Of a stretch of DNA of 64,000 nucleotides, positions 1 through 64,000 are shown piece by piece. Numbering within the stretch: position 1 is the stretch's first letter; the number at the start of each line of letters is the position of its first letter. The position numbers were made by a program, and so were the translations under genes. The stretch is from Eledone cirrhosa (Eukaryota), in contig OZ024744.1 in assembly GCA_964016885.1 (NCBI GenBank), positions 68,820,001 through 68,884,000 on the forward strand. The letters are read 5' to 3'. Below the pieces are notes generated by a model. That model did no database searches. It was not told the origin of the DNA and saw only the letters and a list, made by a program, of their open reading frames with translations.

Positions 1-38
1 AGTGTGTATCATAGCAGTGTTTTAGTAAATAAAACTCC

Positions 39-70
<32 letters not shown>

Positions 71-221
71 ACTGTGTGTGTGAAATTCAGACAGTCTACA
101 CGCACATCTCACACACACATCCCCATAAATATGTATGTATGTATGTATATGTATATATTTACATGTATGTATGTGTATATGTCGAAACGGCTTGAACTCT
201 GCCCTGGGGGTTAAACATTTT

Positions 222-308
<87 letters not shown>

Positions 309-899
309 ATATATATATGTATATATATATAAATGTATATATATATGTATATATTTAACGAAGAGTATAAATAACTAATTAGATGGTTATATGTAGTTAT
401 TAGAAATGATTATAACAGAGTTATTAGATGAAATAACTATAATAATAAGTATAAATGTAATAACGAGAATATAAAGAATAACTGATTTGGTTTATATACT
501 TCACGTGAATAAATTAAAAAGTACCTATAAAACAGTTTCCAAGACTTGTTATTGTTGTTATTGTTGCTGATGTGAAAACAGCGAGCGAACAGATTATATT
601 GTTGTTGTTGGAGTCCGTGGTAATAGTTGAGACCATAGTGAATGAGAGAGAGAGTAATGGTTTGTATACCTCTGAATGGTCTGTAATTGGTTGTAGACCT
701 ATGTGGCTTGTACATGGACTGTAATGGTAGGGCTCCAATCTCTCTGTGTGTATCTGTAGACCTCATGGGGTCTGTTGATAGTGGTTTTAGTGTTCTGTCA
801 GACCCAGGATTATTTACTTGAGTAAATATCACCAGAATCTAACTACTAATCTTTATACAGAAAAGGATAAGATATATTTACAAAACACCATATCGAATA

Positions 900-1145
900 C
901 AATGTTCATTTTATTTAAACTCCCTCATAATCGTGGTACTCAAAATATCCTCACCCATATTTAGGTTTAGTCCAAGCTCGTTGTTAACATCTCCAGTGTT
1001 GTAGGTTCGAAGGAAAGGCACCAAAGAGAGAAAGAGGGGGCTTGGTTGCCTCTATTTATAACCTCTTTCCGGAAGCTGCAAAAGAGGGTTCTAGACTTTC
1101 GGCGGGAAGTAACTCTAACTACTTCCCTGTCTAGAGAGCGCTACA
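900..1145 (-). repeat. Putative 3' LTR of the Gypsy element
   Basis: Starts TGTAG 3 nt after the PPT; contains TATAAATA (~1053-1060) and AATAAA (~910-915) on minus. The distal boundary is uncertain. Confidence 0.6.
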
Positions 1146-1481
1146 TGACTCCCCTCTCAGACGAGAAGTCGAATGACCAAATGAAATCATTGTAGCGAGA
1201 ACATGAGGAGCAAGGCAAAAGGTACAAGAACATGAATGAATAAAACATGCGTAAGCAAATAGCAAAATGAGCATAAAACAAGTAATGCATTTTTACAAAG
1301 AATGTTTGAATGTAACAAATGATAAATCATAGTCATACAAAGGAGCAGAGGATATTGATGCTCAATAGTAAAATCAATGTTTTCCAAAGTCAAATAGTTC
1401 ATACAACACTAGTGTACAGACTTTTCTGACACTAGTTCTATCTGAAAACTGAAAAAGAAAAGGTATGTTAATGCATGGGGT

Positions 1482-4400
1482 TTAAATGTATATTGTTTTT
1501 GAGAGTTTTCGTGGCCATTTTACCGTCCTGCCACCTCGTGTGATGTAAGGTTGTGTGGTATGTGGTGTTTGCGGTGGAGGTGAAAGTGTTGGTGTAGGAG
1601 TGTATGTACGAGGTGTATCAGGCAGTATGATGAGACTTTCGGAGAAAGCCTTTTTTGCTCTGTCAATGGATATTGTCTCTTTTCGGCCATTGACAGCCAC
1701 TGTGAAATGTTTGAGTGTATGCGAAAGCACACGAAAAGGTCCATTATAAGGTGACGTAAGAGATCCCTTGGCGGAATCATTCCGTATGAAAATGTGTGTC
1801 CACGTAGAGATGTCCGATGCGACAGCAGACGAAATAGATTGGTCATGAGGGTTCATCGGTGGAAGATCCGGAAATACGAACGAATCCTGGTGACATATGA
1901 TGCTGGGTCAAGATGTGATGAATCCACTGGTGCTAGCATTTGTCCAGGAAGAGACAAGGTGGTACCATAAAGAAGTTCAGCAGAAGAAAAACCTAAATCT
2001 GTCTTAATGGTAGCACGACAACCAAGAAACACGATAGGCAAAAATTCAGTCCAACGTTGTCAATCAGGAGTAGCGTGAAGTGCAGCTTTCAACTGCCTAT
2101 GAAACCTCTCTATCATTCCATTGGAGGCTGGGTGATAGCTGGTCGTAATGATGTGATGAGCACCCAAGAGTCGTGATATTTCACGAAATAAGGAAGCCTC
2201 AAATTGGCGTCCACGATCCGTAGTTATTTTAGTAGGAACACCGAAACGAGCAATCCAATTGGAAATGAAAGCTCGAGCAACGGACTCTGCTGTTATGTCC
2301 AAGAGGGGTATGGCTTCAAGCCACCGAGAGAAACGATCGATACAAGTCAATATGATGTGAATCCACGACTAACGGCCCATGGACCAACAATATCCATGTG
2401 TATATGACGGAAACGTGCGTCAGGCGGGCTGAATTTCTCAAGAGGAGCGCGGATATGTCGATGAATCTTAGAACGCTGACACTTCAAGCAAGAATGTGCC
2501 CACCCGGTGATTAAACGACGCATATTAGGCCAGAAGAATCGAGCCGTAATAAACTTCACCGTGGCAGCTATGCCAGGATGTGACACGGAAGGAAGTGCAT
2601 CAAAAACGATGCGCTGATGACAATCTGGAACAAGTGGTCTGGGTGAGCCAGTAGAAACATCGCAGAGAATTTTCACTTCAGAAGATGGAAGAGGTAAATA
2701 TTCCAATTTGCAGCAGGAGAACTGGTCAGAGGAAATGTCCAACGAATCCAATGTAGGTTGGTCAGTTGCAATGGCAACTAAATCGATATGTGCAGGAGAC
2801 GCAAGAGAACACACAGAAAGCCGAGATAGTGCGTCTGCGGGTATGTTGGAAGTTCCGGCTATATGACGGATGTCACTGGTATACTGTGAGATGAGATCCA
2901 GATGTCTATACGCTCTCGGAGAGTACTTGTCGGACTTGTATTGTAAAGCGAATGTTAACGGTTTGTGGTCTGTGAATATCGTGAACTCCCACCCCTCCAA
3001 AAGGTGGTGGAAGTGCTTCACGGCAAGATAAATCGCCAAAAGTTCTCTGTCAAAGGTGCTGTATCTCTGTTCTGCTGGTTTTAATTGGCGAGAGAAAAAT
3101 GCCAATGGTTGAACTTGGTAATCGATTACATGATGCAAAACTGCGCCAACAGCACGATCAGATGCATCAACAGATAAGGAAAGTCTCGCATTTGCAACAG
3201 GATGGGCAAGGAAAGAAACTTTAGCAAGCTCACATTTGACGGATTTAAAAGACTGAATGCATCGGCAGAAAGTGAAATTTGTTCATCTTTCTTTTTTGCA
3301 GCTCTTAAAAACTGTGTCAAGGGGAATAACTTGTCCGCACAGTTAGGAATAAAGCGACGATAAAAATTAATTAGTCCTAGGAAGTGGCGTAATTGTTTCA
3401 AGGATGTGGGTGGTGCTAATTGCTGAATCGCCTCTACTTTAGATGGCAAAGGACGAATGCCTTATGAATCTATAAGGTGTCCGAGGAATTCCAGTGAATC
3501 TGCACCAAACACACATTTAGCTGGGTTGATTCTCACTTGGTACGATTGGAGACGTTGAAATAACTGAATAAATGAAATAACTGTTGATGATGATCATCAT
3601 TCGAATCGCTGGCTATGAGATCATCAACGTAAGCAAACACGAAATCCAATCCACGCGTGACTTCATCGATAAAACGCTGGAATGTACTAGAAGCATTCCG
3701 CAAACCAAAAAGCATGGATAGAAATTCAAACGAACCAAAAGGGGTGGTCACAGCTATTTTTGGTATGTCTTCCGGATGCATGGGCATTTGATGGTAAGCC
3801 CGTACCAGATCTATTTTAGAAAATATCTTGCATCCATGCAGAGCGGATGAAAAATCCTGTAAATGTGGTAGAGGATAACGATCAGGTGTTGTGATAGCGT
3901 TAAGTCGTCTATAATCACCCACAGGTCTAAAATCCGCTTCACCCTTACGAGCCAAATGAAGCGGGGATGCCCATGGGCTGGTGGACGGTCGTATAAGACC
4001 AAGTTGAAGCATGTGATCGAATCATCCCTGGCTTTTTTTAGCTTGTCTGGAGCCAGCCTACGTGGCCGAGAAAAGACAGGCGGAGCAGTTGTTGCAATAA
4101 AATGTCGAGTCGCGTGGATTACTTGGTTCGGTTTAAATGAAATGTCAGTTAACTCGGGAAATGAGGCAAGAAGAGAATGAAACTGGTTTCCAGAGGCAGC
4201 TATGAAACACGCGGGACTTGTGGAGGCAACAGTAGAACCATGAGCAGGCGTAGATAAATATGTGGTGCCATCCACAAGTTTCTGTTTCCTGATATCTACT
4301 AACAGTGAGTAGTGGTGTAAAAAATCCGCACCGAGAATAGGGTAAGGTAGGTCCGCTACAACGAAATTCCATTTGAAATCCCGACGCAAAGCTAGGTCCA

Positions 4401-4575
4401 ATGATAGAGACATTTGTCCATAAGTTTTTATAGGAGACTGGTTTACTGCATACAAGGAAATACCGGAAAAATTTGGCTTGGTACAGCTGAAACGAAGTGG
4501 CCAAATACTGCAACTAGATCTTGTGTCGACCATAAACGATTTGTTTGAAGTTCGATCTTTTATTAAAAAAAGCAC
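1482..4575 (-). pseudogene. pol: Frameshifted Gypsy pol polyprotein (protease, RT, RNase H, integrase)
   Basis: FMVDT..S protease remnant with PILGADFL; RT SPWASP..DYRRLN..FGLRNA..YVDD; RNase H YSTFDRELLA..TDHKPL; integrase [27 protein letters not shown]. Split across at least 7 ORFs by frameshifts and stops. Confidence 0.93.
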
Positions 4576-4611
4576 GATAAGGAGAATTAATGAGGGAGAA
4601 ATCTGCCGTGC

Positions 4612-5330
4612 CCAGATTACAAAGACAAGACAAGACCAAGTTTATAGTATAAATGGAGTCGTTAGACTAATATTCTATTTAAAATAACAGAATGATTTCC
4701 AGCTCCGGAGTTTAAGAATGATGTAAATAAAATTGAAAACGAAAATGACAGAGGTTATTAAAATAGTAAAAGTAAATAGTGAAGATTTAGGCCAGTACAT
4801 ACGTATGCCCCATCGGACATACACATACATACGCACACACAAATACATACACACCTACAAACACACACACACACACACACGCACGCGCGCGTATGTATAA
4901 AACTTATGCATTTCTACAGTATTTTCACCAAACTTAAGACATAGGATACTTATGTACTCCGGATGGTCATGGGCACTGTTATTTTTCCAGATATTGATTA
5001 TAGGGCCTCCCGGCAGATAACCCCGTTTAACCACTTCCTGGGAGTCGACTGAAGAACTGCAGTGCAATGCAACAAAACGTCATAACTTCTGGAGTTCGCA
5101 ACCGATTTTCACAAAACTTGACACATGGGCTACGTTTGTCCTACAGATGAATGTGAACTCTCAGAATTGGCACATATTGAGTAGAGGGCCCCTGGGGGCA
5201 GGAAACCCCTTTTGGAAAAAGCCGATGATTTTGTAAAAGTATAGTTTTCGAAGCAGCACTGGAGTATTGACATAAATGGTATACACAACTGCTATTTAAT
5301 ACCCGAGCAACGCCGGGTACCTCTGCTAGT
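4612..5330 (+). mobile_element. Non-autonomous Helitron-like element, copy 1
   Basis: 3' hairpin TACCCGAGCAACGCCGGGTA (~5300-5319) followed by CTAG|T (5326-5330); internal (CA)n; a second copy lies at 5393-5978. Confidence 0.65.
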
Positions 5331-5392
5331 ATTTATATATAGAAAGAGAGAGCCATATATCGTATAAGAAATACGGCATATTGTATATATAG

Positions 5393-5628
5393 CAAACTAT
5401 ACTTTTACAAAATCATCGGCTTTTTCCCAAAGGGAGTTCCTGCCCCCAGGGGTCCCCTACTCAATATGTGCCAATTCACATTCATCTGTAGAACAAACGT
5501 AGCCGATGTGTCAAGTTTTGTGAAAATCGGTTGCGAACTCCAGAAGTTATGATGTTTTGTTGCATTGCATTTCAGTGCTTCAGTCGAAAATACTGTAGAA
5601 ATGCATAAGGCTTATACACACACGCTCA

Positions 5629-5672
<44 letters not shown>

Positions 5673-5689
5673 TGTGTGTGTGTCTGTGT

Positions 5690-5779
<90 letters not shown>

Positions 5780-5978
5780 TTGTATGTCCGTCGGCGCATG
5801 CGTATGTACTGGCCTAAATCTTCACTATTTACTTTCATAATTTTAATAACCTCTGTAATTTTCGTTTTCAATTTTATTTACATCATTCTTAAATTCCGGG
5901 GCTGGAAATCATTCGGTTATTTTAAATAGAATATTAGTCTAACGACTCCATTTATACCATAAACTTGATCTTGTCTTT
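5393..5978 (-). mobile_element. Non-autonomous Helitron-like element, copy 2 (inverted, internally deleted, lacks terminus)
   Basis: Reverse-complement match to 4618-4925 and 5045-5247. Confidence 0.65.
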
Positions 5979-6301
5979 GCATGAAATTGTTCTTCTCAGT
6001 CCACATAACGACGTATTACCCTCGCTTTTTTCCCCGTTCGTTGCCAGGGATCGTCTTCAGGAACCAAAGTATCGTCTTCCTGTTTTCCTTCGTTACGAAA
6101 AGGTGGAGCAGAGAATCCCGCGTCAACTAACAGCTCGGGAGGAAACTGCTTATGTCGAACATTCATTCGCCATCGTTCTTGTCAACGGTCCGTTTTTTTG
6201 GTATTTGTTGGTCTACAGTTAGATGAATTGCACACAAAGGGTTAATGTTTATTGACAAGAAGTTTTTTGAATAATAAAAGACAGGTTAAAGCAACCTACA
6301 A

Positions 6302-6560
<259 letters not shown>

Positions 6561-8243
6561 GCAAAAAAACAAAAACACATTAGTGTTGATCATATTTTTT
6601 TAAATTGTAATGTAATACTCAGAAGTATTTTCTTAGAGCTTAATATTTGTAATTGACTACTAAACTGAAATTAATCTGCTCCTCCGGTAGAGCTGAATTC
6701 ATAATCATATATTTACGGCTGTTATTTCTAGTGCCATGGATATGAGCCAGAATGCTGAGAAGGTCGTGTGCAAAAGCACATGTATTAGGCTTGCGACAGA
6801 TCAGTCTTAAGATTATTATCTTAGGAGAAGTGACTTTAATTTCTGGGTGCCTACTGAAGATCACAGAAAATTGATTACTTCACTAATAATTATTTTATAA
6901 ATAGTTGTTCCGTAATTAATTAATTATTTCATTATTGTGAAACAGGTTTATGTTTTGAAGTTCCGCCCGATCTGCTGAAATGGTTTGAATTTTGAAATTT
7001 AAACTTGTCTAGGCACCAGGCAGTTGCCATTTTACGTCTGTAAGTATAGATTTAATATTTAATATTTTCTAGATCGATACAGGCGGACTATATGTACTTG
7101 AATTAAGGTATTTCTATCTGGCTAAAAAATTATTGTCATTTTGCAAAAAAAAAACCAAAAAAAAACACATTAGTGTTGATCATATTTTTTTAAATTGTAA
7201 TATATATTTATATATATGTGTGTGTGTATGTGTGCATATATATATGTGTGTATGTATGTGTATCTATATATATATATGTGTATATATATGTATATATATA
7301 TATGTGCATGTATATATGTACGTAAGTATGAGCATGTAAGTATGTGTATGTGAGTATATGTATTTTGTAGAGGTGTGCATATAAGTTTGTGTGTGAATGC
7401 GTGGGCGTAAGGATACGTACACTTGAAAGAAAAATTTAAGTCTGAATGTTAATTAAGTGCAAACACAAAACCAACCATGCATATCTATACTATCTCTAAT
7501 CCTTCTATAGATTTAGAAAAATAACCAACGCCAAACAATATATTCTATAAAAATGTCAAAACAACAGATGGGAATCTAATTACTCACTGCCACCAAAAAT
7601 TCTCACTGCTATCAAAAAACCACTCCCTTAACTATTCTTCTAACAACTCCCTCCTAATATTCTCTATAAAAACCAAACAGGTTCTCAATAAAATTATTCT
7701 GATGAAATGACAGTTGATAATAACATTGAAATATTGAATGTCTGCATAACTAATACTTTTGTAGATAACAGCTGTTTTCAGGTTATGTAACTGTTATTGA
7801 AACACGTGTCAATAAATTCCTTTTAACTGAACTCTATCCATTTAAATCCTTCTATTTTCTCCGGATTACTTTTGAAACTACAACTGGAACCGTCGAGCAA
7901 ACACTACGTGAGCTGTCCATCTACTGTGTGTGTAATATTCATATTACAACACTACGGAAAATACTGTATATATATATATATCAAAATGAAAATCCGAAGG
8001 CAAGGTAAGATTCCAATTATTTAATCACGACACATGTTTCAATAAGAGATTAAATGATTGGAATTTTACCTTGCCTTCGGATTTTCATTTTGATACTTAT
8101 ACTCCGTTTTACATCATCTAGCTATTGCCTCGAATGGAATTGGAGATATACAAAAGCGTGGAGAACTTAATATTGCTAACATAAAGTTATTGGACCATTT
8201 TACACAACCAATAATGCACCTTACTATATATATATATATATAT

Positions 8244-8773
8244 TTATTAGAAAGTGAGTTTTTTTTTACAAAATGAAAAATAACCGAGGTGTCCTACACG
8301 AGTGAAAGTATAAAGAAAAAAGATGAAATCGAAAATGCAACTGGAGTCTTCTTTAAAAAAATATATATATATTTATTTGGTTCCTTTACCGGTTTCGCAG
8401 TTCTTCTGCTTTTCAAAAGTAGAGTTGAGATGGAGGGTCTGTTGTTTTTCTCACATCAGATGTGAGAAAAACAACAGACCCTCCATCTCAACTCTACTTT
8501 TGAAAAGCAGAAGAACTGCGAAACCGGTAAAGGAACCAAATAAATATATATATATTTTTTTTTAAAGAGAAAAACCACAGACCCTCCATCTCAACTCTAC
8601 TTTTGAAAAGAAGAAGAACTGCGAAACCGGTAAAGGAACCAAATAAATATATATATATATTTTTAAAGAAGACTCCAGTTGCATTTTCGATTTCATCTTT
8701 TTTCTTTATACTTTCACTCGTGTAGGACACCTCGGTTATTTTTCATTTTGTAAAAAAACCCTCACTTTCTAAT
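8244..8773. repeat. Foldback repeat, Penelope pLTR-like, with hammerhead-like CAGAAGA..GAAACCGGTA core
   Basis: 8244-8455 is inverted against 8462-8562 and 8567-8773; flanked by (TA)n. Confidence 0.7.
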
Positions 8774-8894
8774 ATATATATATATATATATCTGTGTGTG
8801 TGTGTGTGTGTGTATATATACATATTTGTTATGTGTATATTTATATATGTGTATATGTGTTTGTATATGTGTATATATGTGTGTGTATATGTAT

Positions 8895-8945
<51 letters not shown>

Positions 8946-9334
8946 GCGTGTGTGTGTGTGTGCGCGCGTGACTGTGTGTGAATGTAGCGAAGATAATACG
9001 TCAGAATGACGTTATGCAGACAGCTTGGCATACAGACAGATATTATAAGAGCGCGACAGACATGGATAACCGGTGCATACAGGAAATTGAAAAAAAAAAG
9101 AGGCAGTTAGTGTCTTTAGACCGCAAGGAATATATAAATGCAAGTTTGAAGTCAATCGGAGTAGAAATGTGGATTTGTATAGACTTTGCAAAAATGAGGA
9201 CACACAGACAACATCAGTTTTATATATATAGACTAGCAGAAAACCACCCACGGGGTGGTTTTCTGCTAGTCGATATATATTTAACACACACACAAACACA
9301 CAAACACAGACACACACACACATACATATATATA

Positions 9335-9370
<36 letters not shown>

Positions 9371-9374
<4 letters not shown>

Positions 9375-9716
9375 GAAAAAGGGATGAAATCGAAAATGCA
9401 ACTGAAGTCTTATTTTTTTTTTAAATATATATATTTATTTGGTTCCATTACCGGTTTCGCAGTTCTTCTGCTTTTCAAAAGGTGAGTTGAGATGGAGGGT
9501 CTGTGGTTTTTCTCACAGACAAACCACAGACCCTCCATCTCAACTCACCTTTTGAAAAGCAGAAGAACTGCGAAACCGGTAAAGGAACCAAATAAATATA
9601 TATATTTTGTAAAAAAATAAGACTTCAGTTGCATTTTCGATTTCATCCCTTTTTCTTTATACTTCCACTCGTGTAGGACACCTCGGTTATTTTTCATTTT
9701 GTAAAAAAACCCTCAC

Positions 9717-9724
<8 letters not shown>
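9371..9724. repeat. Second copy of the same foldback family
   Basis: 9371-9510 is inverted against 9520-9660; near-identical to 8244-8773. Confidence 0.7.
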
Positions 9725-9790
<66 letters not shown>

Positions 9791-10144
9791 CCATGTTCAT
9801 ATTTTGAGATGCATTATTCTCAAATCAGATTATTATCTCTGACAGGAAGAACCAGTTTATAATTTTTAAGAAAAATTAAGCATACAGACATATTTTAGGA
9901 AACTTATGAATTCCTGTACACACACACACACACACACACACAAATACTTACACAGATACACACAGACACACGCACAGACAGACACACGCGCATACAGACA
10001 CATACGCTAACACACACATACCATACACACACTCATACATACGCACATATGCACACACGCTAACACACACATACACACGCACATACACACTTAAACCTAT
10101 ATATATGTATATATATAGAGAGACACATAATATACATATATAAT

Positions 10145-10191
<47 letters not shown>

Positions 10192-10905
10192 ATATATACA
10201 CACACACACACATACAACACACACCCATATATATAACACACACACGCACGCACATACACACACATATAACACACACACACATATATATAACACACACGCA
10301 CACACATACACACACACATACACACACACATATAACACACACACACATACGCATACACACGCATATAACACACACACACGCATACACACACATATAACAC
10401 ACACACACATATATATATATTATATGCTCAGCCCCAGTGAGTTGGTTAAAACACCAAAAGCCAGTCTTAAAGTTGTCGTCTGTAAATTCAAAGAACTCGG
10501 CTGTGTATGGCTAGATGTCCATGGTAACTACTTCAAGGTCGCGCGTGCCATGGCTGGGAACGCAGATGTCACGTGCTGGCCTAGAACGCTGGTTGTTGGA
10601 ATCAGTTGTCGACGACATAACATATATATTATATGTGTGTGGAATAGTATAAATATTTCTTCGTATTTACTAACATATATATATATATATTATATTATAT
10701 ATACATACATTATATATATATTATTAATATATATAAAATCAAGACCGAGAAACTCGACGTAGCGATTTGTAGATTCAGTTACCAATATATTATATAGCAC
10801 TGTCTTTAAATTGTAATTAAATAGTAATTATCCCTGTTATTGAGAAATAGGTGATTACGCAAAAATGCATATGTATGTACACACACATATACATATATAT
10901 GTGTG

Positions 10906-10984
<79 letters not shown>

Positions 10985-11102
10985 TAAAATAAAAGATTAA
11001 AGTTTAAGCAAAGAATCGGTGCTTTCACCCTTAACGGGATCTTCTGAAACTAACCAATATATATATATATATTCCTGGTGATTTCTCAAGAATGAAACAG
11101 TT

Positions 11103-11356
11103 CTAGTCTATATATATATTACACACACAGAAATGTATATATATTTCTGTGTGTGTATATATATATATATATATATTACACACGCAGAAATGTATATATA
11201 TTTCTGTGTGTATATATATATATATATTACACACACAGAAATGTATATATAAATCTGTGTGTATATATATATATTTCACACACAGAAATGTATATATATT
11301 TCTGTGTATGTATATATATATATATATTACACACACAGAAATGTATATATATTTCT
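11103..11356. repeat. Tandem array of hairpin units ACACACAGAAAT-gtatatat-ATTTCTGTGTGT separated by (TA)n
   Basis: About 5 units visible; the same unit recurs about 3 times at 13895-14022. Confidence 0.8.
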
Positions 11357-11475
11357 TAGAACAAAATTATTATTAATGTTTTGCTGTTCATAACAATTGG
11401 AATTGAAAAATTACTTTTGAAATTATTAGTTATTTTACTAATGCTTAGATATGTAAAAATGAAGCAATGTTTCTA

Positions 11476-11667
11476 ATAATTGTTTCTACTTTTGGCACAA
11501 GGCCAGCTATTACCTAGTACATTACTGGTACTTTATTTTATCGACCCCGTGAGGATGAAAGGCAAAGTTCACCTCGGCGGTATTTGAACTCAGACCGTAA
11601 AGAGACGTAACTCCATGCTATGAAGCATGGTGTCCGACTCTCTACAGATTCTGCCAATCCACCGCCC
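11476..11667 (-). mobile_element. tRNA-derived SINE, near full length
   Basis: Minus strand has A-box-like TGGCAGAATC and B-box GAGTTCAAATACC, then the central domain GCCTTTCATCCT..GGGGTCGATAAAATAAAGTACCAG (resembles the MetaSINE-type domain). Partial copies at 17433-17531, 18562-18655, 49560-49605 and 56921-57013. Confidence 0.8.
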
Positions 11668-12219
11668 TAATGTCTGTACGTAATGAGGGAGTGAGAGGGG
11701 AGAGAAAGAAAGGCAGAGGTGAAGTGACGAAGTGACTCTCTCCTCCTCCTCCTCCTCCTCCTCCTCCATCTCCCCATTCGTCACAGTGATAGAGGGGAGG
11801 AATGTTAGTGTGTTACAAAGAGAAAAAGTGAGAGTGAGAGAAACAGACAGACTAAAAGAGAGGGATAGCTGGAGAGAGAGAGAGATAGCAACCACGCGCG
11901 CACGTGTTTCCACTGTCGGACAGACAGACAGACAGAGAAATTGCTGGTTATATATTATAAGGAGATACATGTTCACTAGAAGAATATGTACAAAGGTGGA
12001 ATCATAAGTGAAACCTTATAGCGCTATTTCATACCTGGAGAGTGTGGCTAAAAGACTATATATGTAATCGATCATCGAATAAAAGAAAAAAAATCAATGA
12101 ATATATTCGATCCTCGAAGACAAACTATCAATCATATGTATAAATATGTATATATATTCAAAATATAAAATGTATGTATACAGAGAGAGAAGGAAAGATC
12201 ATTGAGAAACACATAGTAT

Positions 12220-12250
<31 letters not shown>

Positions 12251-12355
12251 TTAGTAGATATATAAGAAAATGTACATGCTTTATATCTACAAAATACTGT
12301 TTCTCAATTGATACATGGCTCTCTCTCTGCCTCTGTCACTCTCTCTCTTTCTCTC

Positions 12356-12487
<132 letters not shown>

Positions 12488-12550
12488 CATATATCTATTA
12501 ATTTGAATTATCGGCAGTTGTCCATTGAGCTTTTCTAGTGTGAAACATAA

Positions 12551-12599
<49 letters not shown>

Positions 12600-12688
12600 G
12601 TGTATTAATATGTGTATATATATGTATATATATATATATATATATAGATATATAAATGTATATACATATATATGTGTGTGTAATGCCT

Positions 12689-12722
<34 letters not shown>

Positions 12723-13277
12723 TGAAGTATAAGTTAAGTAGCAATATGCAAGAGGAAGAGCACTCAGTCCATAGGACGAGTTTAGTATAAACTAGCAGAA
12801 TGGCCTGGTGTTGCTCGGGGTGTGCTCTAGGGTTCTTATATATTTTATATATATTTATCCTTATCGAGCCTCGTGAAATAAATACGTTTGTCTATATTTT
12901 GTTATTGTGTATGCAAAAATATCTGTACACGAATATATAATTATATATATATAAATGGAAAAGAATGAAACGAAATTTCATTTCTCACTCTTTGTACGGC
13001 TGGTACTTAAATGTAAGTATGTATGTATACGTACATACATATATGTATACAAACGTACAGTAGTATGTATATATATATACATACATGCACACATATATAT
13101 ATATGTACGTATGGGTTTACCGAACATTTATTATAATGCTCGGTTTGTTTGTTTGTAAACAAACAAACAGCCCGAATTATGCCGTACAGCGTTCAGGCAA
13201 CCATCGTCACCTTTTTGTTCAACACTGAAACAGGAACGATGTACTAGTTTCAAGCTTATTAGCTATCGTCAGCATAT

Positions 13278-13404
<127 letters not shown>

Positions 13405-13489
13405 TAACAGATTAAAGTTTAAGTAAATAATCGCTGTTTTCACACTCAACGGGATCTTCTGAAACTAAAAAGATCAATCTGTGAAATCA

Positions 13490-13846
13490 GAAGTAAATAT
13501 TTCGAAAAACGTTACACACTATATATATACATATATACACACACACAACGTTTAAATGTCGTAATGCAGACAGCCAGTCATACAGACAGATATTATAAGG
13601 GCGCAAAGTTATAACTATGTATCTATCTTAAAAGAAAACTAAGAATTTTAGAGAGAGATCGCTAAATCGCCTAATGCGGTCCCGAGGGCATTGAAAATTT
13701 GGAATATTTTTTTCTCAAAACACTCATAGAACCATAAGTATTACATGTGTAAAGTTTGAAAACAATCGGCTTGATGGTTCTCGAGTTTTTGTGATCGGAC
13801 AGACAAACAGACAGACAGACATAATTCTCTCTTTTAGATTTATAGA
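13490..13846 (-). mobile_element. Non-autonomous Helitron-like element (5' part)
   Basis: Minus strand begins TCTATAAATCT followed by (TCTG)n; an inverted homolog lies at 16303-16730 and a partial one at ~9010-9230. Confidence 0.55.
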
Positions 13847-15320
13847 CTAGCAGAAAACCGCCCCTCTGGTGGTTTTCTGCTAGTATATATATATATTACA
13901 CACACAGAAATGTATATATATTTCTGTGTGTATATATATATTACACACACATAAATGTATATATATTTCTGTGTGTGTATATATATATATATTACACACA
14001 CACAGAAATGTATATGTTTCTGTAGCACTCCTCAATCCCCCCCTCTCCCTCCCGCTATCCCCCTCTCGTAGTCTGTCTCTTTCTTTCACTCTCACTCTCT
14101 CTCTACGCGTGCGCAAAAAACATTCGCACGCGCGTACGTGTTTCCACTGTCGGACAGACAGACAAACAGAGAAATTGCTGGTTATATATTATAAGGAGAC
14201 TAGCAGAAAACCACCCGGTGGGCGGTTTTCTGCTAGCAAATCTAGTGTATATACTGATATTGTTGAGATTTGGATGAGAAATGTTTTCGGCACCACATGT
14301 TCACCGTCTCTCGGTGTGTCTTTTATGCATGTATAAATATATATGTTATCTATACGGTGAAATCTTTGAAATAAATATATGTTAAAACGAAAAAGGAGAA
14401 AATAAATAACTGGCGGTTAGAAAAAAATATTCCTATGAAATTTTAATCATACCATTAGGTGTGAATAAGGAAATATTTTGTTATTGTCAAAACAAATGTT
14501 CAAAAGTTAAACTTCAATTTTTTGAATTATTTCCAATTTTTTCATGAAATTGAACACTGGACATTGGCTGCTGGAAATGGAAATTAAATCGTATTTAATT
14601 GTATTTAAATTTCTAACCTTATTTTATTATTTATATTTTTTCAATAAGAAATAAAAAAAAAAAATTAAAAAAATTGAAGAAAAAAATTGAACAAATCAAA
14701 CGTAGGTTATGGAACTGCGCAATCTGATTAATAAATTACCTCATCAGCAGCAACCTTCTTCAAATGGTCCTTATTATCAGCAGCAACAACCACAAATTCA
14801 ATGGCAACCTTCTTCAAACCACAAATTCAATGGCAACCTTCTTCGCATGGTGTCAAGTCAGAACCGCCTCGAACTGGTTACTTCTGGCTTGTGCAAGGTG
14901 TGTCTATAGCAACCAGCGATTCCCTCGGCCTCAGTGACCAAAGTCAGTGGAGAGGGAAGGTAAAATTTCTGTAGCACGTGTTTTAGCGTCTACTCACTCT
15001 CTCTCTCTCTCCCTCTCTCCCATCCCGCTATCCCCCTCTCGTAGTCTGTCTCTTTCTTTCACTCTCACTCTTTCTCTACGCACGTGTTTCAACTGTCGGA
15101 CAGACAGACAGAGAAATTGCTGGTTATATATATAAGTAGATAAATAAAACAGTGATATAAACAGGTACTAAACTTTCGTTGAGTTCTGGGCCCCAATTTC
15201 ATCAGCGTGTCATAAGAAAAATGAAAATCATTTTTCAATTTTCTCATGACAGGCTGAACAACTTTGGGCCAAGACCCAACGAAACTTGAGTACCTGTTTA
15301 TGTTACTGTTGTATTTATTT

Positions 15321-15424
<104 letters not shown>

Positions 15425-15725
15425 GAGAAAAAAATGTTGTATCATGCTGCTATTTCTAGTAACATGAAATATCAACGAGTCTATTATTCCTGCTCTTTCT
15501 AACGGCCCATTTGTGTGGTGGTCATTTTAACGGCTTGATTCATTCACCGGGCAGAAAGCGACACATCCACATCTACGTGGATTTATATCTAGTAGGTTTG
15601 GAAAAGCTATCTGAAGAGCTATATCTTTCCATTGGAAATTCTCTGAATTTCCAATCTTAGAAGAGGTAAATATTTAAATCTTATTTTAATTTATTTAAAA
15701 GATTGTTTAATGTTTACTTGTTCCA

Positions 15726-15799
<74 letters not shown>

Positions 15800-16302
15800 C
15801 AAAAAGGTTATGAAACGAAAGGAGCTGTGTGGTTACTAAAAACAATGTTTCGGATGGTGGTTAGGATGGAACAGGAGGAGAAAGGAAGAAATGAGTTTCC
15901 ATCGTCAGCTGTAAATGTTATCCCGAACCGATGTTTCGGCGCTGAATTTCAGGACATCGGTGTAGTTCGGGTGCGCCCGAGGCCTCTTATTAATCAAAAG
16001 GCTAGGTGGAAAAGGAGAGAGAAAGAGGGAAGAAAAGGGGAGAGAAAAGGAAAGAGAGGGAAAGGAGAAAGAACAGGGGGGTGAGGAGAGAGGAAGAAGG
16101 GGAAAAATAGGAAAGGAATAGAAGAAAAAAGTGTACAGATCCCATCGTGGGAAGACACAGGTGAAAGAAACATGCAAAAAAGTAACCGTGGAAAAATATA
16201 TGTATATATATATATATATCGTAATAAGAATAAATGTGAATACTAAATTCCGAAGAGGGCTCTATCAGGGCAATAAATATATCAAAATATATAAAACAAT
16301 AT

Positions 16303-16627
16303 ATCTAAAAGAGAGAATGTCTGTTTGTTTGTCGGTCTATCTGTCTGACTCCCTAAAACTCGAGAACCACCCAACCAATTGTTTTCAAACTTTACACATG
16401 TAATACTTATGGTCCTGTGAGTATTTTGCGAAAAAAATATTCCAAGTTTTCAATGCCCTAGGGACCGCATTTAGCGATTTAGCGATCTCTCTCTATAATT
16501 CTTAGACTTTCTTTTCAGATAGATACATAGATATAACGTTGCGCCCTTATAATATCTGTCTGTATGTCTGGCTGTCTGCATTACGGCATTATGACACTAT
16601 ATGTGTGTGTGTATATATGTATATATA

Positions 16628-16688
<61 letters not shown>

Positions 16689-16735
16689 TATAGTCTGTAA
16701 CGTTTTTCGAAATATTTACTTCTGCGTTCACAGAT
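16303..16735 (+). mobile_element. Homolog of the 13490-13846 Helitron-like element
   Basis: Shared blocks such as CAATGCCCT.GGGACCGCATT..GCGATTTAGCGATCTCTCTCT and GCGCCCTTATAATATCTGTCTGTATG. Confidence 0.55.
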
Positions 16736-17028
16736 TGATTTTTTTTAGTTTCAGAAGATCCCGTTGAGGGTGAAAGCAACGATTCTTTGCTTAAACTTTA
16801 ATCTGTTATTTTAATAAATATATATATATATATATTATTTGTGTGACCCGAATTTTCCTGGTCGTTTTTCCGGCTGTGCGAATGATTTTAAGCATTGTCT
16901 CTATGTGTTGGTATTTAAACGATAGTTATAGCTCTGGTTTACCCAAACTATTGAGCCCTCTGCCACACATTTCGAAGATTGTGTTTCGTGATTTCGTGGG
17001 CCGAGATTCCGATTCTCGATTATTTATT

Positions 17029-17061
<33 letters not shown>

Positions 17062-17066
<5 letters not shown>

Positions 17067-17331
17067 TAAAATAGATGTTCTTTTGATCAATTACATTTTA
17101 TTATACATATTTCGGATGTACAACAGTACGTCCTCATCAGACAAAATATAATGATACATGACATACCTGAGATGTTAAATGGTTAAGATTTAATCAAGGT
17201 AAATCTTAACCATTGAACATCTCAGGGTATGTCATGTATTATTATATTTTGTCTGATGAGGACGTACTGTTGTACATCCGAAATATGTATAATAAAATGT
17301 AATTGATCAAAAGAACATCTATTTTATTAAT
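17062..17331. ncRNA. Foldback element with a minimal hammerhead ribozyme core on each strand (Penelope pLTR-like)
   Basis: ~130-bp inverted arms; core CTGATGA-GGACGTAC.TGTT.GTACATCC-GAAA-TATG-TA at ~17253-17290. Confidence 0.65.
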
Positions 17332-17548
17332 ACTTATATTTTAATAACTCATGGAAATTTTTAAACGTTGAGTGCTTCCAATCTACTGTAAAACTCATTC
17401 TTTGACATAATCATTGAATATTGTTTAACAATTTATTTTATCGACCCCTTTCATCCTTACGGGGTCGATAAAATAAAGTACCAGTAATGCACTGGGTAAT
17501 TGCTGGCCTTGTGCCTAAAGTAGAAACAATTGTTTAACAACTTAATAC

Positions 17549-17620
<72 letters not shown>

Positions 17621-17685
17621 ATATATATTTATATATGTATCTATATATATACACACACACACACGCACACACGCACACACATACA

Positions 17686-17729
<44 letters not shown>

Positions 17730-18208
17730 CCTCTATGTATATAGAGATAGATAGATATGACATATATATATATATATATATATTTATATAGGCATATTAT
17801 TTCCTCTTTCTTTCCTTTTGTACACACACACATACGTAAATATATATTTATAATCTATATATCTATATATATATACATTAATATATGTCTCTGTGTGTGT
17901 GTGTGTCTCTGTGTGTGTGTGTCTGTGTGTGTGTGTGTATTTGTGCGTGTGTGTGTGTGTATTTGTGCGTGTGTATGCGTATGCAACGCAGATCGACCCA
18001 CCCAAAATGCTTTAGTTTGATATAATCCCCAACTGTTAGCATTACGGTTATTTTCCGTTTGCTCTGTAATTTTCCATCATTTCCGTCTGTATCTGAAAGC
18101 GGGTATGTAACTATTATAACTGTTGGCATCACTCTACGCACATATGTGTATGTGCGTATATGCATGCATTATAGAACATACACTGACACACACACACACA
18201 CACACATG

Positions 18209-18282
<74 letters not shown>

Positions 18283-18283
18283 A

Positions 18284-18331
<48 letters not shown>

Positions 18332-18436
18332 ATGACCCCGACGGCAGAGCTCAAGCCGTTTCGACGGGTACTTCTGGAGCGAAATAGCCGTCCAGAAATA
18401 GCCCTCGAAACGGCTCGAGCTCTGCCGTCGGGGTCA
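18332..18436. repeat. Palindromic element (GACCCCGACGGCAGAGCTC..GAGCTCTGCCGTCGGGGTC), Penelope pLTR-like
   Basis: Direct inverted repeat; a related half-site lies at 181-210; the adjoining tail 18443-18530 recurs at 51812-51900. Confidence 0.6.
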
Positions 18437-18561
18437 TACACTTTCCTATTACCCACTCTACTACCCTAAGTATTGAGTACTCTGGTGCGTTATGCTCCAC
18501 CTGGTTCCTTGCCACAACTCCTTCGTTATATATATTCATTTATTAAAATCCCGCCTAAATT

Positions 18562-18655
18562 AACTTTGCCTTTCATCCTTACGGGGTCGATAAAATAAAG
18601 TACCAGTAATGTACTGGTTAATTGCTGGCCTTGTGCCAAAAGTAGAAACAATTAT
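18562..18655 (+). mobile_element. 5'-truncated tRNA-SINE fragment
   Basis: Matches the central and 3' part of the SINE at 11476-11667. Confidence 0.75.
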
Positions 18656-18690
18656 TTATATATATATATACATACAAACGTACACACATG

Positions 18691-18724
<34 letters not shown>

Positions 18725-18800
18725 GCATTTATTACATGCATTCAAGTGTGTATGTATATTAGTATTTATATACTTATATATGTATGTAAGAATCTATGTT

Positions 18801-18832
<32 letters not shown>

Positions 18833-19032
18833 TGTATGTATGTATGTATGTATGTATGTATGTATGTATGTATGTATGTATGTATGTATGTATCTAAGTA
18901 TATATGTATGTATGTATCTAAGTATATAATGTATGTATGTAGGTAGGTATGTATTTATGCGTATATGTATGCAGATATGTATGTATCTAAGTATATATGT
19001 ATGTATATATATGTATATATATGTATATATAA

Positions 19033-19069
<37 letters not shown>

Positions 19070-19235
19070 TATGTATATATATATATAAATATATATATAT
19101 GTATATACATACATATATGTATATACATATATATGTATATATATATAAGTACATATATATATATGTATGCATAGATATGTGTGTGTGTTTGTGTATACAT
19201 ATATATAAAATGAAGTAATTCAAAAAGCACAGTAG

Positions 19236-19275
<40 letters not shown>

Positions 19276-19539
19276 TAAAGTATAGAAATTATTGTGAGCA
19301 AGAAGCCAACAGTATTTCATAATATATATAAGTGACTATAACGTCAAAATAGAAAAATAATTAACGTAAGATGTGGGAAAATAATTAACGTAAGATGTGG
19401 GAAAATAATTCAAACTCAATTAAAAAAATATATATATATATATATATATATGCAAAAGTTCTATTTAAATTGTTGGTATACAACAACCAAATATTTTATA
19501 ACTGATATAAAGCACTCAACAAATATTTGGAGTAAACAT

Positions 19540-19789
19540 ACGATATTAACAAATGTAAAATATTTTTATAAAACCATATTTATTTCATTATACATATTTC
19601 AAGGACACCAAGTTAAATTATGGTGTGCTTTCATCAGACAAAATATAAGGGTATGTCAATATTTATTTATAAAACTGATCTGTATATTTTGTCTGATGAA
19701 AGCACACCATAATTTAACTTGGTGTCCTTGAAATATGTATAATGAAATAAATATGGTTTTATAAATATAGTTTCCATTTGTTAATATCG

Positions 19790-19790
<1 letters not shown>
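19540..19790. ncRNA. Foldback element with hammerhead core
   Basis: Inverted arms; CTGATGA-AAGCACACCA..TGGTGTCCTT-GAAA-TATG-TA at ~19693-19740. Confidence 0.6.
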
Positions 19791-19839
<49 letters not shown>

Positions 19840-20791
19840 TCTGTTTGTACATCCAAGGTTGCTTAACTTATCTAATTCAAAATCGATTTAGCTAGCTGTC
19901 CTTCTATTTCGGTTTTATTTGAACTATTCAATGAGTCACTCAATAACTCATTCACTCAGATATTCCCTCCCTCTTTCATTCATTCACTCGTTCACTCATT
20001 CACTCATTCACACATTAACTCATTCACTCATTCACTATTTCACTCATTCATTCATGGGTGTCTCTGTCTACCTGTATAAACTCATCTTTTCGTTTGTCTC
20101 TCTCCTTCTCTCTGATTAACTATACATATGCGAGCGTGTGAGCATCTGTATGTATATTTCTGTATGTGTGTGTTGTGTTGTGGGGGAGGGGGTATGTAGG
20201 TGTTAGCGTGTCTGTGTGTGTGTTTGTGCGGTTATGTATGTTTATGTGTGGTTATGTATGTTTATGTGTACGTGTGTGTGTGCGTGTGTGTGTGTGTCTG
20301 TGTGTGCGTCTGTATGTATGTTTGATTGTAGGACGTGTATGTACGTGTATGTTTGTGTGTGTGTATGTTTGTTTCTATATGTATATGTTAGTGTGTATCT
20401 GCACTAACACTCGATCCCGTTTCTTTTCAAGGTTTATTTATACGCAAAATAAATATAATTCATTAGACTTTCGATAAATTCCCTTCAAAAGTTGCTGACA
20501 ATTTTTCAGTTGTTCTGAGTATTTGAAGCAATTTCGGACAGGTACATTCAACAAATTTAGAAGTTCATTTATCTTGAACGTCATAAAAATGTACAAATAT
20601 ATATATATTGTATTATTCAATCTAATATAAGATTTCACATAAAATTTACACTATTTTTTTTTCTGGTAAACATTCTGTCGTGAATAATTTATTAATTTAC
20701 ATCTGAATAAAATGTTTGCTTATAGCAAGCTACAACGTAACTTTTGACAGATATTATTACACAACACGCTTTAGTGTAATGGTAGTGTAGC

Positions 20792-20986
20792 CAGATCTGC
20801 CAAAACTCTAAAAACCCAAACGGTGAATACCATATAAAAAGTGCCTCAAAACGGGGAGAAATGAGGCAAAATGGGGAGTTTTTACATAATGAAAGCTATA
20901 CCCATTTTCACAAGAGAAGACATTTCTCACCCACCTCAAAGTGGGTGGGAGATCTCCCCGTCCAGCGAGAAGATTTGACAGGTCTG
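20792..20986. mobile_element. MITE with 12-bp TIRs (hAT-Blackjack-like termini)
   Basis: CAGATCTGCCAA ... TTGACAGGTCTG, flanked by the direct repeat TGTAGC on both sides. Confidence 0.6.
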
Positions 20987-21207
20987 TGTAGCTGTCCGGA
21001 ATACATCAGAAAAGAGTTCAATAATCACGCTTTCCCCACCCTTGGAGATTTATAAGCACGACACGATCGACTATATTTCATATTCAAAGCTAGAATATTT
21101 TCAAATTTCAAATGAGTTCAACATTTCGTAAAACGATTGATTCTAAACAAAATATTTGTTCTAGAAGTAACTTTTTCTAATATCTATTGCAGTGCTTAGA
21201 TGTACTC

Positions 21208-21281
<74 letters not shown>

Positions 21282-21574
21282 GGAATACTGTTGGCTTTTT
21301 GGTACAATATTCTCTATTTTCTATACCTTTCATTTATATATATATATGTATATATATATATAGAGAGAGAGTTTCTGAATTTGTTTAGCAAGATTCTTTA
21401 TCTGAAAACCTGTTGAAACCGATATTGTTATACTTTGGGAGGGTCATGTTGCCAATAACAAACACACGCACCAGTTGCTTTCACTTCAATTTATTATAAT
21501 AAATTTATAAATTTAGTAATTTATAAATTTCTGGTTGGTTGGTTGGTTCGACAACCAGATGATTGTTTATATAT

Positions 21575-21618
21575 TGTCAAAGTTCTTTCGTCACACATAG
21601 TGTAACCTCTTCAGTGAC
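21575..21618 (-). ncRNA. Minimal type I hammerhead ribozyme motif
   Basis: Minus strand GTCA-CTGAAGA-G-GTTACAC.TAT.GTGTGAC-GAAA-GAAC-TT-TGAC: stem I GTCA/TGAC, 7-bp stem II, intact core. Confidence 0.6.
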
Positions 21619-23414
21619 TGGGGATTCTTTTCTTTGTTTTTGTGCCTCTCTTTTGTTCTGTCCTACGCCATCTTGTATTTGTGTATATATATTGAGTAGT
21701 ACATCTAAGCACTGCAATAGATATTATGTTCAATACATTTGATTGTTTTGAACTTTATATTCCTGCTCCGTAAGGCATCTGATGTATTTACATTGTTCAT
21801 ACTGGTAATAAGGTGGCAAAAAATACAAAAAAAATACTGACCTTTCCTGTTTATAACTATATATAGTTTATATATAAGTATAAATAATATTATTATATAT
21901 ATATATATATACAGCTTCGATGATGCTGTACTAAATTTTGTATTATTATCTCCTAGAATTAACGATTAATTAATTAATTTAATTAGACAATTCTATTGAT
22001 TGGTTAATTGTTTATGTTTGTTTAATAACAACTAGTTGAGTGCTTTATTGGGTTTGTGTAAGGGAATTTATTCCTTTGTTCAAAATTTGAATTTGACCGC
22101 CAAAACCGGGGGTTACCTCCCTTCGGGAAAACCATGTGCCTACCAGCAGTGTTTACTGTTATTTAATCACAACCGAGCGGACAAGAACGAAAACTTGCTG
22201 ACGAAGTAAATTCCACTGTTCTATCTTCCAAAACCAATAACTTGTAGGCTCCTGCAAGTGGATTTTGTCGATTTCGGATTTGCAGAAACCTAGTGGAGAT
22301 ATTATATATTATATGTGATATATATTATATATTATATGTTATGTGTTATGTGTTATATATGGTATCAACGCGACGGTCTAGGTTTGTCATATTTTCCTGA
22401 GTTCAGTTTTTTCCGTCGCTTTGCTCACTGCGGTTCATCTATCGGTTGTTGTCTTCAATTTGCAAAGCTGTCTAAACGTAATGTTATAACTGTAGGGAAA
22501 TATACCTTATTGAGTGCTTAGCTGCACACCCCGACTGCATTCGTTAGCTTGGCTGCAACCAGAGCTCCGATTATGCTGTACTAAATTGTGTATATACATA
22601 TATATATATATATATATACAATATATAGAGAAACACACAGATACATGTAGACACACACATATACATGAATATATCCACACCCATCCCTGAGTTAATGGTG
22701 CCAACCTTAACTGATGTTGCTCTATGAATAACTGGGACAAACCAATCCGAATGGATTATACTGAACCAGTATCAGAGCTATAAAGTACATTATGAAGAGA
22801 GAAGAAACATTAGATATAATTAGTAATAAGATGTATCATACCTAAACTGCTTCTAAATTCCTCGACTACGTAGTTTTGTGGCATAATCAAAAACAATACA
22901 TCACAGCGATATAGAATTTTTGTGAGGTCTGCCGACTTATCAAGAGGATACCTCATTAAGGATTTCAAAACACATCTGTAAGATGCGAGATAGAATCCCG
23001 AAAGGCGGAGGGGGAGTCAATCACGTGATACAGCGGTCAAGAAACAGAGCTAAGTCTTTTATAACCCTATATATATATATATATATATATATAATAGAAT
23101 AATCGAGTATCGGAAAATCAGCTCATGAATTTACGATAAACAAATCCGACATGAGTGGCAGAGGGCTCAATAATTCAGATAAATCAGAGCTATAACTATC
23201 GTTAAAATACCAACACACAAAGATTATGCCTAAAATCACCCATGCAGCCGAAAAATAACGACCAGGAAGATTCGGGTCACTCAGATAAAATATCAATAAA
23301 TCAATAACTTATATGAATGTAAAAACTTACCCGGACCCACTAGAAAGATGGTAAATCTAGCTTCTTGGGTATATATATATATATATATATGTGTGTGTAT
23401 ATATATATATAAAT

Positions 23415-23512
23415 TCTGTTGATATGCAAATCTGGCTGATGAGTGGATCTGCTAATATGCAGATCTGACTGATCAGCCAATCTGCTAATATGCAAATCGG
23501 GCCGATCAGTCA
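23415..23512 (+). repeat. 3 x 33-bp tandem repeat containing the octamer ATGCAAAT
   Basis: TCTGYTRATATGCARATC.G.C.GAT.AG occurs three times. Confidence 0.75.
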
Positions 23513-23736
23513 CTGTGTATTTTCGAAAATAGCATATATTTTCACTATCTCTGACAGTTGGCTGGTGAACAGTCAGCTGTACTGATGAAGGGTATGCCCA
23601 AAAACATTAGTGTCTGCAGTACTGTTTACATGGAAACACAAGAGCAAGAATGAGGGGCTCATTCTACTGACATGGGTTTGAAAATGAGGCTTGTTTGCAT
23701 AATTGCAAACGAATCGAATATTATTATTAATATTCG

Positions 23737-24993
<1,257 letters not shown>

Positions 24994-25002
24994 TTATTAT
25001 TA

Positions 25003-25313
25003 TTGAAAGATGGGTGACAGAAGCAAGTATGGCCCGAATGAATGGGCATTCTCTGAGTATGTGTCTGTAAATTAAAGGTGGAAAACTGGGAGAGGGCACT
25101 TGCCCTGGTGGTCAGGGCCACTGTGGTCTTTTAATGGGCTTTCTCCACAAATGTCCCTCGGAAGTCTCCCCCCTATTGGGGAATTTTTCTTTGTTATTTT
25201 ATTTCATCCTCTGTTTTTTTTACACGCAGAAATGCCCATTTGTACCGTCCTGTATTGTCCTGTACTGTCCTTAATGTCTACTTTATGTAAACACTTGTGG
25301 TTAATAAAGAAAA

Positions 25314-25314
<1 letters not shown>
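25003..25314 (+). mobile_element. Severely 5'-truncated Tx1-type LINE (ORF2 end plus 3'UTR)
   Basis: Matches 31044-31361 and 45182-45492; AATAAA then (ATT)n; TTA repeats on both sides. Confidence 0.9.
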
Positions 25315-25344
<30 letters not shown>

Positions 25345-25559
25345 GAATGCCATGGTTGACGGAGGCTCGGCTCTGTAAGGTATAGTAATTTTTAACCGTT
25401 AAAACAATTGTAAATTGTTTAAAACTTGAACCAAATTGTTGATAAAGACACCCTCCTCCTCGTGAGAGGGGTCTTTCTGTCCGTTATTTGGCCCTTCGGG
25501 GTTAAATAACCAGTTATTGGGGTTTTGTACCCAAAATTTCATTTTAAACAAAAAACAAC

Positions 25560-27656
25560 ATGGCTACGAAAAAGAAATTTCATACGTCACTCCCACTCAT
25601 TCCGTCTTCTTCTTCCTCAATCATCACTACAGCAGAGAGAAGATTGTCTCTCTCCCTCCCTTCTTTAAATGTGTCTCTCTCCCTCCCTTCTCTTTCGCAA
25701 GTGACGAAAGAAAAGAAAAGTCTCGTGCAAAGCGTGCAAGGTTTCTCCACGACGACGACGACAGCGACGAAACAGGTGTGCGGGAAATACGAAAACCCAG
25801 TTCATTCGTCTGACGTCAGGAATAATAGCAGTAGCAGCCGTAATAACAACTGCAACAGTGACAATGAAAACAACAGTAGCAGCCGCAACAGCATCACCAG
25901 CAGCATAAACAACAACAGCATTAGCAGCAGCAACACCAACAACAACCACAGCAACAGCGGCGGAGGCAGTAGTCGTAGTACCTGCAGCAACAACAAAAGT
26001 ACCAGCAGCTCTGACGACAACAACAACAGCAGAGAAAAACCAATCTCATTTGCAGGTATTGCGAAAAACTTGGAAACAATCCTCATAACAAATGAGGAAT
26101 TAGAGGAAGCGAAGAAGATGGTGACAAAGACCGGACACCGAGCAATCTGCAAGGCAGCGGAAAAATTTTTCAAAACCCAAGAGCACTGTACGGTCACGTA
26201 CCGTACAGTAAGTACAAAATCCCGTAGGGTGGAAAGAGCCACAGAGGCCCAAATACAAAAAGCCTTGGGGTCTGTGTGGCAGCGGAAAACGCACATCACC
26301 CGAGGCAAAAAATATGCCACCGTAGACGTACTTTTTGCCACACCCCAGGAGGCAAAGGCCCAATCAGTAGTGACCCTAAGGAGCGAGGAAATGGTGTTGG
26401 TGCCCTCCTACTGTGGGCAAAAAATTGTGAGGGTCAAACTGACCCACGTCCCCCCCGGAATGACCCCTTCTTGGCTGGCCGCGTCTGTCCTCGTCGGAAT
26501 CGAGGACAAAACAACTGTACTGCAAGTACAGAAAAAAGTAAGAGAAGATTGGGTCGGCTCCTCCATTGAGATGCTAATCCAAACCAACCAGGAGTGCATC
26601 GAAGCTATCCCGGATGTGATAGACTTCGATAACGGCACTCAACTGCCCATAAGTGTTGAGGGCAAACGCCCGAAATGCTTTCGCTGTGGATCGAAGACTC
26701 ACCTCAGGGCCTTCTGCAACGAGAAGACCCTGAGAAAGGAGAAAACCCCCCTCCTTCCGAATCCGGCTCCACGGCTACCAGCAACAGGACAAGCGGCAAC
26801 CAGGAACGATAGGCCCGTGGCACCCATACCCACTCCACGGAAATCAAAAACAGCAGCAGCAGTGGAAATACTAACAACAACAACAGCAATACCAAATGCA
26901 GCTGCAACAGAGACTCCAGTGCAAACATCACCAACAACAACAAGTGAAAGAGTGGAGTTGGTACCCCTCCCCGACCTCACAGAATCAGACATGGAGTGTG
27001 AGGTGGGAGAGAGATGGCAAAAGGTCGTAAGAAGGCACAAACGCAGAAGCAGCGCATCGTCGCCTTTGAAAAGGGAGGAAAGAAATGAGAAAAGGGTAAA
27101 GTCTACTGCAAAGAGACCCACAGCAGCAACACCACCAACACCATCACCACCCACACTAGCGCCACCATCACCACCGGCGACAACCCCACCGCCAACAACA
27201 CCTTCAACACCACCACCACAAGCACCAACATCGCAAACACAACAACAAAACACACACACCCAGCAACAACGACAAGAAAATAGCAGAACCACACCCCACC
27301 CCCAGAAAAACAAATGCACGGCAATAAATACACACAACAAGAAACTAATGACTTACATAATTGAACACACAGACATTTCACAACAGGACTACATAATACC
27401 AGCACCAATCAAAACGCCAACTAACATAAGACTGCTAAAAATAGCACAGAAACAATACACAAATATTAAAACGAAATTCCCCAACGCAGTTGGTGATTTC
27501 AGGGACCTAGGAGGAACCATCAATCGAAGAGTATACTCAGACATTCTCTTAGAAGAGCCGACGACCAGGCGAAGGGACGATTCAACGGTCCCTTCACCAG
27601 ACGATCAAGTGAAAAGGGATGTAAAAACCATCCCTCCTCTACCAAAAGTACGGTAA
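25560..27656 (+). CDS. Tx1 ORF1 nucleic-acid-binding protein (698 aa)
   Basis: CCHC knuckle CFRCGSKTHLRAFC; low-complexity S/N N-terminus and P/T C-terminus; directly precedes ORF2. Confidence 0.88.
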   Translation: MATKKKFHTSLPLIPSSSSSIITTAERRLSLSLPSLNVSLSLPSLSQVTKEKKSLVQSVQGFSTTTTTATKQVCGKYENPVHSSDVRNNSSSSRNNNCNSDNENNSSSRNSITSSINNNSISSSNTNNNHSNSGGGSSRSTCSNNKSTSSSDDNNNSREKPISFAGIAKNLETILITNEELEEAKKMVTKTGHRAICKAAEKFFKTQEHCTVTYRTVSTKSRRVERATEAQIQKALGSVWQRKTHITRGKKYATVDVLFATPQEAKAQSVVTLRSEEMVLVPSYCGQKIVRVKLTHVPPGMTPSWLAASVLVGIEDKTTVLQVQKKVREDWVGSSIEMLIQTNQECIEAIPDVIDFDNGTQLPISVEGKRPKCFRCGSKTHLRAFCNEKTLRKEKTPLLPNPAPRLPATGQAATRNDRPVAPIPTPRKSKTAAAVEILTTTTAIPNAAATETPVQTSPTTTSERVELVPLPDLTESDMECEVGERWQKVVRRHKRRSSASSPLKREERNEKRVKSTAKRPTAATPPTPSPPTLAPPSPPATTPPPTTPSTPPPQAPTSQTQQQNTHTQQQRQENSRTTPHPQKNKCTAINTHNKKLMTYIIEHTDISQQDYIIPAPIKTPTNIRLLKIAQKQYTNIKTKFPNAVGDFRDLGGTINRRVYSDILLEEPTTRRRDDSTVPSPDDQVKRDVKTIPPLPKVR

Positions 27657-27691
27657 GTGGTCTTTCCCATCTTTTCCACTCTATTTTAAAC

Positions 27692-30600
27692 ATGACCTCA
27701 CTCAGAATAGGCAGCATAAATGCGCGTGGCTTGGGATCGTCATGGAAGCAGGGTCACCTGCTCAACGACCTCAGGTCACTAAACATAGATGTAGTGGCCA
27801 TCAGCGAGACCAGAATCTCCGAAGCACGGGCCTTCGCACCGATCTTCGGCGGCTACGATGTGTACGCATCTCCCAGCCGTCCTGGATCCGGTGGAGGAGT
27901 TGCTGTACTTTTTCGGAGAGGTTTGGATCTCGCCATACGGGCCATCTTCCTGGACCCAGAGGGTAAGCTGGTGGTGCTGGACGTGACCAGCGGAGACGGG
28001 CAAGCTTTCAGGCTAGTGGCCGTCTATGCCCCGACAGGAGCAGGGCGGCCTGATTTCTTCCGGCGTCTGGAGACCTTTCTTGGAACGTCGCGCTCTTTAG
28101 TGTTAGTGGGCGACTGGAACGGGATCTTAGATGCACGCTGGGACTGTGTGGGATTAGCGGATAGGGGTGGAGGGTGCAAGAGCCTCACCAACCTGCTCAG
28201 GCGTTTTGAACTGTCTGACAGGTACCGATTGGATTTCCCGAATGTGCCAATGTGGACTTGGACAAACCGCATAGGGTCATCCAGATCATATCTAGATAGA
28301 GTATTTTGTAGGGAAATAGATAGGTCTAGCATAGGCTGTCCACAATTCAAGATAGTCAGCTACACGGACCACAAATTCGTGATCTGTGTGCTTGACTTAG
28401 ATAGGCTTCATAGACGAGGACCCGGCTACTGGAAGCTAAACGCGTCCTTACCAGCGCGCAAGGCCTACAGAGACCGGATTAGCGAACTAGTTAAGCGGGC
28501 GTTGACGGGGGCCATCGTCAACAACAAGTGGTGGTTTGCTCTGAAAAGAGCGATTAGAATAGAATCGATTAGATTTAGTAAGGCTTTAGCAATAGAGAAA
28601 AATAGAGCAGAGGGAGAACTAGTTAGAAAATTAGACGAGGCGCTTAGCAAAGGCATTGCGACCGACGTGCTTGCGGCGAAATTGGCCCTTGACCAATTCT
28701 TCAATGCAAAGCACGAAGGCTGCGTTGTCAGAGCAAGGGTGCGTGCTCTCAGACACGAGGGGACGAAAGCCGTTCAATGGGCCCGAGTGGCGGAGGCGCG
28801 TCGTGGCAACAAAGCCACGATCCGGTCTTTGGTGGACCACGACGGGCGCATGCTACTCGATCCCGGGCAAATGTGTGAAGCTTTTCAGCGACACTTCGCT
28901 CAGCTGTTCGGGGGCAGCGGTGGGCCGGGTAGAGGGATGGACTTTAGTGTCTACCTCGACGGACTGCCGCGGCTCTCGGCCACTGAGGCGAAGTGTTGCG
29001 AAAAGCCGATAACAGCCGCTGAAGTAAGGGAGGCAATGACTGGCTGCACAAGGGGTAAATCGCCTGGTTTGGATGGTCTGCCCTATGAACTTTACGTACA
29101 GATGCCAGACTTGTTCGGAGGCCTCTTGGCGGACGTCTACTGCAACTGGCAACAGAACGGGAGAATTCCCAGTTCTGTGAGCCGAGGAGCGGTGGCACTG
29201 CTGAGAAAGGATCCGAACAAGGGGGATAAGATAGAAAATTTCCGGCCCATAACTCTGCTAAACACAGAGTTTAAGATTTTGGCCAAGGTGCTAGCAAAGA
29301 GGTTGGCGCTTGTCGTTGGTGGTCTGGTGGGAGAGGCGCAGACATGCGCCATTCCCGACAGATCCATCCACGACAACCTCCACCTCATGCGATACATCGT
29401 AGAGAGGGTAGCTAGGGAACCTGGCACGGGTGGGTCCTTGATCAATTTAGATCAGTCGAAAGCTTTCGATAGGGTCGACCATCGTTACCTAGCGGCAGTC
29501 CTGAGGGCGGCTGGCTTTGGGCCCGTCTTCAGAGGCTGGATCGCTGCCATGCACAGCGACATCTGCTCTGTGGTGAGAGTGAACGGTCACCTGTCGGAAC
29601 CGTTCAACATCATGCGCTCGGTCCGCCAAGGATGTCCCCTCTCGTCCCTCTTGTACGTATTGACTCTCGAGCCATTACTGCACAAACTGGAGACGTTGAG
29701 GGGGGTCCCGCGCGAACTAGGATGCGGAAGATCCGTATCAGCATATGCGGACGATGTCACCGTAGTGGTGTCGAACGCCAAACACATCGAGGCGATCGGC
29801 ACTACACTAAGAGAATACGAAGCGGTGACAGGAGCAATGATCAACCAGGAAAAGTCAGTGGGCCTGCAGCTCGGCACCTGGAGAGGCAGGTCCATGCCGT
29901 CCAACAGCGTCGTCGGACGCTGGACGGACGGACCGGTTAAATTGCTAGGGGTCTGGTTCGGTCCGGACCTCCAGACGGACAAAAACTGGGACGAGGTGAC
30001 GAGCAGGGTGGCTTCTCTCACCCAGAAATGGGCCGAGAGGAAGCTATCCCTGAAAGGTCGAGCGGAGGTGGCTAACGCGTACATCGCGTCCGTCATCTGC
30101 TACCGCCTGACCGTCGTACCTTGTCCTAAGCCTCGCCTGACTGTGCTGGAGCGGTTGCTCTTTCGCTTTTTGTGGAAGGGACGCGCTCCGATGGTCAGGC
30201 GGTCCATCTGTTGTCAACACCCGCTACGTGGAGGGCTGGGCATGCCGTGGCTGATGATGCGCAGGCACGCGCTCAGGCTACGACATCTCCACCTCTTCCT
30301 CGACGGTGATCAGGTGTGGTCGCCGTTTGCTAGACGCGTGTTTCCCCAGCTCGTTTCCTTGACGGAGCTGCAGTCCTGGGTCAAGCGAAGACCGAGAGGG
30401 AGCGCCTGGAGACTGGAATGTCTTCAGGCGCTCACAGCCCTCGACCAATCGGGCAATGTGATCGGTGGAAACTCCACCTCGGCGTTCTATAGAGGATTAG
30501 TGGAGGGGAAGAGCGACGACGTACTTGGGGAAACTCTAGGCGTCGACGAAAATCAACTAGCCAATCTCTTCGGAAGAACTTTCGGGCCAGGGCCTATGGA

Positions 30601-31111
30601 CAACTTCCAGAAATCTCTGGCCTGGCAGTGCTACCGAGGAGCCTTGCCAGTTCGGGATAAACTCTACAGGCATGGAGGTGCCGTCAGCCGGGCATGTCCG
30701 AGATGCGCGCAGGGCGACGAAACCGTCCTGCACGCACTCGTCCAGTGTCCGAAAATTGCTGACTTGTGGGTTTATGTCGAACACCTGCTGTCGCGTTTAG
30801 GACGGATCCGGCTATCATCTGAGTCCATCGTGAGGATTGCCCCGCCCTCCTCCTTTAGCCGGGAAGGGCAGGCAGTTTTTATCTGCCTGGTGGCCATGGC
30901 GAAAGAGATAGTATGGTGGACACGTTTGAAAGGGCTGAAGACGAGCACTTACCTCTTCGGTGATGCTCTGATTGACTTTTTCAAATTTCATTTGAAAAGG
31001 AAAATCAGAGTAGAGAGGGAAGTGCTCTCTTCCCAGCATTTTGTTGAAAGATGGGTGAGAGAAGCAAGAATGGCCCGAGTGAATGGGCCTACTCTGAGCA
31101 TATATCTGTAA
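27692..31111 (+). CDS. Tx1 ORF2: APE endonuclease, reverse transcriptase, zf-RVT (1139 aa)
   Basis: SINARGL, ISETR, GDWN, YLDR, TDH (APE); KSPGLDG, FRPITLLN, KAFDRV, QGCPLS, YADD (RT); CPRC..ETVLHALVQC. Confidence 0.96.
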   Translation: MTSLRIGSINARGLGSSWKQGHLLNDLRSLNIDVVAISETRISEARAFAPIFGGYDVYASPSRPGSGGGVAVLFRRGLDLAIRAIFLDPEGKLVVLDVTSGDGQAFRLVAVYAPTGAGRPDFFRRLETFLGTSRSLVLVGDWNGILDARWDCVGLADRGGGCKSLTNLLRRFELSDRYRLDFPNVPMWTWTNRIGSSRSYLDRVFCREIDRSSIGCPQFKIVSYTDHKFVICVLDLDRLHRRGPGYWKLNASLPARKAYRDRISELVKRALTGAIVNNKWWFALKRAIRIESIRFSKALAIEKNRAEGELVRKLDEALSKGIATDVLAAKLALDQFFNAKHEGCVVRARVRALRHEGTKAVQWARVAEARRGNKATIRSLVDHDGRMLLDPGQMCEAFQRHFAQLFGGSGGPGRGMDFSVYLDGLPRLSATEAKCCEKPITAAEVREAMTGCTRGKSPGLDGLPYELYVQMPDLFGGLLADVYCNWQQNGRIPSSVSRGAVALLRKDPNKGDKIENFRPITLLNTEFKILAKVLAKRLALVVGGLVGEAQTCAIPDRSIHDNLHLMRYIVERVAREPGTGGSLINLDQSKAFDRVDHRYLAAVLRAAGFGPVFRGWIAAMHSDICSVVRVNGHLSEPFNIMRSVRQGCPLSSLLYVLTLEPLLHKLETLRGVPRELGCGRSVSAYADDVTVVVSNAKHIEAIGTTLREYEAVTGAMINQEKSVGLQLGTWRGRSMPSNSVVGRWTDGPVKLLGVWFGPDLQTDKNWDEVTSRVASLTQKWAERKLSLKGRAEVANAYIASVICYRLTVVPCPKPRLTVLERLLFRFLWKGRAPMVRRSICCQHPLRGGLGMPWLMMRRHALRLRHLHLFLDGDQVWSPFARRVFPQLVSLTELQSWVKRRPRGSAWRLECLQALTALDQSGNVIGGNSTSAFYRGLVEGKSDDVLGETLGVDENQLANLFGRTFGPGPMDNFQKSLAWQCYRGALPVRDKLYRHGGAVSRACPRCAQGDETVLHALVQCPKIADLWVYVEHLLSRLGRIRLSSESIVRIAPPSSFSREGQAVFICLVAMAKEIVWWTRLKGLKTSTYLFGDALIDFFKFHLKRKIRVEREVLSSQHFVERWVREARMARVNGPTLSIYL

Positions 31112-31359
31112 ATTAAAGGTGGAAAACTGGGAGAGGGCACTTGCCTTGGTGGTCAGGGTCATTGTGGCTTTTTACTGGGCTTTCTCCACAAATGTCCCTC
31201 CGAAGTCTCCCCCCTATTGGGGAATTTTTCATTGTTATTTTTTGTTACATCCTCTGTTTTTGTTTTTTACACGCAGAAATGCCCATTTGTACCGTCCTGC
31301 ATTGTCCTGCACTGTCCTTAATGTCTACTTTATGTAAACCCTTGTGGTTAATAAAGAAA

Positions 31360-31409
<50 letters not shown>

Positions 31410-31410
<1 letters not shown>

Positions 31411-34400
31411 TTTGAGTCTCAGTCATTGATGTTGGTTAACTGGAAAGTTTGTTGAAATGAATATCAAGCCACTACCTGCAGCCTCAGATATTCAGAACGT
31501 ATCGGAGGGTTCTTGCTGTTCCCAGCAAGCATGCCTTTTGAAGCGTTCCATAAAGCGGGGTGGGGTCAATTTTCTTTAACCATCCCTGAAAACTCTTTGA
31601 GATAGTACCTAGTGCGCCTATGACAATCGGGACGACTTTGACATCATGGCAGTTCCAAATCCTTTTTACCACCCACTTTAAGTCCTGGTATCGGTTAATT
31701 TTCTCCCTCTCCTTCTCTTGCACTCTCGTGTCGAATGGGCAGGCCACATCTACAATCAGACACGATCTTTTTTCTTTGTCCACAACCACCAGGTCAGGTC
31801 TATTGTGTTCCAGTTTCTTGTCCCTCTGTATCCTAAGATCCCACAGCACCTTCACCTGATCGTTCTCCATCACCGCCTCTGGCTTATGCTCATACCACTT
31901 CTCAGAATGTGGTAAATTGTTTACTTTGCATAGGTGCCAGTGGATCACCCTGCCCATCACATCATGTCTCCAGCCCTTATAGTGAGTCTGGGCTAGTTGT
32001 TTACACTCGGATACAATGTGATCCACAGTCTCCTCTCTCTCTCCACAGATCCTGCACAGTGGGCGAGCCTCCTCCTTGTAAATATGATGTTTCAACCACT
32101 TCGTTTTGAGGGCCTGCTCCTGCGCAGCCATTAACATTCCTTCTGTAGCCTTTTTAAGGTCTCCTCTTTTCAACCAGTTCCATGTCTGTGGATCTCTAAA
32201 TTCAGTTTTCTCAAAGAAGGTACTATGAAGGGATTTTTCCTGAAGGCTGCTCTTTCTCCTTGATGTTATTTCCTCCTTGGACATCCCCTGGCCTATTGTC
32301 CCCTCCATCAGTACAGTTCTGAGCATTGGCTCCTTACTATCAGTCACGTATTTGTGTAGGTTGTTTTTCTCCATCTGAACACAGTCCTCTATGCTGATAA
32401 GACCTCTTCCACCTTCAGATCTCCTTAAGTAGAGTCTATCGACATCACTCCTCTTGTGGAACATGTTGTAGATAGTCAATAGCTTGCTAGTCTTCCTATC
32501 CATTTATTTTTGTTCAGCAACATTCCATCTCAGAATTCCCGCACTGTACCTAATAATAGACACAACCCGGGAATTTACTGCACTTATGGCATTCCTACTG
32601 TTCAGATGTGACTTTAATACGCTCCTTATTCTCCGAATGTATTCAGTTCTTATCAATTCCTTCATTTTTTTGTTCTTGATGTCATCAGCCTCCAGAACAC
32701 CCAATTACTTGTATCCTTCTTCAGAGTCAATTTCCTTTATCATCTCACCTGTTGGTACCTGGATTCCGTTACTTCTGCTCAATTTACCCCTCTTCATCAC
32801 AATGACTCCACACTTTCTAATACCAAATTGCATACATATATCATTGCTGAAAATACAGACAGTGTCAACAAGCACATCCAACTCCTTCTCACTCTTCCCG
32901 AAGAGCTTAAGATCGTCCATGAAGAAAAGGTGATTGATGGTAAGCCCTCCCTTTCCCAACCTGTATCCTGCTCTCACTTTTCGCAGTACACTGGTCAGGG
33001 GCATCAGGGCAAGGACAAACAACAGAGGGGACAGACTATCTCCCAGGAAGATACCTCTCTTGATCTTCACTCTTCCCAAGGATACTCCAGTTGATGTTAA
33101 CTCTGTTTCCCAGGACTTCATACTTTTGCCCAACAACTGTCTAATGTTATCTGCCACCTTGAAGATCTCCAGACTTTTGGTGATCCAAGAAAGAGGCACC
33201 ATGTCAAATGCCTTTTTGTAGTCTATCCATTCCATGGCAAGACCAGTGTGTCTGCTCTTGCAATTCCTCATTACCATCTTATCAATAAGTAACTGGTCCT
33301 TTGTACCACGTGACTTCTTTCGGCATCCTTTCTGTTCGTCCGGTAACAAGTTGTTTGTGTGGAGGTGATGGTAGATTTCCTCAGACATAATGCTTCTCAA
33401 CAGTTTCCACATTACGGACAGACATGTGATAGGTCTATAGTTGGTAACATCATTACCCTTGATTCGGTCTTTCGTTATCAGAACTGTGGTTCCTTTTGTC
33501 AACCACTCTGGTACCTCACCTGACATCAAGCAGTCATTGAACATGGTTGTCACTTTCGGGTGGAGGGATGTTATATTTTTAATCCAATACCCCTGCACAC
33601 CATCTGGGCCTGGTGATTTCCAGTTGGTTAGTTAGTTGGCCTGCCCCTTAAGAGTTTCAATGTGATACTCAAATCAGTTTGTTGATGTGCCTGTTCACTA
33701 ATCTCCTTCTGTACTGTCTCAATCCACACTGCCTGTTCATTATGTTTAACATCCTGCTCCCATATTCCTCTCCAGAATGTTTTAGTTTGTTCCGCCTCAG
33801 GGATCAAGTCGTTGCCTCTTTCTTTCCCTTTAAGCTGTCCAAACAGCATCTTCTGGTTGTTGTCGAACATGCGGTTCTGTCTATACTGACTGACTCTGTT
33901 CTTATATCGCCTGATTTTTGCACTCTTTACTACAATGCGTTGCTTCAGTTCCTCTATGATAATATTTAGTTTTTTCCTCCTAGTTTTGTACTTTATTTCC
34001 AGTCTATTTTTAGTGTCTATGTATTTTAGTGTCCCATTCAGTGGGGACTCAAGCTTTCCAATGTCATTTCTCATTTCCCTGATTTGACCATTCAGTCGTT
34101 TCTTCCACCAAGGTTCTGATCTTTCTTGTTTGTTGTTTCCTCTCGCTTTTATACCAAGTAATTTCCTCACCGCATTTGCTGTTGCTTTGAGGATATTGTT
34201 GGACTGGTGAAGGCTCAACGCCTCAAGGTATGGGATGAGTTTGTTTACCTTAGCTGTTGTTTCTTTTAACTTTTTCCTGTCTACAAATCTTAGATTCATA
34301 GGTTTCCCACTATCATTGTTCAATTCATCTACCACTAAGTTTAGGATATCAACCAAATCTTGTTCTAGCCCGTCAGCGTTCATTTCCTCAATAGCCGTAT

Positions 34401-34506
34401 CTTTGTTCCAGGTATTATTTATTTCAGCATTCAGATCATTGTCTGCTTCGGGTGGTTCCTCCGTTCTCTCAACCTCTTCACCTTCATTTCCCACTGGCTC
34501 GTTTGC
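31410..34506 (-). mobile_element. 5'-truncated, disrupted Dong/R4 LINE, family A variant
   Basis: Fragments 33628-34494, 32705-33598, 32504-32704 and 31484-32503 are colinear with the 1130-aa ORF at 34731-38123, with stops and frameshifts; ends in (TAA)n. Confidence 0.93.
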
Positions 34507-34730
34507 CTAATTGTGTGTGCTGACTCACAAATACGTGCACTGCATAACCAAACAAGAGAAAACTAAGACATTTTAGTCTATAGAGTTGCTTGTATATTAT
34601 TATTATTGTTTGTAATTATTATTATTATTATTATTATTATTATTGTTATTGTTATTCCTTGAATCTCAGTCATTGATGTTGGTTAACTGGAAAGTCCGTT
34701 GGATTGAATATCAAGCCACTACCTGCAGCC

Positions 34731-37700
34731 TCAGATATTCAGGACGTATCGGAGGGTTCTTGCCGTTCCAAGCAAGCATGCCTTTTGAAGCGTTCCAAAA
34801 AGCGTGAAGGGGCCGATTTTCTTTAACCATCCCTGGAAACTTTGGGAGATAGTCCCCAGTGCGCCTATGACAATCGGGATCACTTTGACTTCATGGCAGT
34901 TCCAAATCCTTTTCACCTCCCACTTTAGGTCCTGGTATCGGTCAATTTTCTCCCTCTCCTTCTCTTGCACTCTCGTGTCGAACGGACAGGCCACATCCAC
35001 AATCAGGCACGATCTTTTTTCTTTGTCCACAACCACCAGGTCAGGTCTATTGTGTTCCAGTTTTTTGTCCGTCTGTATCCTAAAATCCCACAGCACCTTC
35101 ACCTGACTGTTCTCCATCACCGCCTCTGGCCTATGCTCATACCATTTCTCAGAATGTGGTAGATTGTTTACTTTGCACAGGTGCCAGTGGATCACCCTGC
35201 CCATCACATCGTGTCTCCAGCCCTTATAGTGGGTCTGGGCTAGGTGTTTACACTCGGACACAATGTGAGCCACAGTCTCCTCTCTCTCTCCACAGATCCT
35301 GCACAGTGGGCTAGCCTCCTCCTTGTAGATATGGTGCTTCAACCACTTCGTTTTGAGGGCCTGCTCCTGCGCAGCCATTAGCATTCCTTCTGTAGCCTTT
35401 TTGAGGTCTCCTCTTCTCAACCAGTTCCATGTCTGTGGATCTCTAAATTCAGTTTTCTCAAAGAAGGTACTATGAAGGGATTTTCCCTTAAGGCTGCTCT
35501 TCCTCCTTGATGTTATTTCCTCCTTGGATATCCCCTGGCCTACTGTCCCCTCCTTCAGTACAGCTCTGAGCATTGGCTCCTTACTATAGGTCACGTATTT
35601 GTATAGGTTGTTTTTCTCCATCTGAACACAGTCCTCTATGCTGATAAGACCTCTTCCACCCTCAGATCTCCTTAGGTAGAGTCTATCGACATCACTCCTC
35701 TTGTGGAACATGTTGTAGATAGTCAATAGCTTCCTAGTCTTCCTATCCATTTCTTTTTGTTCAGCAACATTCCATCTCAGAATTCCCGCACTGTACCTAA
35801 TAATAGACACAGCTCGGGAATTTACTGCGCTTATGGCATTTCTGCTGTTCAGATGTGACTTCAATACGCTCCTTACTCTCCGAATGTATTCAGTTCTTAA
35901 CAATTCCTTCATTTTTTGGTTCTTTATGCCATCAGCCTCCAGAACGCCCAAATACTTGTATCCTTCCTCAGAGTCAATTTCCTTTATCATCTCACCTGTT
36001 GGTATCTGGATCCCGTTACTTCTGCTCAACCTACCCCTCCTCATCACAATGACTCCACATTTACCAATACCAAACTGCATACATATATCACTGCTGAAAA
36101 TACGGACAGTGTCAACAAGCACATCCAACTCCTTCTCACTTTTCCCGAAGAGCTTAAGATCGTCCATGAAGAGGAGGTGATTGATGGTAAGCTCTCCCCT
36201 TCCCAACTTGTATCCTGCTCTCACTTTTCGCAGCATAATGGTCAAGGGCATCAGGGCAAGGACAAACAACAGAGGGGACAGGCTATCTCCCTGGAAGATA
36301 CCTCTCTTGATCTTCACGCTTCCCAAGGATACTCCAGTTGATGTCAACTCTGTCTCCCAGGACCCCATACTCCTGCCCAGCAACTGTCTGATGTTATCTG
36401 CCACCCTGAAGATCTCCAGGCTTTTGGTGATCCAGGAATGAGGCACCATGTCAAATGCCTTTCTGTAGTCTATCCATCCCATGGCAAGATCAGTGTGTCT
36501 CCTCCTGCAATTCCCCATTACCATCTTATCAATAAGCAACTGGTCCTTTGTACCACGTGACTTCTTTCGGCATCCTTTCTGTTCGTCCGGCAACAAGTTG
36601 TTTGTGTGGAGGTGATGGTAGATTTCCTCAGACACAATGCTCGTCAACAGTTTCCACATTACGGGCAGACATGTGATAGGTCTATAGTTGGTAACATCAT
36701 TACCCTTGATTCGGTCTTTCATTATCAGAACTGTGGTACCTTTTGTCAACCACTCTGGCACCTCACCCGACACCAAGCAGTCATTGAACATGGCCGTCAG
36801 CTTCGGGTGGAGGGATGTTAAATGTTTAATCCAATACCCCTGCACACCATCTGGGCCTGGTGATTTCCAGTTGGTTAGTTTTTTGGCTTGCCCCTTAAGA
36901 GTTTCAACTGTGATACTCAAATCAGTCTGTTGCTGTGCCTGCTCACCGATCTCCCTCTGTACTGTCTCAATCCACCCTGCCTGGGCATTGTGTCTAACAT
37001 CCTGCTCCCATATTCCTCTCCAGAATGTTTTAGCTTGTTCCGCCCCAGGGATCAAGTCGTTGCCTCTTTCTTTCCCCTCAAGCTGTCCAAACAGCATCTT
37101 CTGGTTGTTGTCGAACATGCGGTTCTGTTTATACTGACTGACTCTGTTCTCGTATCGCCTGATTTTGGCACTCTTTGCTACAATGCGTTGCTTCAATTCC
37201 TCTATGATAATATTTAGCTTTTTACTCCTAGTTTTGTATTTTATTTCCAGTCTATTTTTAGTGCCTATGTTTTTTAGTGTCCCATTCAGTAGTGACTCAA
37301 GCTTTCCTATGTCATTTCTCATTTCCCCGATTTGCCCACTCAGTCGCTTCTTCCACCACGGCTCTGCTCTTTCTTGTCTGTTGTTTCCTCTCGCTTTTAT
37401 ACCAAGTAGTTTCCTCACCGTATTTGCTGTTGCTTTGAGGATATTGTTGCACTGGTGAAGACTCCTCGCCTCAAGGTATGGGATGACTTTGTTTACCTTA
37501 GCTGTTGTTTCTTTTAACTTTTTCCTGTCTACAAATCTTAGGTTCATAGGTTTCCCACTATCATTGTTCAACTCATCTACCACTAAATTTAGGATGTCAA
37601 CCGAATCTTGTCCTAGCCCGTCAGCATTCATCTCCTCAGTGGCCGTATCTCTGTTCCAGGTATTATTTATCTCAGTATTCAGATCATTGTCTGCTTCGGG

Positions 37701-38123
37701 TGGTTCCTCCGTTCTCAGGACCTCCTCACCTTCATTTCCCGCCGGCTCGCTTGTCTGGCATACTACACCCGCCATCTCCAAGCCATTCTCTCTGCTCAGT
37801 TCCTCCAGTTCCAGCTCGCTTATCCACCCATTAGTTCTTATTACCCGAGCCTGCCCGGCCAATTTTTGTTCATCTAATTTAAATAAACCAATCTCGTTCC
37901 AGATGTTATGCATCCGTCTCCTGTAGCCCCTCTCCTTGGGGTTACTTTTCAGGTAGCATTGCATAACAGTTCTATTCAATTCTTTCGTCCAGTTGGTTCT
38001 GGCCCCTTTCCTTCTTCTTCTTCCTCCAACATCAGCAGTATTTGGTTGACAGTCAGGTTCCTGCTGCTGAGCCAGGGGGCACCTGTTGGGTGAGAGTCTG
38101 TCACATGACGTTCTAGTCTCCAT
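34731..38123 (-). CDS. Dong/R4 ORF: RT, CCHC and restriction-like endonuclease (1130 aa)
   Basis: KSPGPDG, NYRPITCL, DYRKAFD, GIFQGDSLSP, LFMDDLK; CRIC..ETVAHIVSEC; RHD; RPDLVV..DVACP..EREK. Confidence 0.96.
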   Translation of the reverse strand: METRTSCDRLSPNRCPLAQQQEPDCQPNTADVGGRRRRKGARTNWTKELNRTVMQCYLKSNPKERGYRRRMHNIWNEIGLFKLDEQKLAGQARVIRTNGWISELELEELSRENGLEMAGVVCQTSEPAGNEGEEVLRTEEPPEADNDLNTEINNTWNRDTATEEMNADGLGQDSVDILNLVVDELNNDSGKPMNLRFVDRKKLKETTAKVNKVIPYLEARSLHQCNNILKATANTVRKLLGIKARGNNRQERAEPWWKKRLSGQIGEMRNDIGKLESLLNGTLKNIGTKNRLEIKYKTRSKKLNIIIEELKQRIVAKSAKIRRYENRVSQYKQNRMFDNNQKMLFGQLEGKERGNDLIPGAEQAKTFWRGIWEQDVRHNAQAGWIETVQREIGEQAQQQTDLSITVETLKGQAKKLTNWKSPGPDGVQGYWIKHLTSLHPKLTAMFNDCLVSGEVPEWLTKGTTVLIMKDRIKGNDVTNYRPITCLPVMWKLLTSIVSEEIYHHLHTNNLLPDEQKGCRKKSRGTKDQLLIDKMVMGNCRRRHTDLAMGWIDYRKAFDMVPHSWITKSLEIFRVADNIRQLLGRSMGSWETELTSTGVSLGSVKIKRGIFQGDSLSPLLFVLALMPLTIMLRKVRAGYKLGRGELTINHLLFMDDLKLFGKSEKELDVLVDTVRIFSSDICMQFGIGKCGVIVMRRGRLSRSNGIQIPTGEMIKEIDSEEGYKYLGVLEADGIKNQKMKELLRTEYIRRVRSVLKSHLNSRNAISAVNSRAVSIIRYSAGILRWNVAEQKEMDRKTRKLLTIYNMFHKRSDVDRLYLRRSEGGRGLISIEDCVQMEKNNLYKYVTYSKEPMLRAVLKEGTVGQGISKEEITSRRKSSLKGKSLHSTFFEKTEFRDPQTWNWLRRGDLKKATEGMLMAAQEQALKTKWLKHHIYKEEASPLCRICGEREETVAHIVSECKHLAQTHYKGWRHDVMGRVIHWHLCKVNNLPHSEKWYEHRPEAVMENSQVKVLWDFRIQTDKKLEHNRPDLVVVDKEKRSCLIVDVACPFDTRVQEKEREKIDRYQDLKWEVKRIWNCHEVKVIPIVIGALGTISQSFQGWLKKIGPFTLFGTLQKACLLGTARTLRYVLNI

Positions 38124-38695
38124 TTCACCGTTATTCGAACTGTTTATGTTCGATATTTAAACACTCTTATCGAGGATTGGCGAATGTATGTTTACATAGC
38201 CATCTGTGGATCCGCCATCCCACTTGGCCCTTGTGTGGCATTATCACCACGCTGTATACGGACACACATAAACAAACAAACACACGGGCAGAAAGGGCCC
38301 CAAAAATGAATAAGCATAAGTTTCATTGTAATGTAGTATTCGAATGTCTGACTTAGTTTTTGTTTTTTAAGTTTTACTTTTTCCCCCCTCTTCTCTGTCC
38401 GTCCGCCTGCTTCTCTCTTCATTCTTATTTTCTTTACGTTTTGGGGTTTCTTTTTTTGTTTTTGTTTTTCTCTGTTTGTTTTTCTCGTTTTTTGCTGTTG
38501 TTGCTGTGCTGCTTTTGTTGTTTGTTTTTTCTTTTTTCTTTTGAGTCTATCTATATATTTTGATGCCTTCCTCTTTGTTAGTAGTAGGAATTCTATAATG
38601 TGGAAGTGGCAGCCAGCAGAGACTGGCGGCGTTGGCGATACTGAGACAGTGGTGGTGGTGATGTCGATACCGAGGCAGTGGTGGCGGTGATGCGA

Positions 38696-39335
38696 CCGTA
38701 TTACTGTAGTGATGGTGCTGTAGCGGTGGCAGCAGCAGTGAAGGAGTCAAGGGGTGGTGGCGGCGGTGATGGGATAGTGGTGGTAATGATGGCCGTAGTG
38801 AGTGGTGGCGGTGAAGGTGAAAATGCTGTTGTGTTTAGTGTACACAGATGATGGGGTGGGTGGTGTATCTAGTTTCTGGTGTTGGTGAGTTTCGCTGTCC
38901 TATATAGTGTAGCCAGAGGAGAGGAGGGGGGGGGGGTTCTTCTTCCATTTATAGCCATTTTATTTTTTTTGGATATACAGTGTACAATACAAAGTTGAAT
39001 ATTTGAATATTTGAGCCGTATTACTGTAGTGATGGTGCTGTAGCGGTGGCAGCAGCAGTGAAGGAGTCAAGGGGTGGTGGCGGCGGTGATGGGATAGTGG
39101 TGGTAATGATGGCCGTAGTGAGCGGTGGCGGTGAAGGTGAAAATGCTGTTGTGTTTAGTGTACACAGATGATGGGGTGGGTGGTGTATCTAGTTTCTGGT
39201 GTTGGTGAGTTTAGCTGTCCTATATAGTGTAGCCAGAGGAGAGGAGGGGGGGGGGGTTCTTCTTCTTCCATTTATAGCCATTTTTTTTTGGATATACAGT
39301 GTACAATACAAAGTTGAATATTTGAATATTTGAGC
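38696..39335. repeat. ~320-bp tandem duplication in the Dong-A 5' region
   Basis: 38696-39015 is repeated at 39016-39335 with few differences. Confidence 0.9.
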
Positions 39336-39502
39336 CTTATAACAATATATTTTGGGTCCGAATTTTTTTGGGGCTCAAGCCGGGTGCTTTACGTAGCATT
39401 TGTACTAAGAGTTGTTATTTCACAAATGATTTAAATATGTTAAAAATTCAAAACTTACGGGAGCGATTTCATGACCTCCGTCACCTCGTGCGTCTTCTTC
39501 CC

Positions 39503-39600
<98 letters not shown>

Positions 39601-39810
39601 GGCGACCTACGTAGTAAATCCTATCATCGTGAGCTCCGCAAAGGTTTGTTATTTCCGTTTGTTAAAAATTGTCATTTATGGAAAATGTTATTGTTAACTA
39701 TTTATAAGCGCACATACATTGTTTTCCGAAAAGGACACCCAAAAAGATTGGGGCCTTGTGCCCAAAATTTAAACTTTTATTATTATAAAAAAAAATTTTC
39801 TTTGAAAAAA

Positions 39811-41806
39811 ATGGCTAATTCACCTCTGCACCAAACAGCTGAAAGCCTTCCTCACAAATTAACACCTCACACCGACACCACCATTGTAAATGTTACTACG
39901 TTTGCCAACACAAATAAATAAATATAAGCAGTAGCAATATTTTAAATTTGTCTCAGGCAGACATTCATTTCCCGCCATTACCAATGACTGCAGGTGTTAA
40001 ACCCTCCACCACCACCACCACCGCGACAACCACCACCCCCACCACCACCGCGACAACAGAAACAAAAGAAAAAAATAAATTAACTCGTGATGTCGAAATG
40101 AAATCAAACAAAATGTACTCTTCCCCACCAAAGACGACTGACGTCACCACCACCACAACTGAAACTAAAATTAATATTAACACAAATAACGATAGCAACA
40201 ACAACAACAACAATGACATTATAAAACCGACCCTCAGTTTCGCCAGAGTAGCAAAACAGTTCGAAGCATTTACGGTAATTCAGGAGGATTTAGAAAATGC
40301 CAAACAAATGGTAAAGAAAGATGGGTACAGGGTCAGCCCCCCCCCCACCTAATAAAATGGAGCATCGGCGCCTATGCACCGTGTCGTATAGAACAATAAA
40401 TGTAAAATCGCGCCGAGTGGAACGGGCATCCGAGTCCCAAATCCAAAAAGCTTTGGGACATGTGTGGGCAAGAAAAACCCACATCAGACGTGGACAAAAG
40501 TATGGAACCGTGGATATGTTCTTTGAAACACCAGAGGAGGCTAGAGAACACTCTATGGCCCCATTAAAAAGTGATGACTTCACTCTCGTCCCAAGCTATT
40601 GTGGCCAGAGACTCGTAAAGATCAGGGTGACCCACGTTCCACCGGCCATCGAAATTCCCTGGCTAATAGCGGCCGTCCTCGCCGGCATCGAAGCCAACAC
40701 GAAAATAATAGCAATAGCAAAAGAAAAGCAGGAGAACTGGTCCGGATCTGGGATGGAGCTCCTGATCCAAGCGGACCAAAAAAGCATTGAGGAGATCCCA
40801 GAGGTAATAGACCTCAGTGACGGCAGCCACCTCACCGTAACTGTCGAGGGCAGAAGACCTAGGTGTCTCGTTTGTGGTGAAGGAACCCACCTAAGGGCTT
40901 TCTGCCCTCAGGCTAAAAGGTTGAGGCCACCTCTCCTACCCACCCTAGTGACACAACCATCAACACCACCAGTAGCAGAGATGGCAGCAACAACTGTAGC
41001 AGCAACAACAGAAGCAACTATAACAGCAACAACCCCAGCAACAGTAGCAAAACCAACACCACCACCACCACCAGCAAAACCAACACCACCACCACCCAAC
41101 GCTTCAGAACTAGCACCAGCGCCTACACCATCCACCACGCCACAACCAAAACTAACGGCTGTGGAGGATTTTCCACTCCCCGTCCTATCACAACCGGAGA
41201 CAGATTGTGACGACGAGGAGTGGGAAACGATATCCGGAAAAAAAAAAGAAACCAAAAAAGAAAAAAAATTCTCTTCCTTCCCCCTCCAAAAACAAAATAC
41301 AGAGGGAAACAAATAAATTAAGAAACAAAAAAGTTAGGACAGATATGCCACCATCCACACCAGCATCACCAACTCCATCAACCCAAACACCAACACCATC
41401 ACCATCATTAACCCCAACACCACCATCACCTACACCACAAAAGTCACCAAAATGCGAAACAGAAACAAACCCACAACAAACGCAAACAAAACAAAACAAC
41501 CAAAACGATACACACTACACAGCATTAAATTTGAACAACAAGCAATTATTACACTACATCCAACACAACACCAGCATCACAGATAAAGACTACACAACAA
41601 CCCCAAAATTCACACCACCTCCACACATACAAATCACTCGCATCACACAGAAAACGTACATGAAACTGAAACAAAAATTCCCCAAAGACATCGGAGACTT
41701 CCGACAAGCACTCTCCAGGAGGATTTATAAGGACATCCTTCCTGAGGAGGCCACAAGCAGTGAAAAGGATGGAAAAACCGTCCTTCCCCTACGAGAAGTA
41801 AGGTAA
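39811..41806 (+). pseudogene. Tx1 copy 2 ORF1, frameshifted
   Basis: Pieces 39811-39921, 39948-40352, 40321-41316 and 41207-41806; knuckle CLVCGEGTHLRAFC; homologous to ORF1 of copy 1. Confidence 0.85.
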
Positions 41807-41840
41807 GTGGTCTTTCCCATCTTTTCCACTCCTTTTCAAC

Positions 41841-44800
41841 ATGACCTCACTCAGAATAGGCAGCATAAATGCGCGTGGCTTGGGGTCGTCATGGAAGCAG
41901 GGCCACCTGCTCAACGATCTCAGGTCACTAAACATAGATGTAGAGACCAGAATCTCCGAAGCACAGGCTTTCGCACCGATCTTCGGCGGCTACGATGTGT
42001 ACGCATCTCACAGCTGTCCGGGATCGGGGGGGAGGAGTTGCTGTGCTTTTTCGGAGAGGTTTGGATCTTGCCATACGGGCCATCTTCCTGGACCCAGAAG
42101 GTAAGTTGGTGGTGCTGGACGTGACCAGCGGAGACGGCCAAGCTTTCAGATTAGTGGCCGTCTATGCCCCGACAGGAGCAAGGCGGCCTGATTTCTTCCG
42201 GCGTCTGGAGACCTTTCTTGGAACGTCCCGCTCTTTAGTGTTAGTGGGCGACTGGAACGGGATCTTAGATGCACGCTGGGATTGTGTGGGATTAGTGGAT
42301 AGGGAAGGAGGGTGCAAGAGCCTCACCAACCTGCTCAGACGTTTTGAACTGTCTGACAGGTACCGAATGGATTTCCCGAATGTACCAATGTGGACTTGGA
42401 CAAATCGCATAGGGTCATCCAGATCATATCTAGATAGAGTATTTTGTAGGGAAATAGATAGGTCTAGCATAGGCTGTCCACAATTCAAGATAGTCAGCTA
42501 CACGGACGACAAATTCGTGATCTGTGTGCTTGACTTAGATAGGCTTCATAGACGAGGACCCGGCTACTGGAAGCTAAACGCGTCCTTACCAGCGCGCAAG
42601 GCCTACAGAGACCGGATTAGCGAACTAGTTAAGCGGGCGTTGACGGGGGACATCGTCAACAACAAGTGGTGGTTTGATCTGAAAAGAGCAATTAGAATAG
42701 AGTCCATTAGGTTTAGTAAGACTTTAGCAATAGAGAAAAATAGAGCAGAGGGAGAATTAGTTAGAAAATTAGATGAGGCGCTTAGCAAAGGCATCGCGAC
42801 CGACGTACTTGCGGCGAAATTGGCCCTTGACCAATTCTTCAATGCAAAGCACGAAGGCTGCGTTGTCAGAGCTAGGGTGCGTGCTCTCAGACACGAGGGG
42901 ACGAAAGCCGTTCAATGGGCCCGAGTGGCGGAGGCGCGTCGTGGCAACAAAGCCACGATCCGGTCTTTGGTGGACCACGACGGGCGCATGCTACTCGATC
43001 CCGGGCAAATGTGTGAAGCTTTTCAGCGACACTTCGCTCAACTGTTCGGGGGCAGTGGCGGGCCGGATCGAGGGATGGACTTTAGTGTCTACCTCGACGG
43101 ACTACCGCGGCTTTCGGCCACTGAGGCGGAGTGTTGCGAAAAGCCGATAACAACCGCTGAAGTACGGGATTCAATGACTAGTTGCACAAGGGGTAAATCG
43201 CCTGGTTTAGATGGTCTGCCCTATGAACTTTACGTACAAATGCCAAACTTGTTCGGATGCCTCTTGGCGGACGTCTACTGCAACTGGCAACAGAACGGGA
43301 GAATTCCCAGCTCTATGAGCCGAGGAGCGGTGGCGCTGCTGAGAAAGGATCCGAACAAGGGGGATAACATAGATAATTTTAGGCCCATAACTCTGCTAAA
43401 CACAGAGTTCAAGATTTTGGCCAAGGTGCTAGCAAAGAGGTTGGCGCTTGTCGTTGGTGGTCTGGTGGGAGAGGCACAGACATGCGCCATTCCCGACAGA
43501 TCCATTCACGACAACCTCCACCTCATGCGATACATCGTAGAGAGGGTAGCTAGGGAACCTGGCACGGGTGGGTCTTTGATCAATTTAGATCAGTCGAAAG
43601 CCTTCGATAGGGTCGACCATCGTTACCTAGCGGCAGTCCTGAGGGCGGCTGGCTTTGGGCCCGTCTTCAGAGGCTGGATCGCTGCCATGCACAGCGACAT
43701 CTGCTCTGTAGTGAGAGTGAACGGTCACCTTTCGGAACCGTTCAACATCATGCGCTCGGTCCGCCAAGGATGTCCCCTCTCGTCCCTATTGTACGTATTG
43801 ACTCTCGAGCCATTACTGCACAAACTGGAGACGTTGAGGGGGGTCCCGCGCGAACTAGGATGCGGAAGATCCGTGTCAGCATATGCCGACGATGTCACCG
43901 TAGTGGTGTCGAACGCCAAACACATCGAGGCGATCGGCACTACACTAAGAGAATACGAAGCGGTGACAGGAGCAATGATCAACCAGGAAAAGTCAGTGGG
44001 CCTGCAGCTCGGCACCTGGAGAGGCAGGTCCATGCCGTCCAACAGCGTCGTCGGGCGCTGGACGGACGGACCGGTTAAATTGCTAGGGGTCTGGTTCGGT
44101 CCAGACCTCCAGACGGACAAAAACTGGGACGAGGTGACGAGCAGGGTGGCTTATCTCACCCAGAAATGGGCCGAGAGGAAGCTATCCCTGAAAGGTCGAG
44201 CGGAGGTGGCGAATGCGTACATCGCATCCGTCATCTATTACCGCCTGACCGTCGTACCTTGTCCTAAGCCCCGCCTGACTGCGCTGGAGCGTTTGCTCTT
44301 TCGCTTCTTGTGGAAGGGACGCGCTCCGATGGTCAGGCGGTCCATCTGCTGTCAACACCCGCTACGTGGAGGGCTGGGCATGCCGTGGCTGATGATGCGC
44401 AGACACGCGCTCAGGCTACGACATCTCCACCTCTTCCTCGACGGTGATCAGGTGTGGTCGCCGTTTGCAAGACGCGTTTTTCCCCAGCTCGTCTCCTTGA
44501 CGGAGCTGCAGTCCTGGGTCAAGCGAAGACCGAGAGGGAGCGCTTGGAGACTGGAATGTCTTCAGGCGCTCACAGCCCTCGACCAATCGGGCAATGTGAT
44601 CGGTGGAAACTCCACCTTGGCGTTCTATAGGGGATTAGTGGAGGGGAAGAGCGACGACGTACTTGGAGAAACTCTAGGCGTCGACGAAAATCAACTAGCC
44701 AATCTCTTCGGAAGGACTTTCGGGCTGGTGCCTATGGACAAGTTCCAGAAATCCCTGGCCTGGCAGTGCTACCGAGGAGCTTTGCCAGTTCGGGATAAAC

Positions 44801-45248
44801 TCTACAGGCATGGAGGTGCCGTCAGCCGGGCATGTCCGAGATGCGCGCAGGGCGACGAAACCGTCCTGCACGCACTCGTCCAGTGTCCGAGCATTGCTGA
44901 CTTGTGGGTTTATGTCGAACACCTGCTGTCACGTGTAGGACGGATCCAGCTATCAGCTGAGTCCATCGTGAGGATTGCCCCGCCCCCTTCCTTTAGCCTG
45001 GAAGGGCAGGCAGTTTTTATCTGTCTGGTGGCCATGGCGAAAGAGATAGTATGGTGGACACGTTTGAAAGGGCTGAAGACGAGCACTTACCTCTTCGGTG
45101 ATGCCCTGATTAACTTTTTCAAATTTCATTTGAAAAGGAAAATCAGGGTAGAGGGGGAAGTGCTCTCTTCCCAGCATTTTGTTGAAAGATGGGTGAGAGA
45201 AGCAAGTATGGCCCGAATGAATGGGCCTCTCTGAGTATGTATCTGTAA
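41841..45248 (+). pseudogene. Tx1 copy 2 ORF2 (APE-RT) with an early deletion and frameshift, and a frameshift near the C-terminus
   Basis: MTSLRIGSINARGL start, loss of VAIS, frameshift at ~42010-42030; 41995-45234 stays open for 1079 aa. Confidence 0.9.
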
Positions 45249-45491
45249 ATTAAAGGTGGAAAACTGGGAGAGGGCACTTACCCTGGTGGTCAGGGCCACT
45301 GTGGTCTTTTAATGGGCTTTCTCCACAAATGTCCCATGGAAGTCTCCCCCCTATTGGGGAATTTTTCTTTGTTATTTCATTTCAACTTCTGTTTTTTTTA
45401 CACGCAGAAATGCCCATTTGTACCGTCCTGTATTGTCCTGTACTGTCCTTAATGTCTACTTTATGTGAACCCTTGTGGTTAATAAAGAAAA

Positions 45492-45527
<36 letters not shown>

Positions 45528-45529
45528 TA

Positions 45530-48500
45530 CAGTTGCATTTATCTTTCTTTATGTTCATACGAGTTGTCACCAAGTCACAACTAGTGACCTCAAGAGACAA
45601 CAAGGTCCGCCATGTTCAAGAAAGAACATACATACTCACCCATGCATCTTTAGTGTTTAGACTTGTGATGTACTTATATTGACAGAATCTTCCTTAGTAT
45701 ATGGGCAGTTCCCATTAGTACTATCTTTTGTATTTCTCCTATACGCGGGTTTCCTGGGATTTGCGATAAGTAATCATTAGACCCCTTCGGTATCATTCCC
45801 AGAGCGCCTACAACCACTGGTTTTGTTTTAGTTCTCAATTTCCACATTTTTCCAATTTCTATCTCCAGGTCCTTATACTTGCTCAATTTTTCAAATGTTT
45901 TTATAGATACATTCTTGTCTATTGGAACAGACATATCAATTAGCAGGCATACCCTCTTTTTGAAGTCCTTCAATATTATATCAGGTCCATTTGCATCTAT
46001 TTTTCGGTCTGTTTGGATGCTAAAGTTCCACAAGATTGAGATGTGATCTTTTTCAAGTATGGGAGGTGGTTTATGCTCCCACCAATTCTTTTGATGGGGC
46101 AGGTCAATATGCTTACGCATTATCCAATGTATGTATTGTGCAGCTCTGTCATGCCTGTTTAGGTATTCGGTTGGAGCTATAGGACTGCACATTGAAATTA
46201 TATGGTCAATGGTCTCTGGTTGTTTTTTGCATACACGGCATAATGGGCTGCATCCATTTTTTATTATGTTCGCTTTGTAATTTTTTGTTGGCAGGCACAG
46301 ATCTTGTGCTGATATAATCAGTCCTTCAGTCTCCGATTTCAGTCCAGAGGATGCCAACCACTGATGGGTTAAAGTTTTGTCAACATCAGGATTGTTAGAT
46401 CGCTCTGGGTATTTTCCATACAGAGGCTTTTCTTGCCATTTCTTAGCCAGGTTCTGTAGCAGTTCTTTCTTTACCTACTTTGCTTTTTCTGTGTTTTCCA
46501 TTCCAGCAGTAAATGGGACTTCTGAAATTTGTAGTCCATTACTGTATCTTTGTGCATCTTTTGTAATGGAATATGATCTTTTGATGCTTTCGTGTTTCAA
46601 AACGAGTCTGATCATCCAATCATGTGATTCCCTTAGATATGTAGATAATCCAATTGTTGCAGTTTTCAACGCAATGTCTAACTGGATTAACCCACGTCCT
46701 CCTTCTTTCCTAGGGAGATATATTCTATCTATATCTGCCTTAGGGTGATGCATTCTGTGCATGGTTAAGAGTTTTCGAATTTTTGTATCGAGCCTACGGA
46801 TCTCTGTGCTTGACCAGTTGATGACATTGTAACTGTAGGTTACTACTGGTATGGCAAGCGTGTTTATGGCATCGATCCTATTCCTTGCATTCAATTCCGT
46901 TCTTAAGATTGCTCTTACTCTGCGGTAACATTCCTTCCTTATCCTTTCCCCCATTGTCGAGTGCTTGATTCCGTCTCCTTCACAAACACCTAGATATTTG
47001 TAAGTTTTTTCTTGATCAAGTTCTCTTATCACGTTCCCCCGATCAAGATTAATGTCTGAACTCTTCAGCAGCTTTCCTCTGGTGAACGTTGCTTTGGCGC
47101 ATTTGTCTAGTCCAAACTCCATTTTAATGTCATACTGAACTGCTCCACAGTGGATAATAGCCCTTGCAATTGTTCATCATTTTTTGCAAATAGTTTCAGG
47201 TCATCCATGTAGAACAAGTGATTAATGGTTTTGTCATAGACTTTATATCCATGTTTTGTTTCATTGAGCATTTTACTTAATGGTATAAGTGCAATGCAGA
47301 ATAAAAGCGGTGATAAAGAGTCACCTTGAAAAATTCCACAATTAATATTAACTTCTCCAGCTTCCAGTGATTTTGTTTCACTATTCAAAAGGAGTGTCGT
47401 TTTCCATGTCTTCATACTGAATGACAAAAACCTACTGACAACGGGGGATATTTTTAAAATCTCTAAACATTTTTCAATCCAACTGTGTGGCAAACTATCG
47501 AATGCTTTTTTATAATCTATCCAAGCAATCGATAGATTTTTGTGTCTATTATGACAATCTTCCAGTATCATTTTGTTAACCAGAAGCTGATCCTTACAGC
47601 CATATGAGCCTCGTTTACACCCTTTCTGCTCAATGGGAAATAGGTCATATGTTATCAGGTGGTCATATGTGTATTCAGTTAGGACTGATGTTAAAATTTT
47701 ATACATTGTGGTCAAGCAGGTTATCGGTCTGTAATTTTGGGGATTGTTTGTCTCATCATTCTTCGGAAGCAGGAATGTAATGCCGTTAACTAGCCATGAT
47801 GGTATCTTTTCTGGCTCCTTAACTATTTCATTGTAAAGTTGGGCTAACAGCTCATGAGACTCTGTGAAGGCATTTATCCAAAAGTTTTGTATTTTGTCTT
47901 TTCCTGGGGATTTCCATTTGCAGGTTTTTCTTAGAGCCAAGCGCAACTGTTCAACTGTTATATTTTCCCATATTTGTTCCTCAAGGTGAGCTGTATCTTT
48001 CATTTGTCTGTCTATCCATGGGGCATGTATGTTATGAACTTTTTCTTCGGCCCAGATCTTTTCCCAGAATTCTTGCACTTCTTCCTTGGGTGGTATTGAT
48101 TTAGCAGTTATTGTTGACTTACCAATTTTTCTGTAGAAGTTTCTTTGGTTGTTTTTGAACATATTATTGTCCTTATAGAATCTAGATCGTTTTTCAAAGC
48201 GCCTTATACGAGCAGCTTTGGCCGACACTTTTTGTTTGATTATTTCTATCAGCATGTCTATGTCACTTGTTGATTTTATACTGTACTTTTTTTTCAATTT
48301 TCTAAGTTTAGTTTGTTTAACATGTTCACCTACTTTATAGTTTGTTAAAATTTCTATGTCAGATCGGAGAAGGCTTATTTGGCGATTGATGTTCTCTTGC
48401 CAAGTAGATTTCTTGTGGGAATTCCTTTGTTTTTTCATCTTCACTCCACATAAGTGAGTGGTGACTTTAGCCGATGCATAATAGAGATGATTTAAATCAG

Positions 48501-50455
48501 TAATGTTTAGTTTGTTTGTGATGATAATATTTTTGAGAATTATGTTAGTCTTGTGTATTATCTTTTGGTTCTGTTTGGAGTTCTGGATCTTAGGGAGGGT
48601 GTCTCGTTGCCCCATGTCAGATTCTTTCATTTTCATCCATTCGATCATAATTTCATCCTTCAAGTTGGCAAGTTCATTCTCATTCATTTCTTTATCATTT
48701 ACGATCTCATTATTTTCATTTGGAGTTTCATCTTGAGCATGCACTCCCTCCACTTTTTCGATCCTTTCTTTAATTTGTTCTGTTGCCAGTGATTCCGCCC
48801 CAACCCTGGGATTCGAACTGTTACAATTTACCTCGTTTTCACTGACACATGTTTCATTTTCCCTTCGCCGACTTTGTGCTAATAGCTTGATCTGATCAAT
48901 TTCTATATCAGTTAGTAACTTTTTTCTTACAATATTTCTTCGTATATTGGCTAGTTTGTTACTGTCAATATAGCCTCTGTTTTCGGGATGTTTCTTTTTC
49001 CAGTTGATATATGTCTGTTCTGTATTCGATGTATTTGATGGGTAGTACATGGCAGTGTAGAAAGCCTCAAGGACTTCTTTATTATCTTCCCTTGACCATT
49101 TTTCTCTCTTTTTCTTTGGATTTCTTGGTGGTGAGCATGGAGGGCCAACAGTAGGAGTATTCCGGTTATGGGAGGTCTCCAGCTCCGAAGTGATGGGAAG
49201 GTTTGAACCATTAGCTGATTTTTCGACCCCAGTCTGGTTCCTCTCTGAGGGACGCGGCCCTTTTTTACCCGGGTGACGGCCGATCCGGTATGAGATTTTA
49301 TCATTAGACAATTACTTTATTTTGTCGCGTTTTATCCTTATCCGCCAAGGGGTAATCATTTCGTGTTACCACTTCTAGAACGAGTGTCAACCAAGACTAG
49401 AGGGGTCGTTCTCCCCTAGAGACACGGCTATTCCCCGCCGGCCGCCATCCCGGTATTTCTTGGTCACGGGGTTTTCTTTTTGTTGTTTTTTTTTAAATTG
49501 TTATTATCATGAGTGGTTCCTTAATGTGAGCATTGCGTGGCTTAAGAATGAAATTATTAATAATTGTCTCCACTCCAGGCACAAGGCCAGCAATCACCCA
49601 GTGCATATAATATAATATACTTTTTGCTGAAGTTGCCTGTTATTGTTGTTGGCTATGTCGGTGGTGGTGCTGGGGATTTTTATATTGTTGGTGAGGAAGG
49701 GGTGAGCTAGCAGTGCCATAGTTGTTGCTGTTGACGTTTGGCCGGTGGCCAGGTCACTAAGTCAATCTATTTATATCTTTTGCTAGCTTCTCTCTTGTCT
49801 AGTGATACCGCCACCTTCCCCTTTCTCTCTCAAGTTAACAGGGGAATAGTGGTGGTAGCAATGAAGGAGTGGTGGCGGCGGTGATGGGATAGTGGTAGCA
49901 ATGATGGATGGGGTGGTGGCGGTGGTGGCGTTGACGTTACTGAGTTTTGTGATATGTAGTATATATGAGTGTGTGTCGCGTATGTTTAATATATATTGTG
50001 TTGACATATTCCCGTAAAATTGGGATTAAACATTTTTTAAAAACTTGAGACAATAATAATAGTAATTATTATTATGATGCTGGGATTGGTGGTGGTGGTG
50101 GTGAAATTGCCGTTATCTGGCTGTTATATTTAGTGTGATGGGGTAGGTGGTGTATCAAGTTTCTGGTGTTGGTGAAATTGCTGTTATTTGGCTGTTCTAT
50201 ATAGTGTAGACAGAGGGTGTTTTCTTCCATTTATAACCATTTTCTTTTTTGAATGCAAAATATATAATACAAAATTGAATATTTGAGCGATATAACAATA
50301 TAATATGGATTCGAAATTTTATGGGACTTGACTCGGTGGTTTATGCAACATCTGTACTAAGAATTGTTATTTCACAATTGATTTAAATATGTTAAAAATC
50401 AAAAACTTACGGGAGCGATTTCATGACCTTCTACCACCTCGTGCGTCTTCTTCCC
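45530..50455 (-). mobile_element. Full-length Dong/R4 LINE, family B (disrupted)
   Basis: 5' leader homologous to Dong-A; ORF split in three; (TAA)n flanks. Confidence 0.92.
45674..49311 (-). pseudogene. Dong/R4 family B ORF (RT plus RLE), broken
   Basis: 47107-49311 (FYMDDLK), 46475-47122 and 45674-46357 (CRVC, RHD, PD..D). Confidence 0.92.
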
Positions 50456-50463
50456 TTATTCTT

Positions 50464-50616
<153 letters not shown>

Positions 50617-50628
50617 GTTATTGTTATT

Positions 50629-51290
50629 CCTTGAATCTCAGTCATTGATGTTGGTTAACTGGAAAGTCCGTTGGATTGAATATCAAGCCACTACCTGCAG
50701 CCTCAGATATTCAGGACGTATCGGAGGGTTCTTGCTGTTCCAAGCAAGCATGCCTTTTGAAGCGTTCCAAAAAGCGTGAAGGGGCCGATTTTCTTTAACC
50801 ATCCCTGGAAACCTTTGGAGATAGTCCCCAGTGCGCCTATGACAATCGGGATCACTTTGACTTCATGGCAGTTCCAAATCCTTTTCACCTCCCACTTTAG
50901 GTCCTGGTATCGGTTAATTTTCTCCCTCTCCTTCTCTTGCACTCTCGTGTCGAACGGGCAGGCCACATCCACAATCAGGCACGATCTTTTTTCTTTGTCC
51001 ATAACCACCAGGTCAGGTCTATTGTGTTCCAGTTTTTTGTCCGTCTGTATCCTAAAATCCCACAGCACCTTCACCTGACTGTTCTCCATCACCGCCTCTG
51101 GCCTATGCTCATACCATTTCTCAGAATGTGGTAGATTGTTTACTTTGCACAGGTGCCAGTGGATCACCCTGCCCATCACATCGTGTCTCCAGCCCTTATA
51201 GTGGGTCTGGGCTAGGTGTTTACACTCGGACACAATGTGAGCCACAGTCTCCTCTCTCTCTCCACAGATCCTGCACAGTGGGCTAGCCTC

Positions 51291-51291
<1 letters not shown>
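50629..51291 (-). mobile_element. 5'-truncated Dong/R4 family A fragment (zinc knuckle, RLE, 3'UTR)
   Basis: Near-identical to 34657-35320; TAA repeats on both sides. Confidence 0.93.
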
Positions 51292-51320
<29 letters not shown>

Positions 51321-51327
<7 letters not shown>

Positions 51328-51525
51328 CGTATTTCAATGGTACTAATATTTAAGTACGCTTTCGTCGGATAAAATACAATAATTGGTGTAAAGATAGTGA
51401 CATATCTTCATGTGAATTTAATAGTATAAGTTCAGTGAAGATATGCCACTATCTTTACACCAATTATTATATTTTATCTGACGAAAGCGTACTTAAATAT
51501 TAGCACCCTTGAAATACGTATAATA
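51321..51525. ncRNA. Foldback element with hammerhead core
   Basis: Inverted arms; CTGACGA-AAG..CTT-GAAA-TACG-TA at ~51478-51520. Confidence 0.58.
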
Positions 51526-51701
51526 AAATAAATATGGCTTTATAAAGATATTTTCCATTTATTAATATTATTAATATATATATATATATAGTAATAATAA
51601 TAAATTTGAAGACTAAAATCCAAAGAGGGCTCGATAACGATAAATATATATCAAATATATAAGAACCGTAGAGCAAATATTTATTAAACTTTAATCTGTT
51701 A

Positions 51702-51797
<96 letters not shown>

Positions 51798-51897
51798 AAA
51801 AGAGTGTGATTCTTTTCCTATTACCCACTTTACTACACAAGTATCGAGAACTCTGGTCTGTTATGGTCCACCTGTTTCCTTACCACACTTCCTTCGT

Positions 51898-51994
<97 letters not shown>

Positions 51995-52219
51995 CGAAGG
52001 AAGTGTGGTAAGGAAACACCCACGCATATGCATATATATATACGCATAAACACATATATATATATACGTATATACATACATAGATATATATATATATATA
52101 TGTGTGTGTGTGTATGTATGTATGTATGTATGTATATGCGTATATATATATATATATATATATATACGCATATATATATATATATATATACTCATATGCA
52201 TACATACATACATACATAT

Positions 52220-52297
<78 letters not shown>

Positions 52298-52578
52298 CGT
52301 TTAATAGAAGTATTTCAAATATACAAGCAACTCTATAGACTAAAATGTCTTAGTTTCCTCTTGTTTGGTTATGCAGTGCACGTATTTGTGAGTCAGCACA
52401 CACAAATAGATTGAAAACGTGGATTTATTGATTATTAACCTATCGATGTAGTAAATGCCAATGAGTCTATAATGCCTAAACTACCATTTACACTGGCTGG
52501 AAATTGACTGATTTTAAATACTTATACGCAAACCGACATACCTTTATACTTACACACATATATACAGATATGTGCATT

Positions 52579-52740
<162 letters not shown>

Positions 52741-53369
52741 CACCTACGTACACATATGTATTCAAACAGCTGAAAATATAACGCTACCTGAAGTTTCTTG
52801 ACTCAAGTCGGATTACAAGTCAGCTATTTCATCAGCCGTCTATTTTTAAATCGACAGGATGAGATTTAGGGAAAGAAGAATGAAACGGAATTGTTTTCGT
52901 ATTCTTAAAATGTTAAAGGGAGGGAACTTTGGGGAATTATATATTCAAGAACGGAAGAGGAAACTAAAAAGCAAAATTTACTGACATACTTGTTCATGTT
53001 AAAGGTGGGAAGGTACCTGTGTCTCCGAAGATTGCACGTAGGGCAAACTATGTTTTCATGAAGAGAGCAAGTATATTTTGCGATATAAACAACTAAAAAA
53101 AATCTCGGTTTGGGGATTTTAAGTACGCATTAGCAGATTTCAAAAATTGGGTATTTATCAATTCGTCATTAGTACAAAGAGCACAAATCTTTGTACTAAA
53201 GACACCGTTAGTGTAGGATCTAGATTTTCCAAGAATACTCCATATTACTATATGGTGAATGCTGCTGCCTTTCAATTAGCAGATTCGTTTCATAGGGTAT
53301 CTAAAGGGTAACACACTTAAGTAAAACCTTTCTTTAATCTTGTTATGCACCACACACACACATAAACAG

Positions 53370-53427
<58 letters not shown>

Positions 53428-53621
53428 TTCCGAGGTTCATTCGGGGGTAACCACAGTAAGTAAGGTACTCAATACATAGCAGAGTATAAACATAACGCAC
53501 CCGGCTCTTTAACGGGTTTTGTTTTTCTCCCGGCGGGGTGTCCAAAGTCACCCTCCTCGCCAAGCATATGAAGGGGTTGCCGGTTTTGTACATATTGTTG
53601 TTAGTCGCGCTGAAGAACGAT

Positions 53622-53670
<49 letters not shown>

Positions 53671-53720
53671 TACATACATATATGTATGTATATATATATA
53701 TATATATATTAAAATAGCAG

Positions 53721-53841
53721 ATTAAAATAGCAGATTAAAGTTTAAGCAAAGAATCGCTGCTTTCACCCTTAACGGGATCTTCTTAATGATCCCGTTAGTA
53801 GGTGAAATTCTTTGCTTAAACTTTAATCTGTTATTTTAATA
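53721..53841. repeat. Palindromic member of a short pLTR-like family (single arms at 10983-11052, 13398-13470, 16745-16815)
   Basis: ATTAAAATA.CAGATTAAAGTTTAAGCAAAGAAT..TTTCACCCTTAACGGGATC folded back on itself. Confidence 0.7.
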
Positions 53842-54617
53842 AATACTTGCTCTAGAGTTCTTATATATTTGATATATATTTATCCTTATCGAGCCCTCTT
53901 TGGATTTTAGTCTTCACAAGTCATACACAAAACACCAGCATCAGTAATTTTGCAAAGATGTCACCATGAATAGACCTAACTTTTTTTTTATCTAAAGTCA
54001 TTTTTTCACACTTTTACAAATTATTCCTGTGATTGTTTCATGTTTATTTTAGATATATATATATGTCAATCAATTTCTAGTTGATATAAAATGCTCGGAT
54101 CTATTCATTGGAATCTTGGAACATATTCTACAGTGGATATGGCGCATGTCTCTCTGACATGACACCCTTAAATTAATTTAATTTAATTTTGAATATATAT
54201 ATACGGCCCCTTAATTGTTGAGCTAACTCAGTTGAAAGGACTCGACTGCTATTTCTAGTTGTCGATAACCCTATTCACGCCACTGAGATGAAGCTGGTAC
54301 GATGTGTGTATTTTTGATAAGTGCAACACGTGCTACTGGCCATTCGCAGATTTGGATTTGCTGTGTAAACGCAGATAGTTAAGTTTTCTTCCTTGTTGAA
54401 AATCCAGGATTTGGCTACTGTGGTTTACCGAAAGATTGATGGTGAAATATATTTCTTTAATGAAATATATACAAGGAAGATTAATCCATTCATAAGGTAT
54501 CTATTTTTAAAGTTCTAGTTAAACTTTAATTAGTTACCTACATAGCTATGTGTGCTTACACACTTTTACAAATTATTCCCTGTCATTGTTTCATATGTTT
54601 ATTTTAGATATATATAC

Positions 54618-56118
54618 TAGCGGCTGAGCTCGGTTGCACCCAGGGCCACTTTTTATTAAGTTAATAATTTGAAAAATATTATTGACAGTTTATTATAAAG
54701 AAGCAGTTTCAGGGAAAAAAAAAATAGAAATATGCACTTTGGGCTGGACAGCGTACAGTGAGAAGTGGAGCGACGTGAAAAGCGTTGTTTATTAACAGCG
54801 AAATAGCAATGTCGATGATATGCAAGTTTGAAAATGCAGATTATGAAGGTTTGTATGATAGTTTACACTTTGATTGCCCTGGTCAGCAAGAGGGGCCTCT
54901 ATATACTAGACGTTTATTAGAAGAGGCGGAAATAACTAACTCCAGTATTAGAACAGGGGGTTCGCAATGTAAGGGTTTTATTTCTTTTGTTAGAAAACAG
55001 TGACCTTTTTCGGTTTGGCATTTCGTAAAATTCTACTGCAGAATCGATTTCATAAAACGGTACTGTATGATCGTTATAGAAGTATTTAAATTTAATATAG
55101 AGCAACTGTAATTGAAAAATGAAAATGAAACGTACTGTAGAAGGCAACAGTTTATTAACAGCGAAATAACATTGACTTTGATATGTTATTTTAAATAAGA
55201 CAATAAATATTTAAAAAAAAACTGAGTTAATTAACTCGGCAACCAAAGGGCTTATAGATCCCATTCCTTAAGTTTACAATGAATATTTTTTTTTAAACTG
55301 AATTAATTAACTCGGCAACCCAAAGGCTTATAGATCCCATTCATTAAGTTTACATGCATGTATTCTTTAAACTTTTCATTTGACTTTGAAAAATACTACT
55401 TACTGTTAGTGATGGTTAACATGTATTAGAATTAAAATAAAAATGATAATGCCAAACCGAAAAAGGTCACTGTTTTCTAACAAAAGAAATAAAACCCTTA
55501 CATTGTGAACCCCCTGTTCTAATACTGGGGTTAGTTATTTCCTCCTCTTCTAATAAACGTTAATATATAGAGGCCCCTCTTGCTGACCAGGGCAATTAAA
55601 GTGTAAACTATCATACAAACCTTCATAATCTGCATTTTCAAACTTGCATAACATCGACATTGCTATTTCGCTGTTAATAAACAACGCTTTTCACGTCGCT
55701 CCATTTCTTATTGTACGCCGTCCAGCCCCAATATTTTTTTTCCTGAAACAGCTTCTTTATAATAAACTTTCAATAATATTTTTCAAAAACAGCGAAAGAA
55801 CGTTGTGTTTGATATGTTATGAAAAAATTGATGGTTTAAAAATTTGTATGAAATTGTAAATAAGACAATGAATATTGAAAATAACTCATCCAAGTATTAG
55901 AACAGGGGGAAATAACTCACCGGAAGTGATAGTAAATAGACCGTTTGGGGGCCCTAGGGACCACAATTTTCAAGTTAGAGATTTGAAACCTCGTCTATTT
56001 GCTTCCTTGGCACTTTTTACATAGGTGTGCACATTTTCACGTCTACTACCATTTAACCGTGCACAACTGAATTTCAACCACCACCCATTTCATAAATATA
56101 TATTAGATATATATTAGA
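54618..56118 (-). mobile_element. Non-autonomous Helitron inserted at A|T without TSD, containing a large internal inverted repeat
   Basis: Minus strand starts TC (56118) and ends CTAG (54618-54621); the empty-site paralog is at 54006-54203; 54660-55021 is inverted against 55449-55790. Confidence 0.75.
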
Positions 56119-56920
56119 TATGTCAATCAATTTCTAGTTGATATAAAATGCTCGGATCTATTCATTGGAATCTTGGAGCATATTCTACAGTGGATAAGGC
56201 GCATGTCTCTCTGACATGACACCCTTAAATTAATTTAATTTAATTTTGAATATATATATATGGTGGCTGCCAACTCGTTTTCGAGTACGGCCACTACTTT
56301 ATATCCATGTAAACACTACACTTGTGACAATTATTGACACAGAGTGCTGGACCCATGGTACCATGTGATGACAAGTGCAGAGAGATCTCCAGATACAAAG
56401 CAATGCCTGTGCCGTGAAGCTTTATAGTGAGCAAAGGCACTGCACAAAGCCAGTCCCACTCTCTTAACCAAGATGATATTTACCAAAAAGAAGAACAAGT
56501 CAACATCATTGGATACCATCAGAGTTGCAGGTGTTATATCAGAGTGTTCCTTCTCCTAGAATTCTGCCTTAACAAAGGCTAAGGGGGTCATCTCCCCCGG
56601 TGATTTTGTATGGCCATTGACTATTAAGAGCTCCTTTGCCCTTTGACAGGTTTTGTTTTTAGTCCTGCAGGAAGTCCAAAGTCACCCTCCTCACCAAGAA
56701 ACCTTGGTGGGGTTGCCAGTTTAGTCGCCAACGACCGACCATGAGACAGGTTGTACTGGGATACATGTTACCAGTAGCACCAACTGGTGACCTCACATAT
56801 ATATATATATATATATTGGAAAATATGTGAGATCCTTGGTACAGTTAGGTATATTTGAAAAAAAGGAAAAGAATGACTTCACTTGAAATGTTAAAAAATT
56901 TATGATTTAATGTTATAATA

Positions 56921-57013
56921 TAATTGTTTCTACTTATGGCACAAAGCCAGCAATTACCCAGTGCATTACTGGTACTTTATTTTATCGACCCCGTAAGGAT
57001 GAAAGGCAAAGTT
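56921..57013 (-). mobile_element. 5'-truncated tRNA-SINE fragment
   Basis: Matches 11476-11570. Confidence 0.75.
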
Positions 57014-57329
57014 AATGTTATAATGTTATAATATAATATTATAATATTATAATATTATAATATTATAATATTATCAGTTGGTAGATCCAGTAAGTTCTTT
57101 GTTAACTTAGGTGGGAAGAATTTTAGAGATTCCTGGTTAACTTGGGTTGGAGAACTTTCTCGCATTCGTCTGTCTGTGGCGATTGTCAAACTGAGATCAG
57201 GTTGTGTTGAAATGTGTGACTATATATAAGAGAGATTTGGATGTGTCTTGGGTGTGGTGTGTGGTGTTAATGAGTGTTGATGATGAAGATCCGGAGGAAT
57301 TAAAGTATACATACATACACACGCACATA

Positions 57330-57377
<48 letters not shown>

Positions 57378-57472
57378 CACTCAGAAAATGGTGAGTTTGT
57401 AAGATGAGTGTATAGATATATGTATGTATAATGTGTTTTTTTTATATATGTGCCAGTAGGTATACAGATATA

Positions 57473-58367
57473 CGAGGTGGGTCAGAAAAGTTCCAGGACT
57501 AATGTCACAAAAGATTTATTTCAAACCCAAACTTCACACTAAGAGTTTTCTCCTTCAAAGTAATCCCCCTGGAGTCTAATGCACTTTTCCATCCTTTTCT
57601 GCCACGCTTGCATGTACTCCTGGAAGGATTCTTCCGTGATCCTCCGCAGTTCTGTCGTCACGGCCTTTTTGATGTCGTCCACGTCTTCAAAACGGGTCCC
57701 CTCCGGATCGTACTCGAAGATCCATGATTCATCACCGGTGATGACTGTCCCTAGCAAGTCTAGTTCGGTTTCAAGACGCTCGAGGATGTCCTGGCACACT
57801 TGCATGCGTCGACCCTTCTGGTCATCGCTCAGCAGTTTTGGCCCCTTCTTCGCGGAGACTTTCCGCATGTCCAAATCTTCAGTGAGAATCTTCCAGACGC
57901 TGTCCCAATTCATGCCCAGCTCATTTGCCATCAGTCGAACAGTCAGCCGACGATCGCTACGCACCATCTGCCTGACGCGCTCAACGTTGACCTCAGTCCT
58001 GGTTGTTGAGGGCCTTCCGCTCCTTGGGTCATCTTCCACGTCCTCGCGTCGTTCTTTAAACTTCTTGCACCACTAAAAAACACGTGAGCGTGACATCGTC
58101 TTATCTCCATACACTTGCTGCAGCAATCCCAGTGCTTCTGACGGAGTTTCAAGGTTGTTCGTTGCTCTGTGTTCATTGCTTGACGACCTGAAACAGAGGA
58201 CATGTATATAAAACTATGAAGAAAAAAGTGTCATCGCTGCAGAGAGCTAAGATTACAGTTACATACTCCAGGGAGATTACTTTGAAGGGGAAAACTCTCA
58301 GTGTGAAGTTTGGGTTTGAAATAAATCTTTTGTGACATCAGTCCTGGAACTTTTTTGACACACCTCA
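57473..58367 (-). mobile_element. Internally deleted mariner (Tc1/mariner) with ~105-bp TIRs and TA flanks
   Basis: TA-CGAGGTG.GTCA.AAAAGTTCCAGGACT.. / ..AGTCCTGGAACTTTTTTGACACACCTCA-TA; transposase motifs DDPRSGRPST, ITGDESW, GDYFEG. Confidence 0.92.
57539..58203 (-). pseudogene. Mariner transposase lacking most of the catalytic DDD domain
   Basis: WIFEYDPE is fused directly to GTRFEDVDDIK; the N-terminal part is frameshifted. Confidence 0.88.
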
Positions 58368-58757
58368 TATGTGTACAAGTTTATGTGTATGTGTGCATAT
58401 GTGTGTGTGTATTTATATATGTGTATATGTATGCACGTGCGTATGTGTGAGATATGTGTATATATATGTATGTGTGTGTATATATGTATGTGTGGATATG
58501 TGTATAATATATTTATATGTATATATATATGTAGTATATATATATGTATATGTAAAAAAATATATATATGCAGGAGGTATAAAATGTGTTTATATGGAAT
58601 ATATATGTGTATGTATGTATGTGTATATAAAATGTGTGGAGAACATATATACATATATATATATGTGTATATGTATGTATATGTATGTGCGTGTGTGTGT
58701 GTATGTATATATGTATGTGTGTATGAATGTATAATATATATATGTGTGTATATGGGA

Positions 58758-58808
<51 letters not shown>

Positions 58809-60394
58809 AATTCACAAGAATCAAAGCTATGTTTAAAACATTTATTCGCTGACAATTGTTTCTTCCAAACCTAGGCCTAGAATCTGCGGACCATTTTTAA
58901 TGTTTGTACATATAATTGACCTCCTACTCAACGTAAGAGACATAAAGATACATATATATATATATTGATGTATAGTGTGGAGTTGATGCGACATATATTA
59001 TGCTATACTATATTTGTACAGTAATTCAAATTAAGATTAAAATCAAAATTTAAAAACAAGATTAAAATACATGCGACAGATAACACAGATAATACAAGAG
59101 AAGAGTCTAATAATCAAATTAAATAGATAGTATATGCGTTAGTCATATATGGAGGGAGGGAGCAAACAAATGTATCATGTATATATGAGTACTGTGTGGC
59201 AAGGTATTACATGAAATACAAGCACTTTAAGCGGGTATGTAAGAGTATTAAGGTGGTTGCAGTGCGAGGGTATTTTCTGTATAGTTCAAATTTGTATGTG
59301 TGCAGAAAAAGAAAGTTATATTTTTCACGTCCATCACCATTTTCACATCCAGAAAAAGGAAGTTATCGTTTTCACATCCATCACATAAGTTACGATGTAT
59401 TTGTATTGAATGTTTGTTGTAGTAATGGATTGTAACGTATTGAAACTCAGTGTTATTTAATCCATATTTATAGATTAGGTTATTTTGACTGCGAGAATTT
59501 ACAGCGGTTTAATATCCGGAAGTGGGTATGTAATTAAGGGGAGCTAATGCGTAAGGGGGGGGGGGGTAACTAGCTTATTCTAATAATTAAATTCATAGCT
59601 CTAATACACATTATATGGTGCCTCAATTGAGTCCCTTATATAAAAGGTTATATATTTATATTTAATTTTAAATACAGTCTACTCTCTCATAATGTATTAA
59701 AGGTTTCAATTGGAAGTTGTTTACCCATTATGATATAGTGCCATAATTGAATTTCCCACACAAAGTGCTATATCTTTATATCAAATTAACCTTAAATACA
59801 GTCTACTCTCAAAACATATTAAAGGTTCAATTAGATTTTTGTCCACCCAACATTTGGTAAGCTATGAAACAGCGTACAGCTGTTTGCATGATAAATTAGA
59901 TACATCCCTTGAGTAAATAAATTCATCCCTCATATACAATGTTATTAATCTATACATTTAATTATAAATGCATATATAATTCATATATAATTCATATTTC
60001 ATATTTCATTGTTCCATATTACATATAAGTTCGACAAATCCCTTATGTTAATAAATTAATCCTATATATACCCAATGTTATTAATTTATACATTTAATTA
60101 CAAATGTATATATAATTCATTGTTGCATCTAATATTTAAAGTTTATATAAACTGTATTATATTTCAATCACTATATAATTATAAGTAATCTAAAGTAATT
60201 ATATTAAAAGGTGGTGATTATAAGGATATTTCTAGGGTATAAAGTTATAGATAAAATGATTTGTGTAGAGGAAAGGGTGGATCAGAGAGTGTGGTGTAGT
60301 GGTGGAAGGTAAGACCTTGAGGTGAAATTCTAAAAGTGGTGATGAGTTCAAATCTGACATTGTTATATACTAGGTTTAAAGTTTTGGAAAGAGT

Positions 60395-62284
60395 GTCGGA
60401 AGCGGTGTTGGCACGATGCAAACACTTCCGATTTTTTTATTAAGGAGGTTAAGATTCGAAAAGATTATAGTATGGGTCTCTAGTAGACAGAGGTTACAAA
60501 ATTTATTAGATGGTTTATACGATGCAGCCCTACCTACCACTTCCCATTGAAGTGTATATGATCTATTCCTACTTTTCAGATAGTGTATGTAGCTAGATAG
60601 TGAAGTGGAGTTGGCTAGATTGTTTTTTTTTTTAAGAATGTAGATGCGAGTTGTATCCCGTTTTGAAGCAGTTCGAAGTAGAGTCTATATAGGTTTCAGA
60701 AGAGTTGTTAGTGTTGACCGTGCATGAGTAAATGATGTCCTTGATTAAGCAGTTTTTACATAAAAGGGCAGGTTCTATTTGATCTACAGTTACATTTATT
60801 TTGGATGTTATCTCGTCGGTTATTATGTTGTGTAGAAATCTGGTTCCTAGGTATTGCATTAGGACTATGAAGGTTGTCGTTCCTAATGTTATTGATTTCA
60901 TTAGTGTTATTACTATTATTACTATTGTTATTAGGGTTTGTAGTTATTATGTTGTTTTGAAAGTTTACCCCCAGCTGTGTTTTAGTTTGTTGAAAGTAAG
61001 TATTAATCTTTCTTTTATTACTACTAGCTATGTGGTATGCTATGTTAGGTGTGGTAGAGTAGGAGAGTTTAATGGTGTTTTTATTTATAAGACTATGGTA
61101 TTTGTGGCCAGACGGGAAGTTTTTATTTATAAGACTATGGTACTTGTGGCCAGACGGGAAGTTTTTATCCAGGATTGAGAAGAAAGCCTTAGGTAGGTTG
61201 GTAGAGACGTTTAGATTGAAAAGGGGGGTTGAAAAATTGTATTATTTCTTCTTCTATTTTTCTATTGAGGTATTTCTGTTTATAGTATTTTGGTGTCTAG
61301 TCTGGTGAGAGTTACGTTTGATGCTACCCTTCGTATTAGTGTGAGTGTGGTTATTATTCTTATTACTATTTTTTCTCATCGTCATGTTGTGAGAAATAAT
61401 GTTGTAGCTATGTGTTTTTATAGGTAGGAACTCAATCCCATTATTATGGCCTGATTTAGCTTATGCCTGATTATAGTATTGTGAATTATTGCTAAATATG
61501 GTTTCGTTATAAGATAGATTAGAGATTCTATTAGATATTCCTTTAGTGATTGAGTTTAATATGGATCTATGGTGGTTAGACTTGGTATCTACATAAATTA
61601 GTTTTTCGTTAGGTTTATGAAATTGTGTATATATTTTAAAGTCTAAGTAAAGGGTAGCATCAAGGAAGTTAACATTTTTAGTGTTTTTGTCTATGGTGAT
61701 ACCTAAGTTATAGTTTTTGAAAGTTTTATGTAATAGTTTCCTAGAACTTTCTATATTAAATTTTTTATAGTCTATAAGGAGTATTGCATCATCGCGGTAT
61801 AAACCACCGTTGAGGTATGGTAGGTCCTTAGATATAGGCCCACCAAATCAGTGACCTGCGCCGAGTCACTAGATCCCATAGTTATGTCAAAGTTGTTATG
61901 CGTATCCTTGCGGGTCCATAACTGATCTTCAAATGCAATTATGGTTTTACGGGCCGCAAGTATGACATCAATTTGGGATTTAGTCAGGTCACTATTGTTC
62001 ATGGCCATAATGAGTGCTTTATTTAATAGGATAGGGGAAATAGAGGTGTAGTATGAATTGATATCAAACTGTATACATTTTTTATTTTTGTTCTCTTTAA
62101 TATCCTTAAACCATTCAATAACTTCCCCTGTATTTCCCCACTGGTTAAGATATATTTTGTGCTTAATCTGTGGGATAATTTTATGTAAAATTTTCTTACT
62201 GATAATGCCAATGTCAGATTTGGAAGGGCAGATTAGTCTTATCGAAAGGTTACTAATGAAATCTTTCTTATGGCATTTTTTAGA
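60395..62284 (-). mobile_element. Decayed Penelope-like element (Naiad-like RT plus C-terminal GIY-YIG)
   Basis: RT FDITMGSSDSAQVTDLVG; endonuclease CNCR..CP..NCL.KDIIYSCTV..TYI, then CNLCLLE..LNKKSE..C.H; many frameshifts. Confidence 0.8.
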
Positions 62285-62286
62285 TT

Positions 62287-63103
62287 TACGCCCTACCCTT
62301 TACCCCAGCACTACCACTCTTCTCCGTCTGGCTGAGCTTGTTCTCACCCTTAATGGATTTTCTTTTTCGGAAGAATTTTACCAGCAGGTCTCTGGGGTAG
62401 TAATGGGGACCAGAATGGGTCCAAACTATGCCAACTTGTTTGTTGGCTACGTCGAAGCCCAGGTCTTCTCTGAGTACGCTGGACCGACTCCTGAGCTATA
62501 CGGTCGTTATATCGACGACTGTATCGGCGCCACCTGTCTATCACAAGAACAGCTCGACTATTTTCTTTCTTTTGTCCCATCTTTCCATCCTGCTCTCAAT
62601 TTCACCGCCTCCGTCTCCGTTTTTCTGTCACTCTATTAATCACTCTCACCACACCCTCTCTATTTCCATCTACATTAAACCAACAGACTCCCAATCTTAT
62701 CTCGACTTCACCTCCTCCCATCCAACCCACACCGAACACTCCATACCCTATTCCCAATTCCTCCGTCTTCGTCGACTCTGTAGCCAGGACGACGATTTCG
62801 AAACCCATTCCCTTCGCATGGCTTCCTGCTTCATCCAGCATGGATATCCCCCACCTTGATCCAAGCTGCTCTCATCCGCGCCCGTGAAACAGACAGCAAC
62901 ACAGCCCTCTCACCTCACCCCCCGCCCTCCCAACACCCGTGTTCCTTTCCCCCCCCCCCCATGTCCCTACCATTCCGGCGACATATCCTCCGTCCCTTTT
63001 GTATCCTCACTTCTGACCCCGTCACTTCTCGCTTTTTTCCAAACCCACCCATTACTGCTTTTAAGCGCTCCCGAAACCTCCGCAACCTCCTGGTTCGCAG
63101 TTC
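62287..63103 (+). mobile_element. Penelope-like RT fragment from a different clade
   Basis: YQQVSGVVMGTRMGPNYANLF, YGRYIDD, KPTDSQSYLDFTSSHP, SIPYSQFLRLRRLCS, FKRSRNLRNLLVRS. Confidence 0.88.
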
Positions 63104-63135
<32 letters not shown>

Positions 63136-63206
63136 TGTATGTATGTATGTATGTATGTATGTATGTATGTATCTATATGTGTATATATGTGGGAGATATA
63201 TATAAT

Positions 63207-63930
63207 ACTATCAGTGGTACCCGGCGTTGCACGGGATAAGGTATTTTGGAACGCGGGCCGCCAACAGACCTAATCGTGGAAAAACTGCATGCCTGGACAA
63301 TATGTAAAGAAAATAAACCGAATACTCTGATGGCTGGATAATCTAAGATTTTCCTCGATGAAGCAGGAAAAAGGCAGGTCTTCACCAAATGCGGGCCCTA
63401 GGGATCAAGAAAATGTTTTTTTATGTGCATAATATGCCTTGAAGTTTCGGGAAAATCGGCTAGACGTAACACCTCAAAAAGGCCCTAAAAAGCTGAAAAA
63501 AATGAAATTTTTCACCTAATGCGGGCCCTAGGCAATAAAAAAGTTGGATTTTCTTTGCTCACGGTATGAAGAAGAGACTGACTAATACATAGTTACAATT
63601 TCAAGGAAATCAGTCTGACGTAGCGCCTAAAAAAAAACCCTAAAAAGCTGGAAAAACACGCAGTTTTTCACCTAAGGCGGGCCCTAAGGGATCACAAAGT
63701 TGAATTTTCCACTCCCTGAAATATAAGTAATACACATGTAAAGTTTGAAAAAGATCGGTTGGGTACTTCTCGGGTTTCACACACACACACACACCCCACA
63801 CACACACAAATACACACATACGCACATACATACATACATACATACATACATACATACATACATACATACATACATACATACATACATACATACATGATGG
63901 CTGCCCCCTCGTTATCTAGTATGGCCATTG
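63207..63930 (-). mobile_element. Non-autonomous Helitron-like element
   Basis: Degenerate terminus ACTA.CAGTGGTACCCGGCGTTGCACGGG; three internal GCGGGCCCTA repeats; (CATA)n. Confidence 0.55.
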
Positions 63931-64000
63931 CACGAGGAGAAAGAAAAAAAAAAAAATAATAATAATAAATAAATAAAAAGAAAAAAAAAAGAAATATATA

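Follow-up and report, generated by a model that had tools for sequence, protein, structure and literature searches.

In tombusviruses a base pairing that spans ~3.5 kb controls readthrough into the RdRp, and for the PRTE-DRTE interaction of CIRV the same account proposes a role in culling truncated genomes and in cis-preference (PMC3234231). Among non-LTR retrotransposons, coupling in SART1 is described as requiring a structure 3' of its overlapping stop-restart (PMC5972666), and target-sequence preference is reported to be common in the Tx1 clade (PMC4494074). In the literature on LINEs we found no long-range RNA panhandle of the kind considered here. Two questions about LINEs are open, namely the low amount of ORF2 protein made from a bicistronic RNA and the preference of ORF2p for its own full-length RNA.

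The window, a 64,000-nucleotide stretch of the Eledone cirrhosa genome, holds two copies of an APE-type, two-ORF non-LTR retrotransposon of the L1 group with an APE domain, an RT and a C-terminal zinc motif (Table 1). The Pfam domains of ORF2 are PF03372, PF00078 and PF13966, and its best PDB match is human L1 ORF2p (E 3e-53, residues 5-855). Other L1-group traits are an ORF1 of nucleic-acid-binding type, the lack of LTRs, and AATAAA with an (ATT)n simple-repeat tail; atlas matches of ORF1 residues 170-400 to CCHC/RRM-type clusters (0.91-0.93) are a lead only. The element is probably L1/Tx1-like. Runs of (ATT)n type abut element ends at five loci and at both window copies, often head to tail. 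The families of this element are large and young in the E. cirrhosa genome, where exact motif matches number 3862 for family F and 1881 for family I.

Table 1. Positions of the element, its reading frames, the two arms and neighbouring signals in the window.
Feature	Position	Strand	Remarks
Full-length LINE copy 1, family A	25345..31361	+	flanked by (ATT)n runs 25315-25344 and 31362-31409
ORF1, 698 aa	25560..27656	+	CX2CX4HX4C knuckle visible in sequence
ORF2, 1139 aa	27692..31111	+	APE endonuclease, RT, zf-RVT
5' arm: ORF1 stop, 35-nt pyrimidine-rich spacer, ORF2 AUG, first codons	27652..27717	+	core ~27652-27696
3' arm: final ORF2 codons, stop 31109-31111, purine-rich start of 3' UTR	31083..31152	+	
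Splice-donor-like motif xG|GTAAGT, overlapping the ORF1 stop	27650..27658	+	
Predicted local hairpin of ~40 bp, ORF2 3' end	30934..31037	+	
AATAAA directly ahead of the (ATT)n tail	31350..31355	+	
Copy 2, 5' arm	41802..41866	+	subfamily A2, with a broken ORF2 and an ORF1 different from that of copy 1
Copy 2, 3' arm	45221..45282	+	1-nt deletion in coding helix

The original prediction was that ORF2 is enclosed by an inverted repeat able to form an RNA panhandle. The sequences and coordinates given for its arms were correct and all the helices that it named are present, the coding helix with 11 of 12 pairs. The arms of copy 1 (27652-27717 with 31083-31145) give a duplex of -56.3 kcal/mol and those of copy 2 one of -56.2 kcal/mol, energies that 0 of 1000 dinucleotide shuffles reached (z -7.0 and -6.7, respectively). 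Against the entire 3.4 kb downstream, 0 of 307 shuffled arms did as well (z -4.3). The gapped DNA alignment score of the arms is 31, the best scores in 30 shuffled whole elements being 24-43, and by raw duplex energy the arm ranks 20th of 82 tiles and is the best among tiles of equal GC content. Once the search space is accounted for, the pairing in a single copy is only suggestive. Copy 2 had been said to keep the pairing while changing a G-U pair to A-U; the change is private, occurring in 1 of 15 A/A2 copies, and the G is kept in 12 of the 15. Local folds compete with the distal coding helix, which the whole-RNA fold of family A lacks; the robust core is made up of the spacer paired with the post-stop UTR and the AUG paired with the last codon.

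It is the sister families, rather than a single copy, that settle the observation, and they support it strongly. The conserved long-range panhandle around ORF2 is supported by co-variation across families, and it withstands two of the objections named with the original prediction, a duplex energy no better than that of shuffled controls and a lack of conservation in diverged relatives. For nine family representatives, whose ORF2 DNA is 69-96% alike, arms matched with their own partners gave -68.0 kcal/mol and swapped arms -50.6 kcal/mol (0 of 200,000 permutations), and the non-coding parts alone gave -49.5 versus -36.6 kcal/mol, again with 0 permutations. Exchanging arms between families A and G, for example, gives about -40 to -50 kcal/mol as against -63 to -79 kcal/mol. 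In a blind tile search the partner of the spacer tile lay around the ORF2 stop in 7 of 8 families, whereas 25 other tiles agreed in at most 4 of 8; such family counts are not independent events because the families are related. An alignment of 11 lineages contains 32 pairs, with 89% of the cells paired and two-sided change at 14 pairs, and row permutations reached the number of paired cells in 0 and that of two-sided changes in 4 of 2000 cases. G-U combinations outnumber A-C combinations in the representatives (50 vs 30), the sense-strand duplex is stabler than the antisense one in 8 of 9, and 0 of 200 shuffled controls at a preset position matched the family B duplex. The arms stay complementary while both diverge. 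Co-variation within A, A2, C, D and E alone is not significant (433 and 299 of 2000), and family C is weak, with a z of -3.0, a failed tile test and a stabler antisense duplex. When whole RNAs of 4 families were folded, the minimum-energy structure contained the panhandle in 3 (absent in B), and 9 of 11 flank-context cofolds contained it as well (absent in F and I2). Family H, in which 0 of 10 loci extended to the ORF2 start, was left out, and family G is represented by one copy that lacks the AUG.

Pairing is also retained in two lineages, J and K, at 41% protein identity. In each of 8 copies of lineage J the arm finds its best partner at the end of ORF2, and the pairing was matched by 0 of 500 synonymous-randomised controls (1 of 500 in lineage K) and by 0 of 100 shuffled controls at a preset position; the count of two-sided changes in J is not significant (774 of 2000). 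The blind 75-nt tile did not pick up lineage K, whose pairing emerged with post hoc tiles (1, 0 and 4 of 60). None of 20 outgroup LINEs has the pairing, and its carriers form one clade with an SH-aLRT of 100 in a quick tree with unnamed relatives. A metagenome scan with a single protein gave no matches; a scan with an alignment worked.

The AUG had also been placed almost opposite the ORF2 stop. In the families of this genome that arrangement holds: the register at the AUG is identical in all 8 representatives having one, the first base of the ORF2 stop pairs at -2 of the AUG, and in family B2 a C-G pair of the register is swapped for U-A through a synonymous change, while in family I2 the -1 pair is broken. 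It fails in J and K, whose ORF2 stops are ~47 and ~12 nt, respectively, beyond the partner of the AUG, and closed-loop stop-to-start recycling is therefore not a conserved feature. Judged by register, the constant anchor of the pairing is the AUG, not the ORF2 stop. The AUG lies inside the helix at any spacer length, from the UAAUG overlap of K up to 48 nt in C, and the last ORF2 codons belong to the 3' arm in every lineage. Spacers between ORF1 stop and AUG of 35, 34, 33, 32 and 14 nt and the 1-nt overlap cover all frames; with no fixed frame relation between ORF1 and ORF2, programmed readthrough or frameshifting with a distal enhancer was rejected. A TURBS-like UGGGA was likewise discarded, being unconserved (TGAGA in families D and E). 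An Rfam search gave three matches, all well under the gathering score.

We infer that the duplex forms in vivo, and its most likely function would be that of a latch on ORF2 translation. In the model that we favour, to which we give an even chance, a ~50-bp RNA clasp formed only on 3'-complete RNA shuts the ORF2 start and rations ORF2 protein. The 5' and 3' arms would pair into a clasp that holds the ORF2 start closed, and the need for the 3' arm would confine it to transcripts that reach the 3' end. A ribosome terminating ORF1 would melt only the top of the clasp, and reinitiation at the ORF2 AUG would therefore be rare; the clasp could be opened by ORF1p chaperoning or by a ribosome completing ORF2. 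Each RNA would thus yield many copies of ORF1p but few of ORF2p, and a 3' UTR kept beside the ORF2 start would favour binding in cis. A broader reading, which is possible and which we advance more tentatively, takes the kilobase-range clasp as a completion sensor, in which the RNA made last would fold back and cover both the ORF2 start and a U1-type site; a single switch would then set the ORF1:ORF2 ratio, let the RNA escape splicing and determine cis-preference.

The splice-donor-like motif at the ORF1 stop raises the alternative of a nuclear switch, in which U1 snRNP on this motif would guard ORF2 from premature polyadenylation until the 3' arm masked the site, blocked splicing and licensed the export of unspliced full-length RNA. 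The motif occurs in all 11 own-genome lineages as well as in distant lineage J, and its variants match the splice-donor consensus. It lies in ORF1 phase 2 in A, A2, I, I2 and probably C and G, in phase 1 in B, D, E and F, in phase 0 in B2 (2 copies) and right after the ORF1 stop in J, and is therefore not a coding constraint; J and K carry a second such motif after the stop of ORF2. Full pairing of the motif in the representatives of A, A2, D and E agrees with masking, but in B, B2, C, F and G some or all of the motif is looped out, the version at the ORF1 end of lineage K is weak, and conservation is better for the AUG register than for the pairing of the motif. We consider this switch unlikely. 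An intron of 53 nt that would join ORF1 and ORF2 in frame, which the sequence of A allows, was rejected as a conserved mechanism because the donor phase varies (0, 1 or 2) and because, of 111 pattern matches, none of the 60 loci inspected had the ORF1 end joined to an acceptor; one of these loci is a deletion that starts elsewhere than at the donor. ORF1-only retrocopies with ORF2 removed as an intron were not seen in the 60 inspected loci, nor ORF1-only retrocopies in 15 of 1156 joints, whose contigs are of unknown kind and uninformative on RNA splicing. No conserved acceptor was found: there is a good one at 31278 in A, and no AG after the U-rich tract in B.

Less likely again is a role in RNP or reverse-transcription architecture that leaves translation unaffected, the clasp closing a compact, highly folded ORF2 RNA domain so that ORF2p is offered the 3' UTR for target-primed reverse transcription, or so that the RNA is protected. 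It would suit the excess of local folding throughout ORF2 (for 7 lineages of the clade the mean z runs from -1.5 to -2.4, for 5 outgroups from -0.6 to +0.1) and the conserved hairpin adjoining the 3' arm, which is predicted in all 13 lineages tested with two-sided change at 10 of 33 pairs. Long-range CYC5/CYC3 pairing serves reverse transcription in Ty1 (PMC7969010). Such a role does not account for a 5' partner that is invariably the region of the ORF2 AUG and not the RNA 5' end, and the 3' arm stops ~200 nt short of the element 3' end. Whether the pairing represses or stimulates ORF2, the present data would fit either, and our choice of repression over a tombusvirus-like enhancer comes from helix stability. 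A duplex of -54 to -79 kcal/mol over the spacer should hinder scanning. A loop that boosts ORF2, by pausing the ORF1-terminating ribosome or by passing ribosomes from the ORF2 stop to the AUG, could draw on the -2 register of the stop in own-genome families, on the SART1-like overlap of K with the helix directly after it, and on the tombusvirus pairing, which is an enhancer (PMC3234231); the stop is nevertheless shifted off the partner of the AUG in J and K, and together with the duplex across the spacer this makes the loop improbable. Least probable is that the pairing has no selected RNA function and reflects pyrimidine- and purine-rich composition, an ancient duplication in inverted orientation or conversion of one arm by the other at the DNA level. 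The arms do complement each other in composition, even swapped ones reach ~-50 kcal/mol, and a single copy alone is not significant, but independent decay predicts no advantage of own arms, yet the swap revealed one; the sense-strand G-U bias and a coding-sequence pairing that exceeds amino-acid constraint also speak against it, and the sequences thus largely refute it.

In all, this LINE clade provides a defined cis element of which 13 lineages offer natural compensatory variants, and a break-then-restore test of the latch on ORF2 translation is already laid out. The clade also indicates that LINE RNAs can bear a virus-like long-range architecture that domain-based annotation overlooks. The completion sensor, if true, would be a case in which an RNA structure controls the ORF2 of a non-LTR retrotransposon, and plant RNA viruses would have converged on a similar solution.

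With Tx1-clade LINEs (the microsatellite-targeting Kibi and Koshi, and L1-Tx1 in coleoids) the element shares two ORFs, an APE-RT ORF2 and a simple-repeat preference, here for (ATT)n; the likeness is one of features and not of a tree, and an RNA panhandle goes unmentioned in the descriptions of these elements that we compared (PMC4494074, PMC8967140, PMC13282606). Ty1 likewise has long-range pairing inside a retrotransposon RNA, but it is an LTR element whose CYC5/CYC3 pairing is described as joining the genome ends and serving reverse transcription, whereas the 5' partner here is internal, at the ORF1/ORF2 junction (PMC7969010). Genome cyclization of the Ty1 type is ruled out by the 5' arm lying 2.3 kb inside the element. 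Termination-reinitiation in SART1 and mammalian L1 also concerns a bicistronic non-LTR RNA, and the UAAUG overlap of lineage K is like that of SART1, yet a long-range partner is absent from SART1 and L1 as described there (PMC5972666), while in our LINE the far end of ORF2 provides the structure. The PRTE-DRTE interaction of CIRV is similar in its ~3.5-kb span and in pairing a junction ahead of the polymerase ORF with a 3' region; the virus, as that account has it, uses readthrough in one frame, whereas in this retrotransposon the ORF2 frames vary and a predicted ~50-bp helix lies over the AUG (PMC3234231).

The arms of the predicted duplex enclose ORF2 of copy 1, one of two L1/Tx1-like LINE copies in the window, and their positions are collected below with those of neighbouring features.

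Coordinates of copy 1, its predicted RNA structures and neighbouring features in the window
Feature	Position	Strand	Remarks
LINE copy 1 (family A)	25345-31361	+	flanked on both sides by (ATT)n runs
ORF1	25560-27656	+	CCHC knuckle
ORF2	27692-31111	+	APE, RT and zf-RVT domains
5' arm	27652-27717		ORF1 stop, spacer, ORF2 AUG
3' arm	31083-31152		last ORF2 codons, stop, start of 3' UTR
Predicted hairpin, ~40 bp	30934-31037	+	ORF2 3' end, directly before the 3' arm
Other strongly folded coding segments	29112-29950; 30550-30670		z about -4 to -7
Start of copy 1/copy 2 DNA alignment	27608 onward; 41759 onward		precedes the 5' arm by ~45 nt
Single-ORF RT elements	24051-25049; 31484-38123; 45674-51293	-	C-terminal PD..D-type motif; presumably Dong/R4-like
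Broken LTR-retrotransposon pol fragments	3533-4533	-	presumably gypsy-like
Two long inverted repeats	4627-5977; 8228-8791		258 nt, 91%; 225 nt, 97%; perhaps non-autonomous DNA transposons

The arm positions of the original prediction, an inverted repeat of ~65 nt around ORF2, proved correct, and the duplex has a predicted energy of -56.3 kcal/mol, equalled by 0/1000 shuffles, a control that disregards the search space. Against the entire downstream RNA, 0/307 shuffled arms matched the energy of the real one. The evidence of this copy alone is suggestive only, because the letter-identity score of the repeat (31) is no better than that of the best chance repeats of shuffled elements (24-43), the duplex ranks 20th of 82 tiles in raw energy, and the copy-2 base change that had been offered as support for pairing is present in just one of 15 A/A2 copies.

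When the same genome was searched by protein, DNA and motif, both arms were recovered on a single natural copy for 11 lineages, namely A, A2, B, B2, C, D, E, F, G, I and I2. Their discovery started from fragments nearby and from loose read ends, without selection for pairing, and the copy that looked least decayed was taken to represent each lineage. Among the first nine, identity in ORF2 DNA is 69-96%, and their spacers and 3' UTR starts have diverged much more. The arm pairing of every representative beat its shuffles (z -3.0 to -8.0), and own arms paired better than swapped ones (mean -68.0 versus -50.6 kcal/mol; 0/200,000 permutations), also after the coding parts had been taken out. When the spacer tile was used blind, it selected the ORF2-stop region within 3.4 kb in 7/8 families, C being the failure, while each of 25 other tiles agreed in at most 4/8. 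An alignment of the 11 arm pairs built from sequence only, with the fold restricted to inter-arm pairs, contained 32 pairs with 89% of cells paired and two-sided changes in 14. Row permutations attained this paired fraction in 0/2000 cases and the two-sided count in 4/2000; within the A group alone they gave no significance for co-variation. The original prediction had named duplex energy against shuffled controls, and conservation and covariation in relatives, among its checks, and the results across families bear it out.

The start-codon register is constant: the partner of position -1 is the final sense base, and within the AUG the A and G are paired and the U is bulged. B2 replaces C-G by U-A in this register through a synonymous change, and in I2 the pair at -1 is broken. 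G-U pairs outnumber A-C pairs (50 versus 30 in 8 families) and the sense-strand duplex is the more stable in 8/9 families, which favours RNA-level selection over DNA-level copying. The panhandle appeared in whole-RNA folds of 3/4 families and in flank-context cofolds of 9/11 lineages. Two loci, L146 and L128, join an A2-like or D-like 5' arm to an E-type 3' arm and are apparent recombinants; the swapped A2 x E energy (-59.8) equals A2's own (-60.3).

Two distant lineages, J and K (41% protein identity), came from host-like contigs within a MAG. These contigs (L251-L295, in a MAG labelled Arenicella) carry tandem LINE copies and therefore look like eukaryotic host DNA in a bacterial MAG; L292, in another MAG, also carries a LINE. 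In J the AUG tile located the ORF2 end in 8/8 copies tested (controls: 0/100 shuffles, 0/500 synonymous-randomised). In K the stop of ORF1 and the beginning of ORF2 overlap, as UAAUG, and the partner consists of the final 38 nt of ORF2; this pairing escaped the blind tile, tiles picked afterwards gave 1, 0 and 4 of 60, and synonymous controls 1/500. Among 93 distant loci screened, an intact ORF2 with its flanks was present in 29; of these, 20 are outgroups (23-31% identity), and the best partner lay within 90 nt of the stop in 0/20. The carriers form a single long-stemmed clade (SH-aLRT 100, quick tree). The placement of the AUG opposite the ORF2 stop holds, in fixed register, for the own-genome families but not for J and K, in which ~47 nt and ~12 nt separate the AUG's partner from the stop beyond it, so that the conserved anchor is the AUG with the junction region. 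Across the carriers, the co-varying complementarity always spans the ORF1 stop and ORF2 AUG, and its 3' partner always contains the last ORF2 codons. We conclude from these comparisons that the clade-wide long-range duplex is real and its function putative.

The host genome (3.0 Gb) is rich in microsatellites; its repeat content, with a fragmentary match to an Octopus protein, suggests a cephalopod. Full-length copies also lie ~6 kb apart, head-to-tail with (ATT)n between them (G000:C4:36681357-36699981 and other loci), and these arrays suggest that its own tail serves the LINE as an insertion site. The single-ORF RT elements interleave with it at the same (ATT)n runs, and the two lineages appear to have one target in common. 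L1 ORF2p is the nearest solved structure to ORF2. Copy 2 has ORF2 in common with copy 1 (95% DNA), though broken, but not most of ORF1; the alignment boundary reflects either ORF1 exchange or rapid ORF1 divergence.

The duplex itself is very probably under selection, and absence of any function is highly improbable. A fixed readthrough, frameshift or splice fusion is excluded by the varying ORF1-ORF2 frame; by elimination, ORF2 would start by reinitiation. Reinitiation at the ORF2 AUG would most likely be hindered by so stable a helix across the spacer until the helix is opened, and we therefore prefer, at roughly even odds, a latch that would ration ORF2p and exist on full-length RNA only. 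Pairing that instead enhances ORF2 expression seems distinctly improbable.

Not all of these readings are exclusive. A nuclear U1 switch is possible if unlikely: a 5' splice-site-like motif lies across or next to the ORF1 stop in 11/11 own lineages and J, in three ORF1 phases, and a second one lies 14-40 nt 3' of the ORF2 stop in J and K (L262 and L288, 3' UTR), followed in J by a pyrimidine run and YAG. No spliced retrocopies were seen in the 60 loci inspected of 111 matching. A role in RNP or reverse-transcription architecture is rather doubtful. The hairpin that precedes the 3' arm is a predicted feature of 13/13 lineages (z -1.8 to -7.8), with 10/33 consensus pairs altered on both sides, and is a candidate pause element or binding site for ORF2p; excess folding extends over the whole length of ORF2 RNA in the clade and not in 5 outgroups.

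L1-Tx1 families are reported from coleoids (PMC8967140, PMC13282606), and target preference is described for Tx1 (PMC4494074). L1 reinitiates over a 63-nt spacer and SART1 requires a structure downstream of its stop-restart (PMC5972666), Ty1 CYC5/CYC3 joins the genome ends (PMC7969010), and the panhandles mentioned in PMC7827607 are those of viruses and inverted Alus. In tombusvirus, PRTE-DRTE pairing bridges ~3.5 kb and governs polymerase readthrough, and has been proposed to cull truncated genomes and confer cis-preference (PMC3234231). A literature search in which subscription papers and Repbase Reports were represented in small part found no account of a panhandle, or of pairing over long range, in non-LTR elements. 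The principle is known from RNA viruses and Ty1; for this element class and this architecture the search turned up no earlier description.
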